Shown: one piece after another, positions 1 to 64,000 of the stretch | How positions within the stretch are numbered: the stretch's first letter is position 1 | Layout of the letters: each line of letters opens with the position of its first letter | Source of the DNA: Podarcis cretensis | Lineage: Eukaryota | NCBI GenBank assembly: GCA_951804945.1 | Contig: OX638149.1 | Location: 74,834,001 to 74,898,000, forward strand | Direction: 5' to 3' | DNA: 64,000 nt | Position numbers and translations under genes: made by a program | The notes under the pieces: model-generated | What the model was told of the DNA's origin: nothing | Databases searched by the model: none | What the model saw: the letters and a program-made list of their open reading frames with translations, nothing else

Positions 1-165
1 AGCAAATGCTGGCTTGTGTTTGCTCTATTTCAGATCCAGGTCTGAGGTCTAAACAAGTCACAGCTGGTTGCTTTTGGTAGTAAGAGCAAAGCAGAAGTGG
101 AAGAGCCTAGCCTTCCACAAATGAAGGAAAGAGGAAGATGGAGTACATGTGCTCCTATAAATATA

Positions 166-378
166 AAAGGTAAAGGTACCCCTGCCCGTACGGGCCAGTC
201 TTGACAGACTCTGGGGTTGTGCGCCCATCTCACTTAAGAGGCCAGGGCCAGCGCTGTCCGGAGACACTTCCGGGTCACGTGGCCAGCGTGACATCGCTGC
301 TCTGGCGAGCCAGAGCCGCACACGGAAACGCCGTTTACCTTCCCGCTGGTAAGCGGTCCCTATTTATCTACTTGCACC
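166..378 (-). mobile_element. Sauria SINE, 5'-truncated copy
   Basis: (ACCTTT)n tail on minus strand; near-identical to 10956-11174. Confidence 0.85.
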
Positions 379-556
379 TGGATATACTATACTTTAAAAT
401 GGTTAGCCTCTAAATGTTTACATTATTTTCATCATCGGAATAGATTCCCTTATTTGCATTACTGAAATGCCTCTACCATTTCCAAAAAAATAACCCAGTA
501 CTGTAGCGCAAAACAGTAATCCAACTTGTTTCAAATACATAAATAACTGTTCTCAC

Positions 557-621
557 CTTGTAGCTACAGCAACGTAGTCCTCATCATGTAAACAAAAGGC
601 AATGCGGGAAATGGCACCTTC
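557..621 (-). CDS. HPS5: HPS5 coding exon 3 (65 nt)
   Basis: ggtag|GAAGGT...ACAAG|gtgaga; EGAISRIAFCLHDEDYVAVAT. Confidence 0.92.
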
Positions 622-924
622 CTACCAGGAGATAAAGCAGATTTGTCCTATTAATATTTAGTGCCCCAGCAAAGCCTGATTTGTAGCTGTTATGCATTTT
701 TTTTCATATTCATTGCCCACTCCCTACCTGATTTTTGACATATGAAAGAAGGAAGCAAAAATAAAAATCGGAGTCTGTTCTAGGTGGACTATCCCTTTAT
801 CTCACCAACTGCCCTGTGGGAAGGATTCCGGTGACTTAATGCTTTGAGACTGAGATTGATAGTATGATTGTATTAATGCATTTTCACTTTTGTTACTTAT
901 AAGCTACCTTATTAGGCTGAATAT

Positions 925-1190
925 AAGAGGTCTGGATGGTGGCAAACTGAAAACAGGCCGTTTCTGCAGTGACTTCTAGTTTGTGGAATGCTCTCCACAG
1001 GGATGCGCACCTGGCGTCTTCATTATATATCCTTAAACACTGGGCAAAAACATTCTGGTTCTTCCAAACATTTGGCTAATGGCCTTTAGAACTGAGGAGG
1101 GGTTTTTTGTTATTATGGTATGTATTTTTGTGTTTATATGTTGTAAACCGCCCTGTGATCTTTGGGTGAAGAATGGTAAAAAATAATAAT
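925..1190 (+). mobile_element. Diverged L2-like LINE 3' end
   Basis: tgtggaatgctctcc...aaaacatt...tgtaaaccgccctgtgatc...aaaaataataat pattern typical of squamate L2 tails. Confidence 0.55.
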
Positions 1191-1567
1191 TTAGCTTTAA
1201 TGTCTTATTGGTCTTCTTGATCTGATTTCTGCATTAGCTACAATTCACATTTTAGAAGATTTTCTTAGTCATCTAAGGCCTGAAAGAGCAGCTGAAAAGA
1301 CTTGGGGCAATATCCAACTAGCTCACACTCAAGAGTAGATCACTGAAATCAAGGCGCTTAAGGCCATTAATTGCAGTGGCTCTGCTCCAAGTATGACGTG
1401 GCTAAGTATCATTCTAAATTTTGTAAATGAGATACAAAATTGTATCTAAAATAAAAAAAACTTTATTTTTTATTGTGGTATGCTTTAATGAAACAACTTT
1501 CTCAGTGTCTGCAAATAACATTTCATTCTTAGCCTGAGGTTTCTTAGAAGCATTCCTTCAATCTTAC

Positions 1568-1678
1568 CTTATGAGTGAGAAAAAGTCTCTGTTTCCGGCT
1601 ATCTTTCTGGATTAGATTCAGTCCTCCACCAGAACTACCTAGCGCCAACCATTTTTGAGAAACTGCTATACATGTGCA
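1568..1678 (-). CDS. HPS5: HPS5 coding exon 2 (111 nt)
   Basis: ttttctaag|TGCACA...CATAAG|gtaaga; [25 protein letters not shown]. Confidence 0.93.
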
Positions 1679-2382
1679 CTTAGAAAAGAGAAAAAGGATA
1701 GCGTTAAAAACCAGCTGGTTGCTGTAAGAAAATACATTAATGATACTTGTTTTATTTTCAGTTCTACTGAGGAAGAAAAAAAATTATCATGGAATGGGGA
1801 CTCTATTTCACTCTTACTACTGATCCATTATAATAGCAAATGTGTCAAAAATGTCTTGCTATGAACTGCTTAGCATGACAGCAACAAGGTGTTGTCTCTC
1901 CTGTAAAGAAATATAAACCACTTACAAATTTCTGTTGATATTTGTAGTGGTATCTAACTAAATGAAAGAGGCCTCTCCTTGCGCCCTTAGAATTACAGAG
2001 TATAGCTAACAGTGCCCTAAATTATACTCTCCAGTACCAACTCTTGCATATTACAGTACCAACTCTTGCATATTTTCCTTCTACTTAATAAAATAATTTG
2101 TGAAATCCATTAAACAGATAAAATCTTCTCTTCAAAAATAAGCAGAAAGTTTTACCATCAGGTTCTCCCCACATTCAGAATATTATCTTCTTAACATTTG
2201 TCTTTTAGTTGTCTTTATGATTGAGAGCTCCTGCTTTAGCCTCAAAGCTTCTTGTAAAATTTTCTGCCAGTGGATGTCTACAGTTTCCACCTTGGAATGT
2301 ATGCTATGAACTACAAGTACATGGTATTTCTAAATGCTGTTAAGCAGATATCAACATTATAGCAATTATGACTTGAACACAC

Positions 2383-2496
2383 CTTCAGACGATTAGAATC
2401 CAGCCTGAGAGCAGAAAGGAGTGGACTGAGGCACTCAAACTCTGCCAATACATGGCTGCAAGATTCAGGTACCACAGGCATAGACATCACTGGCAT
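2383..2496 (-). CDS. HPS5: HPS5 first coding exon (exon acceptor at 2550; exact start Met uncertain among three nearby ATGs)
   Basis: [32 protein letters not shown]; donor AAG|GT at 2383/2382. Confidence 0.9.
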
Positions 2497-3252
2497 GAAA
2501 GATACAACAGTCTCTCAAAAGTTTGTTATTGTTTCATTTTCCAGCTCCACCTATCAAAATGAAATATAAAAATGTGAAATACAACTTCTTCACTTGTTAC
2601 AACATTTGGATTCCTATACATTTATTTCTTCTGTGAAGGTACATAATTTAACATTGCTAATACTTCTATGATAGGGCAAATAAACTGAACGATAGACAAA
2701 TGGATATCAGTTACACAACTACTAATTAGCTGACTGATTCAGAACTGGTAAGAATATTGAACCCTTCAGCTTTCTGTAGCTTCAGTTCCAGATTGAACTG
2801 AATCAGGGGAACTGAATTCAGGGGAACTCACTTCAAACATTCACATAGAAATGGCTGGACTGCACATGCCAAATACAACACAATAATGTACAGTACTTGC
2901 AAATCATCTCATAAGAATTTGGGGTGCACTTTCTATGAGAAAAATGGCCCCAGTACATTGGCATAACCAACAGATATCAGCATCCACCCACAAACCCAGT
3001 TCAAAGATGAAATCCAAAACATGCTCACATACTTGAAAGCAGAACAGTTTATTTAATGTGTTCATTTTTGGTCTTTAAATAGGAAAGATTCAATCATAAC
3101 AAAGAACACACTTTTTTCTTCCAAGCTCTTCTCCAACCCACATAAATTCAATAAGCGATAGAAAAAGGAACCTTCTATTGTCACCATATATGAACCAAAT
3201 GCAAATCATAGCACAACAGAAATGTGGGTGGTTGTTGCCAATTCCATACAAG

Positions 3253-3386
3253 CAATGCTTTTTTTCAGGGGGTACTCAAGGTTAAGAAGTACCCGCACCT
3301 CTTTTGTTGTTGTTAAAAAGTGTGGCACTTACTGTAACAACTTCATGGTGAGTACCGGCGCCTATTTTTCTAGGAAAAAAGCACTG
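3253..3386. mobile_element. Non-autonomous hAT-like MITE
   Basis: TIR caatgctttttttc / gaaaaaagcactg, perfect 8-bp TSD catacaag. Confidence 0.85.
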
Positions 3387-3729
3387 CATACAAGTCATTA
3401 CTTTTGTACCAGACCTGCGGTCCGAAAAAGTAACTGGGATTTGAAGCATGGACGCTCCAACTCCGTGCCAGGGAAAATTCATCTCCTTATGATGTGCCCC
3501 ATTGACCCAAAGCACTTCTGAAAGGATTGCCTCCCCACCCCCAAAAAAGAGATCAGTCACGTATGGATAAGGAAGCGGACTCTGCACCCAAAACACACTT
3601 TGGTCCAACCTTATGAGAGCCTAAGAACACCATGTAAAGCCATTTGCTAGGGACAAGATTTGGGGATGGCGCCCAAGGCCAAAAGATCGCAAGGCAAATA
3701 ACGTCAGAGGGAAGAAATAAGGACTGAGC

Positions 3730-4830
3730 TTCAGCGGAAGGCCCCAAACCGAAACCCCTCAGCCGCCTCGGCACACCTGGCAGCAGAGCAGCACGCGGGG
3801 CACCTGCGGAGCCCTCTCCCCTTCCAACCCTCCCCCGGGGAAAGGAGGGGGCGGGATAACAAACGCCCACCTGAGGGACAATAATGCCGCAGCCGGGAAG
3901 TCGGCTTCGGGAGTGCGGTTCGCCTCAGCTCCCGCCTACAGGTCGGCTTTCCCCGCCAGCCCCACCCGCCTGTCAGCTGCTCGGCTCTTCTGCCTGGCCT
4001 GCCCCGCCTCCAAACACAACGCAGCGCGCGTGACTTCACCGCCCCTTCAACCCGCCCGCCCCTTAGCAGGCGTCATCCAAATGCGGCTGGCAGTTGCGTC
4101 ACGCCGTCTCGCTCCCTCCGCGTCACGTGACGGCCACGCTCGCTCGGCCCTCCCCTTCCTCCCCCCCCTTCGGACCGTTGCTGAGGCAAGAGCCCCCTCC
4201 CCCCTCAGCGCGGCGGCGCCGGCGACCTAGAACGCACACGCGGCACGTACGGAATGGCGGACGGGCGGGGCAAGGAACGGGTTCCTCACATCTGCAAGAC
4301 CCGGTGGCGGACTCGTAAGGAATGAGACGAGAGTAACTGCCTTGTTATTGTTTCGTCGTCATCCTCCCCCTTCCCCCCCCACCCTTCCTTCAGGACAGTG
4401 TCATGGCCGCGGTGGGGCGGGCAGGCCTTCACATGACCAGGGAAGCGTCCAGGTGGCTGACGGGCACCGTCACGTGACGTGGGTAAGTGGCGCGGCGGCG
4501 GGAGTAGTAGTCTCCTTTTGTCACGTGATGCGGTCTGGCTTCTGCCGTGCGTGAGCTAACTGTTTCCGGTCACGTGTGCCTTCTCTGCCGAGCTCCTTGG
4601 CCGCCCCATGGCCCAGGAGGAGGCGGCGGCGGCGTTGCGAGACCTTCAAGCCGGGAGCGAGGCGGCGTTGGCGCTCCGTGCTGTTCGCCTTTGGAAGTGA
4701 GGGCTTCAGTGTATGCTGCCAAGATCAGGAGGAGCGAGGAGTGAAAGTCCAGGGCCTCGGTAGTTACCCCTCACGGTAGGGGGCCTGACGGATTCAACGG
4801 TTCCGGGTTCGGAGGCCCGTCTCACTAGTT
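3730..4830. promoter_or_regulatory. CpG island / bidirectional promoter of HPS5 and GTF2H1 with CLEAR/E-box cluster
   Basis: GC- and CpG-rich between divergent genes. GTCACGTGAC at 4122-4131 and 4469-4478, GTCACGTGAT 4520-4529, GTCACGTG 4569-4576. Candidate non-coding first-exon donors at 3871 (minus) and 4482 or 4775 (plus). Confidence 0.85.
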
Positions 4831-5466
4831 TTTGCTTCTTCGGAAGCGGGTAATGAATCTTTAATACTGGTCTGGGTTTCCTCTCTTCATGAAAGCCTGC
4901 TTATTACAAGGCCATAGGATGTGGATATAGTTGCGCATGGCGAGGAAGCATGGGTTGCCCCCCCCTCTTTCGTACCTGTCAGTCCTTCCAATTAATATTT
5001 GTTTTTACCTCTACTTTAGGAAGTACTGTGGTATATCTTTACAGAGCAGCAAAGTTTTGTTTTGAGTCTGTGTATGTTTGCTTTTCGTGCTTTTTAATCT
5101 TTTATTCTAAAACTGTGCTATAAGTGCAGTGGAAGGATTGGCTAACAACTTGGAAGGGGTGGTGTGGGAGAGGGCTAGTGCAGTTTTGGAATGCTGAAGC
5201 TTTTCTTCCAGAAACTAGGGCCTAGAAATGTGGAAGGCAGAGTCTTCTGAATGAATAGAAGTATTGTTTAGATGTTGGAAGATGCATGTGCATGAGTTCT
5301 GCTTTGCTGATAGTACAATACAAATAACCTTTAAAAACCCACATTACTGTTTCCTGTAATATTATATTGCTAAGTTCTCGATGGCACAAAAAATCATGTG
5401 CAGGCACACTTTTAAAATGCAGAGTAAAGAAAGTGCTTGGTGTTTCTATTACAGGGTTCTTTAGTG

Positions 5467-5602
5467 CAGGCATCTCCAACCTTTGGCCCTCCAGATGTTT
5501 TGGACTACAATTCCCATCATCCCTGACCACTGGTCCTGTTCGTTAGGGATCATGGGAGTTGTAGGCCAAAACATCTGGAGGGCCGCAGGTTGGGGATGCC
5601 TG
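5467..5602. mobile_element. Palindromic ~135-bp hAT-like MITE
   Basis: Long inverted arms, perfect 8-bp TSD ctttagtg. Confidence 0.88.
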
Positions 5603-8503
5603 CTTTAGTGCATTACAGCTGAATGCCTGAAACAAAACATTTGACGTTTTAACACAATTTGAGAGAGGCACACAACTCTCTTCTAAATTAGTACGTATAT
5701 CCTATTTGTCAATGGGTAGTACTTTGATTTACCAAGCTTTAGTAGGTAGGCTGTGTAGGGAATTGGTGAGATAACACTGATGTGATTATTCCTTCAGTTG
5801 TGAGTTCCTTCAATAATGTGAAAGAAAACTTAATGGACTGGAGGAGAAAACTTTGATTTGGAAGCTGGGTTATGTTACCACGTTAGTCAATTAGATAGTG
5901 TTTTATGCAAAAGTCAGTACTGTACATGCATGCTTCTCTGAACATACATTGGAGACAGTAGGAACAAATCTCTGATGAAAGTTAAGAATGAGTTTGATAG
6001 TCCTTTATTATCTTCCTGTTGAAAGAATACACACAGCTGCAATCGGCTTTCCCCCAGCTCTGTGAATGCTTTACAAAATAAAATTAATTACATTTACCCA
6101 TCTATACAAAATTTCTGAGTGTTTGATAACTGGTAGTTTTTTAATACTGAGTGACAACTTGAGCTAAGCACTCTTTTACAACCAGATAGGCAAAAAGCTT
6201 GTGCCATTCTAACATTAGCAGAAGAAGGCTGGGCAATAATGACTTCGTCCAAGGTGAGGGTTGGTTTTTTTTCCCTTAGTAGGACTTCTGTTTACATCTC
6301 TATCCAGTTTACATCATCTAAAAATAATTTTGCCACAGGCAAAACAAAGACACTGTGTATATTTCATTGTGTCTGTGATGGTTCTTTGGAGTCTATACAG
6401 ACAGCAGGATAGACATGTTCATCGTGTGGCAATATAAATGAGATGCATTCAGTTTCTTACCTTTGGTTAGTTGAAGTATAATGTTTTGTCTTTCAAAACC
6501 ATAGCTTAGAAGATTGAAAATAAGACTGGCTCATGTGTTCTGCATCCAAAGCAAACAGAAGAATTCAAGCCCACTTTAGACCTTGAATAATAGGGGTTGT
6601 GTGAGTGTTCCACTGCAGAAACAGAAATCCTTGAACTAACAGAACTACTTCATTGTCTATTGCCAGCTGTTCTAAGCAGTCATAATATGAGTATATTAAC
6701 TAATATGCTAATGTTGTATGGATTAATAGAGCAGTTCTAAAGTTGGAAGTATTTCCTGTTCAAGCAGTAAACCTTAAACTGACTGACCTTTTTCCTAGGG
6801 CAGTATAAAAAGCCATACAGTACTAGTCCAGCACAAAAAGGATATCCATGCAAGATATTGAACTTGGCCAAACCAACCTTCAGAAACCTTTTATTGAAAT
6901 ATAAGCTAGGCTAGTTATTAAAAGTAGTCTTTGCTTTTTGTGCTATTAGTGTTCATTTAATTTAGGAAGAATTAGTCTTCTCTGGTGTTCTATCATAGTT
7001 CTAACAGCATTTGCTTGTGAAGTGTTTGGCTGAAAATTGCATTATGAATATATGCAATACTCATTAAGTGGAGCCCAGAGATTGGAGCATATTACTATGA
7101 TCTTGTGTTAACTGAAGGGGCTGCCTATTTGCTTCTGGGTTCAGTTTAAAGTGCTGGTTCTAGCCTTTAACCAAATGATTTGCTGGGACCTAGTTTTTTG
7201 GGTTTTTTTTAAACAAAATTTATATACCACTTGATTGTAGTAAAACCTCTAAGTGGCTTACAAGAAATATTAAAATTATCAGTAAAAAACTATTTAAAAC
7301 AATTAAGAACTTTTAAAAATAAGTAAATGTAACAAAGAAAGTTTAATTGTTGGTTATTTCAGGAACTGCCTACACCTGTGAGCCTCTCTTTTAAGATTTC
7401 TGAAATATCTTTAAAACCAACAACCCTGTCAAATTTGCCACTTATTAATTACGTGTTTCCACTTCTCTATAGTGTGTAGTGAAACATAGCTGTGTTTCCA
7501 TATCTTCACATTGTTTATTTCCCTGCCCGCATCCCACCAGAAGCAATCAACAGTGTGAAGGAGGCATGGGGAAATGCAAGGTGTGATTACACCAGGAAAT
7601 TGGAGATGGGAACTTGACATGTGGTTGCCACACTCAGACTTGTGTTTATTGTAACCTACTCAGCCCCATTCAGGGCAGATTTTAATCTGCAGCACTTGCC
7701 AACTAATCAGTTAAAGCTTGATGCTTTTATTTGAGGGGTGGCAGAATTACTAATCCCTATCTCTTTTTTTGAAGACTAGTATCTGGAATATGCAGGACCC
7801 AGTGAAATTGAGTTAGAATCAGTTTTCAAATAATTGCATCCTCCCTGCAGGTCTCCTCAGGGAAGTCTGTGCAAGGACCCTGGACCTGCCGGAGAGAATT
7901 TATGGGTTTGCAGGGTTTTAGGTAGTTTTTAATCAACACAGCTCTTATGATGTTAGCAATTGAAAGTGCAGCTTTTAATGTGATTCAGTAACAGGAAGAC
8001 CTACATGCTACTATAGCAGACCAATTTGCTATAGTGGAAGAGAATTCCCTGATGCCCAACAGGACTTTTCCTTACTGTTCTTTCCACCAGCAATGCATGC
8101 ATACACTTAAAATCTTCTCTTGATGATTGGAGGAGCCTTATTTGGTGGGCAGCAGAGGGGGAAAAGGGAAAGAAAGTCCTATTGTGTGAGTAGAATTCCA
8201 TTCAGACATCATCAAATGCAATCTGGTTTTTTTGCATCCAAAATCTTAAATTTGTCTGCTCCACTTCCAGTCTGGAGAATAGAAGATTATCTTTCATTTT
8301 TCATGATTCAGAAAACAAAATGCACAAATAAGAGTAAAATGTAAACTCTTTGACCACTTTACAACCTGTATCTATGTGATAGCCTGTTCCTTGAATTTTC
8401 AAATATAATTCATACTGGTGAGAGCTTGGGCTTGTCTTGTTCTGCCTTCTGGCAGGGAAAACAAAACAAAGGGAGGTGGAAGATGCTGGTGTCAGAAGAC
8501 TTA

Positions 8504-8626
8504 CCATATTTTTTTGTGTATAAGATGCCCCCTACTTTTGGGGACCCCAAATTTAGAAAATGGACATGATTTTTAACCTTAGTTTAAAGTAAAAAAAAAC
8601 CTAGTCTTATACACGGAAAAGTACAG
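8504..8626. mobile_element. Tc1/mariner (Tigger-like) MITE
   Basis: TA-flanked; ccatattttttt..gtgtataaga / tcttatacacggaaaagtacag inverted ends. Confidence 0.7.
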
Positions 8627-9148
8627 TATGTGCCTATAATCAGTATTTTTGTTTAATTCCTGGGTCATTATATTCATTGGTAGAAACAATAAACAATTCA
8701 CTGCTCATTTGACAATGGGCTATTAGTTCCCCCCCCCAAAAAAAAATTGCCTGATGAATGGCTGCAAGCCAGTTAAGTGCATTAACAGCAACCAGCAATG
8801 AATCTCCTATTTCCAGTGCAAGCCAGGGGCGGGGCGGGGCACACTGGCACCACACCATGGGGGCAGCACTTAGTGTGAGGCCTGAGCCACGCATCTCTCC
8901 TAGGAGTGACATGGTGGCTCAGGCGCCTGCAGGCTCTGTGCTACCCAAAACGGCAGCCGTCTTACAGCTGAGGGGAAGATGGCGGGTGGACTCCTTGGAG
9001 GCTCTGTGCAGCGCACCCTGCCCTGGCTCACCCCACCCCCATGGGTGGCTTGTCCCGGGTGCAGGAGCTGCTAGCTGCCCCACTGGTGGAAGCTTCTAAA
9101 TTGTTAAAGCAAGTGTGAAACTATGGAAAACAAATAATGCTGAAATAA

Positions 9149-9343
<195 letters not shown>

Positions 9344-9789
9344 TGAAATGCCTAACACTTGTTTCATCATGTAACGTTTGGTTGAATATAAATGTTAAAT
9401 GCTTAGCTGTTCAGTTTGAAGAGTTCAGGATGGGGGCTAAATAAACAAACGTCCCTAAACATGTTTGAGTCATCACGCTCATTGGATATTGCATTGTTGT
9501 TTTAGTTTTGAAAAAATAAGACTTGCAGAACTCTAGCTGTTTCTCCACAGCAACCTTATGTGGGGATATTATTTTCTTGGAACCTGCCAACTTTCGCTGC
9601 ACTGGCTAGCATTACTGTCTTACATAACTGCTCCTTACTGTTTGCGATTCTTTTGCTTTCAGAAATGAATTGTCTTTATTGGGAAAAAACCTGTGGGTCT
9701 TCCCAGTGATAAGTGGAATAACATAAATATGGGGAGATGCTGTGATTTATTAATAAGAGTTCATGGCTTGTACATAGGAAGGATTTGAG

Positions 9790-10248
9790 CAGTGGTTTTC
9801 AACCGGTGTGCCATGGCACCCTGGGGTGCCTTGAATGATGGTCAGGCGTGTTGCAGGCAACACTGGCCTCTCTCCCTCTTTCCTTCCCTCCCTCCTCTGA
9901 TGCCCTCTTGTGTCTCTGCCTCCCAAAGGCTTGCACAGCTGTTTGTTGCAGCAGCCCTGGCTATAAGCTCTGGAGGCAAGTGGTGCCTCTGGGAGACACC
10001 TCTCTGGATCAGCGGGGCAGGGGAGAGAGCTCAGAGACCAGGGACGGCAACTTACCGGAGGACTCCCAAGGAGAGGGGAAAGGAGGCTGAGGGAACACTC
10101 TACAAGGGAGGGTGTTTGAAAAAGGATGAGAGGCTGCCAGCTCTGTGAAAGGCGTGACATAACTGGACTCCTGAGCCCCACAGGGGTGCCACAGAAAGAC
10201 TGTAGTTGGTTAAAGGAGCCGTGGACTCAAAAAGGTTGAAAACCTCTG
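9790..10248. mobile_element. Non-autonomous hAT element
   Basis: TIR cagtggttttcaacc / ggttgaaaacctctg; 8-bp TSD gatttgag / gattagag. Confidence 0.82.
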
Positions 10249-10453
10249 GATTAGAGCATGAGCCCCAGGCTGTCCTCTAAAAAGGGATTAGGATAACAGT
10301 GCAGTGAGAGACATCTGTCCATTGAGTGTCAGTCAGGCCTCATTGCTGTTTATGTGAATGGTTGCTGTAAATAGATATTGAATTGAATTGTATGTGCCAC
10401 TCTTCTGTTTTAATCAGTGTTCCAGGTGGTATTAGAAAAGTCATACAAGCTGA

Positions 10454-10714
<261 letters not shown>

Positions 10715-10955
10715 TAAAGAATGTCCCTGTGTCTTTTACTTACAGTGTAAACCAGTTTGGGTAATTTGTTAAACTGTCTTGTAATTGTGCCAGATCCATT
10801 ATGGCTAAGTTATTGGGAGCTCCTGTCCCTAATTGTAACAGTAGCCTGGCTTGATTTCCAGATGCATAGATGTTGTGCGAGTGGAGTGAGGCGTACTCCT
10901 CTAACTTGTCAGAAGTGGAGCTTTTCTTCATAGTTGTTGAGCTGTTGCCATATTA

Positions 10956-11317
10956 AAGGTAAAGGTAAAGGTACCCCTGCCCATACGGGCCAGTCTTGAC
11001 AGACTCTGGGGTTGTGCGCCCATCTCACTCAAGAGGCCAGGGGCCAGCGCTGTCCGGAGACACTTCCGGGTCACGTGGCCAGCGTGACATCGCTGCTCTG
11101 GCGAGCCAGAGCCGCACACGGAAACGCCGTTTACCTTCCCGCTGGTAAGCGGTCCCTATTTATCTACTTGCACCCGGAGGTGCTTTCGAACTGCTAGGTT
11201 GGCAGGCGCTGGGACCGAGCAGCGGGAGCGCACCCCGCCGCAGGGATTCGAACCGCCGACCTTTCGATCGGCAAGTCCTAGGCGCTGAGGCTTTAACCCA
11301 CAGCGCCACCTGCGTCC
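10956..11317 (-). mobile_element. Sauria SINE, full length
   Basis: tRNA-like head with GGTTCGAATCC B box, (ACCTTT)n tail, perfect 12-bp TSD gttgccatatta (10944-10955 / 11318-11329). Confidence 0.92.
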
Positions 11318-12513
11318 GTTGCCATATTAGTAAATAGTAAATTCTGTATTAAGGATATGTATGCTGAAACTGGCATAAAATGAATTGTAGTAGCCTTCAT
11401 TGGGCTATGTTTTACTGATTTAATAAAGTATTAGATGTCATGGAATTGCTTCCATTGAAACGTTCCCAATTAGAACAAGATTTTCTGTCTGCACAGCAGG
11501 ACCTCCTCTCTTACCCACTCCCAAATCTCTACTGGGGGTTCCCCAACTCTCCCGAGCCGATTGAGAGGGGCTCACAAGGAGAGGAAAAAGAAGTCCCATG
11601 GTGCAGATGGAAGTCTTGAATCACTTTAACTGCTCTAACTTGTTCTCCCCAAAAATGGAAGCTCCACAATCCCAAGTGGTAAAAAGCAGCTGTTACGTAA
11701 ACATACACAGAACTTTGCAGTAATTCTATAAAAAGTAGCTGGTTAAGATGGGGAAAACAATACTTTTGAAAAAGATTGTGTGTGTTCCTTCAGAACTTTC
11801 AGTTCTCCAGAATCTAAGGCTTCAATCCTAAGAATCCTAAGCAAACTTACTAAAGAGGGAGCCCCATTGAACACACACATGCTCCTGAGCACATGTGAGG
11901 ATTGCTCTGCACATTTAGGTTTCCTGTGTAGCATAAAAATACTTTCTTTGTAAAAGTAAGTGTTAACATTCTTGATATTTTTTTCATACGTAGGGCTTAC
12001 CTCTAAAAGGAAAAAACATGTTGTTTAATGTTTCTAAAAGTGCAATTACAATTGAAAAAAATGATGGGGTGGTAATCTGATGATGAAAGGAAGCTTTAGT
12101 AAAACAGATAAGGAATCAGTTTTCAGTGATCCACACCTCCCCAGTCTGTCCTGTTGGGTCTTCCAGTCCTCTGTCACAAAGTTGGAAGAGGGGTGCAGGA
12201 CACTGCATGAGACAGTAGGATCACAAAAAAACTGCTTCACTTCCTGTTGTATTAGATAATTTTTTTATATAATTATTTCATATAGTACAGTTGGTTTTGA
12301 ACTGATATACCTCGATTAAAAAAATTTAATTGTATGTGTAGTAATTTTCATGTTTCATGAACTTACCACTTTTGTAAATCAAAATTTGAGTATCAAAACA
12401 GCATAGGTGCCATTTGCTTGTATGTAGCTTGCATATAAACACTAGTTTCTAGAATCCAGTAAGTTATCTTTGGAATTAAACACTTGGAACAATTTTTAAT
12501 CTTCTCTTGCCAG

Positions 12514-12676
12514 AATGCTGCAAGAAGATCCTGTTTTGTTTCAACTTTATAAAGACCTTGTTGTGAGTCAGGTGATCAGTGCTGAGGAGTTCTGGGCCAA
12601 CCGTTTAAGCATGAATTCTGTGGACAGTTCTACTGCATCTAATAAGCAGGATGTGGGCATTTCTGCAGCTTTTCTG
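12514..12676 (+). CDS. GTF2H1: GTF2H1 coding exon 3
   Basis: [30 protein letters not shown]...GISAAFL. Confidence 0.96.
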
Positions 12677-13124
12677 GTATGTTTACTGAGGGTTTCTTAA
12701 TCTAAAAATATTTTTAGTCTTCTTTTAAGGGTAAAAGTTCTCTCAGGGTGACTTACAAGATGAAAGCATACAACAAAACACAATTAATAAAATAAAGTAA
12801 GCGAGAAAAGAGCCCATTTTAAAAAAATTAAAAAGAATAACATAGAAATAAAACCATCAGTACCTCAACAAGAGCAGTTCAAGCAAAGACCAAAGGAAAC
12901 AGGCGTGTTTTCAGAGCTTTCCAATAGACCTGTCACAACAAGGACTGCTGGAATCCAGATGATATTGTATTCTCAAATCTGCTGTCTAGTGGTTGCTAGT
13001 CTTAACTGCTCTCACAGTTGGGCAGGTAAAAACAGCCTGCATTGTGCAAGCAAGCTGATATGGATGCAAGTAACTTGGACTGTTCTTTTAAGGTCACAAG
13101 GGCTGGGGTTTTTTAAGTCACAGT

Positions 13125-13430
13125 GCCAGTTTTTCCAGGCTCAATTCAAGATGCTGTGCTTGTTCTTTAAAGCCTTGAAGAGCCTGGAACTGGAGTGCTT
13201 GAAGGTCTGCCGTCTTTGGCATGAACATACCCATTAATTAAAATGTTCTCTGAAGACCCTTTTTCAGTATACCTGCTTTCATAGATTAGACAAATGGGTC
13301 ATCAAGGAGAGGGTCTTTGTTCTGGTTCCACCTAAGCTTTGGAACTTCTAAAGGCATGTTAGCTTAGCACATTTTTGGAAACTTTCAGGCACTGGGCTAA
13401 GTCTGTCCTGTTCTCTTGGGCTTTTGACAA
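13125..13430 (+). mobile_element. Diverged L2-like LINE fragment
   Basis: caattcaagatgctg...tttaaagccttgaa motif typical of the L2 ORF2 3' region. Confidence 0.5.
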
Positions 13431-13949
13431 TTCAATGATCCTGTCCACATATGTTAAACCATAGTTTAAAACAAACAATAGTGCATGCTGCTCAACAGTT
13501 TCCAGAGCACTCCTGCTGAACCATAAATGAAACAAGCCAGAGTCTCACTTGTTATGTTGCCTGAACCTAGGCCTGTGGTTTGTTTCCGCCAAACAAGCTA
13601 CCATGATGTATAGCCACTCATATTCCTTGAGCCCTCTTTTTTCATATATGCTGATCTAGGAAGTATTAAACACCACAATTGAGTCCAGGTGTGTATGTTA
13701 TCTGCATGGGAGTATAGAAATAAGCCTTGGGCTCATGCCCCCTCTCTCATTATGCTCGAATCTGTAATCAGGACTGAGGCTTACACACGTAGGGTACTAA
13801 CTAGCTGTTTCTCAGTATAGGTTAAGTATTGGACATAAGGATGTGTACAAGCCATTTTGACACATAGTATTGACATAGTTCATTGGTGCCATTTAACAAT
13901 GATTTGCAAAAGTTCAAATAAATTATTGTCAGTATTTATCTTCTTGTAG

Positions 13950-14048
<99 letters not shown>

Positions 14049-15339
14049 TAATATATTCAAAACTGAGCTTATATATACATATGTAGCATCCCTGGTATCT
14101 ATGCAGTTTTTTCTGACTTTTCTCTTCAATTCACATATTGATTTCCATATATTTTCTCCTTCATTTTAAATTTTTAAACCATAAAAAGTTGGTGTTTTCA
14201 GCCTTGCATCTTTGTCCTGTGGGATGTTAAATGATATTAATTGATTTTACGTTTAAACTGTAATGATCTGTCCTTATGGAACCTCTGCTTCTCCAAGGTA
14301 ACCTAGGATTCCCCATTGTGTGAACTTTATAAATTATATGCATAACCTAAATTAATGGTTATATCTGATTCACATGAATGGTCTTTGTTTCTCTCCACGC
14401 TATACTGTCTTTAATTCCCCTCTAAGAGGCAGAAGAGATTAGTTGATGGGTTGCAAAAGTATTTTATTTATTGTGATCACTTCTTCCTCTTGTATTTCCC
14501 AGACTGGAAGTGACTTGGAAAGACTTAGAGGGGAAGGGAATTGGTGGCACAGGAGTACATGTGGAGAATTTCCATTTGGAAATTTCTTGAAAGGAGCCAG
14601 AGAATTGAATGAAAACAGAATGAAAGTTCCTCCTCCTGTTTCTCCCTCCCACTCTACTTAAATGTTAGTTATCTGAAACAGCTAAGAGGAAGATATCTAG
14701 ACCTGGCCTCAGGCAGGCCACTTGCTTTGGAATGTAGAAGAGAGATCTGGCCCTTCACCTGCCATTTGAAAATGGCTCACATAAAACAGCATACACCATC
14801 GATTTGTGTATCCATATTGCTAGAGAGATTAATAGACTACTCGTTTTTCCTGAGAACACTGCCTGATGACAGATCAGCAGTTAAATTCAATTTAGTTGTA
14901 TGTGTTGTAAACAAGGCCAATGTCAATTTAAATTACACATATTTAAGCACATATATAAACAGCATGATGTAGTAGTTCCCAAAAGGTGGCTTGAGTCCAC
15001 CAGTTGGTGTCTTGAACCTTGCAGTTGGTTACAAGCTTGCCATCAATGGCAGATATGGGGTGGGAGCATGCAAAGAGTTTGGAGTGGTTTCTCTCCCCCC
15101 CCCCCCACCTCCTGGTCAAGGATCAGGCAAGTTCTGAACAAAAATAAAATCCTGTTTGTGTGTCCTGTTAACAGAATGTTTGGAAACAATTGAATGAATC
15201 TTCTTCCATTCCTGTTCAATGTTACTTTTTCATTGCATGTTGAACTATATTTTTGTGGTTGTGATACACTGTAAATCAACCTGAAATCTGATACAATGAG
15301 CAATATAAATACATTGTAAATTATTTAATTTGAAAATAA

Positions 15340-15552
<213 letters not shown>

Positions 15553-16419
15553 TAGACAATACACTGCAGTTTCTAGCCAAGTCTGTCAGCTTCAGTAATT
15601 ATACCAAATAACATAGAAATCACATCTGGTAAATACTATACTCAAGAGTAGCAAACTAGAGTACTGTACTTAACTATTATAATATTTTAAAAATTTTCAG
15701 CTTGTGATATTGAACTTTTAAAGCAGTTCATTCAGCAATGTCCTATTAACTAACATTCCAAGATGGTAGGATTCCACCACCATGTGTGAAAGGTGGACAC
15801 TTCTTTGCTTACCTTTCATGTTTTATTCTTATTATTTTTAGAATTATTGCACATATTTTCTAGAAACAAAGGTAACCCATACCCAGCAAATCCAACAAAA
15901 TTTTCTTTGGAGATCCCCAAAAGTACACTATGAAAGCCTGTATTCTTATCCATACACTAAGACTTATAACAGTATGCATATGTAAAACATGTTCTTACTA
16001 AGTGATCCACAAGTTAGTAAGGTAGACACTTTTCTTCTTCTATTTTTCCCTTTGATGATTTTGTCTATGAAGGAAGGGATGGAAATGAGTGGAAATGACT
16101 CTGCCACAATACTTGCAAAGCTAATTGAAAACACATCAGTAATTTGCTCACATGGGGTTGTATCCAGCTCCCTGGAGCACATTGATTAAATTTTTCAATA
16201 GTTGGTTCTGATATGCATCCTGTATTTTAAATTCTCACAACTGAGTCCTTGAGTGTATTTTGAGGGTGCATAGGAGAGGAGAGGGAAGTTTCATTGAGCA
16301 AGCTGCAGTCTGTTGCACAAGTGGGACAGCAGTGAGGGACCACCACATCTTAAAGAAAAGTGGGTGCTTATTGAAAAGTAGTACGTAAGTATCTATCCCA
16401 TAAAGTCACTACAGTCGTA

Positions 16420-16582
16420 ATTGTGGCTTCTGATTGGCTGCAAGAAGATCCTGCAGCCAATCAGAAGCCATGGAAGCCCCATCAGATGTTCGGGTTCCAA
16501 AAGAACATTCACTTTTGGGTTTGCGGCATTCAGGACCCAAAATGTCAGAGTTCCAGGGCTTTTGGGATCCAAGGTACGACTG
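16420..16582. mobile_element. Tc1/mariner-type MITE fragment
   Basis: Ends aggtacgactg|TA like the 20277 family; internal 19-bp inverted repeat. Confidence 0.6.
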
Positions 16583-17009
16583 TATATGTATAACATGGGA
16601 AAAACGTATTTGTTTGGTTCACATGTAATGCTAAGGTGTGATTCAAGCAAAGCATCTGGCTTGCATGTTCTCTCCCTTCTCACAGCTATGCAGTTAGGAG
16701 AACTGTTGCCGAGTTTAGCTTTTTTTAAAAAAATATGGTTTCACATTGCATATGAATTGGGGAACCTGGTTTATAACAATGTTTCATTGCTAAATGAGCT
16801 AGCTTCAGACCGTGACTTATGAAGGTGGCTCACGTTAACAAATGCTGGTTGTAAGCCATGGTGCCTGGCCTATATGCAAACTAAAAGCTCAAGCCTTCCC
16901 AGCTGTTTGGGAGTGGGTAAATCACACACATCTGTTAAGTGCTAAATCGTGTTTCTTTTTGTAGGCTGCTTGCCCTACTTGCTAAGCTTAGATTGCACTG
17001 TTAGGCTGA

Positions 17010-17177
<168 letters not shown>

Positions 17178-17754
17178 TGAATTGTATAGTATGTATGCCA
17201 GGTAAGCATAGGGTATTGGCTCTCAGGACTCTGTTTGGGCTATACTGCTTCCGTAGCCATGTCCCTCACCAGCCCTTCTTCACACCATCCATTCGTGTAC
17301 TTATGTGGCTGGAGTGTGTCCTTGAATTCTGATAATGCCTCTTGCTTGCCTGAAGGACACTACTAGTACATTACCAGGTTCCATAGGTTGCCATGACAAG
17401 TGTACTGCTGCCATCTGGCAAGTATGACAGACCTGCCTTCCCTCTCAGTGGGGATCATTGCCTTATTGGCTCTTGCCAAGAAATCAATTACCTAGTTTCA
17501 GAAAGCCCATTTGCCATTGGGCAATAATGATTTGAGCACTAGTAGCATGGTGCTTCTCTTGCAAAAGCTGTCTTAATTATGTTCTTGTTCAGATCCGGGT
17601 AAGAGATTTAAAGATTGGGATACCAACTCTTACAGTGTCACAACCTGCACTGGACCACGCTGCAATACCAATAGTTCAGCATCTGATTTCAGATCTTCAT
17701 ATTTTAAAATGCAGGATGTCTTGTTCAAACATTTTATCATCCCTTCCTTTGCAG

Positions 17755-17885
17755 GGTTATGGTGTTTCCTTGGCGGCTTCCACATCCAACACTACAAAAT
17801 CAATAAAAGAGAGTAGCAATGCTGCCATTATAAAACGGTTTAACCATCACAGTGCCATGGTCCTTGCAGCTGGGCTCAGAAAACA
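17755..17885 (+). CDS. GTF2H1: GTF2H1 coding exon 7
   Basis: [43 protein letters not shown]. Confidence 0.95.
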
Positions 17886-18347
17886 GTAAGTTTCAGCTAA
17901 GAACAGATCTTCAACTAGACTGAAAATCAGCCAAGTCTATACTGTCAAATAGCCTAACTCTATTTGTGTTGATGTTTAATAATTGAAATCAAAATGGAAC
18001 AGTCAAACCATGCCCTTTGTAGGTCTGCTCAGATTGGCTCTGATGTTGGGACTCTCTCAGGCAGTTTTTATTAACTTACTTTTTGGGTGCATGTATTGTC
18101 CATCGAACCAAAAGTCCCAGGATGGGCACATCACTAAAACTGTCTTCTATAAAAGGAAGTGTACATGGGGCTAGAGGCTGCTGCCCAAAGGAAACTGTCT
18201 TCTCCTTACCCCTGACACAGTGCACTTGCATAAATGCTTTTTGCTTATGCATAGAGATGAGGGATTGAATCCTGACCATTGTACAGATCTATCTAAACTT
18301 GAGTAGTTTGAGAGAACACAGTATAATGCCTAATTCTTGCTTTTCAG

Positions 18348-18435
18348 AGACACACAGAATGACCACTACAATGAGGCCAGCAGTATGGATGGAAATTCCA
18401 GAGATTCAGATTTCTTTCAGCCACCGGTAAAAAAG
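18348..18435 (+). CDS. GTF2H1: GTF2H1 coding exon 8
   Basis: [29 protein letters not shown]; frame-consistent AG/GT. Confidence 0.92.
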
Positions 18436-18550
18436 GTAAGGCTTCCTTTGTGATTCTAAAAGAATACAAATTTTCTCCCTTATGGGACTATGCCAAGTTC
18501 TGCTTCTTGTGTCTAGTTCTACAGTACCATGAGTATGCCTTGTCTTACAG

Positions 18551-18639
18551 GTAAAGCTGCAAGAGTCCATTGAATATGAAGATTTAGAAAACAACAACAG
18601 CGTTAGAACTATTGCACTAAACCTAAAGAAATCAGATAG
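18551..18639 (+). CDS. GTF2H1: GTF2H1 coding exon 9
   Basis: [29 protein letters not shown]. Confidence 0.94.
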
Positions 18640-19144
18640 GTATGATTTGCAGGCCAAATAAAGTAGTTTGGTTCTTTTGGTTCAATACAAAAAATCATTG
18701 ACCCTGTTCGCCTCTTTTCTGTACATCATGCTTCCAACGAGAAAGAAGCATGCTTATATATACATTACCTTCAATTATGTTTTTTTATAAAAAGAAATGA
18801 GAATCTTGCCCTCGGGCTTACAGTTTAACAGACAGCAGCAGAAAAAGGGGAAGGAAGGGCTGGCAAATCTGAAGATACCCCAGAACACTCTGAGAAACAT
18901 GAAAATAATTCCAAATATTACATTCTGCTTTTACAAGAGCTTTATATAAGCAGAAGTGAAATAGTAGCTGTAAAATGTTACCACACAGCTCTGCAGAAAC
19001 TCTTGTATATGCTCTTGTACATGCATTTGCAAAATACTTACCGCTGTTTTCTTTCCACTTAACAGTTATTGTTGAATCTAGCACTTAGGCCTAAATCCAA
19101 CATAGAGAAGCATTTTTTCACACATTGATTTCAGTGGGCTTAAG

Positions 19145-19281
19145 CAGTGTTTCCCAAGCTTTGGTCTCCAACTGTTTTTCATCTGCAACTCCCACCATCC
19201 CTCGCTAGCAGGACCTGTGGTCAGGGATGATGGGAATTGTAGTCCAAAAACAGTTGGAGACCCAAGTTTTGGGAAACACAG
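19145..19281. mobile_element. Palindromic ~135-bp hAT-like MITE
   Basis: cagtgtttccc...gggaaacacag ends, shared ctacaattcccatcatccct-type core. Confidence 0.8.
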
Positions 19282-19669
19282 GGGTTTAAACAAAGTCTAA
19301 GTCTCTGTTGGTTTTAGGCTATAATCTTTTTCACTTGTTAAGATAATTAGGTGGATTAGAAGTGGTTGCAATATTTTATTGGCCCATGTGTTCCTCACTT
19401 CACCACTTTTCTGGCTGTTGTTTTTGTTTTGTATTTTCTGAAAAATTGACTTCATTGGTTATCCAACTTAATCAGACACAATCACTTGGGTTCCCTTGCA
19501 GTGGAAGATTTCATTTTCTGGAAAATCAATATGCATTTTAAGGAAACAAATTTTTCATTTCGAGCAGAACAAAAGGTGCTACAAAGGTACCTACAGAGTG
19601 GGGTTGAACACTGAGAAATTGGATTGTTGTTCCCAGATTTTTAATTATAATTTCTCCTTTGGTCAACAG

Positions 19670-19787
19670 GTATTATCATGGTCCAACACCAATTCAATCA
19701 CAGCAATATGCAACTAGCCAAGATATTATTAATTCTTTGTATAGTATTAGAGAAGAAATGGACACTTATGTACCCAAACTAACTCAG
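19670..19787 (+). CDS. GTF2H1: GTF2H1 coding exon 10
   Basis: [39 protein letters not shown]. Confidence 0.95.
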
Positions 19788-20276
19788 GTAGGATATGCAT
19801 GTTGCTTTATTAAATAAAACAAAACACCAAAACTGGATTCTGATTGCCCATATGATTAGAAGATTGGATATTGATTGATGCTGCCCAGCATACTTAATCT
19901 TGGGGGAGCAAATGTTATGTTTCCTTTGCATATTGTAAAATAGTTTGAGAACTATTTTTAACAAGCACAGAATATTCAGCTTCAATGTGTTATGTTTTTT
20001 AACTGATAGTTGTCATGATTTGCATAATTGCAGCAGCTATAATTAAGTCTACTGCAGTCTTGCAAATAGTGAAAGCTACATGTGTAACCCCTTTTTATTA
20101 TTCATATTGCACCATTATTGTGCATGGTACTTTACAGAAAACAATTGGTCAGGTACCTGCTGTGGTGAGATTACAATATCAAAAAAAACCAAATGCAGGA
20201 GAACAGTTGAGGAAGGGAAGAGAAAGAAAGCAGAGGTAAATGGGGAGAGAATGTGTGATTATTTCAGCTGTATATA

Positions 20277-20521
20277 CAGTGGTACCTCGGATGCGAATGG
20301 GATCCGTTCCGGAGCCCCATTCGCATCCTGAATAGAACGTAAGACGCGACTGTGCATACGCAGGTTGCGTTTTGCTGTTCCTGTGCATGCGCGTGACGTC
20401 ATTTTGAGCGTCTGCGCAAGCGGCGAAACCTGGAAGTAATACACTCCGTCACTTCCTGGTTGCCACAGAGCGCAACCCGAAAGCGCTCAATCTGAAGCAC
20501 ATTCAACCCGAAGTATGGCTG
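20277..20521. mobile_element. Tc1/mariner-type MITE
   Basis: TA|cagtggtacctcgg ... ccgaagtatggctg|TA. Confidence 0.78.
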
Positions 20522-21560
20522 TACTTAGTTACAGTCTGGCATGGAACCCTGTTAAGCTATCAGTTTTTGCAAGTGGTTCTTCCATGTGAATGCTTCCCAA
20601 CCACCAACAGTTCTTGCATGTTTACTACAGCCCTCCACTGTAAGTCTACAGAGTTGTAACATGTAAGGTATTAAATCACTTCTAGGATAAACTCAGGACT
20701 CTGTTGGAGAGGATTAAACATGGGACATCCACAGAAAATATATATGGGTGGATTCAACTTGGTTGTTTCATGCATGGAACAAGGTTTGCTTGTGAAATGG
20801 GACTTTGCCCCCACCCCATACACTTCCTAAATCGACTCTGGAGGGTTGGCGGCAAAGTCCCATCGCATGAGTGGCTTTGTTCTCCATGCACATACCCCAC
20901 TTACCACTTTGCTGAATTCCACTCTCTGTTCAGAAGGCCTTTGGAGTACACTTAGTATTGTTTCATTCACTCAAATAATCAATACTGTATTGGGATATAT
21001 GAAGAAGACAGTCTTTTGAGTTTAGAGGAACCAGACCATTTTGATACATGATTGCATAACCTAACTGCCTTAGCACATTAACTGCTCAGTTATGAAACAG
21101 CATAGTGCTTTGCTCGTTCATTCATTTGCTATTTTTTGAGCTCTCCGTCTGCACACCTTGCAGTTGAGCAGCAGGAAGTGAAAACGTGCCTCTTCTTGTA
21201 CTGCACTTTCAGACATTAGATGTGAACAGATTGTTCTTGCTGTTGGTTTGGTGTTTTTTCTCCCTTATTTTGACAGCCAGCTTGATTTTTCTGCTTCTGC
21301 TGTTAGGCTAAACTATGTACTGTACTGTAAAGCACTTTAAGAATGGTTATGGCTGAGTTATATAAATATAATAAATATCCACTTGGGGTATTACAAGAAT
21401 TGTCATTCTTAATATAACACCAAATAATAATTGTACTTTAGAACAAAATTAATATGGCATATAACTATATGGTTAAGCCCATATGACTCAAGCAATATCC
21501 ATAGGTTTTGAGGAGTTCTTTTATTATGGTGTCGGACCTTTATTTTGCCTCTTTTTCAAG

Positions 21561-21651
21561 GTTATCTCAAGTGGTGCTGCAAGTAGTACGATCGCGGCTC
21601 TGTCACCTGGAGGAGCACTTATGCAGGGTGGAACACAGCAAGCCATAAATC
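21561..21651 (+). CDS. GTF2H1: GTF2H1 coding exon 11
   Basis: [30 protein letters not shown]. Confidence 0.95.
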
Positions 21652-22018
21652 GTAAGTATTTTATGTCTTCGTCACTCATGCCTTAGCAAATGTGTGAAAT
21701 GCTCATGTAAGCATTATAGGACAATTCTTTTAGCTAAGGTGAAGAGATTGAAAATATCTGACTAGTTGTACAAACCTGGCTGTGGCAAGAGTTCTTTTTC
21801 CACCCAACTCAGGCCAGTTGAATAGTTTTCAGTGAGGGACAGTGGACCGGCCCCCTGCTGAAAAAGTTTGCTGACCCCTGGCCTAGTCCTTAACTGTGTG
21901 GGATCCTCTAATGATGCTAATATCAAAAACACAATTTTCTGCCCACTGACAACTATCAGAGTTTGTGAGCCGAGGTGGTGGTATAAATGTGACTTGCCTT
22001 CATTGTTTTTGACTGCAG

Positions 22019-22134
22019 AGATGGTGCCAAATGATGTTCAGGCTGAGCTGAAACACTTGTATGTGGCACTAGGAGAGCTGTTACGACATTTTTGGTCCTG
22101 CTTTCCGGTTAATACACCATTCCTAGAAGAGAAG
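22019..22134 (+). CDS. GTF2H1: GTF2H1 coding exon 12
   Basis: [38 protein letters not shown]. Confidence 0.96.
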
Positions 22135-23014
22135 GTAGGAAGGATCTATAGTAGGACTTGGCTTATCCCTATCATTATTGATATACAGCAGTCTGTTCTG
22201 TAATGAAATGTGCATGCTGAGATCTGTTGATATGAAAGCTTTCTATAATGAATGGCCTGCTGCATGCAACAATTCTGTCCCAGATGAACAGCAGTGTGTG
22301 GAATGTCAGCCTGAAGAAAGTTCGCTATTGGAGCAAATGTAGTACCAGCTGACCTTGCTACCTAATCCAGTGGTTTTTTCAAATAATTTCGAAAGAGGTG
22401 ATTTTTGTCTTCAGGGACTTTAAAAGAAACTTTGAAAATTAATAAGTGCAGGAGTGAAAGTTTTACACTGCATATGTGTTCTGTATTTTAATCAGGCATA
22501 CTATAGAAAGTTTAAAGTATAACAACTTTAAAGACACTTCCACCTGCTAAAACAAGTGTGTAGTCTGCTTTCCCATTCAGTCAGAAGTTTTAGGGTTCTA
22601 TTTAAATGTGTCTCTGCTAACACACGGTTTTTTGATCCAGTGGAAGATTCTATAAATGGAAAGTGTGAGGTGGAAGTAATTTTCACAGATATTTTCCCCC
22701 TTCCATCTGTCTGACCCACATGTGACCTCCCCCCATCTGTTTCAGAGTTGGGGGCCCTTTTTTGGAATAGTGTAGTGTGTAGCATAGGGAGCTGCAAAAG
22801 AAAAAGGGACATTTGCGGGGGTGGGAAACCCCCCCCCCAATTTCCCCACTTGCAGAATGTTCCAGTGGATTAGAGTTATTTCAGCAGCGGAGCACAATTG
22901 AATACAAGCATTAGGGTGAAACCCAACAGTGGAAATCTACCAGTGGAACGGATAAGTTTGAAAAAGCAAAATAGCTTCCTTTAAATGTTTGTTCTCTGGT
23001 ATTTTCTCTTTCAG

Positions 23015-23107
23015 GTTGTGAAGATGAGAAGTAATCTGGAAAGATTTCAAGTTACGAAACTGTGTCCATTCCAAGACAAAATTCGAAGACAGTATTTAAG
23101 CATAAAT
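23015..23107 (+). CDS. GTF2H1: GTF2H1 coding exon 13
   Basis: [31 protein letters not shown]. Confidence 0.95.
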
Positions 23108-23927
23108 GTAAGAGGGAAAAGCAACCTACAAATATGACATATAAGGGTAGCATAATGCATTGTTCATATAAATTGCTGATTGCTAGAAAGAATGGCTAGA
23201 AAGAATGGCAAAATTGATTTGCCTTATCTGAAACAGGTACCATTAACTTCAGAAATAAGGAGGCTTTCAGTTTTTTCTAGAGTGGGCAGTGAACACCGTG
23301 AAAATATTTCCTGTAACCCAGCCCCCTTCCTTCTTAAATGTCAACTTCAAAAATGACCACTATACCCACCTGTTCCTCCCATGTCGTAAAATGGACAGCA
23401 TCTCAATCAACTCTTTAACAGCAGGGACTTCACATTAACTGAAGGTACCTTGTGGTCACTATCCTGCTTCAAAGCTTTATCATGATCATTACTAAAGTGC
23501 CCAAACTATGAGTGGTTTTACTGAATCCATTGCCACGACCTGTATAAGATAAGGCTAAAGGTGCTTTTCTGGTGAGTTATTTAAACTTCCCTTCAAGTTG
23601 CTAGCTATATATTGCCAGTATGTACTATTGTGCAATAGAGGACCAGTAAAAAAAAGTTCTGACTCATGAAATGAAGTCTTCTCATTCTGATCTGTGTGTG
23701 ATTCTCCCTTTTTTTTTTTCTTTTTTGCACTCAGGGAAGATGAATACTTGGTGTTCTATACAACTCAGTTCTCCTTAGAGTAGACTCAGTCAAAATTAAC
23801 AGTCCAGACTTAAGTCACTTTCATTAACTTCATTGGGTCCACTCTTAATAGGACTAACATTGAATGTAGCTCTTGGCTTAGTAATATTTTTGTACTAATT
23901 TTTGCAAACCTTGTTTTTTTTTTTCAG

Positions 23928-24014
23928 CTGATAAATCACATAGAAGAAATGCTGCAAACAGCCTACAATAAATTCCACACATGGCAGTCTCGGCGTATGT
24001 TGAAGAAAACGTGA
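23928..24014 (+). CDS. GTF2H1: GTF2H1 last coding exon
   Basis: [28 protein letters not shown]; TGA 24012-24014. Confidence 0.95.
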
Positions 24015-24319
24015 AGACCCAGTGATGCCAGATTTTTTGAGTGGGAAGCATTTGCAATAGCTGTAGGAATGCAGCTACCCAGTGGGGTATATCTTACAGA
24101 CAATGCTGGAAAGTCAGCATCATACGGACTCCTGAAAACTATGCTAACTGAACTTGCACACTTTCTGGAAAGAAACAAGAGGTCAAACTTGAAAACTAGG
24201 GAGTTAAATGGAACCAAACCAGAAGAGCTAAGTGGCAAATATCTATATAAATGTAAAGACACTGTTTACTGCAGTTACTCAGGAACTGCTTTTGATTTTC
24301 ATAAAGAGCTGCTTTCAGA

Positions 24320-25637
24320 AATAAAAACTTTAAAAAGGGTGTATTAATAAAATCCAAGATTGTTTGTCTAGTTTTTTAAAAATGTATGGTACAGGGTAGA
24401 ACCTAAACAGTTATTTCTTCACTGTATCCTGGCATTATATTGAATTCTGTTTGTATTTCTAGAAACAGGTTTAACATTTTAAATATTATTGAGAGACTTT
24501 TGCCTCAAATTCCTAAGCAGCTTAGATGCTAGAATAAAAAAGTTTTGGGTTTTTTTGCCATGTTTGCTACAAATCAACAGCCAATGCACTGCTGAAGTTT
24601 GGTGTTTAAGGAGGTACCTTTGGCAGAAAGAGTGCAAAGTTTTATGCAGGATTTTTACCAGCCATCGTTTACATGTTTTCTTTTTAGTGCTAGAGTGTGC
24701 TGCTGCAGTTTTTTAAAGTCTGACTTTTGTTTGGAGGTGAAACAAAATCATTTTTAAAGTGAGTTTAAGAAGCTTACAGAAGTAATAACTTTTTATACTA
24801 TTGAGGGAAAAACAATCTTACATGTGCTTTTTTCAGTTCTCTCCTGATGACTGTTAGCGCTGTATCTGGCGACTAGATAATCATTGAAGAGTGAAAATAC
24901 GATATCTTTAGCTATATGTGGAATCTGTTCCATATTATGGTCCAAACAGGAAGCATTTCACTCTTACCTAAGATGTACCTGCCATGTATTAAATACTTGA
25001 CTTATAAAAACAAAGTAAACTTGTTTTATATAGTCCATGGAGTCAGACTCCTTATATTTTGTTGTCTTAATGTCTTCCTCATTAGAAGTCTATTCTAGGA
25101 CCAAGCAAATGACTTTGATTATGTGTGTGATGAGATCTATTGAGATATTTTAGAAACCAGTGGTTTATGACCCCATAAACCATTATTTTTTAGTGGCAAC
25201 TGTTGGAATTCATTGGTAAGTTTATCCTATTTTCAGAACTGTTCATGCCCAGAAAGAATTATTAGTATTACTGATTTACAGTGTATTGGCATGAAGGATT
25301 GCTTCCCACCTTGAGCCATGTCTATGAACTAGCAGTTTGAGAGCCACAAAAATTTCTCCTCATGCAAGAGTATGTGCTTCTTTACATGCTCACGCAGTGT
25401 TCTCCAGTGAATTGATATTCTGCAACAACCCAAACTTGATAAGCAGACCACTGTATCTATACTGAAATACTATGAAGTAGATGTAAGGCATTATCCTTAA
25501 ACTTGCCACTGCTTGCCTTTTCAGAGGGGCTGCATGTTATGTGTTGAAAAATGATTCTGCTTCTAAACGAAAAGGAGCTTTCTCTTTGATCGGACACGGT
25601 GAAATGTGAAAAGCTGGAATTAATCATGAATAATAAA
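24320..25637 (+). terminator. Candidate GTF2H1 polyadenylation signals
   Basis: AATAAA at 24320, 24346, 24533 and 25632; which is used cannot be told from sequence. Confidence 0.45.
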
Positions 25638-27104
25638 AGCTGCTGCTGCTACTGTGGTAATGTCAACTTACTGAAACATGGCTCTGGTAATACGTCACTG
25701 TGTCTTTTGGGTGAGCCCCTCAAGCAAGCGTAATTCTGACAACCTTGTCGGCAGTGTACCAATGACACATACATATCTTCAAGTATCATCTGTGCAACAA
25801 AGAGCGTACTACAGGCGGCAGGCTGAAACAGCTTTTTCATTGAGAAATGCTTTAGTCAGGCTCAAGTGCAGGATTCATGTGCACACATTCCACTTGATCC
25901 TGTTGCTGTGAAGGCATGAAGGTATACATTTGCACTGATACTTCTGAGCAATAATTAGCTGATACAAACCATAAAGGTGGGCTTCATCAAAACTTATTCA
26001 GGCAGATAAGCAGATTGACGGTCATTTAACAAAATATTTTTTTCTGTCTTCTCTTCCTGGAATTTTAAAATTTCCATAGTTATGTCAGGCTTTGGGACAA
26101 AAAGTCTGTAATTGCAGAAATATCCCCAAATAAAGAATTTAAACACCGTGAATGGTTTTTTCAATTCTTTGACTTGAGAAGTACCATGAGACTCTCCTAC
26201 CAGAAGATGGCAATAGCACTATCATGCCTACATCATGCCTACTTTCCTTACATAGCTCTTTTGTGCTCCTGCTGTTTGACCTTTGTTGATTCCAGTACTA
26301 CTTAAGCATGGTCCAAAACAGATGAGTGACATTAACTGTGAATTGATGTTCTGCTAACCATGCAGTTATTGGAATCTGAAGATAGAATTTGTATTAAATG
26401 GAAACTCATGCAACTTGTATCACTGGCATTGATCCAAAATTGTAGAATAAATCTGAATTCTGTAGTCAAGTGGTTTTTCTATGCTTTAGGGTGTCTATCT
26501 TGTGACTTCTCTCAAATCAAGAGGAAATGTCAACTTGAGAATCTGATAATCTTGCTTGTGTAACTGAGTATTTTAAAGGTTCCTTTGTTTTTGACACGCT
26601 GAACTGTAATTCATTTCAACATTTTACTTGCAAATATTCTAGGCTGCTGCGGCTGTCCTTCAGTTGAAAGGAAAATATCCTTTCCATCTTTTAAATGGGA
26701 GCCTCAGCTGTATGTGCTACTGCTGCTCAGGCATTGCATGTTGGGTAATGGCACACATGCACATCAATGCTCACCCAACCACACAGTCTGCACATTCAGC
26801 AAGAGGTCTAGGAGATCAAAGAAGAGCAGAGTGTACAGCTGCAGGAGGCTCTGGTTAGGCACACAAAGAACATTTTCAGTGATGAATATAATGAAACAAT
26901 TGAACAAATCTTTTGTTAAAAAAATTATTTACATTTTTACTTGCAAAAAAATAGATGCCATGCATTTTAATCAAATAATTTTTGAAAAGAAATGCAAAAG
27001 TGTGCATGCAGCTCATAATGTCATTAAAATGTGGTGATTATGTATTTCCTAAATATAAGGAGTTCCATAAGTGTATTTTTTCCTGGGCTTTATTAATCTA
27101 ATCC

Positions 27105-27295
27105 AGAGCCAGAGTGTGGGGTAGTGGTTAGAGCCCTGGAATAGGACATGGAAGATCAGCATTCAAATCCCCACTTGGCCATAGAACTCAGTGGATGACC
27201 TCAAGCCAGTAACTGCCTCTCAACATAACCTACCTCGCAGGCTTGCGGGGAGTAAGTGAGGAGAAAGATAACCATGTTATATCACCTTGTGCTCG
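27105..27295 (+). mobile_element. tRNA-derived SINE (Squam3/MIR-like), diverged
   Basis: A-box-like GTGGGGTAGTGGTTAGAG, B-box-like ATTCAAATCCCC, core AACCTACCTCGCAGG. Confidence 0.7.
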
Positions 27296-27616
27296 GATGT
27301 AGTCAATCTGCCCCAGAGGGTTGGTGGAACCCTCAGGTTTGGGGAGGGGAAGTTGCATTGCACGTAATGAAACCTTGCCCCAATTTTCTAGTTTTGTAAC
27401 TCAGGAGTTAAATTCTTCCTCCACTTGTAAGCTGATTGTGTGTTGTCCATTCCACCACTGCCATTGTACTATAGGGCTTAGGCTAGGAGTTACTGCCCCA
27501 CTTCATCACATCCTATGCTTGTTATTTGGCAAAAACAAATCAATGAGATCAGTGGCAAAGAGAAATTGCCTCTTTCCATGTTATGCAGTACCTGTGGTTC
27601 AGTATATATCTCTAGT

Positions 27617-27929
27617 AAAAGGTAAAGGGACCCCTGGTCCAGTTGTGACCAACTGGGGTTGCGGCGCTCATCGCTTTATTGGCCAAGGGAGCCAGGGGCA
27701 TGTGGCCAGCATGACTAAGCCGCTTCTGGCGAAGCAGAGCAGCGCACAGAAATGCCGTTTACCTTCCCACCGGAGCAGTACCTATTTATCTACTTGCACT
27801 TTGATGTGCTTTCAAATTGCTAGGTTGGCAGGAGAAGGGACCGAGCTCACCCCATTGCGGGGATTCGAACCACCGACCTTCTGATCGGCAAGTCCTAGTC
27901 TCTGTGGTTTAACCCACAGCGCCACCCGT
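27617..27929 (-). mobile_element. Sauria SINE with internal deletions
   Basis: Same head and tail motifs as the 35387 copy in reverse orientation. Confidence 0.85.
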
Positions 27930-28896
27930 ACCTCTAGAATGGGTGCTGTAATGGGGATCTACATTCCATGAGAAAAGGCCTAGGTTTATGCAGGACCGGA
28001 CTGGCCTTGACATGTACTGGATTATCCTCTGGGGCAGGAAGTTTGTTCCTACTGATGTTAATTAGGCAATAAGAGAAATGCTGTGGGCCTTAAAAGGTGG
28101 AGAATGTCTTACTGTGTCTGCATAATCAGCCACATACTTGTGTCCAACCCCATCCTAGGTGGCAAATGGCCCATTAAGAGAGATTAGTGGTCTTTTGTCA
28201 ATGTCAGCCCCTTAAATTGCCTAACAATACCTGAGTTTTTGAGGCTTTGTTCATCCTGGTTCCCTGTTTCATTCTTAACTAAAGTGGAAAAAAGGAATTA
28301 GATGGTGACATTGCTAGCATTGGCACACACCAATTCTGGTCTCAGTGGGGCTGTGTTGCCTTTTGTTTTTCTGGGCTCTTGGTAGGTAAGCTGGCCTCAA
28401 AATCCAAGGAGAAAACAACCCTTTTGCAAACTGGATTTTTATGGCTAGGAAGCCCAATGAATCATGCAAGAGAGATGACAATTTTACTTTTGACTTCTAC
28501 CCAGCCCCAAACTTCCATGTAAAACTATTCAGTAAGCCTGTTGATCTGCTCCCTTTTCTTTCTCAGCCGCTCTGCACTGAGGCTGCTTCTGCAGTAGCTC
28601 CAGGAGTCTGAATGGTGTTTTTCATTTCAGAGCAGTCTGGGTAATTCTGTAGCACAATTTGCTCCCTTGATGATTTCCTGGCCATTAATGTTATTACCAG
28701 GTCCTCACTCTGGCAGAGAGACCACTTCACCTTAAGCAAACATTGTTAACAAGCCATTTACTCTGAGTCAGATACAATAAGGCAATTGAAACAAAACAAC
28801 AGTATGTCTGAGCTGAACTGTACAACCTTTCAACCTTCTGCTTAGTGAGTACAGTATACATTTTGCCACTGAGCTGCTACAAGCCCTCTCCCTGTA

Positions 28897-29032
28897 CAGG
28901 CATCCCCAAGCTCGGCCCTCCAGATGTTTTGGGACTACAATTCCCATCATCCCTGACCACTGGTCCTGTTAGCTAGGGATGATGGGAGTTGTAGTCCCAA
29001 AACATATAGAGGGTCGAGTTTGGGGATGCCTG
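28897..29032. mobile_element. Palindromic ~135-bp hAT-like MITE
   Basis: caggcatcccca...tggggatgcctg ends, same core as 5467. Confidence 0.85.
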
Positions 29033-31436
29033 CCCTAATATATTCTTCGTTTGCCTCTGGCTTAAGCATCATGCTCAATGCAGCAGAAATAGTACATTCT
29101 GAGATTGCTGAAGCAATGAGCACCTTTAGATTCTCTACCTCATCACAGAGAATTGTAGAATTTGTAGAGCTGGAAGGGACCAAAAGGGTCATCTAGTCCA
29201 GACCCCTGCATTGCAGGAATATTTGCCCAGCATGGGTTAGTAGAGTCTCATGCTCTTACTAACCGAGCTATCCCAGCTATCATAAAAAAAGAGCAATGGC
29301 AGATTGAGCAGTTATAACAGTTGCCTTTGAAGAGTTTGACTAGTTAATCTGAAATCTGATGAAGCGGGCTCTGTGCCTTACCCAAAGCTGGATATAACAT
29401 CCTGGTTATCTACCTGGGTGAACACATCTGGCACATCCAGCAAAACACTGTCTTTGCCATGTGTGGCTGTCATCTAAGGCAACCGTCCTGGTCTCTTCTG
29501 TCTCCCCTCACTCCTTTAGATGCTTAGTTAATGGGTGCTGCTTAATTCCTATATGAAATGCAATAAAGGAAAGTTGAAAGTTGCTAGCTGGACTATACTG
29601 GAGAAATGTAAAATACATATTACTTCTTTAAACATTAATCTGAGTTAGCACAGGCGGTGGGAAGCTTCTCCTAAACTAGGCTGCCTGGTTCCCATGCCAA
29701 TGTCCGAGTCCTAGTTCTCATTGAGATGGTAATTCTGTGTTCCCTAGGCTGTGCATGACTGAATGAGCCTCCATGCAAAAAGAAATTTAAATAACATATT
29801 GAAGGCTATGCTAGAATCTTTCTCTCTGGCATCATTTAATAAAGTTGGCAGCAGCTAGATGTCCATTTGGACCGTTGACTGTAATAGTAATTAGTTCTCT
29901 CTCGCCCCACCCCCACCCCCAAGTCTTTGTTATTTTTAATCAAAGATGAAATGTGGGCTTGTTACACGTAGAACCATTAGTAAAGTCACTGGCCCTACCA
30001 AAATTGCTCATTAGCAACAATTAATATTTTGTTTATAAGCAGCCAGCCCTAGAAGGAAGCAATATGAGCATTTCCCTAATTAAAGAAGTTACACTGCAGA
30101 ACAGTTTAAGATGATTTTTAAGATTTTGCTGACAATGGGGGTATGGTGATGTTCTGGGTAAGGCCAGTTTTCCTGCTCCCTCTTTGTGTTCAGTGTACGC
30201 AGGGAGGGAAACATTGAAAAGGATAAATGAGTTAGGGAACTTGTTTCCACACCCCATCACTTGCAGATCCTAAAATGCCTGCATTGTTCTGACAGGTCCG
30301 TAATTTAACTTAGCACAAGTCAGTCTGAGAGGTATGTTGGAAAAGTTTGTACCTATGCGTCAAAGAGAGAATTTCACTCTGAGCTTGCAAACTGACCTTT
30401 GGCAAGAAGTCCTAAACAATTTAAGTAGATAATTGGATGAAAATGCCATCAAACAAGTGCAGTTGTTGAAACCTGTTACATGAGTTACTTTCCTAGTAAA
30501 GTTACACATCACACAGTTGCAAAGCTAGCCATTTCTAGATCTGCACATGTAAATTTCCCTTTCTCCTGTGAGAACTGGGGAGCTGGAGGAAGCCTCATAG
30601 GCCATCTATCTTGTTGCAGTATATCTAGAGATCAAGGGAGGGAGGGAGATTCATTCTGGTTTGGACATTTTTCTGGGATAAAGGAGTCAGACATTGTTTC
30701 TATTTGACCAGCATGTTAAATCTATTGCTATACTTTGTCAAGATCATGACTTAGTACAAACCCATCTATGCTAGAGTACTTTCAATATTATAATAACCCT
30801 GTTGGTTCTTCCCTGGATTTTATTTTCTGGCATGAAATGTTTTTTGCTATGAACATTTGGTTTTAAGATATATTTAAAAAAACGAAACGCCTGACTGTCA
30901 AGGCTGTAAGAGGTTCACTTTGCTGGCAGGACACTGAAAATAAGTTTCTAAATAATGCATGTGTTTCAACTGCATCAGTGATGTAACTATATTTGCCATG
31001 CAGTACAAAAACAAGCCAGGCTCATGCGCTCTGCTCTGCAGCCACAGCCAGAAAGTGCTCTCAACTTTGAATGAACCAGTACAGGTACCTGGAGGCAAGG
31101 CAAAAGCAACAACAATTGTGTCAGGCTGTAGTCCCATGCACGCTTATTTGGAGGTAAATCTCACTGAACTCAGCTTGTCTTTATTCTGAGTAAACATACA
31201 CACAACTGAACTGCATGACCCACAACCAAAGCAGCAGGCAAATATTTATTCAGAACTCTGGGGCAGTGTTTAAAAAAACAAAACAAAAAAACTTAATTTC
31301 CAGGGCCTAGTCTTCAGAGAGACACTGCCTCCAACACTGTGGCTAGCAGTCACTGATAGCCCTATCATCCAATATTTTATCTCATCCTCTTGGAAAGCTA
31401 TCCAGATTGGTGGCCATCACTTTCCTTTGTCTATCT

Positions 31437-31572
31437 CAATGTTTCCCAAACTTGGGTCCCCAGCTGTTTTTGAACTACAATTCCCATCATCCCTGACCAC
31501 TTGTCCTGATAGCTAGGGATGATGGGAGTTGTAGTCCAAAAACAGCTGGGGACCCAAGTTTGGGAAACACTG
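31437..31572. mobile_element. Palindromic ~135-bp hAT-like MITE
   Basis: caatgtttcccaaacttgggtccccagctg / cagctggggacccaagtttgggaaacactg arms. Confidence 0.85.
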
Positions 31573-31851
31573 GCCGAATCTTCCAACATTCAGCATCAAT
31601 GGATGGCTTTGGATTCTAGTATTATGAGAGGAAGGAAAACTTCTTGTCCACCTTCCTCACACTATGATAAATTTACATTGGAGTTTCTAAAAGGAAGCTT
31701 TTCATTATTTGGTCTGGAAGTGACCACTATTTTTACACAAATTTAGCACTTTCTCCCCCTTCATTTTGCCCTAACTTTCTGGCTTCTGCCAACATAGTGC
31801 TCCTTTTGTGAAATTGAGCACACGTAATATTGTTAGCCAAGTGGAATAAAG

Positions 31852-31975
31852 GGTAAGGTAAAGGTAAAGAACCCCTGGATGGTTAAGTCCAGTCAAAGGC
31901 AACTATGGGGTGTGGTGCTCATCTTGCGTTTCAGGCCAAGGGAGCTGGCGTTTGTCCACAGACAGCTTTCTGGGT
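31852..31975 (-). mobile_element. Sauria SINE 3' fragment
   Basis: ggtaaggtaaaggtaaag tail plus 3' body only. Confidence 0.7.
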
Positions 31976-32963
31976 GCTCCCTTGCCCTGAAAATGCTGAA
32001 AAGCAAATTTAGCAGACTGAAATATTTTTTTTTAAACCTGCCCCTTACAATTGTTAATTTTATGTGTATACTGTCTCTGTGTGTATGTGGCTAGATGCTG
32101 TTGCTAAGACCTCAAAATTCCTAACACAATGCATAATATATCTTGTCTGTCTGTGTCTGTTTGTTTGTTTCACTCTGAATAAGGGATGTGTCCCAAATCG
32201 TAACTCGTATCTAGTTCATGTCAATACTGAAGCAGAGTTGGCAGCATGACAAACAGAAATGCGATTGCTCCCAGGGACTTGGATGTTAGCAGCAACCTTG
32301 AATAACCTGCATGCAGATTTTCAATTCCAACGAGATTCTGGACGCATCCTAAGCATTAAAGGCTCTGTGCCAGAATCCAGCCAACAACCCTAATAACCTT
32401 ACCATATAATTCTCTCTCTCTTTCACTGAAGCAGCAAAGCAGATGGACAGATTCACTGGATAGGGTGGGGGAGGTAATTATGCAAAGCTGTTTGCAGTAA
32501 TATTAAAACATCCTCTTCTCTCTTTTTTAAAAGAAGTAGGTTTTTGTGCCATTTGCTGCTAAGCCCTCAGGAACACAGAAGTAAATCCCATTGTTCAAAT
32601 ACATGTGTACAGGACTGCAACGTTATTGCTCCGGCAGAGGAAGTAGCCACAAAAGACCCTCCATGTAAGTTAAAACGCCAGAGCTTTTTATACTGGGGGC
32701 AGAGAAAGAGCCTTACTTGACCTTCCAAAAATCTATTTTGGGAAACTCATATATGCCCAATATCTCTTACAGAGGTTACAAGCCAGATGAAATGTCCTCA
32801 ACCAAGCTTACTGAGAATGCCACTGAAAAGTATTTTTCAAAGTAGAGGAAATGGTTGAAAGGATATGAAGAAATAGAAAAGGGGTGTGCAGCAGCTGCCT
32901 GCCCCACCTCTCTCTCACACACTGCCAGTCTCTCTGAGTATGAATGGAACAAAGCCTCTAGTG

Positions 32964-33100
32964 AAAGGCTTCCTCAAACTCGGCCCTCCATATGCTTTTG
33001 GCCTACAACTCCCATGATCCCTAGTTAGCAGGACCAGTGGTCAGGGATGATGGGAACTGTAGTCTCAAAACATCTGGAGGGCCGAAGTTGAGGAAGCCTG
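32964..33100. mobile_element. Palindromic ~135-bp hAT-like MITE
   Basis: Inverted arms, 8-bp TSD ctctagtg on both sides. Confidence 0.85.
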
Positions 33101-34339
33101 CTCTAGTGTTATGGTGCTGAGGCTCAGATGGGGTAGCTTGTCTGGCTAAGGAGAATATAGACCTGTTATTGTGATAAGTTCCATCCTTCTAGTGGTAAAG
33201 TTAAGGCCTATCTCATCCTGAAACAAAATCAGATTGTAGAAGCTTTCCCCACACCCTCTGCACTCTGCAAGAAGTCCACCATTTAAAAATATCTGTACCA
33301 GGAAAAAGTACAAACTAATCTGGAGTGCAAACAGTGGAGTAGGTGCAATAAAATGTAATAAAGATCAACAGATCAGCACACAGACTAGTAGATTCCAATA
33401 AGTGTAGGGCATCCACTGATCACGCTGAGATCACAACTTAACATACGTTTGCGCCTGCAATTAGTACCAACTGCACAGCAAATGAGATAGTTTTCAACAG
33501 GGACATTCAATAAACCTATTGGCCCAAGAGGATGAAAAATATGAAATATGTAAAATCTGCTTTACCAGTGTCTGCTTATGTAATAATGTGCTTCTAAAAT
33601 TATTATTTAAAGGGTTCTTTTTAATTATAGCTCTACCAGCAGTTCTCAATCTACCCACCCTGCTCACCATTAAATTCATGTGTTTTTTTTAAACATAGGT
33701 GGAAATATGTAATTTTTATTCCAATAAGTAATGCTGTCAGATACTGTTACTGTTCAATAGCCTAGTCTACTGTCTGTATTCAAACCAAAGTGATATTTAA
33801 CCATTAATAAACTTTATAACTTTCTCCTATGGATTTCATTTCATGTTGTATACTAGAATTATGCATGTGTAGGAATTATATTTTATATCATTCAAAGTAT
33901 CTTTTGGGAGTGGAGTCTAGACTGTAAATCACTGCAGCAATTGGTGATGTTAGCAAAACTCAACCTGCTGATGATATTCATCCCATATGATAAGTGATCA
34001 GATGTTACATAATAGGGTTCTTTTTCCCATTGTTTACATTTTGTTCTCCATGTCTGCAAGTTGAAGGGGTGTTCTGTTTGTGATAGCCTTAAGCACATGG
34101 ATTGAGGAGTTAGTGCCAACCATCCAACTCAGCGGAATGTCCCTCTAGATAAACATATTCTTAGGATCCAGCTGCGTGCATTTATGTTAACTTGACAGCC
34201 CAATCCTGAGCATGTTTACTTGAAAGTAAATTTGTTCAGTGGGGATTACTTGCCAATAAGTGTCTTGTCTACAGGATGGCAACTTGGGAGTTAAATGACA
34301 TTTTTTTTTAGGTATGCTCAATGCTGGTTGCCCCTTTTA

Positions 34340-34550
34340 TTTTACTTTTTTATTTTTTAAATGTATTTTTATTAAAGATTTCTTGGTTTACAAAAGTATG
34401 TGCAATGTCTCTTTTTCAAGTTACATTTTCTGCAGATCAGTTTCATTTGTTGTGAGACATTAGCGTTACATTAAGGAAAAAAGGGGGGAAAGAGGGGGAG
34501 GGGGGAATGGTAAGTGGGGGTGGGGTGGGGTAGCAATGCTTCTATTCTCC
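34340..34550 (-). mobile_element. Poly(A)-tailed LINE-like 3' end fragment
   Basis: T-rich tail with minus-strand AATAAA followed by G-rich tract. Confidence 0.4.
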
Positions 34551-35386
34551 TTAGCGCAGGGGTACCCAAACGTTTTTCAAAGAGGGCCAGATTTTATGAA
34601 GTGAACATGTGTGAGAGCTGACCAAAGTTGTTAAGTACAGTAAGTAGTCATTTATTTTCTCTCTCTCTCTTTCTCTCTCTCACACACCATTTTATCTCTG
34701 GATGATAAAGAGCTGGTAATGGAGAAACAGCTAATTATTCAGTATTTCTGGGTGGCGGACTGGGGCCAAATGAGCTCTAGTTCTCTGTGCTTTATTACTT
34801 AGACAGAGGTGATGGCTTACTCCTCTAACTGGCAGTGACTACAGCTCAGTAGCAGAGTGCCACAGTCAGGTCTCAGTTTCAATCTCCAGCAGGGCTGGAA
34901 ATGCCTGTGGTCTGAAACTTGCTGGTCAGTCTTTAATAACACTGGGCTAGAGACATAAAAAACAACTGTCTTATATGATTGGTAACAGCTCTCCAAAGTT
35001 TCAGGCAGGGGTTGTTCCCAGCCCTACCTGGAGATGCTCAGAACTGAACCTAGGACCTTTTGCCTGCAAAACAGATGCTTTGCTGCCCAGCCAGGATACT
35101 GATGGCTAGCAAGGCTAATCTTCTGACTCAGTCTGTGAGCTGCCTACGGTCACTGGCCACCTGCTTCCTTGCTTGCCTCCGCTGGGCCTCCTCCTCCCTC
35201 TGTACTGTCTGCATGAACAGGAAGTGCCTGCAGAGGGAGAGGGCATCTCGGAAATGAGCAGCGGCAACCATCACTTGCTCAAAACTTTCTGCAGAACCAA
35301 AGGTGAACAATCATGCAGAGGGAGGCAGCTGCCTTCTCCCCATTCTCTCTCTCTGGGAGGATTGGGAGCCTCCACCAGTGTGCCAA

Positions 35387-35743
35387 GGGATGCGGGTGGT
35401 GCTGTGGGTTAAACCACAGAGCCTAGGACTTGCCGATCGGAAGGTCGGTGGTTCGAATCCCCGTGACGGGGTGAGCTCCCGTTGCTCAGTCCCTGCTCCT
35501 GCCAACCTAGCAGTTCGAAAGCACGTCAAAGTGCAAGTAGATAAATAGGTACCGCTCCGGTGGGAAGGTAAACGGCGTTTCCGTGCGCTGCTTTGGTTCT
35601 CCAGAAGCGGCTTAGTCATGCTGGCCACATGACCCGGAAGCTGTACGCCAGCTCCCTCGGCCAATAAAGCGAGATGAGCGCCGCATCCCCAGAGTCGGTC
35701 ATGACTGGACCTAATGGTCAGGGGTCCCTTTACCTCTACCTCT
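35387..35743 (+). mobile_element. Sauria SINE, full length
   Basis: GGGATGCGGGTGGTGCTGTGGGTTAAACC head, B box GGTTCGAATCC, TTTACCTCTACCTCT tail, about 13-bp TSD acca(g/c)tgtgccaa. Confidence 0.92.
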
Positions 35744-36059
35744 ACCACTGTGCCAACAGAGGGTCAACTCAGACCAGGAAGTGACAGGAGGAGGGCAGCC
35801 GCTCCTTCTATGCTCTTTGCTTCCTATTTGCTGCACTGCCCAGAGAGAGGAAGAAAGTGACGGTAGGCAGAGGCCATTGCTCGCCTTTTCTCTGTGTGCA
35901 GCACCACCACCAGCCCGGTCCTCCCCACTGAGGCGCCCAGAGGAAGAAACAAAATTGCCTTGCTGCTGGTTTGCCTCTCCACACCAGCAATGCTAGTCGA
36001 CCGGCTGCTTTTCCTACAAAAACTAACAAGTGGCATCCATGTTGTGAGTTGACCCCAGT

Positions 36060-37900
36060 GACTCCGCAACACTGGTTCTCCGGCCTTGTGCCGCAGGGCA
36101 TCGGATTGATGGTTTTGCAGGCCCCTTCAGAGTGCGCTCTCTCAGCCTTTCTGAGATCTGGGTGCCCTCCAGCCTGTTTGGGGCTGCCACCCGCATCCGC
36201 TCCGGCCCCCACGTCGCCGGGTTTTTCCTTCCTCCGTCGGATCTCCCGGCCTCTGACCTGACCGGGAGGAAGCGAGTAGGGACGCCACGTGCTTCGATCC
36301 CCAGGGAGCCTAACTCTTGGCGCCTGTGCGCTGCGGAGTGACTGCGCCGGCCTGAGTCAGAACCGCCCCGCCGCCGCCGCCGAAGCCCGGCTCCCCTCGA
36401 CGTGTGGGCCGGCACGTCCCACGGTGGCCAACCCAGTCAGACAAGCGGCGGCGACCGCCCCCTCCGACGTCACGCGCGGGATCCCTACTTAAGCGCCCGC
36501 CGCCTCCCCCCGCCTCGCGGTACTGCAGCGGCAATCGGAGGGCCCGGTCATTGCGCGCACGCTTTGCTAGACTTACCCAGGTAAGGAAGCGCTCGTGGGA
36601 ACGAGGCGGGCTGGGCGAGGCGTGCAAAGAGCCCCGCGCCACCTTTCTCCACTTGCACCCTCGGGGTAAAGCAAGCCGTCCAAAGAGGACTTTCCCCTGC
36701 TGGATGGGTAGAAGGAGATCCTCCAAAGCGGAGCTAAGAGACCGGGCGTTTGGCGCGCAAGGAAGGAGAGGCAGAGTCGGTAGGAAGGCAGCCCTCTAGG
36801 TCGGGGTAAGGCAACTCCGGACGTTGTGGGACCACATTGGCCACGCCAGCTTGGGCTGATGCGAGAGTTGGGCGTCGGGAGGGCACCACGTTGGCTACCC
36901 GTGAGAAGGTGTGAGAGGAGGAAATAGGAATCTCTCCCCGCTTCCCCCGTGTGCCCCCTGAAATGGTTTTGTAAGAAGTGCCCGGGGTGGGGAGAGAAGC
37001 AGGCTGTTGTGGTCCTTTTTTGGGCCCACTGGTCATTATGTAACGCGAGGGGTGGAGGGAGGCGGCTGCAGAAAGGGATGCTCTGTACAGGTCAGAGAGT
37101 CCACTTTGGAGCGGAAAACACCGAGCCCTGGACCCTCAATAAATTCGAGCTGTTTTAGGTATGGAATTTTTAAATGGATTTCCAATGCCCCGAGGCTTTG
37201 GGTGTGTTGGGGTGGAGAGATGACTGTGCTGGAGTTACTTTGCGAGGACCTGTGGACGCGTCGTATTTCCTTGCCGCCTCCGCCCTCGGTTCTGCAATAT
37301 CCGCTACAGAGAGGAGGGAAAACGTGGTTTCCGAAAACCGCTGGGTCATCGCACTGCCGGGAGGAAATTAAAAAAGGGAGGGGGGATGTCCGGGGAAGGT
37401 TGCGCTTTGGGGCCACTGGAACTTCTAGGTCGCTAGTCCATGGTGAGGTTTGCAGCTCAAGCGCAGCCGAGTTATTGCTCAGCCTGTTGCACCTTCTTAG
37501 CTCCTTTATTTCGTCCCGGGAGCGGGACTAGCACCACCCTATCAACCCCCGGGCGAAGATCGCGGTGGTATTCTGTCTCGGACTCGCCTAGTTCTCGTGC
37601 CTTTGAGCCGGGATTCCTCCTTGCCTTTTATCCCTGGCAACTAAATCAACCTGATTGCATTCGGCTCGCACGGAGGAGGAGGAGGAGGAAGTGTGGACAG
37701 TTCTCTCCATTCCCCGCCTGCATCGCGCCCCCCGCCCGACCATTGAATATCTTGCACCGGGAAAACTGGTCAGCACTGGATTCAGTGCCTCACACGGCCC
37801 GCTTCCCGGAAATTTAATTGGGAGGGGTATGAAGCGGTAGTTCATCTCGGCAGTAGCTGGATCGCGCTCGCAGTCGGTGATCCCCTTAGGAATATAGTGC
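36060..37900 (+). promoter_or_regulatory. LDHA CpG-island promoter and non-coding exon 1 (donor CAG|GTAAGG at 36580)
   Basis: CpG-rich. CACGTG 36286-36291, TGAGTCA 36353-36359, ACGTG-N8-CACGT 36400-36417, CGACGTCA 36465-36472, TACTTAAG 36486-36493. Confidence 0.85.
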
Positions 37901-38160
37901 CGCTTATGTAGGGGTGGGAGGAAGGTAGATCTGGATCTGCTGATCTCTGATGGATCTGCGTTAGATCACCGAGGGTTTCAGGCTGCCCTAACAAAACTGC
38001 TTCTCTCCACTTAAAACAGCTTAGGGGGGTTTTTTGTCGGGGGCGGGGTGCTAAGCAGGAGAAGACTCCTGAGTTCTGGTTCAGAGAACCAAATTCTAGA
38101 CACCTTGTTTTATTATACTGTAACTTGTTCGTGCATGGGCTTTGGCTGATTATATTTTGG

Positions 38161-38162
<2 letters not shown>

Positions 38163-38192
<30 letters not shown>
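38163..38192. repeat. (GT)15 microsatellite
   Basis: Direct read. Confidence 0.95.
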
Positions 38193-38195
<3 letters not shown>

Positions 38196-38935
38196 AAGTA
38201 TATCCGCTAAGCCTGAAATCTGTCTACCTCCCAAGGCTTAATACGCTTCCTGGTTAACAGTATTGCTACCTAGTTTAAGGGATGTCGGAAGAATCCCAGA
38301 GAAGATAACTTGTGTTAGTGAATCACTTCACTCTTCAGTGAGAATAGGCGGAGCCAGGCATTGTGTTGTGGGGAAAATGCCCTTTCCCTCAATTTGTTGT
38401 GACTTCCCAGATTCTTGCAGATTTATTAGGGGTAATTCTTAAGACTGCAGGAATGCAAACTATAGGGCCCAAACTACATATGCTCAAGTGGGCCACATGC
38501 ATAGTGGAATGCAGTTTTGCCAGATGTTCAGCCGGGAGCTTAGGGGAGCAAGCATAGTTGTGCCTCCTCCTTGCAATGGAAATAGGTTAAAATGAGATGC
38601 AAGCTCAGCCAATTAGCTTCATTAGGGAGCTGAGATCTGAGCCCTGGTCAAAGCCCAGCACTCTTGGCTGCACAACGAGGCTGATCCTGTACATGGCTAT
38701 GACTGTGTGCAGTTAGTTCCAGGCAGGGAGCTGGCAGAAGAACTGAATGTCTACAGACCCAGCAGTTGGGGCTAAATTAGGCTTGAATGTGGAGTGGCTC
38801 AGTTCACACAGGAAGTTGATGTAGTTGCTCCAGCACACAAACCAAATGGCTTGTAACACAAGTGTGCATTTACCACACTGTTATTGAAAATGCATTTGGC
38901 AGCATTGTGGTGATGGCACCAAGTTGTGAATTTAT

Positions 38936-38974
<39 letters not shown>
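38936..38974. repeat. Compound (TC)n(AC)n microsatellite
   Basis: Direct read. Confidence 0.9.
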
Positions 38975-41673
38975 TCCAGATTATGTGGACGCACATGGTT
39001 CAGTGTAAGAGTTTGATTTTGTGAATTGGACTCAAGGCCTCATCTCACCTTTAAAGGCAGTATCATACCACTTCAAACAGTCATGGCTTATCTCAAATAA
39101 CTCAGGGAACCAGTTTATTAAAGCTGCTGTGAGTTGTTTGGAGACCCCTATTCTCACACAGCCACAACTCCCAGAGTGAAGGGAACTCTCAGAACTCAAA
39201 CTATGGTTCCTATGATTCTTTGGGGGAAGCCATGATTGCTTAAAGAGGCATGATACTTCTTTAAATGACTCCAGAAGTGTGCCACTGGTACCAAGTTCTA
39301 ATAATATTCCGCTTTTTGTCCTGTGTTTGGTCACAGGAACATGATTTACCAGCTTTCCCCTTCCTTCTTCCAACAGCTTGAATTTTGTAAATCTAGGTGC
39401 ATGTTAACCCCCCCCCCCGTGGCTTTCCTAGCATCACATATGCAGATTCCCTTTGACTTCAGCTTCTTCATCAGATACCACCCACATGCCCAGAGCCCTT
39501 TCATGTCAGAATGTGCCTTTGTGACCTTGGCCTCTACAGGGCAGTGGAATTAGGTTTCCATTTTGCTTGTTGAATTAGACATGCAAAAATTAGTAATCCT
39601 GTTTTGTTACACTCAGCATGACACATTTCTGCCTATAGAGATGTGTCTTTCAATTTCAGGAAAGGTATCTGATGCTGCAAAATTGCTGATCAGATGAAAA
39701 AAATTACAATTTCATTGGAATGATGTGGAGCTTAATGTACGTACTGCATATGAATCTTGCTTGTGCCTCACTCTGAACTGCACTGTTGTTAATTCACACT
39801 ATTATTGGCAACTAATAAGCAGCTGTTTTTAGTTTATGGGGAAGTTGCTAGGTCATTCACTTGCTACTGCTTCAGAAGTTGTGGTTTTGTTTTGTTGCAA
39901 AACTCGCTCATTGTCACAAATGTCTCCAAATACTTACTGATCACCAAACTGGAGTGCTGATGGTCACGGTGGAGAGAGAGTGCTTGCCTTGATTTGCTCT
40001 TTAACCACCAAGTGAACAGCTGCATATAGTAGCAACAAAAAGACCTACAGTAACTCTGATTCAATATATTCAGTAGGGACACTCAGTATTTCCACATTTG
40101 CAGTAGCATCATTTCTGCAAAGAGCATAACTGAGCAGAGTGCTGCATATCAGATGACACTAAAGTGATGCACCCAGGAGAGATCAGACTTTTTGGTTCCC
40201 CCCCCTTGCAGTTGTTCTACATGGGGCAGCTTTGAATGCAGGAATTGTCATAATTTTGGACTACAGGTGTATGGCTGACTATCCCATGAGCTTTGGAAGC
40301 CCATCTTTTAATGACTGGTTCTGAGATGTGTCATCCTAGCACCTTGCTGTCAGTGATCCAGAATCTACATTCCACATTCTTCTCTCACCAATATATCCCT
40401 TCAATGTGCCCTCCCTCCCCAGTCCTGTTGGGCATCCTTCCTCCTCTTCACCAGCCTTCTCCCACCAAGCAGATGTGCCTTTGTGCCATTACATTACACA
40501 CTTGCTTGCGCCATACTCCCTCCCCCAGTTTGGTTCACCAACTTTAAATTGAGATGGCAATGGCTTGTTGCTGATTTTGATTCAGAACTGCCTGACACTC
40601 TTAATTCCAAAGTTTAACATCATGAAATGCCCCTTCATTCCAGCAACACTGACCACTAATCTGCTATATTGACCCCTTTATTTTCACTTTTGTGCTCTTG
40701 CATTGGCAGGCATGCACCCCCACCCCTTGTTGGTACTACCCAAGTTTTTTATTTTCCTGACTTGCTACTAGCTTCTAGCTCTGGACTCTGGCCCAACATG
40801 ATATCCAGAATCAACCTTTGTCCTCCTGCGGATTTTCACCTGCCATGCTGCCAGTTTTCAGTCCAAGTCTCATTGTCTCTTGTCACCTACACCATTTCCA
40901 GAGCTGTTGTGGCCACAACATCAGAGTATGGCATAATATTTTATGGTTTTTATATACTGCCTAATATTTTATGGTTTTTATATGCTGTTCTCTCCCAAGA
41001 CAGCTTTTAACATTAAACAAAACAAAACATGCATATTTAAGAAATAAAATAAAAACTTTAAGACAAGCATATAGAACCAAGAGCAAAGTGTTTCACTACT
41101 TCCGAGTGAGTCAGTCGCATCTTTTAGTTCTCAATCACACCCTGGGTAGACTTTGTGCCTGAAAGCATACTGATCAAACAGACAAGATGTTTTGTTGCAC
41201 AATGCACTGAGCTTGCAAGATCCTTTGATAAGATACTGTGTGGTTTTGTGTTGCCTGTGTACATTAGCATTCCGCTTCTTGAAAACCTCTGTCTCTCACC
41301 TGCAATGACCCTGCCAAATTTTCTAATGTCTATTTGGGGGGGGGGGGAATGATACATATGTGCCAACAGTGGGTTGGATCCACACTAAAATTAGTTGATT
41401 GAACTTGGATCCCATGTAAATCAATGGGCAATTTACTCATGACTTTGTTCCCATTGTGAAAACAGAAGAATCTGCTAAAATTCAAATACTGCAATAACAA
41501 TTCAAGCAAAATCAAGGTTCTTGCAAATTTACAGAGTAAACTCTGGTGTGTGTATCTTAGTGATGGGATCCATATTTGAAATGGACTGTGTTAACTTATC
41601 ATCACAGCACAATTCAACAAGTGATGAAAATGAGTTGATTGTATTCTTATGTTTCCTCCCACAGAGCTACAAG

Positions 41674-41799
41674 ATGTCTCTCAAGGAAAAGCTGATTGAA
41701 AATGTTCACAAAGAGGAACACCCTCATGCCCACAACAAGATCACTGTGGTTGGGGTTGGTGCAGTTGGCATGGCTTGTGCCATAAGCATTTTGATGAAG
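41674..41799 (+). CDS. LDHA: LDHA coding exon 1
   Basis: [42 protein letters not shown] (Rossmann GxGxxG). Confidence 0.97.
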
Positions 41800-42267
41800 G
41801 TAGGTAAAATCTGTGTTTCGTGGGGCAAGATCTGTAGTCTTGCCTTTTTGTTTAGCAATATTTTTAGCTGTTTATATGCATTGCTGTGTTTTGAGGTTTT
41901 TCGTTGTTGTTCTTAACTGAATTTAATGTAAGTCACTTTGTGCTACTTTGTAAGAAAAGTGATGAACAAATACAATAATGCTAAATTTGTGTATTGCTAT
42001 GTCTTTCTGTAAAAATAAAATGTTCTATAAAGCACATGTAGAGGCGTTTCCATAGACAGTCAAGTATGTTTCAATAAACTCAGTTTGTGAATACAAATCC
42101 TAACAGTGCAGCCTATGCATGCCTATTCAGAAATAAGTCCATTGGCTTCAATGGGACATACTCCAAGATCAGTGTATATAAGATTGCACTGCACACCTCA
42201 GATCTGTGCAAAATATCAGCATAAGTTTACTGTAACCATGCGCTGAATTAATTTTGACCCTCCAGAC

Positions 42268-42591
42268 CAGGGGTCGGCAACGTGCGGCCCATGAAGACCA
42301 TTTTACTGGCCCACAAGCTACCCCCGAACCGAGCCGCCCACTTGGTGAATCCCCCGTGTGCTGTGCTAAACTGTGGGGACTTGCGCCTGAAATTGCGCCT
42401 GTGCACACGCAGACACTGGAAATTGCATCTGCGTGTGCCCAGACGCCGGAAATCGCTTGTGCGCAGGTGCAATTTTCGGCGTCTGGGCATGCGCAGATGC
42501 GATTTCCAGTGCCGTGCTGCGCCAGTCCAGCCCATGGATGATCTCTGTGGGAGTGATCCGGCCCATGGCCAGTAAACCTTGCTGACCCCTG
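42268..42591. mobile_element. Non-autonomous hAT element with internal ~30-bp repeats
   Basis: TIR caggggtcggcaa / ttgctgacccctg; TSD ctccagac / ctccaggc; internal units such as ggaaattgcatctgcgtgtgcccagac in both orientations. Confidence 0.85.
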
Positions 42592-42831
42592 CTCCAGGCC
42601 AAACATTCCCAACAGCCATGTATAGTGGTTTATCAGGAGCTCTACACAAGTTCCCTAGTTTTGCTGCCTGCTGGGGGCTGTTTATTTTTATTATTATCAA
42701 AGCCTTGGCAGGGCCTGTGGGCTGCAATTTGTCTTGGTGTATGTCTGCTTGTGCAGGCCTTCCCAGAACCATAAAATTCAGGTCTCTAAAAAAGCCAGTG
42801 GGTTGATCTATCTGTTCTTGGCTTTTTGTAG

Positions 42832-42951
<120 letters not shown>

Positions 42952-45278
42952 TAGTATTTCCCTGTCCTCTATGTACAGGCCATCTATTTCAGATGCTACA
43001 TAGCAAGGCAACATCCAGTAGTTTCTCTGAGAGGGAAGCCTCTGTGCCTCTGGAAGTAGAGGTGACTTCCCTTGCCTTAGGCAAGACCAAAGTTGTGGAA
43101 TGTCAGTCTTTAAAGAGCTTTCACTATGGCAATGATGACTTGAAGGCAGCTGGTTTAACCAGCAGCTGACCTGCACAGAATTATACAGACCGCATTGGAG
43201 AGTTGGTGTTGTGGATAAAGGGTGTTTTGTGTGGTTTAAGTTGCATTACTTTGAAAAGCAGCATGGTTTGATAAAGTTAGCAATGAGCATCAAACTTATG
43301 ATACCACAAGGATAGAAAAGGCTATTTATATGAACTAGGAATTTGGTCATCACTATTTCCTTCTGCTGGCTGAGGTGGCCTGCTCTTCTGTCCATTTCCC
43401 TCCCTACAAATGCTCACCCTTAGACAGGTCTGCTTGGCAGAACTTACAGCAAATATAAGGGAAGCCTGTTTTGGCTTCTTTAGGTGCAGCAAATACTATC
43501 AATAGGGGAGTGTTGAGAGAATGGATTATGGGTGCAGTCCTAAGATTCCTGGGAGGATGTCTTGGGGCCATAGAATAGGCAAGATCTACCCATTTGACAC
43601 CAGAGATTCAGAACCTCAACATTTGAGAGGTGTAGGTAGTTTTGGAGCATGCCTCCTCACTGCTGCAAGTATCTCCTAAGCCTAGCCCAACTGATATCAG
43701 AGCTATAATGTTGGTAGGGCCCCAGAGGAGGCCCCTGGAAGCAGCTAGGATACAGAATTCTCCTGGCCCTGCAAAGTGGGCAAAAGAATTAGTCACACTC
43801 TTGAGCACTCTGTTACTTCCAATGTGAGTGCCTTCAGTTTAGCACTGTAAATGAATTTACACTGGGTTTGTTATATTTTTAGGTTTGAACATATCAATGT
43901 TATCTGAGACAAGCAACAAATGAATCTTGACAAATATGCTGATAACTAAAACAAAAACAAAAAACCACACACAGAAGCAATAACAACTGGGTGTCTCCTT
44001 TTTGTTGAGTCCTCACTCCTAGTCCAAAATGAAGTATTGCAAGATTCCAAGCCAGTTCTTGCATGCTGTGGCCATTCTGCCATTGCTTCCAGTAGTATGT
44101 GAGGTTGTTAGACTCAGCCAGGCTGGAATTGCTCAGATGTTGTTTGTATGAAAAATGAATAGCCTGATTCCTCTAGTAGTGCTTGCTTGGGGTCAATAAG
44201 GCTTCTAAAGGATGGCAGGGAACCTGGGAACTCTGGTGTAGGGTCTCTTGTCACACTGATGGTGGCATCTAGGACAGCATCTCTCGGATCAGGCCAGGAA
44301 GAGATGAGAGGTGTAGAGAAGGGCATGTGAATTGACTTCCCTTAGTCTTTTTGCACTCCTTTAAAAAGTCATCATCTAGAGATGATGCCTGAACAAAAAA
44401 CCCTGGGAACAGGCTTTTCAGCCTTGGGAAGGTCTGCGACAGAGTAAGTTGACCAACTGGCCACAGTTCTAAGTGTAAGAGACCAGATACCAAGTAAATT
44501 GAATCCTTGTCAATCAAAAGCACAAAGCAGAGGAGCTACAGTGTATTGTTGCTTTTGCTAAAACTGCTGCTCTAAAACTGGCAGACAAGAGCTCTTCTTT
44601 GCTTCCTTTCCTGACCACAGTCCTTTGATAAAACTTCAAATAGCACTTAATGGCTTGGCAAACGGCACTTTTCCCCTGCTCCCAATGGTCAAATTGGAGA
44701 GCTTAGTCATGGTTTTCCCTTCCATTCTCTTTTCAGAGCAATACTCTCTGAAAACAGTAACTCCAGAAGGGGCCTGGGCTTTGCAGAAAAGTGTCTTGAT
44801 TTTTTTGTCTGATGTTTCTAAACAGGGTCTAATTGAAAGCAAAATTACATACATATATAACATTTAATCCTTTTTAAGGGAGAAGTAGCAGTAGAATTAT
44901 GATAGCAATAAGGGGTGTCTGAAGTCATAGCAGCTGCTCTTACCTCCAGATGAACAAAGGTGATTTAGTGCAAGCAGATATTTTACTGTTAGTTTCCAAA
45001 ACACTCTAAAAATAAGTTTCTAGCTCCGAAGCTAACACCTGGAAGAACACAGCCAGTTTCTTAGAGAGCAATCATTAGGACTTCAGGTTCTCTGAGGCAC
45101 AAATTCCCTTTATTCAGCTCATAAATCTGCCAGTGACCAGCCCTCAAAGGTGTCCTTCTCCTCCTGTGGGCCCAATTATTCCCCTCTTCCAGTTATGCTT
45201 TGTGCATTCAATTTGTCTGGAATTGTAAAATGCATTGTGAAATGTATCTTGAACAAACAAATGTGTTTATTTTTGCAG

Positions 45279-45452
45279 ACTATGCTGTGACTGCACACTC
45301 CAAGCTGGTCATCATCACTGCTGGAGCCCGCCAGCAAGAAGGCGAGTCTCGCCTTAACTTGGTTCAGCGCAACGTGAACATCTTCAAATTCATCATTCCC
45401 AGCATTGTCAAGTACAGTCCTGACTGCAAGCTGCTTGTTGTTTCAAATCCAG
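45279..45452 (+). CDS. LDHA: LDHA coding exon 3
   Basis: [57 protein letters not shown]. Confidence 0.97.
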
Positions 45453-47114
45453 GTTGGTTGTGTCCTGCTCTTAACTGCTTATGGACCATAATTCAACCTC
45501 CAGTCCTTTGAAAGGAGAAATTGCTTGCTTCCAAGAAGGAAATCGGGGAATCCTGAAAGCATTCCAAGTTTTCCCTTGGCCATGAAAAGGAAAATATCTA
45601 TTCCACCAGGACATCATGGTTTAACACTTAAGTTTAGATTCTGAAGTGGGACCTGCAATGAAATATCGTCCCATGGAGTGTTCCTGCTCAGGGTTCCATT
45701 CAGCCATGCCCTTTCCCAGAATACTCCATTCTCTTACCTTTTTCCATGTCCCCACCCTATCTACTCAGCAGCCAATCATCATTCCATGCCCACTGATGGC
45801 GCTGTCTTTCATTGGGCTGTTACAGGTCACACCCTCCCTTTTCTAAAGATTTCATGGACTTCTGGGTTCCATAAACTTGCTCATAACTCCTTTTTGAGTG
45901 TGGGTGGTGCTGTTTTGGCTATATAAGGATCTTCATTTGAAGAATTATTTTGCTATCTAGTATCTACGATGATTGGAACTATGGTGGTGACAATCGTGGC
46001 TAGGGTCTGCTAAGAGATCACATCATTCCACTGTCTCATGGGAAATACAGCAGTACTTCCATGTTTGATTGTTAGGGTGCAGTCTACAGGAAACGCCTAA
46101 CTTTTCCCCATGTAAAACGAGGTGCTTTGCCTAGTACCTAGCTAGTAGCTCATTTACACCATATTACTCTCTGTGCCAACGCACTTGGACACTCTTCTCT
46201 GATCTATTTACACAGTGGCTGCATTCAGATGCCCTGGTAAATCATGGTGGATGGACCATAGCTCAGTGTTGAAGTGTGTGTTCCTAACATAAGAAAGTTG
46301 AAGGTTCAAACCCTGACATCTCCAGATAGAACCAAGAAAGATTCCTTGGCAATGCCAAGCTGGATGGACCATGGCCCCAACTCTGTAAGGCAGCTCTTGA
46401 ATTCCTATGAGCCCTGGGGTCATGTTCCCACACCCAGCCCTTGTGGCTATGAGGTTGGAAGCTTTCCTTTTGATGGGTTCAGAAGAACAAATAAACTGTA
46501 GTTAATAAGGAAGTGAAGGCTTCCAAACTTATCCTCGGGGCTGGAGAAGATGGGAAGAGGTGCAAGCCCAAGGCTCTCCTAGTCTTGCTTCGACCCCAAT
46601 AAGCCATAGCTTACCATGATGTCTGGATGCAGAAGTTCAGGAAGTTAAACTAGAGACTTTGGCAGAAGGAAAGAGCTTTGGTTGCTCTGCTGGGTAAGAG
46701 CTTGTGGAGGTGTTGGGATACTTGTAAGATGCTATGTCCTGCTTCAGTCCTGTCTGCATGCCCTGAGTCTCTCCCTGAGTCCTCTGTAAGACACAGATAA
46801 TTCTGGAATGGTGCTGTTTAACTCACAGGGGACATCTACTAGGAAAGTCAGAACCATAGTACGAATCACTCTTGCCTGAGCACCTCATATTAAAATGAGA
46901 GGATTGTAAAGAAGCACCTCAATATTCCCTCTGCCCTTCAACTGCTGCCTGGAGCGAGGATGGTTTTGGCGTTTCATCATTAAGGTAGCCTTGTGTAGAA
47001 TAGGAGATGAAATTAAACAGCCTCTCTTTGTGGAGAAGGATTGCAGATTCCCAGTGTTCTCTAAGCTTGTCTGTCTTCAATAGTGCATATGACAATCACT
47101 TTCTAACCAAGTGA

Positions 47115-47318
<204 letters not shown>

Positions 47319-47474
47319 TAATCCATTTGCTACCCAACTCTCAAAGGAGACAGACTCTTGCATTCTGACTTCCTTCTTGGAAGATGGGGAGTGGGATTGG
47401 AATATACTGATGGTAACAGTACTTGGTGAAAAGGAGAGTAATAGAGCATTTCCCAGATCTACCTCTTGGAACGC

Positions 47475-47682
47475 AGAATCGTAGTTAGAAGGAACCTTTG
47501 AGTTAATGTAGGCTAGTCCCCTGCTTAATGCTGGATCCTCCAATGCATGGTGCATGTACAGCATCCCTGATAAAGAACCATCCATTGTCTACTTAAATGC
47601 CTGCAATGAAGGAGAGCCCATCGCCTCCGGAGGCAGTGTTCCATTGTTGAGGAATTCTTATCATTAGGAAGCATCTCCTAAC
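47475..47682 (-). mobile_element. CR1-like LINE 3' fragment
   Basis: gaaggagagccca...aggcagtgttccattgttga...aggaag pattern of reverse-oriented CR1 3' ends. Confidence 0.55.
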
Positions 47683-48875
47683 ACTGGGTTAGGTAACATA
47701 GTGTTCTCCAGATGTTGCTGAACTACAGCTCTTATGACTGACCATGATGGGCTGATGGGGAGTTGGAATCCAACAAATGACAGCTTTTTGGAAATTTGAA
47801 GACTGCTATAGAATTGTTGACCACATCAGACTTAGGTGCTGGGCAAGCCCACAGAGAGGTTTCCATACTCTTCCCTCTGTATGGAAGTTAGGAATATAAT
47901 CTAGCTGTCCCTACTGCATGAAGTAATACTAGATGGTCTATATTTGACTTGAGCAGTTCTGTTGCAAAAGGTCAGCTTTGTAATCCAAGTAGGCCATACC
48001 CTACCAGGCTAAATTCTACCCTTTACTCCTAACTGGGGAGTTCACAGTAAATCCTTTTCATGTCAGAGACCCTTGCATGCTGGTGTTCAGTAAAGCGGTT
48101 ACAAGTTATTTGTCTTGGCCCCTCTGTCATCCTATATTTGGGAGTTGTGTGATCTCATACAGCTCTGTACCAATACTGCCACTAGAATTCTTTGATGCAT
48201 AAACTCAGATTCTACACCACTACTCCTCTATCCCATCTCACAGCAGTGAATATAAACACAATCCCCTCTCCCCTCCCGAGTGCACTGTTCTGGGGTTTCT
48301 CTCCCTCTCCGACACCCCAAGCCAATTGGTGGTGGGGGGGGGGAGGTAGAGGGGAAAGCCACCGTGCACTAGCACAAGTCCTTGCACGAGCTTCCTTTAG
48401 CAGGCTTCATTACTTGAATCTGGCCCTCAGCTGTGTACTTTGCTGCTTGCTTGCCTTAGGTGAGCAGCTGCCGCCGCCACACTCCTCCTTGAATGACAGA
48501 TTATATGCAGTATATGGCTGCCAAGTCTTTCTTCTGCCCCAAGGGCTATGGACCATTTTAGGAAGATATGTGTGCATAGCCACAGCAGGATGAAAACTCA
48601 CCCTTTTCCCTGGGTTTATGAGTTAAAAGGAACAGGTCAGTGGCTAATCCAACATGGATGAGCACAAGGATCCATCTCCACTGCCTGTTAGCCAAAGTTT
48701 AAGGGGAAGGTATGTGTGCATAGCAAGATTCTTAGTAATTATAAAACTGTACTTGGTACATCATGCTACATTAACTGCCCAGCTCAGATCTGTGCGAAAC
48801 ACTTGTGAATCTTAGTTTCTGTGAAGTTGGAAAACATTCTAGATTGCTCAGAAAAATCTTCTGCATTTTATTCAG

Positions 48876-48993
48876 TGCCTGTCTGGAGTGGCGTGAATGT
48901 TGCTGGCGTCTCTTTGAAAACTTTGCATCCAGACATGGGGTCTGATAGTGACAAGGAGAACTGGAAGGAAGTCCACAAGCACGTGGTAGAAAG
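48876..48993 (+). CDS. LDHA: LDHA coding exon 5
   Basis: [38 protein letters not shown]. Confidence 0.96.
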
Positions 48994-49993
48994 GTAATCT
49001 TTATCTCGTCTCTGTGTGAGACAGGAAATGGGGTTCCACTGAGCTTCCAGAAATTGCCTGTGTCTCATTTTCAAGGATGCCACAGCCTACATTGCTTCAA
49101 CGAGGTCCCCTGATCCTTAATAGAGCATTTTTGCCTCATGACATGCACTTAACTTTGGACCAAACCCCTTCATTTCCCCACAATATAATCTCCAGTTGTC
49201 AAGTTTTTAAGAAATATTGATTTAGATTGCTGTTTATAGTGCCAGATTACTGAAGAGTGCTTTTCCAGTATTGGAAACCACTGTTCAGCAGTTAATTTCC
49301 CTTTGTTGATAGATACTATATAGCAATCACTATATTCTGCACTGTGGAATTTGAATGTGTTTTGAAAGCAAAATAAAGTAAATTGTGCATACATTTCACA
49401 TTCCTGAAGGACTGATCCATTTACAAACTGCCCTGGTTCATGTAACATGCTAGGTAATAGTTAATGTTAATGTTTAACTATCATGAAATGTGAATTAGCA
49501 GCTTGTTAGTGTAGGCGTTCAAAAATGCAGATTGCTTCTCCCTCATTCTTGCTACATGCAACAACCACAAGCTGTGGCTTGTTGTGCCATATAATCTGAA
49601 CCCTGGTTTGCCTATTTCCAAACCAACCATTGTCTAACTTTGCTTAGACAATGTGACAAGCCAAGGCTGATAGCTTCTCCCCTTGCCCCCATCCCCAAAT
49701 GGTGTGGCCAGGAAGGGAGAAGGAACAAACAAAGCAAGGGCTTTGAGATTGCTGCTCATTTGTATTTAATGTTTAAATATTAACTATGGCTTGAAAAAAA
49801 TGTGCAAGCAAAGCCACTCCATGCAGGCACCAACATCTCTACAGGGGAAGGCTAGTAGCTTGCTTGTAAAAATAATAAATTAATTGATCTAATGCCTGCA
49901 ACAGATGCCGTTTGAAGATAGAGGATAAGTAGCCTCAGATGGACTTCACCTGAAGTATAGATTGACAGCTATGATGTTGCTTAATAGACATGA

Positions 49994-50236
<243 letters not shown>

Positions 50237-50418
50237 TAGTCAAGCTAACAGAGGCAGTAGCTGCCAAAGTAAATGAGTTTGCTTTAAATAAGGAACAGAT
50301 CTCCCTGTGTAAGGATGGCGCTTTCTCCCCCTTCCCACTAATGGGGAAAGCGTTTATTACATGCAAATCAAAACATTATTTAATTGGCTTAAGTCTTTCT
50401 TTTTACTGTTCTTTCTAG

Positions 50419-50583
50419 GGCATGCATGGAATTAAAGATGACGTCTTCCTTAGTGTTCCTTGTGTCCTGGGCTACTCAGGAATTACCGACGTGGTGAAAA
50501 TGACCCTGAAGAGCGAAGAGGAAGACAAGTTGAGGAAGAGTGCAGATACACTCTGGGGGATCCAGAAGGAACTTCAGTTTTAA
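50419..50583 (+). CDS. LDHA: LDHA last coding exon
   Basis: [54 protein letters not shown]. Confidence 0.97.
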
Positions 50584-51191
50584 GCCTGATGTCCTATCAC
50601 TTCACCGCTTAACTAGTGTTTAATGGGTCTTAGTGGATTGTCTTGTTGCACTTTTCAGATAGATCAACTCCCTTTACGATGTGTGTCAACTACCAACACA
50701 ATGCAGAGCTAAATTTGCAAATGAAATGCCTATTTTATCCAGTAGGAAACTTGCAGCTCCTGTTTACCACAACCCCGGTCTGTGGCCAGAACTGGAAGAA
50801 CCTAGTCTCTTGTTAAGTGGTGTAAAAGTAGATCCAGCATGCTCTGAAACAACACTGCCAAATGAAGCTTCCTGCCTTTCCTCAGCTAAACTTTAGTCAC
50901 TCAGAAGAGAAGAGCTCAATTGGTCTTCCAAAAGCTGTAGAAAACCAAAGAATATTTTGTGATCAAAAAGGACTGGCAGATTCACTGACCAATATTCTCT
51001 GCTTAACAGATGACTTAAATCTCCAGTATTGAGCAGTTCTAAATGTCCTTTTTCCTTAGTCTTTGTGCATACTTTTCAAGAGAACCATGTGTACTCTAGA
51101 GGAGTGTCTTAAATGTTATGTAAAAAAACCTCTGTATGCAACAATTACAACTGATGCAATTGTCTAACTGTAGTACCAGCCCAAGCAACAA

Positions 51192-51197
51192 AATAAA
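51192..51197 (+). terminator. LDHA polyadenylation signal
   Basis: AATAAA about 610 nt after the stop, followed by GT/T-rich sequence. Confidence 0.7.
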
Positions 51198-51676
51198 CAG
51201 TTAACTGCTACTTCTCCGTGTCTATATGGTTGGCCGTAAACATGACTAATCTTCAACCTCCAGGTTTTGTACAGCAGTTAATAGACACATGCACCCTTTA
51301 TTGCCATGTAAGCCAGGGTGGGCAGAGAATAGATCTGTGTTATCTAAAGTAAACCAACAAGGATTAATGACTCCCTCCCGCTCCCAAATACAGCTAAAAT
51401 GAAAGTCAGAGGGTGCAGGTCAACCAACAGTACATTATTGTAATTAATTCCATAATGGTCCCCAAGACTAAATCTGATCAAATGGACAATGTGCCCTATA
51501 ACTGACTAAACTAGCAAGGTTATTGTGAATAGGGGGGCTGATAACTGATCTGCAATTCTAAGCATACATAGTCCCCCTGAACAAAATGGGCCTTATTTCT
51601 TCTGTGTAAGTATGCAGTGGATGAGACTAGAAAACAAACACACATTTTATCCCAACCTGCTACTAACTTCTACGCT

Positions 51677-51820
51677 TTTATTATAAATTAATCTTGAAAG
51701 TACACGTATGAAGTTTCCAGCTACATTCTACATTAGACAAACTTGAGACTACAGCAGTGGCATTCGTTACAGAAATGTCTGTAGCACCCCCAAAAAAGTG
51801 TTAACACAACAAATTTTATT
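51677..51820 (-). terminator. TSG101 polyadenylation signals
   Basis: Minus-strand AATAAA at 51815-51820 and 51677-51682 downstream of the TSG101 stop. Confidence 0.55.
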
Positions 51821-52042
51821 TAGCCATCAGCCCACAAATGCAAAAGGTTTACAGAGATTAGAAAGTGCATTAATAAAGCTAGTCCTTACCAAAAAAAAGA
51901 AAAAAAGAAAATATATTATCCATTCAAAATATTTTACAAGTTGAATGATGTAATAACTTATTCTGGCCACTTACTGATTAAAAGGAAAAAATAAATGAGG
52001 ATATGACCACTTGGACTACACCACTCTTCCCTAAGCCATGGG

Positions 52043-52132
52043 TCAGTAGAGATCACTGAGTCCTGCCGTTTTTCTTGCTTTCTGCATGAGTGCCCGCAGC
52101 TGAAACTGCTTGCGAGACAAGAGGCGGACGTG
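52043..52132 (-). CDS. TSG101: TSG101 last exon (steadiness box end)
   Basis: HVRLLSRKQFQLRALMQKARKTAGLSDLY*. Confidence 0.97.
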   Translation of the reverse strand, partial: HVRLLSRKQFQLRALMQKARKTAGLSDLY

Positions 52133-52286
52133 CTGAAAAGAAAAAACAGGCCAGGGTAAATCATCTGAGCATGATCCAACAGAAGTTATAACATTTTAAT
52201 TTGATCAACTTCAATGGGACATCTTTGTAATAAAAGAATATTTAGGTCCAGATTTTGAATTTAAAGACAAGTTGAAAAGTAAGATA

Positions 52287-52518
52287 CAGTGGTGCTCCGC
52301 AAGATGAATGCATCGCAAGACGAAAAACTCGCTAGACGAAAGGGTTTTCCGTCTTTTGAGGTGCTTCGCAAAACGAAACGTTTTGCGAGTTCTTGCGAGT
52401 TTTTTTCCTTTTTTTCCTTTTTCTAAGCCGCTAATAGCCGCTAAGCTGCTAATAGCCGTGCTCCGCAAGACGAAGAGACTCGCGGAACGAATTAATTTCG
52501 TCTTGCGAGGCACCACTG
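52287..52518. mobile_element. Tc1/mariner-type MITE
   Basis: TA|cagtggtgctccgcaaga ... tcttgcgaggcaccactg|TA. Confidence 0.85.
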
Positions 52519-52637
52519 TACCATTTTTATTGGCATTTTCTCTTTGACTGTATGTCCCAATAATTTCAATGGTGTAAATTTTGACATTTTTAGATTCTTA
52601 TAAAATAACTTTGTGTAATGGTGCATGTAACATATAC

Positions 52638-52773
52638 CAGTGTTTCTCAAACTTGGGTCCCCAGCTGTTGTTGGACTACAACTCCCATAATCCCTGATAA
52701 CTGGTACTGCTAGCTAGGGATGATGGGAATTGTAGTCCAACAACAGCTGAAGACCAAAGCTTCAGGAACCGTT
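52638..52773. mobile_element. Palindromic ~135-bp hAT-like MITE (degenerate right end)
   Basis: Same family core as 31437. Confidence 0.75.
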
Positions 52774-53225
52774 TACTAGACACATGCAGTCACCCACACA
52801 ATATCTTGAATCAGCCAAAATGGGAAAAGGTAAAGAGGGCATTTGGTTGGCCATACAGCTACAAGCACATCCTCAAGACCCAAAAGCTGAAACTGATCCC
52901 ACAAAACCTGACCAGACAGTGTATTAAATGCTTCACTCAGACCTGTTACAACAAGAATATATACACAGTGGTCCAACTCATCATGGGAAGACAGGTTATT
53001 CTGTTCTACAGGCTTATATCTTCCTGGCTGTCCGGTGTGTAAGGTTCTAAACTACAGTTTTGATGATGTGTGAGAGAGATAACCATCCAATGCACTTGAA
53101 AAACCCTCCCCTCTTCTCTACATTTGAAGAGGCATTAGAGTTAAGAATTAGGAACACAACTATTGGTTTCAGTGGACCAGAAAAACTGTACATGAACGTA
53201 CCTTTGAATATTTACTCAAACCTAC

Positions 53226-53465
53226 CTTTAGAAAGATATCAAGATCAATAACTCCACGTCTCAATGCTTCACCCAGGTAAAAGATGGTATCTTCAATGGC
53301 ATTTTCCTCAGCATACAAGTTCAGAATTTGTTTGTAAAGTGGCGCTGTAGGAACAATAACTTCGTCTATGTCATTATTTTCTGACTGACTCTCCATTTTT
53401 TCCAAGGCAGAACTCAGCTCTTCATCTTTCTTTTTCAGGAGGTCAATGTTCTTGTCAACTTCAGC
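53226..53465 (-). CDS. TSG101: TSG101 exon 9
   Basis: AEVDKNIDLLKKKDEELSSALEKMESQSENNDIDEVIVPTAPLYKQIL...DLDIFLK. Confidence 0.97.
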
Positions 53466-54392
53466 CTAAAAAAACAAAACAAAACAAAAAGGTTTGTTTT
53501 AAGATGCTGTGATACCTATTTAATCAACACTCTAAATTCTCTTTTAAAGTCCATGGAAGGGAGTCCCAGGTACCACAGGAAAGAGGTTTCCCTCCTGCCC
53601 TCAAACACCTCCCATGGCATGTGAAGAAATTACTCCCCCACTGCTCTGAGGGCAATAATGGCAAAAGAGGTTTCTGCCTGGGGAAATTTGGGACCCACTG
53701 AATCCCAAACTCTCCTGTTCCCATAACATACCTCTGGAACGGGGGGGGGGGGAGGGGGGCAGTACATGGTCCTGAAGATGGTGTACTCAGTTTCCCGTCC
53801 TTTTGGCACTAGACGGGAAAATGTGGCGGTAGGCAGAGTGGGCAAAGGACAGGGTAGTTGCAAAAGAAAAAAAACCAGGATGGGTGCTACAACACCACCT
53901 TTTGCCCTGCCAGCGTAAGGCCGGCAGGACTTTGGGTGTGGCAGTTTCTTTGCCTCAGTAGGATTGCTCCGTAAGACTTTAAGAGTATTTATGTATGAGA
54001 ACAGCATTTAACTGCTTATTTGGATGTTCTCAAAATTTCACCATTACTGTGCTATCGACCTTGTAAATAACCATAGACACAGGACAAATAATTGTAATGT
54101 CTCTGCAGTTTTAAGACCACTATCCTCACCTGCAAATAATGAATCAGTGGTGAGGAATAGATGGCTAGAAAGAAAAGGGCTACATTTTTCATTGCCTTAC
54201 CTACCACACAATGGATGCCAAGAGCTACAGGCAACAGAATCTACTGCAAGGAAGGAAATGTTCCAGCTGCTTTGAGCAACGAAAAAGGCTTCGTTGTTGT
54301 TTGAAAAGACATGGGAAGTCATGAGCCCAATGCTTTTAATTGCTTAAAAGGAAAAAAAACAAGGTATATGGCAAGCCTTTTCGTTTGCTTAC

Positions 54393-54595
54393 CACTTCCT
54401 GGTCTAGGCGAGTTACCATCTCCTCAAGCTTTTGGTGACCTTTTTTCAAGTCTTCCTCTGTGCGCTTCAAGGCATTGAGCTCTGCCTGGGCACGGTCCAT
54501 TTCTTCTTTCATTCTCCATCTCAACTTATCACTGACTGCTGAAATAAGCGAAGCTCGAATGGTATCTTCGCTAATGGTGCCATCTCTGCTGGGAC
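54393..54595 (-). CDS. TSG101: TSG101 exon 8 (coiled coil)
   Basis: PSRDGTISEDTIRASLISAVSDKLRWRMKEEMDRAQAELNALKRTEEDLKKGHQKLEEMVTRLDQEV. Confidence 0.97.
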
Positions 54596-57500
54596 CTGTA
54601 CAATAAGATTCAGTCACAGAATCAACCCCTTCTACTTCTGAGGAGATTTGTAGGTCATGACAATCTGTTTGGCAAAGGTATTTGAGGCTAAAAAAACTAG
54701 AATATGTTAAAACAGATTAATTTTCAGACATAACATTCCAAAAGGTGTACCCATGAACTTCTAAGTTGCTTAATAATCTATTGTACTTTCCCAACTTAAG
54801 GAGGTTCTGCCCATCTTCTCACAGAGTGCAACTGTGAACTTGAACCAGCAAATATTTTAAAAGCAACCATAGAGCTTTCAAGTGTTAGCTAACTAACACA
54901 TTAGCTAACTATCACAATGAAAAAACATCGTCCTTGAACACAGGTTTAGCTCTCAGCCACTCAAACTTTACTTTAGATACACCCCCAAATTCAAAATGTT
55001 TTAATGAAAACACAGAATGCTTCTGTCAGATTACTAGCTCTGGTTATTGCTTGAGGAGCACTGAGTTGAGCTACAAACAATGAAACACTAGTTTATTTTT
55101 TATACAAATATTTCTTTTGCTTTTGCATCAACCATCATATAAAATATCTACAGTCATTTTTTTATCACCAAGTTCACATGAAACCCCAAATGTTTGCCAT
55201 GCACAAGATGGTCTTTCCTTATTAAAACCTTTCCTTCCAAACACTCACATCCAGAAATTCACATTGCACATTCAAATCTACAAGTTTTTCACTTGTCTCC
55301 TCACAGACAACACTGTCTGAAGAGTTTCCTTACATTGAGGACTTGAAATTTTATAAAAATGAATGCCCTGTCTTAATCACTACCGTTACTAATCTACAAA
55401 TATATTTTAAGAAAGTATTCAATAAACTGTAGGTTCCAAACATCACAATTATATCAAACCTAGCAAGAATTAGCAACAGCACTCTAGTATAAAAATTGTA
55501 TTTTACCTTAACACACCAACTCAAAGAGCCCCACAGGTTTCATATGCAGCTTGAATTTGCCGCCATCCATGTGTTCTCTTAACATTAAAACTCTTCTTCT
55601 TACAGTCTCTTTCACAATTATCAGTCCATTCTTTTTGCTTTTGAGGTGTTCCCACTGCCCCAAATAGCACTTAGTATGTAGAAAGTATGGTATGGGTCCA
55701 TCCCAGCAGTTTCCTGAACAGCCCACCTGCAGCAATTTTGTCCACTCAGCAAAAGTAAGCAAAGTACGGAAAACGTCTGTTCATGCTGTCCTTTCTGAAT
55801 CCGCTCTGTCTTGCTGCTGCTTCATTCACACTGGGGGATCTTCATGCCAAAACAACTTTATGGAATCACAGTCTCTGATTGGAATTTCCGACTCCAGACT
55901 CGGGATTTCACTTTATGAGGATACATTGTTAATTCATTTTCAGTATTTCATTCTTCCTGCTTTCATTTTCTTTTCGTTAAATGGATATAAGCTTCTTATC
56001 TTCAGAAAAAAATTAATGACGGATGAGTATCACAATTTCATTTCTTCAATGCTTTTAAAGTCCAATTACCAATTTCAGTGAACACCAGATTATTTTTATT
56101 TGCTCTCATTTCCATTCTTGTCTTGGGTTCATGTCCAACAAAGTTCAAAGTCTGACGCTAATGTCCGTTATGTTGATCATTGCTCCCTAAAGTCTTTCTG
56201 CTCTTCTCTTGAGTATGGATAGGCGTGGTATCATATGTAAGGAACACTGAAAACTGGTGTCAGATGAATAAACCCTTCTGCATAACAAATGTTGAGCAAT
56301 TTAAACCAAAAATTATTTGAACACAAAACATTATTACAGCTCAGAGTTCTGCACATTGCTGATTCTAAACATTTGCGTACCATCTGAGTTCCCCCCCATG
56401 AAGCTTTTATCCCCAAAACAAAACAAAAACACCTCTCCAAACATTGGCATTATTAATTTTATATTATATTAAAAGTATAATAATAATAATACAGATTTTA
56501 ATAAGACATTCTTATGGGATAAGGGGCCCCAAAACATCCTGGAAAATCTCCACATACCAACACCTCCAAAAATGCTTCTCACCTTTACATAATTACTGGT
56601 ATTTAACTTTTAACAGTTTCAACTTGAATTATATGCATATTTCTGAAGAATGAACAGGCATACAGAGTTATGCTGATACATGCTGCTAGATGCATACAAT
56701 TTGTAAGGCGAGTTCAAATAAAGACATCAAAACTCATGTTAACAAATTCCCGCAGGTTCCAAAATTACAGCTTTTAACTAGACAAACATAGGAGTGTAAC
56801 TTAAGTGACCTAAGCAAATATGTTTATGTACATCAAAAGATGTAACCCTCTAATCCCTCTCAACTGATTTAAGAATTCATCAAAGTTTGCCTTTAAAAGA
56901 TTAAGACCAGACTAGCTATGTGGCAGGACAAATGAAAACAAGTATTCTGGCAGACTTAAGGTAGGTTTGCAGTGATGTCAGCATGTGATTGTCTGCACTG
57001 CCAAATTCCAAGGAAGCCTGGTAGATTGGGCAGATGAAAATGTGTAGAGCCCATTTCCATAACATAGTGATAATAAAAGCTTTTGACAGGTGATTTGTAT
57101 TATTTGGGAGCTATACAGCACCAAATGCCTGAAGACTACTTTTCATATTTTGCCCCCTTATCCATCAAGTAAAAACACTTACACTTGCTCCTAATAATAA
57201 CAGCAAGGGCTACTTTTGGTTGAATTTGAAGTACCATGTCAAATCACTAAAGAGGTTTTCTTAAGTGTCTTTCCCATTCACCCTGTGTTGCATATTCCTG
57301 TACCTGAAGACAGCTGCACGCAAGGGTTTACTGCAGAAATTGGTCCTAAATTGCAACATGTTGCATCGTTTTCTTCTGAATGATCTAGATAACAGTTTCA
57401 ACAAAATAAATGAAGGTTCTGTTCTGAAACTATCCATTTCTGTGTTTTCCGTACCAAGTTTTATCTTCTTCTACTACTGTCTAGACTTGTCCTGTTTAAA

Positions 57501-60500
57501 ACGAATTATTCAGAGTAAGAAAATCATGAAGGCAGTTTCAAAAAGTAACTTAACCTTATTTTGCTAATCCCCTGCTTCAGAAACTGTATTAAAATTGGAC
57601 AACAGCAAAAAAAAGAGAAAACCTCAAAAAAGAAAAACCTGAACAAAACAAACAAATCACTTGGCTCAACTGAGTAAGTTATTCAGAAGTAGACCCATTT
57701 AGATCAATGGACTTAAGCCCACTTATTTCAGTGGGTCTACTCAATGCTAATTTAGGATTATCAGCCTATATGGTCATCCAGAAAATGATCTTGAAAAAGC
57801 CAGCAAAACAAAATCCTATTCAAGTGCTAGACCCATATTTCCACCTCTCTCTGCCCCAGGTTTCTTTCCACCATAAGCATATATCATATAAACATATCTT
57901 AGAACCAGTTACGACTTTTTGGTCAAAGCTGTTTATTTATGAAGCTTTTGTCTAGAGCTTAAATAAAGTCAGAGAAATAAGTCTGCATGTACAAATATAT
58001 GGTTTTAGATGTACAGAGAATAAGACAGGCTACCACCATATACCAATTCATACCAGGAGCACTTGATTTGAAGAGCACCTTCAAGAACATGAACCCTTAA
58101 CATTTTCAATCACTTCCATAATTAGCCACCCTTAGAGAAGAGTTACTGGCATGCAGCCATACGTCCAAGGGAAAACTCAGACATTTAACCTTTGCTATAC
58201 AGAGTCTAGTTTCAGAGCTGACCTTATGGTACTGACCTTACAGTACTGCAGACTAGCAGTTGACTCAGACAGAAAAGAAACAGCCAAATATCAACTTGGC
58301 AATGGAAGAAACTGATGTTTATTTTAATTTAATAATGATGACTATATATCACCACCACCAGGACAATGTGAACTGTAGCATAAACAAAGTAATAATGGTG
58401 TATTCCTCAATTATTAACTAGAAAAGAATTTTAATTATCTTTTCAGTTGACTTTTCAGGAGGGGTATGATGTCAAACAAAATATTAACACTGAAAGATGG
58501 AAGTGCAAGATTAAACAGACTAAATTGCTTTAGCTGTATCAGAACTGTCAGAGTAGACAGTCCATTTAAAAGGATTAATACATTGTGGAAGTCCATCAGC
58601 TGGGGGCCCTATAACCAGTTTGAATGACTTCCAGAAAATACTGCCTTACTAGGCCTCTGTTTAGTTGAACTTCAGGTAAGGCATTTCTTCAGATAAGGTA
58701 GTAACCTCCACCCCCACCCCACAAATTAAGTACCTTAAGATTAACACCGCCATAAACCCTTAACATGCAGCTTATATTCTTGAGCAAAAAATGCATTCTC
58801 ATGCTGATAATGGTCACCAATTACTGGTAGCAACAGCACTTGAAAGTTTTGCTTTAATAAAATTATGAGTAGTAGTAGCTTACTTAAACACACTATTTTT
58901 ATACAACCTAAATATAGCTGAGGAAAGTATCACCATTTCTGGTGATGTTTGACTGAATCAAGAAGTGTTTCAACAAGTACAATTAGCAACCCAAAGAACA
59001 TCTTTCCTCAATCATCTTTATAAAAATAATTCACATCATTCAGTACTAAGTGTTCACTAACAAAGAATGTAAGGACTAAGAAATAAATACTAGTATTTTA
59101 TTGTTAGAACACAAATCTCCAAGTTATACAAATTAGATGGATCAAACAGCATTGCCCAACATCAAAAAGGTAGAAAAGATAGGCCCAGATCCATACTGGA
59201 ACTTAACGTCCCTACTACAAGCAAGTATTCAAAATGAAGGCTATAGTCAGTTGTAAGCACCAGTAAGCGCCTGCCATGTCCTTAAGGGAATGAGCTGGAC
59301 CGCACTACAAACATGTAGAATTCTGCTCCTGTCCCTCCCAAAGGCTATATAGTTCTCCCCCAATCTAGTGGGAAATTTCCAGAGTGGTATGCAAAGAGAG
59401 GTTATGTAAAAAAATATAAATGTAATCCAAGCATTCATCTTAAACTGCAGTAAAGTTCAATTCTAGTCTGCTACATTCTATTCCTGTTGCCCTTGCATTC
59501 CAGAATCACATTTGTGCTACATTTTAGCTTCCAATATCAACCTACAAGACTGCTATCATATTTGGAAGTACTGACCATTTAAAACCACAATACCAACAAA
59601 TCCAGAATTTGTCTGGATATTGACCTGATTTCAGAGAAGCTGTGAAGGTGAAGGAAGCCACTGAAGTTAAGCTCTCTCTTGTTTGTGAAAGGCACATTAC
59701 ATCATAAAAGCAATTTACATAATATGTGCTACCGAAACACTGAAGGATATTGTCTCATGTGGCTTCAATCACAACCAACTCTCCTTAAGAATAATCAAGT
59801 TCACGGCAGGGTTCTTTTAAAATAAAAAAAGCATATGCTGCCCTGTAATTTGTTTCCTAGTAAATACTAACGGTGATTGCGAAAAATGGTCGTTCTATTA
59901 GATTATATTTTAAAAGCAAATTCTGATGCAAATGATCTGCCTTTTTTCCAGGAAAGGTGACACAGTAATGCCAAAGCAAAACATGGCAAAACTGTCATAC
60001 AGTCACTTTCAGACAGTTCAACAAGCTTCAAGGTAACCAGAATATGTACCTTCACACAGTTTTAACAAGTGCCATAATAGCTTTGAGCAGTCATGATCTT
60101 TTGCAATGAATGTCTTGCAGAGTAACATTTAAAACTTTCAGCGTCTAAAACTTATATAGGATTTTGGATGTGACATTCCTGGTTGAATAAGCCATGAAGG
60201 AGCATCTGGTGCAAGTATCTGGTGTTTATGCTGGTTTTAGTACTTTGAGCCCAGGCTCTTTAACTCAGTTTCCCATTATGTCTGAAATTGGGAGCACTGG
60301 TTTAATGTTGATTTACTAACCAGCATCTGAAATCTGATTTGCAAACTTGTATTAAACCTCAATTCCCCATTTCAGAGGAAAGTGACTTAAAAGCAGCTTG
60401 GGCTGAACCTGGCACACATGGGGAGGCAGGAATAAGCTTGATGCTTATTCTTGCTTAATGAACTATGGTTTATTAAGAATTTTACCTCTGAGCCTGCCAT

Positions 60501-61072
60501 ATGTTAATAAACACTCATGAAGCATAAGTGATTAACATATAACTAGAGTAATATGTGAGTCCATGTATAATGAACCACTAATGCTTCAGTTTGTTTTCCT
60601 GCTCTAGTCAGACTCACCTTTTCCAAAGTTACATATTTTTTATGATGTTTTTTCTGATCTACCCACATAAAATAGCTTTGTAAGCTATTACTGCACCCAT
60701 ATTTTAGGTAGCTATCACCTCGTGCTATTCACTGAGCATTTTTCGGATGGGAATATCAATCAGGGAAACTAAACTGCTCGGCAGTGTCTCTAAGCACACT
60801 GAAGAAGCAAACTGAATTCAGTGGGGTGGGGAAGTAAACAGAATTTTAAAAAACAGTTAAATATATCGGCAAATGTCTTACTGCAGTGGTTGCAGAACAA
60901 TGCCACTAGCAATTACATTACTAAATTAATACCCACCACCATATTAACAGTGCAATTCCACTGCCTGAAAATTTAAATTACCACCGTTCACAACCTTCTA
61001 ATAATCTCTGTCTGTAGAGACCTTCCCTACTTGCTTAAACTGAAATGTATTATTCCTTCTCCAAAGAAACAG

Positions 61073-61650
61073 TTAGATCAAAGTCTCTAAAACACTTAAT
61101 AAATCCAGGTTGAAGACATCTGTGCCACTTTCAGACAAGAGAACACCATCTAGATGGAACAATCCTGGAGATTCTGGGACAAGTGAATCGTGTTTGATTA
61201 TAATCCCTCCAATACGTTCCATAAAACTGCCGATTTCCCGATTTACTCTCTTCCTGCTTTTCTCCATAAATTCATGGGACATATCTTGGCTCCATGCTTT
61301 GCGGGGTACAATATTAGACCAGACAAGGATGCTGTTCTTGAATGTTATCTTAATATGTATTATATCTTTCTTCATTTGTCTTATGATATCATAATCTGCG
61401 TATGTCCCAAGGTCATTTCCTCCTAGATGGACCACCAATATATCAGGATCTGTTAGACGCCGCCGTGTGCGCAATAGGCTGGGTATCAACTGATCCCACG
61501 TCATGCCACTCTTTCCTAGCCAATGTAGTTTGGCATCCTCCAGTCGAATGCCCAACTGTGGGCCAAAGCTTCTTTCAAGTGCTCTTTTTTCTGCCCAGAA
61601 AACGTAAGAATGACCACATATCCATACCTGTTTCTGCTTTCTTCTGCCAT
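61073..61650 (-). CDS. Intronic SGNH/GDSL hydrolase-like exon (Ngaro/DIRS-type hydrolase-like), putative alternative terminal exon of TSG101
   Basis: Uninterrupted 192-codon frame with SGNH blocks VWICGHSY (I), GKSGM (II), VHLGGNDL (III), DGVLLS (V, His replaced). Preceded by tgtttgttctcttaatagcag acceptor in phase 1, matching TSG101 exon 7. Confidence 0.8.
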
Positions 61651-63719
61651 CTGCTATTAAGAGAACAAACATACATTAATGCTTCATAAATTTTGTGGCC
61701 CAAGCACCTCCTGAAAACTTTATTCAGTGTTGTCTGAATTATTCCATGTAAAAATCAAAACATGAGACACCTCTATCTTAAAATACATGGCATAATAATC
61801 CATAAAGTCAACTCTTTATTTGAAGATTGGTGTGTAAAGTTTACAGGTAAAAATGCCTGTATGCAAGTTATAAGATCAATGGAAAGGAATGCATGCTCAT
61901 GTACCCTTTTGATCAATCTTACAAGAGCAAGTGAAAATATCTTTTCTAAATAAAGTTGCTAACAAACCATTTAGATCTTGATAAAGTATATAGGTTTGAT
62001 AGATGTGCTCTACTCAGAATGAAGTTCTTCCAGATTTTTCCCCAAAATTAACAAAAGGTCAGGAGCAGAAGTCCATACCTTTCAAGCAGACCAAGAGAAA
62101 GCTTCGACTGTTAAGAAAGCCCAGGGAGCAGAGTTATACTTCTCTATTAAATCTTATGTAGAAATTTATGTAACCATTTCCACGCTTTGCCTGACAGGAT
62201 TAATTTTTGTTGCCACATCACACCTCCATTTCTAAAAATTCATTTTCTGAACAAAACGCTAGAAAGCTTGCACTAGGGATAGATTTTCTATTACTGCCCT
62301 GAAAGAATAGTAATTTGATCTCTTCTAAACAATGTAGACCTCCAGTATTAAACTACAGAAAATTATCAGTTTTACATTTTCCCTGCAATTTTCAACTTGT
62401 TTTTGTTTATGAAGTCTTTTCCTGACATGCAATCCAGTCAATTTTATAATTGTAAAAATGGTTTTATTGTTTTTAGAGTTTGCATCTTTTGTATTTGATC
62501 TTATTGTACATAGCTTCAATAGCATATGGCTCTGAAGCAGTCCATAGACCTGTAAAATAACAATAACGATAATAGTAATAGCTCAACAAAAGTGATGATA
62601 ATTTTTGGAGTTCAAATATATTATATGTGACATTGGACAAGAAAATAGTGGATGATGATGTGGCCAGGGATCTTGCAGTCTTTGTGCTAAATAATAATGT
62701 GCTTTCTAAATTATACTCTTTTGAGGGTTTCAAGTTTTTGCTTATCACTAGAGGCAACAATACGTTCAGATTCTTAGGACTTCTCTCCTGAGCAGGTCTG
62801 GTAGTTCTGGGCTAAGCAGTAAAACAGGTGAGCAAGCTTTTCAGCACCCAAGAATTACACTGAATGTGAAACAGAAGAAAGCTGTTGATTGGCACCTTTA
62901 GCTTACAGATCAACAAACTTCACAAGATGAAGATCTGGTGATGGTAGCTGGGCTACTTCATGAACGGCACTTCTACACTTGCATCACACACAAAAAGAGT
63001 GGGGGAAAATTGCAGTTTGGGAGTGTACTGGAAAACACGATGGAGTCAAGGATAGCTTGGTTCGCTTCCAGTTAAGGACGGAACTCAACTGTATTTTCAG
63101 TGCTGACTCGACAACAATCAAGGCTTCTTCACATCATCCTTAGGTACTGTTCTCCATCCTTGGCTGACATAGCAAAAGGCTTGTAAATAGGCTGTAGTAC
63201 TGCATCTTGGCTGCAGTTACTCCACACTGGCTACAGCCTCTTCATTCTTGTGCCCAAATGATGCTGCTGTTCAAGTTCCTGGTACATTCAGTGGTGTGAT
63301 CAAATGAAACCCACCCCTTTCTCATCATTGAAAAGTTCATGACTACAAGATCATTCCCCCAGTTAATAAGAACATAATAAATATGTAGGCTTAAAAAAAA
63401 AAAGAGGCTTCGGGCTTTAATTTATCTTGGACCTGCAAACATAATATTTTCAAACACAAGTGAACTTCATTACATAAAACAGTTCAATAAAAAAGAAGTT
63501 TGTTGAACAGTGAAAAGAGTTAATGATTGTTCCATCAATCAAACAATGGAGAAAAAAATGAACATCTAGCATGGTTAAAGTGTAATGTAACTGATGTTTT
63601 TGCCACGAGGCACTTAATGCCCATCTCAGAAATAGGTGTATTTGGATTTGCTTTATGCTGTATATTTAGAATGAGCAATCTCATTACATTCGGAAAAAGA
63701 CACTTTCAAAGCTACTCAC

Positions 63720-63817
63720 CCACAGTAGTTACAGGAGGCTGAGAAGGGTAGTGTTGTGTGCTAGTTGTTGGTGGAAATGATCCGCTAGGGGGAGGGTAAG
63801 GATAGCTTGGGTAACCA
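63720..63817 (-). CDS. TSG101: TSG101 exon 7 (proline-rich region; ends in phase 1)
   Basis: tttcaag|TGGTTAC...ACTGTGG|gtgagt; GYPSYPYPPPSGSFPPTTSTQHYPSQPPVTTV. Confidence 0.94.
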
Positions 63818-64000
63818 CTTGAAAGGGGAGGGGGAGAAAGACACAGTGTTATGCATTCTTTAGTTAATATTTCCATTCATAAGCAATTTTTTTTTTACAT
63901 TTAAACAATTTATAATAGACAAACAGAATTTCAAAAAGAGCCACTGATGCAGATATAAACGGTCAGAGTAATATTCAAGACCATGAGAAATTTGTTGTCA

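Follow-up and report, generated by a model that had tools for sequence, protein, structure and literature searches.

Several described systems bear a likeness to the exon reported here. In Lyosin, an exon derived from LINE-1 ORF1 is joined to MYL4, such that a retrotransposon ORF has been exapted to supply one of a host gene's alternative coding exons; it dates to Paleozoic amniotes, was first spotted among RefSeq isoforms, and has been lost in some lineages (PMC12129022). The donor in that case is a LINE-1 ORF1p, the exon is N-terminal and the distribution is confined to sauropsids, whereas the TSG101 exon is also found in mammals; the Lyosin screen covered LINE ORF1ps only, and the main text and searched supplements of that report mention neither TSG101 nor DIRS elements (PMC12129022). 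TSG101 is likewise absent from the main text and searched supplements of PMC9004415. Ngaro-like elements carry, in order, a reverse transcriptase (RT), a tyrosine recombinase and an SGNH ORF, the last described as without proven function (PMC9210276). The same placement of an SGNH frame after a tyrosine recombinase is seen at relatives of the domain in the Podarcis genome, but the TSG101 site differs from these elements in that it has no RT, recombinase or split repeats, is single copy, and has lost the catalytic His.

A second retrotransposon SGNH domain, the esterase of the ZfL2-1 ORF1p (4C1B), provides the best sequence match of the family profile in the PDB; it is LINE-derived, catalytically active with an intact S/D/H triad, and undomesticated (PMC3905857). 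On the host side, TSG-5′ and retroCHMP3 are ESCRT components in which the binding half is kept and the assembly or recycling half is lost (PMC3766686, 10.1101/2020.08.30.273656); TSG-5′ is engineered and retroCHMP3 is a truncated retrocopy, whereas native TSG101 would swap its C-terminal half, by splicing, for a folded domain of foreign origin, and inhibition is hypothetical here. The OSK domain of the insect protein Oskar (5A4A) also has an SGNH fold with an incomplete triad, but is missing the nucleophile Ser as well and is an RNA binder (PMC10792757). The TSG101-SGNH isoform is a host-transposon fusion exon, neither a canonical SGNH esterase nor an ESCRT-I subunit, and its unusual donor and essential host gene set it apart among exons of this kind. 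We found no published description of it in a search that did not extend to subscription journals or bioRxiv supplements; public annotation names the fusion plainly, as TSG101 isoform X1 or X2.

Exon frame and splice sites in TSG101 intron 7

The window, 64,000 nucleotides of Podarcis cretensis DNA (contig OX638149.1), carries TSG101 exons 7 to 10 (Table 1), with exons 1–6 in the adjoining DNA, 2–11 kb past its end. An earlier note on this DNA had reported a frame with SGNH blocks on the TSG101 strand of intron 7, and we confirm it: counted from the acceptor it comprises 191 full codons and a split first codon, with the blocks GHSY, GKSG, HLGGND and LFHLDGVLLS in order. It is not the longest ORF in the window, as had been claimed, but the second-longest stop-to-stop, the longest being a 204-aa frame at 42248–42862 (−) for which a Pfam search gave no match.

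Table 1. Coordinates, within the window, of the features of the TSG101 intron 7 locus.
Feature	Position	Strand	Remark
Stop-to-stop SGNH frame	61073-61675	−	200 aa
TSG101 exon 7, end of proline-rich region (...SQPPVTTV + G)	63720..63817	−	
Exon 7 donor GTGAGT, phase 1	63714-63719	−	exon edge 63720, ...ACTGTGG/GTGAGT
Pyrimidine-rich tract and tandem TAG/CAG (NAGNAG) acceptor of the predicted alternative exon	61651..61672	−	
Letters TAG CAG of the tandem acceptor	61651-61656	−	
Predicted alternative last exon, coding part, Ngaro-type SGNH-fold domain	61073..61653	−	stop TAA 61073-61075
Candidate polyadenylation signal AATAAA	60469..60474	−	~600 nt past stop
Further candidate polyadenylation signal ATTAAA	60301	−	
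Further candidate polyadenylation signal AATAAA	59097	−	
Further candidate polyadenylation signal ATTAAA	58853	−	
TSG101 exons 8-10 (coiled coil, internal PTAP, Vps23 core / steadiness box)	52043..54595	−	
Block I Ser14 (Ser232 of the 409-aa isoform), nucleophile position	61607..61609	−	kept
Block III Asn78, oxyanion-hole position	61415..61417	−	kept
Block V: His165, Asp167, and Leu170 at the catalytic His position	61139..61156	−	

The phase-1 donor of exon 7 had been proposed to join the SGNH exon in frame, and it does so with either AG of the tandem acceptor, giving VTTV-AD-GRRK (61653) or VTTV-D-GRRK (61650) and an isoform of 408 or 409 aa according to the NAGNAG choice. The exon had been described as starting right after a pyrimidine tract and AG; the gene models use both AGs, the upstream TAG more often (AD in 67 records, D in 25 and one irregular junction). 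In squamates, turtles, echidna and marsupials, annotation lists the two forms as distinct isoforms; to our knowledge, RefSeq lists isoforms differing by 3 nt only where RNA-seq introns support both. Conservation of the acceptor tract is sufficient for it to be read as MF[VI]LLIAD (13 unnamed records) or FLCVLLIAD (one crocodilian-like record). The minus-strand AATAAA that had been pointed out downstream is present and is one of four such candidates.

Pfam places the Vps23_core match on exons 9 and 10, with the internal PTAP in exon 9, and finds UEV and GDSL as the sole domains of a fusion record (P0170), with no Vps23 core; the expectation that the fusion keeps the UEV and drops the core is borne out. 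The canonical exon-8 acceptor (~54595–54640, −) has a purine-rich, weak-looking tract compared with that of the SGNH exon, which could favor use of the alternative exon. Elsewhere in the window, a lactate dehydrogenase gene (41479–50560, +; Ldh_1_N at 45137–45508) lies tail to tail with TSG101, and an exon at 21862–22203 (+), which gave no Pfam match, is one that we take to resemble GTF2H1; the placement of the two fits the gene order GTF2H1-LDHA-TSG101.

Fusion gene models across amniotes

A UEV-SGNH isoform of roughly 400 aa had been predicted, and it corresponds to TSG101 isoforms of 406–411 aa annotated across amniotes, including those of three Podarcis species in which the SGNH part is 98–99% identical to that in the window. 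By hand count of cluster lists, one of which names 15 of its 18 members, exon 7 is joined to the SGNH exon in at least 60 named species of six amniote groups: at least 31 squamates, 16 turtles, 3 crocodilians, 6 marsupials, 1 echidna and 3 afrotherians (two manatees and a tenrec). The frame is kept at the orthologous site in these distant amniotes. A search of longer proteins returned 25 matches, 23 of them 71–99% identical over the domain, and 22 of those 23 have a UEV.

Among 111 ortholog records, a redundant set representing 60 distinct domains, 93 include the end of exon 7, and 91 of these stop at the SGNH C-terminus, the other two being ‘hypothetical’ models that run on into exon 8. The GPPx3Y motif, which binds CEP55, is kept in 91 of the 93, and P[TS]AP is confined to the two that read into exon 8. 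The splice evidence consists of predicted gene models (XP_, GenBank and UniRef records), some of the UniRef entries stemming from a second pipeline (Ensembl); because protein collections contain intact copies only, the intactness of the copies is partly built in. A search for sequencing runs over 60400–63900 listed 22, none recorded as RNA, which bears neither way on expression.

Not every model joins the exon to TSG101. Another first exon is given to it in Carettochelys (LOC142014737), Mauremys mutica (LOC123368998) and Naja (KAG8125728.1), and members of the SGNH family are attached to other genes in a single species or genus, namely Rhinatrema SPRYD4 X2, Gekko japonicus DUSP12 X1, a Hyperolius nuclear factor 7-like RING model and an Erythrolamprus ZNF318-like model. 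These last would reflect either repeated exonization or annotation noise, and since the family is found on unrelated genes in single-lineage models, one gene model on its own means little. We note also that four Alligator sinensis models (P0188, P0233–P0235) read through from UEVLD to TSG101 to the SGNH exon; these are probably merged neighboring genes.

Word-based searches of annotated proteins, one of which collapses relatives at 50% identity, gave no bird, boreoeutherian, xenarthran, amphibian or tuatara record of the exon; a further search, of 435–2000 aa, lay above the size of the 408-aa fusions and does not bear on this. Within the reach of such searches, these absences suggest loss of the exon. 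An unnamed 217-aa record (P0132) shares 61% identity with the manatee form across 135 residues and diverges from it at both ends; it looks like a decayed copy of the mammalian type, and hints at pseudogenization in some mammals.

Domain fold and active site

Modeling confirms the predicted SGNH fold of the exon product. In sequence comparison, the Pfam Lipase_GDSL_2 profile matches at E 1.7e-4 with a score of 22.6, below its gathering threshold of 32.9, and a single-sequence phmmer search of the PDB gave a chance match only, while a search of the PDB with the family profile found 4C1B at E 1.3e-8. The AF2 model of the domain, built from a 49-row alignment, has a pLDDT of 95.9; Foldseek matches it to 3P94 (E 1.2e-7), and it aligns with the SGNH hydrolase 4RW0 at Z 19.3 (rmsd 2.5 over 172 residues) and with OSK (5A4A) at Z 16.6 (rmsd 3.0 over 162 residues, 16% identity). 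SGNH-type clusters are also among the ESM Atlas matches. The AF2 model of the full-length fusion (34-row alignment) has a mean pLDDT of 46.9 and is uninformative on contacts between UEV and SGNH domain. A motif scan of the SGNH part found no PTAP, PPxY or YPxL motif.

The description of the exon as an SGNH hydrolase holds for the fold but probably not for an active hydrolase. The nucleophile position is Ser14 in 108 of the 111 ortholog records (the other three have gaps), Asn78 is present in all 111 and Gly45 in 110; the catalytic His position, in contrast, is Leu in 110, with one gap. The other relatives have His there in 191 of 226 cases (53/56 in fish, 15/18 in the Podarcis genome and 123/152 elsewhere). 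This is the position written ‘x’ in the block DGVxLS of the earlier note, where the substitution was overlooked; the family profile DgVhLs aligns to DGLHPS of 4C1B, whose triad is S143/D279/H282 (PMC3905857). The acid position, 167, is Asp in 79 and Asn in 31 of the 111 orthologs. Because the catalytic His is Leu in the orthologs and is retained in most other relatives, the TSG101 domain is probably a pseudo-esterase, and loss of the His would be new here. A further ortholog-specific residue is His165, found in 110 of 111 orthologs as against ~1% His in other relatives, which might serve in a rebuilt active site. Its pI of 9.4 makes the domain basic, with a median net charge of +6 among orthologs compared with +8 to +10 for element copies, and this lower basicity provides no argument for stronger membrane binding.

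Evidence for a Ngaro-type origin

Searching the Podarcis genome with the domain protein gave one full match among 150 scored of 1288 candidates, the other 149 being 27–35% identical to the domain, and a DNA search with positions 60400–62200 recovered only the self-match. The possibility that the exon is a recent multi-copy transposon fragment is rejected, as it is single copy, its relatives are at most 35% identical, and its frame is kept in distant amniotes.

The arrangement at these relatives nonetheless points to a tyrosine-recombinase retrotransposon. A recombinase match lies within the 3.5-kb locus at 17 of the 19 best own-genome relatives; one locus (L027) has RVT_1, a weak Phage_int_SAM_4 and GDSL frames in order, two others (L023 and L026) have Phage_integrase followed by GDSL, and in one of eight long loci (L025) the element ORFs are flanked by an 84-nt direct repeat. 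This recombinase-SGNH layout supports the proposed Ngaro-type origin of the domain. In the tree, the sister group that would mark the position of the donor family is weakly supported (SH-aLRT 43).

The TSG101 site itself is not an intact Ngaro element. That RT, recombinase and terminal repeats are lacking nearby had been noted by eye and is upheld by tblastn of 54600–63720 with eight element ORFs as queries, which found no RT or tyrosine-recombinase remnant (the best non-SGNH match, E 0.017, falls inside the SGNH frame, and none outside it is below E 0.3), and by a repeat search of 54700–63700, which detected neither direct nor inverted repeats of at least 40 nt.

Two of the genomic relatives deserve separate mention. 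The best-scoring one (L002, 35% identical), near 36.64 Mb on C2 (L021:4757–5368, −), has no recombinase match in its 3.5-kb locus and reads CGNS in block I; it may be another domesticated or orphan copy. At C9:2103000–2112900 (L028), three SGNH frames lie on one strand within ~6.3 kb, forming a local cluster.

Conservation and phylogeny

We judged selection from protein-level proxies, namely identity and tree length. In 34 records, the mean SGNH identity of squamates to turtles is 0.76, to marsupials 0.75, to echidna 0.74, to crocodilians 0.71 and to afrotherians 0.69, where the proline-rich region (PRR) is not far above, at 0.77–0.82, and the UEV is at 0.87–0.93; the corresponding tree lengths are 2.41 for SGNH, 2.02 for PRR and 0.86 for UEV. 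Change within the domain is uneven, with tree lengths of 1.46 for the N-block, 4.51 for the middle and 1.35 for the C-block. The 60 distinct ortholog domains agree at 67 of 191 positions, most of which lie within or next to the four active-site blocks, and the 34 aligned records have just four indels, each of a single residue.

A tree of 82 rows (15 orthologs, 9 named fish proteins, 9 of 18 own-genome frames and 49 others, with P0132 excluded) places the 15 TSG101 orthologs in one clade (FastTree 0.999; IQ-TREE -fast SH-aLRT 99.9) on a long stem of 0.45–0.58; branching within it is weakly supported and follows the species tree only in part. Because the exon occurs in both sauropsids and mammals, its distribution would date the capture to before their split, ~320 million years ago. 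That this is a protein-coding fusion isoform maintained by selection we consider highly probable, and if it is, then a pseudo-enzyme is likely.

Proposed role of the isoform and alternatives

The scheme that we favor begins with insertion of a Ngaro-type retrotransposon into TSG101 intron 7 before the sauropsid-mammal split, after which the rest of the element would have decayed and the SGNH ORF been exapted as an alternative last exon. Exon 7 would be spliced to one AG or the other of the acceptor pair and the transcript polyadenylated within the intron, yielding the 408/409-aa protein. This would consist of the UEV, which binds ubiquitin and PTAP/PSAP, the proline-rich region with GPPx3Y, and the SGNH domain, which replaces the coiled coil, internal PTAP and steadiness box. 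TSG101 needs its Vps23 core to assemble into ESCRT-I, and with core and stalk both missing the isoform should be unable to enter ESCRT-I; it would also be expected to escape steadiness-box turnover. The roles of the coiled coil, PTAP and steadiness box are summarized in PMC7073217, a review in which mouse and human TSG101 splice variants are described as minor and mostly non-functional; those variants differ from the SGNH isoform and come from species where the exon was not found.

With the nucleophile, oxyanion pocket and basic charge kept and the His gone, the SGNH domain would most likely bind acidic phospholipids or an acyl group but not turn them over. The ZfL2-1 esterase still binds acidic phospholipids and liposomes when its active site is mutated, and it did not bind oligo-A RNA (PMC3905857); lipid binding by the TSG101 domain is an analogy borrowed from this distant LINE esterase. 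The isoform may then act as a membrane-tethered adaptor that keeps ubiquitinated or PTAP-bearing clients from ESCRT-I, with sorting and budding damped or rerouted in tissues that splice it. We prefer this reading because the engineered N-terminal fragment TSG-5′ blocks the Gag-TSG101 interaction (PMC3766686) and the ZfL2-1 esterase binds lipids independently of its active site; as a whole it is tentative, though favored over the five alternatives below, the first three of which likewise take the fusion protein to be under selection.

The isoform could instead be kept as a restriction factor against retroelements or enveloped viruses, with the UEV occupying PTAP late domains while bringing in no ESCRT-I, and the SGNH domain perhaps docking on Ngaro particles as well, making this a natural TSG-5′, similar to retroCHMP3. 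The architecture is that of the TSG-5′ fragment, which is inhibitory (PMC3766686), retroCHMP3 shows that truncation can turn an ESCRT protein into an inhibitor of budding (10.1101/2020.08.30.273656), and ESCRT is used by LINE retrotransposition (PMC5478143). The Podarcis genome is rich in Ngaro elements whose SGNH frames are open (150 scored of 1288 candidates), and the middle third of the domain changes fast (4.51 as against ~1.4). Most of the domain is nevertheless slow-evolving, unlike an arms-race surface, identity to living elements of at most 35% makes co-assembly doubtful, and truncation alone would suffice for a decoy without a conserved folded domain. We regard this explanation as unlikely.

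Also unlikely, in our estimation, is an active enzyme with a rebuilt center, which would retain Ser14, the oxyanion Gly and Asn78 and use His165 or His13 as base, the UEV directing a deacylase to ubiquitinated cargo or endosomal lipids. Near-invariance of Ser14, Asn78 and His165 in the orthologs (108, 111 and 110 of 111) speaks for it, and replacement of Asp167 by Asn need not be fatal, since a main-chain oxygen serves as acid in some SGNH proteins (PMC10792757). Against it, Leu stands at the canonical His position in 110 of 111 records and Asn at that of the acid in 31; His165 lies five residues ahead of the canonical His and occupies a site where relatives mostly have Arg.

An RNA-binding pseudo-hydrolase like OSK, linking ubiquitin or PTAP clients to RNA granules, strikes us as improbable. 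OSK, a non-enzyme RNA binder (PMC10792757), does match the fold at Z 16.6, the domain has a pI of 9.4 and an RRKQK start, and a fish gene couples the SGNH family to cold-shock domains. OSK is nonetheless only 26th in the fold ranking, below ordinary esterases, the orthologs are less basic than element copies, and the ZfL2-1 esterase does not bind oligo-A RNA (PMC3905857).

That the exon belongs to a nested stand-alone gene with its own start in intron 7, its joining to TSG101 being minor read-through, is very improbable. The three named models with other first exons could be taken this way, as could an in-frame ATG at 61672 in squamates, giving 199-aa ORFs; but the three alternative N-termini are mutually dissimilar, the turtle stand-alone first exon matches nothing in Podarcis intron 7, the ATG sits in the acceptor tract and is missing from the crocodilian-like record P0007, and the exon-7 end is present in 93 of 111 ortholog records. 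Single-lineage SGNH exons in other gene models might suggest a purely regulatory exon, lowering full-length TSG101 through intronic polyadenylation, or a neutral relic with annotation noise, which is scarcely credible against ~70–76% amino acid identity across amniotes with four single-residue indels in 34 records, block-wise conservation, a fixed ortholog-specific motif and a single copy.

Other possible SGNH captures and wider implications

The ray-finned fish gene si:dkeyp-121d4.3, present from gar to teleosts, encodes CSDE1-like cold-shock domains, an SR-rich stretch and a C-terminal SGNH domain that is ~37–46% identical to the TSG101 domain, has the catalytic His in 53 of 56 records, and forms its own clade. 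We take it for an apparent second domestication that took place independently; common descent with the TSG101 exon, which the 37–46% identity might suggest, is unsupported, as the two fall in separate clades of the tree. Unnamed proteins of 1,200–3,100 aa (P0021, P0022 and P0027–P0030), with two to seven SGNH stretches each and grouping as one clade, are possibly a third domesticated family, of tandem-repeat type.

A broader evolutionary picture, which is speculative and to which we give only a modest chance, is that TSG101 has had two states since early amniotes, an ESCRT-I subunit and an ESCRT decoy, the captured domain having been disarmed once on the stem and then fixed, tethering the decoy to membranes or retroelement particles and blocking PTAP-dependent budding; the decoy would then have been lost in birds and most placentals, with si:dkeyp-121d4.3 a second, independent capture. 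The family also offers a handle on what the Ngaro SGNH ORF does, as hosts have apparently kept the domain at least twice, and the two cases differ, the TSG101 exon being without the catalytic His and the ray-finned fish gene having it. TSG101 is an essential and heavily studied gene, and a conserved isoform that exchanges its ESCRT-I assembly half for a domain of transposon origin would give the gene an inbuilt regulator of sorting and budding, one to which work centered on human and mouse would be blind if those species have lost the exon.
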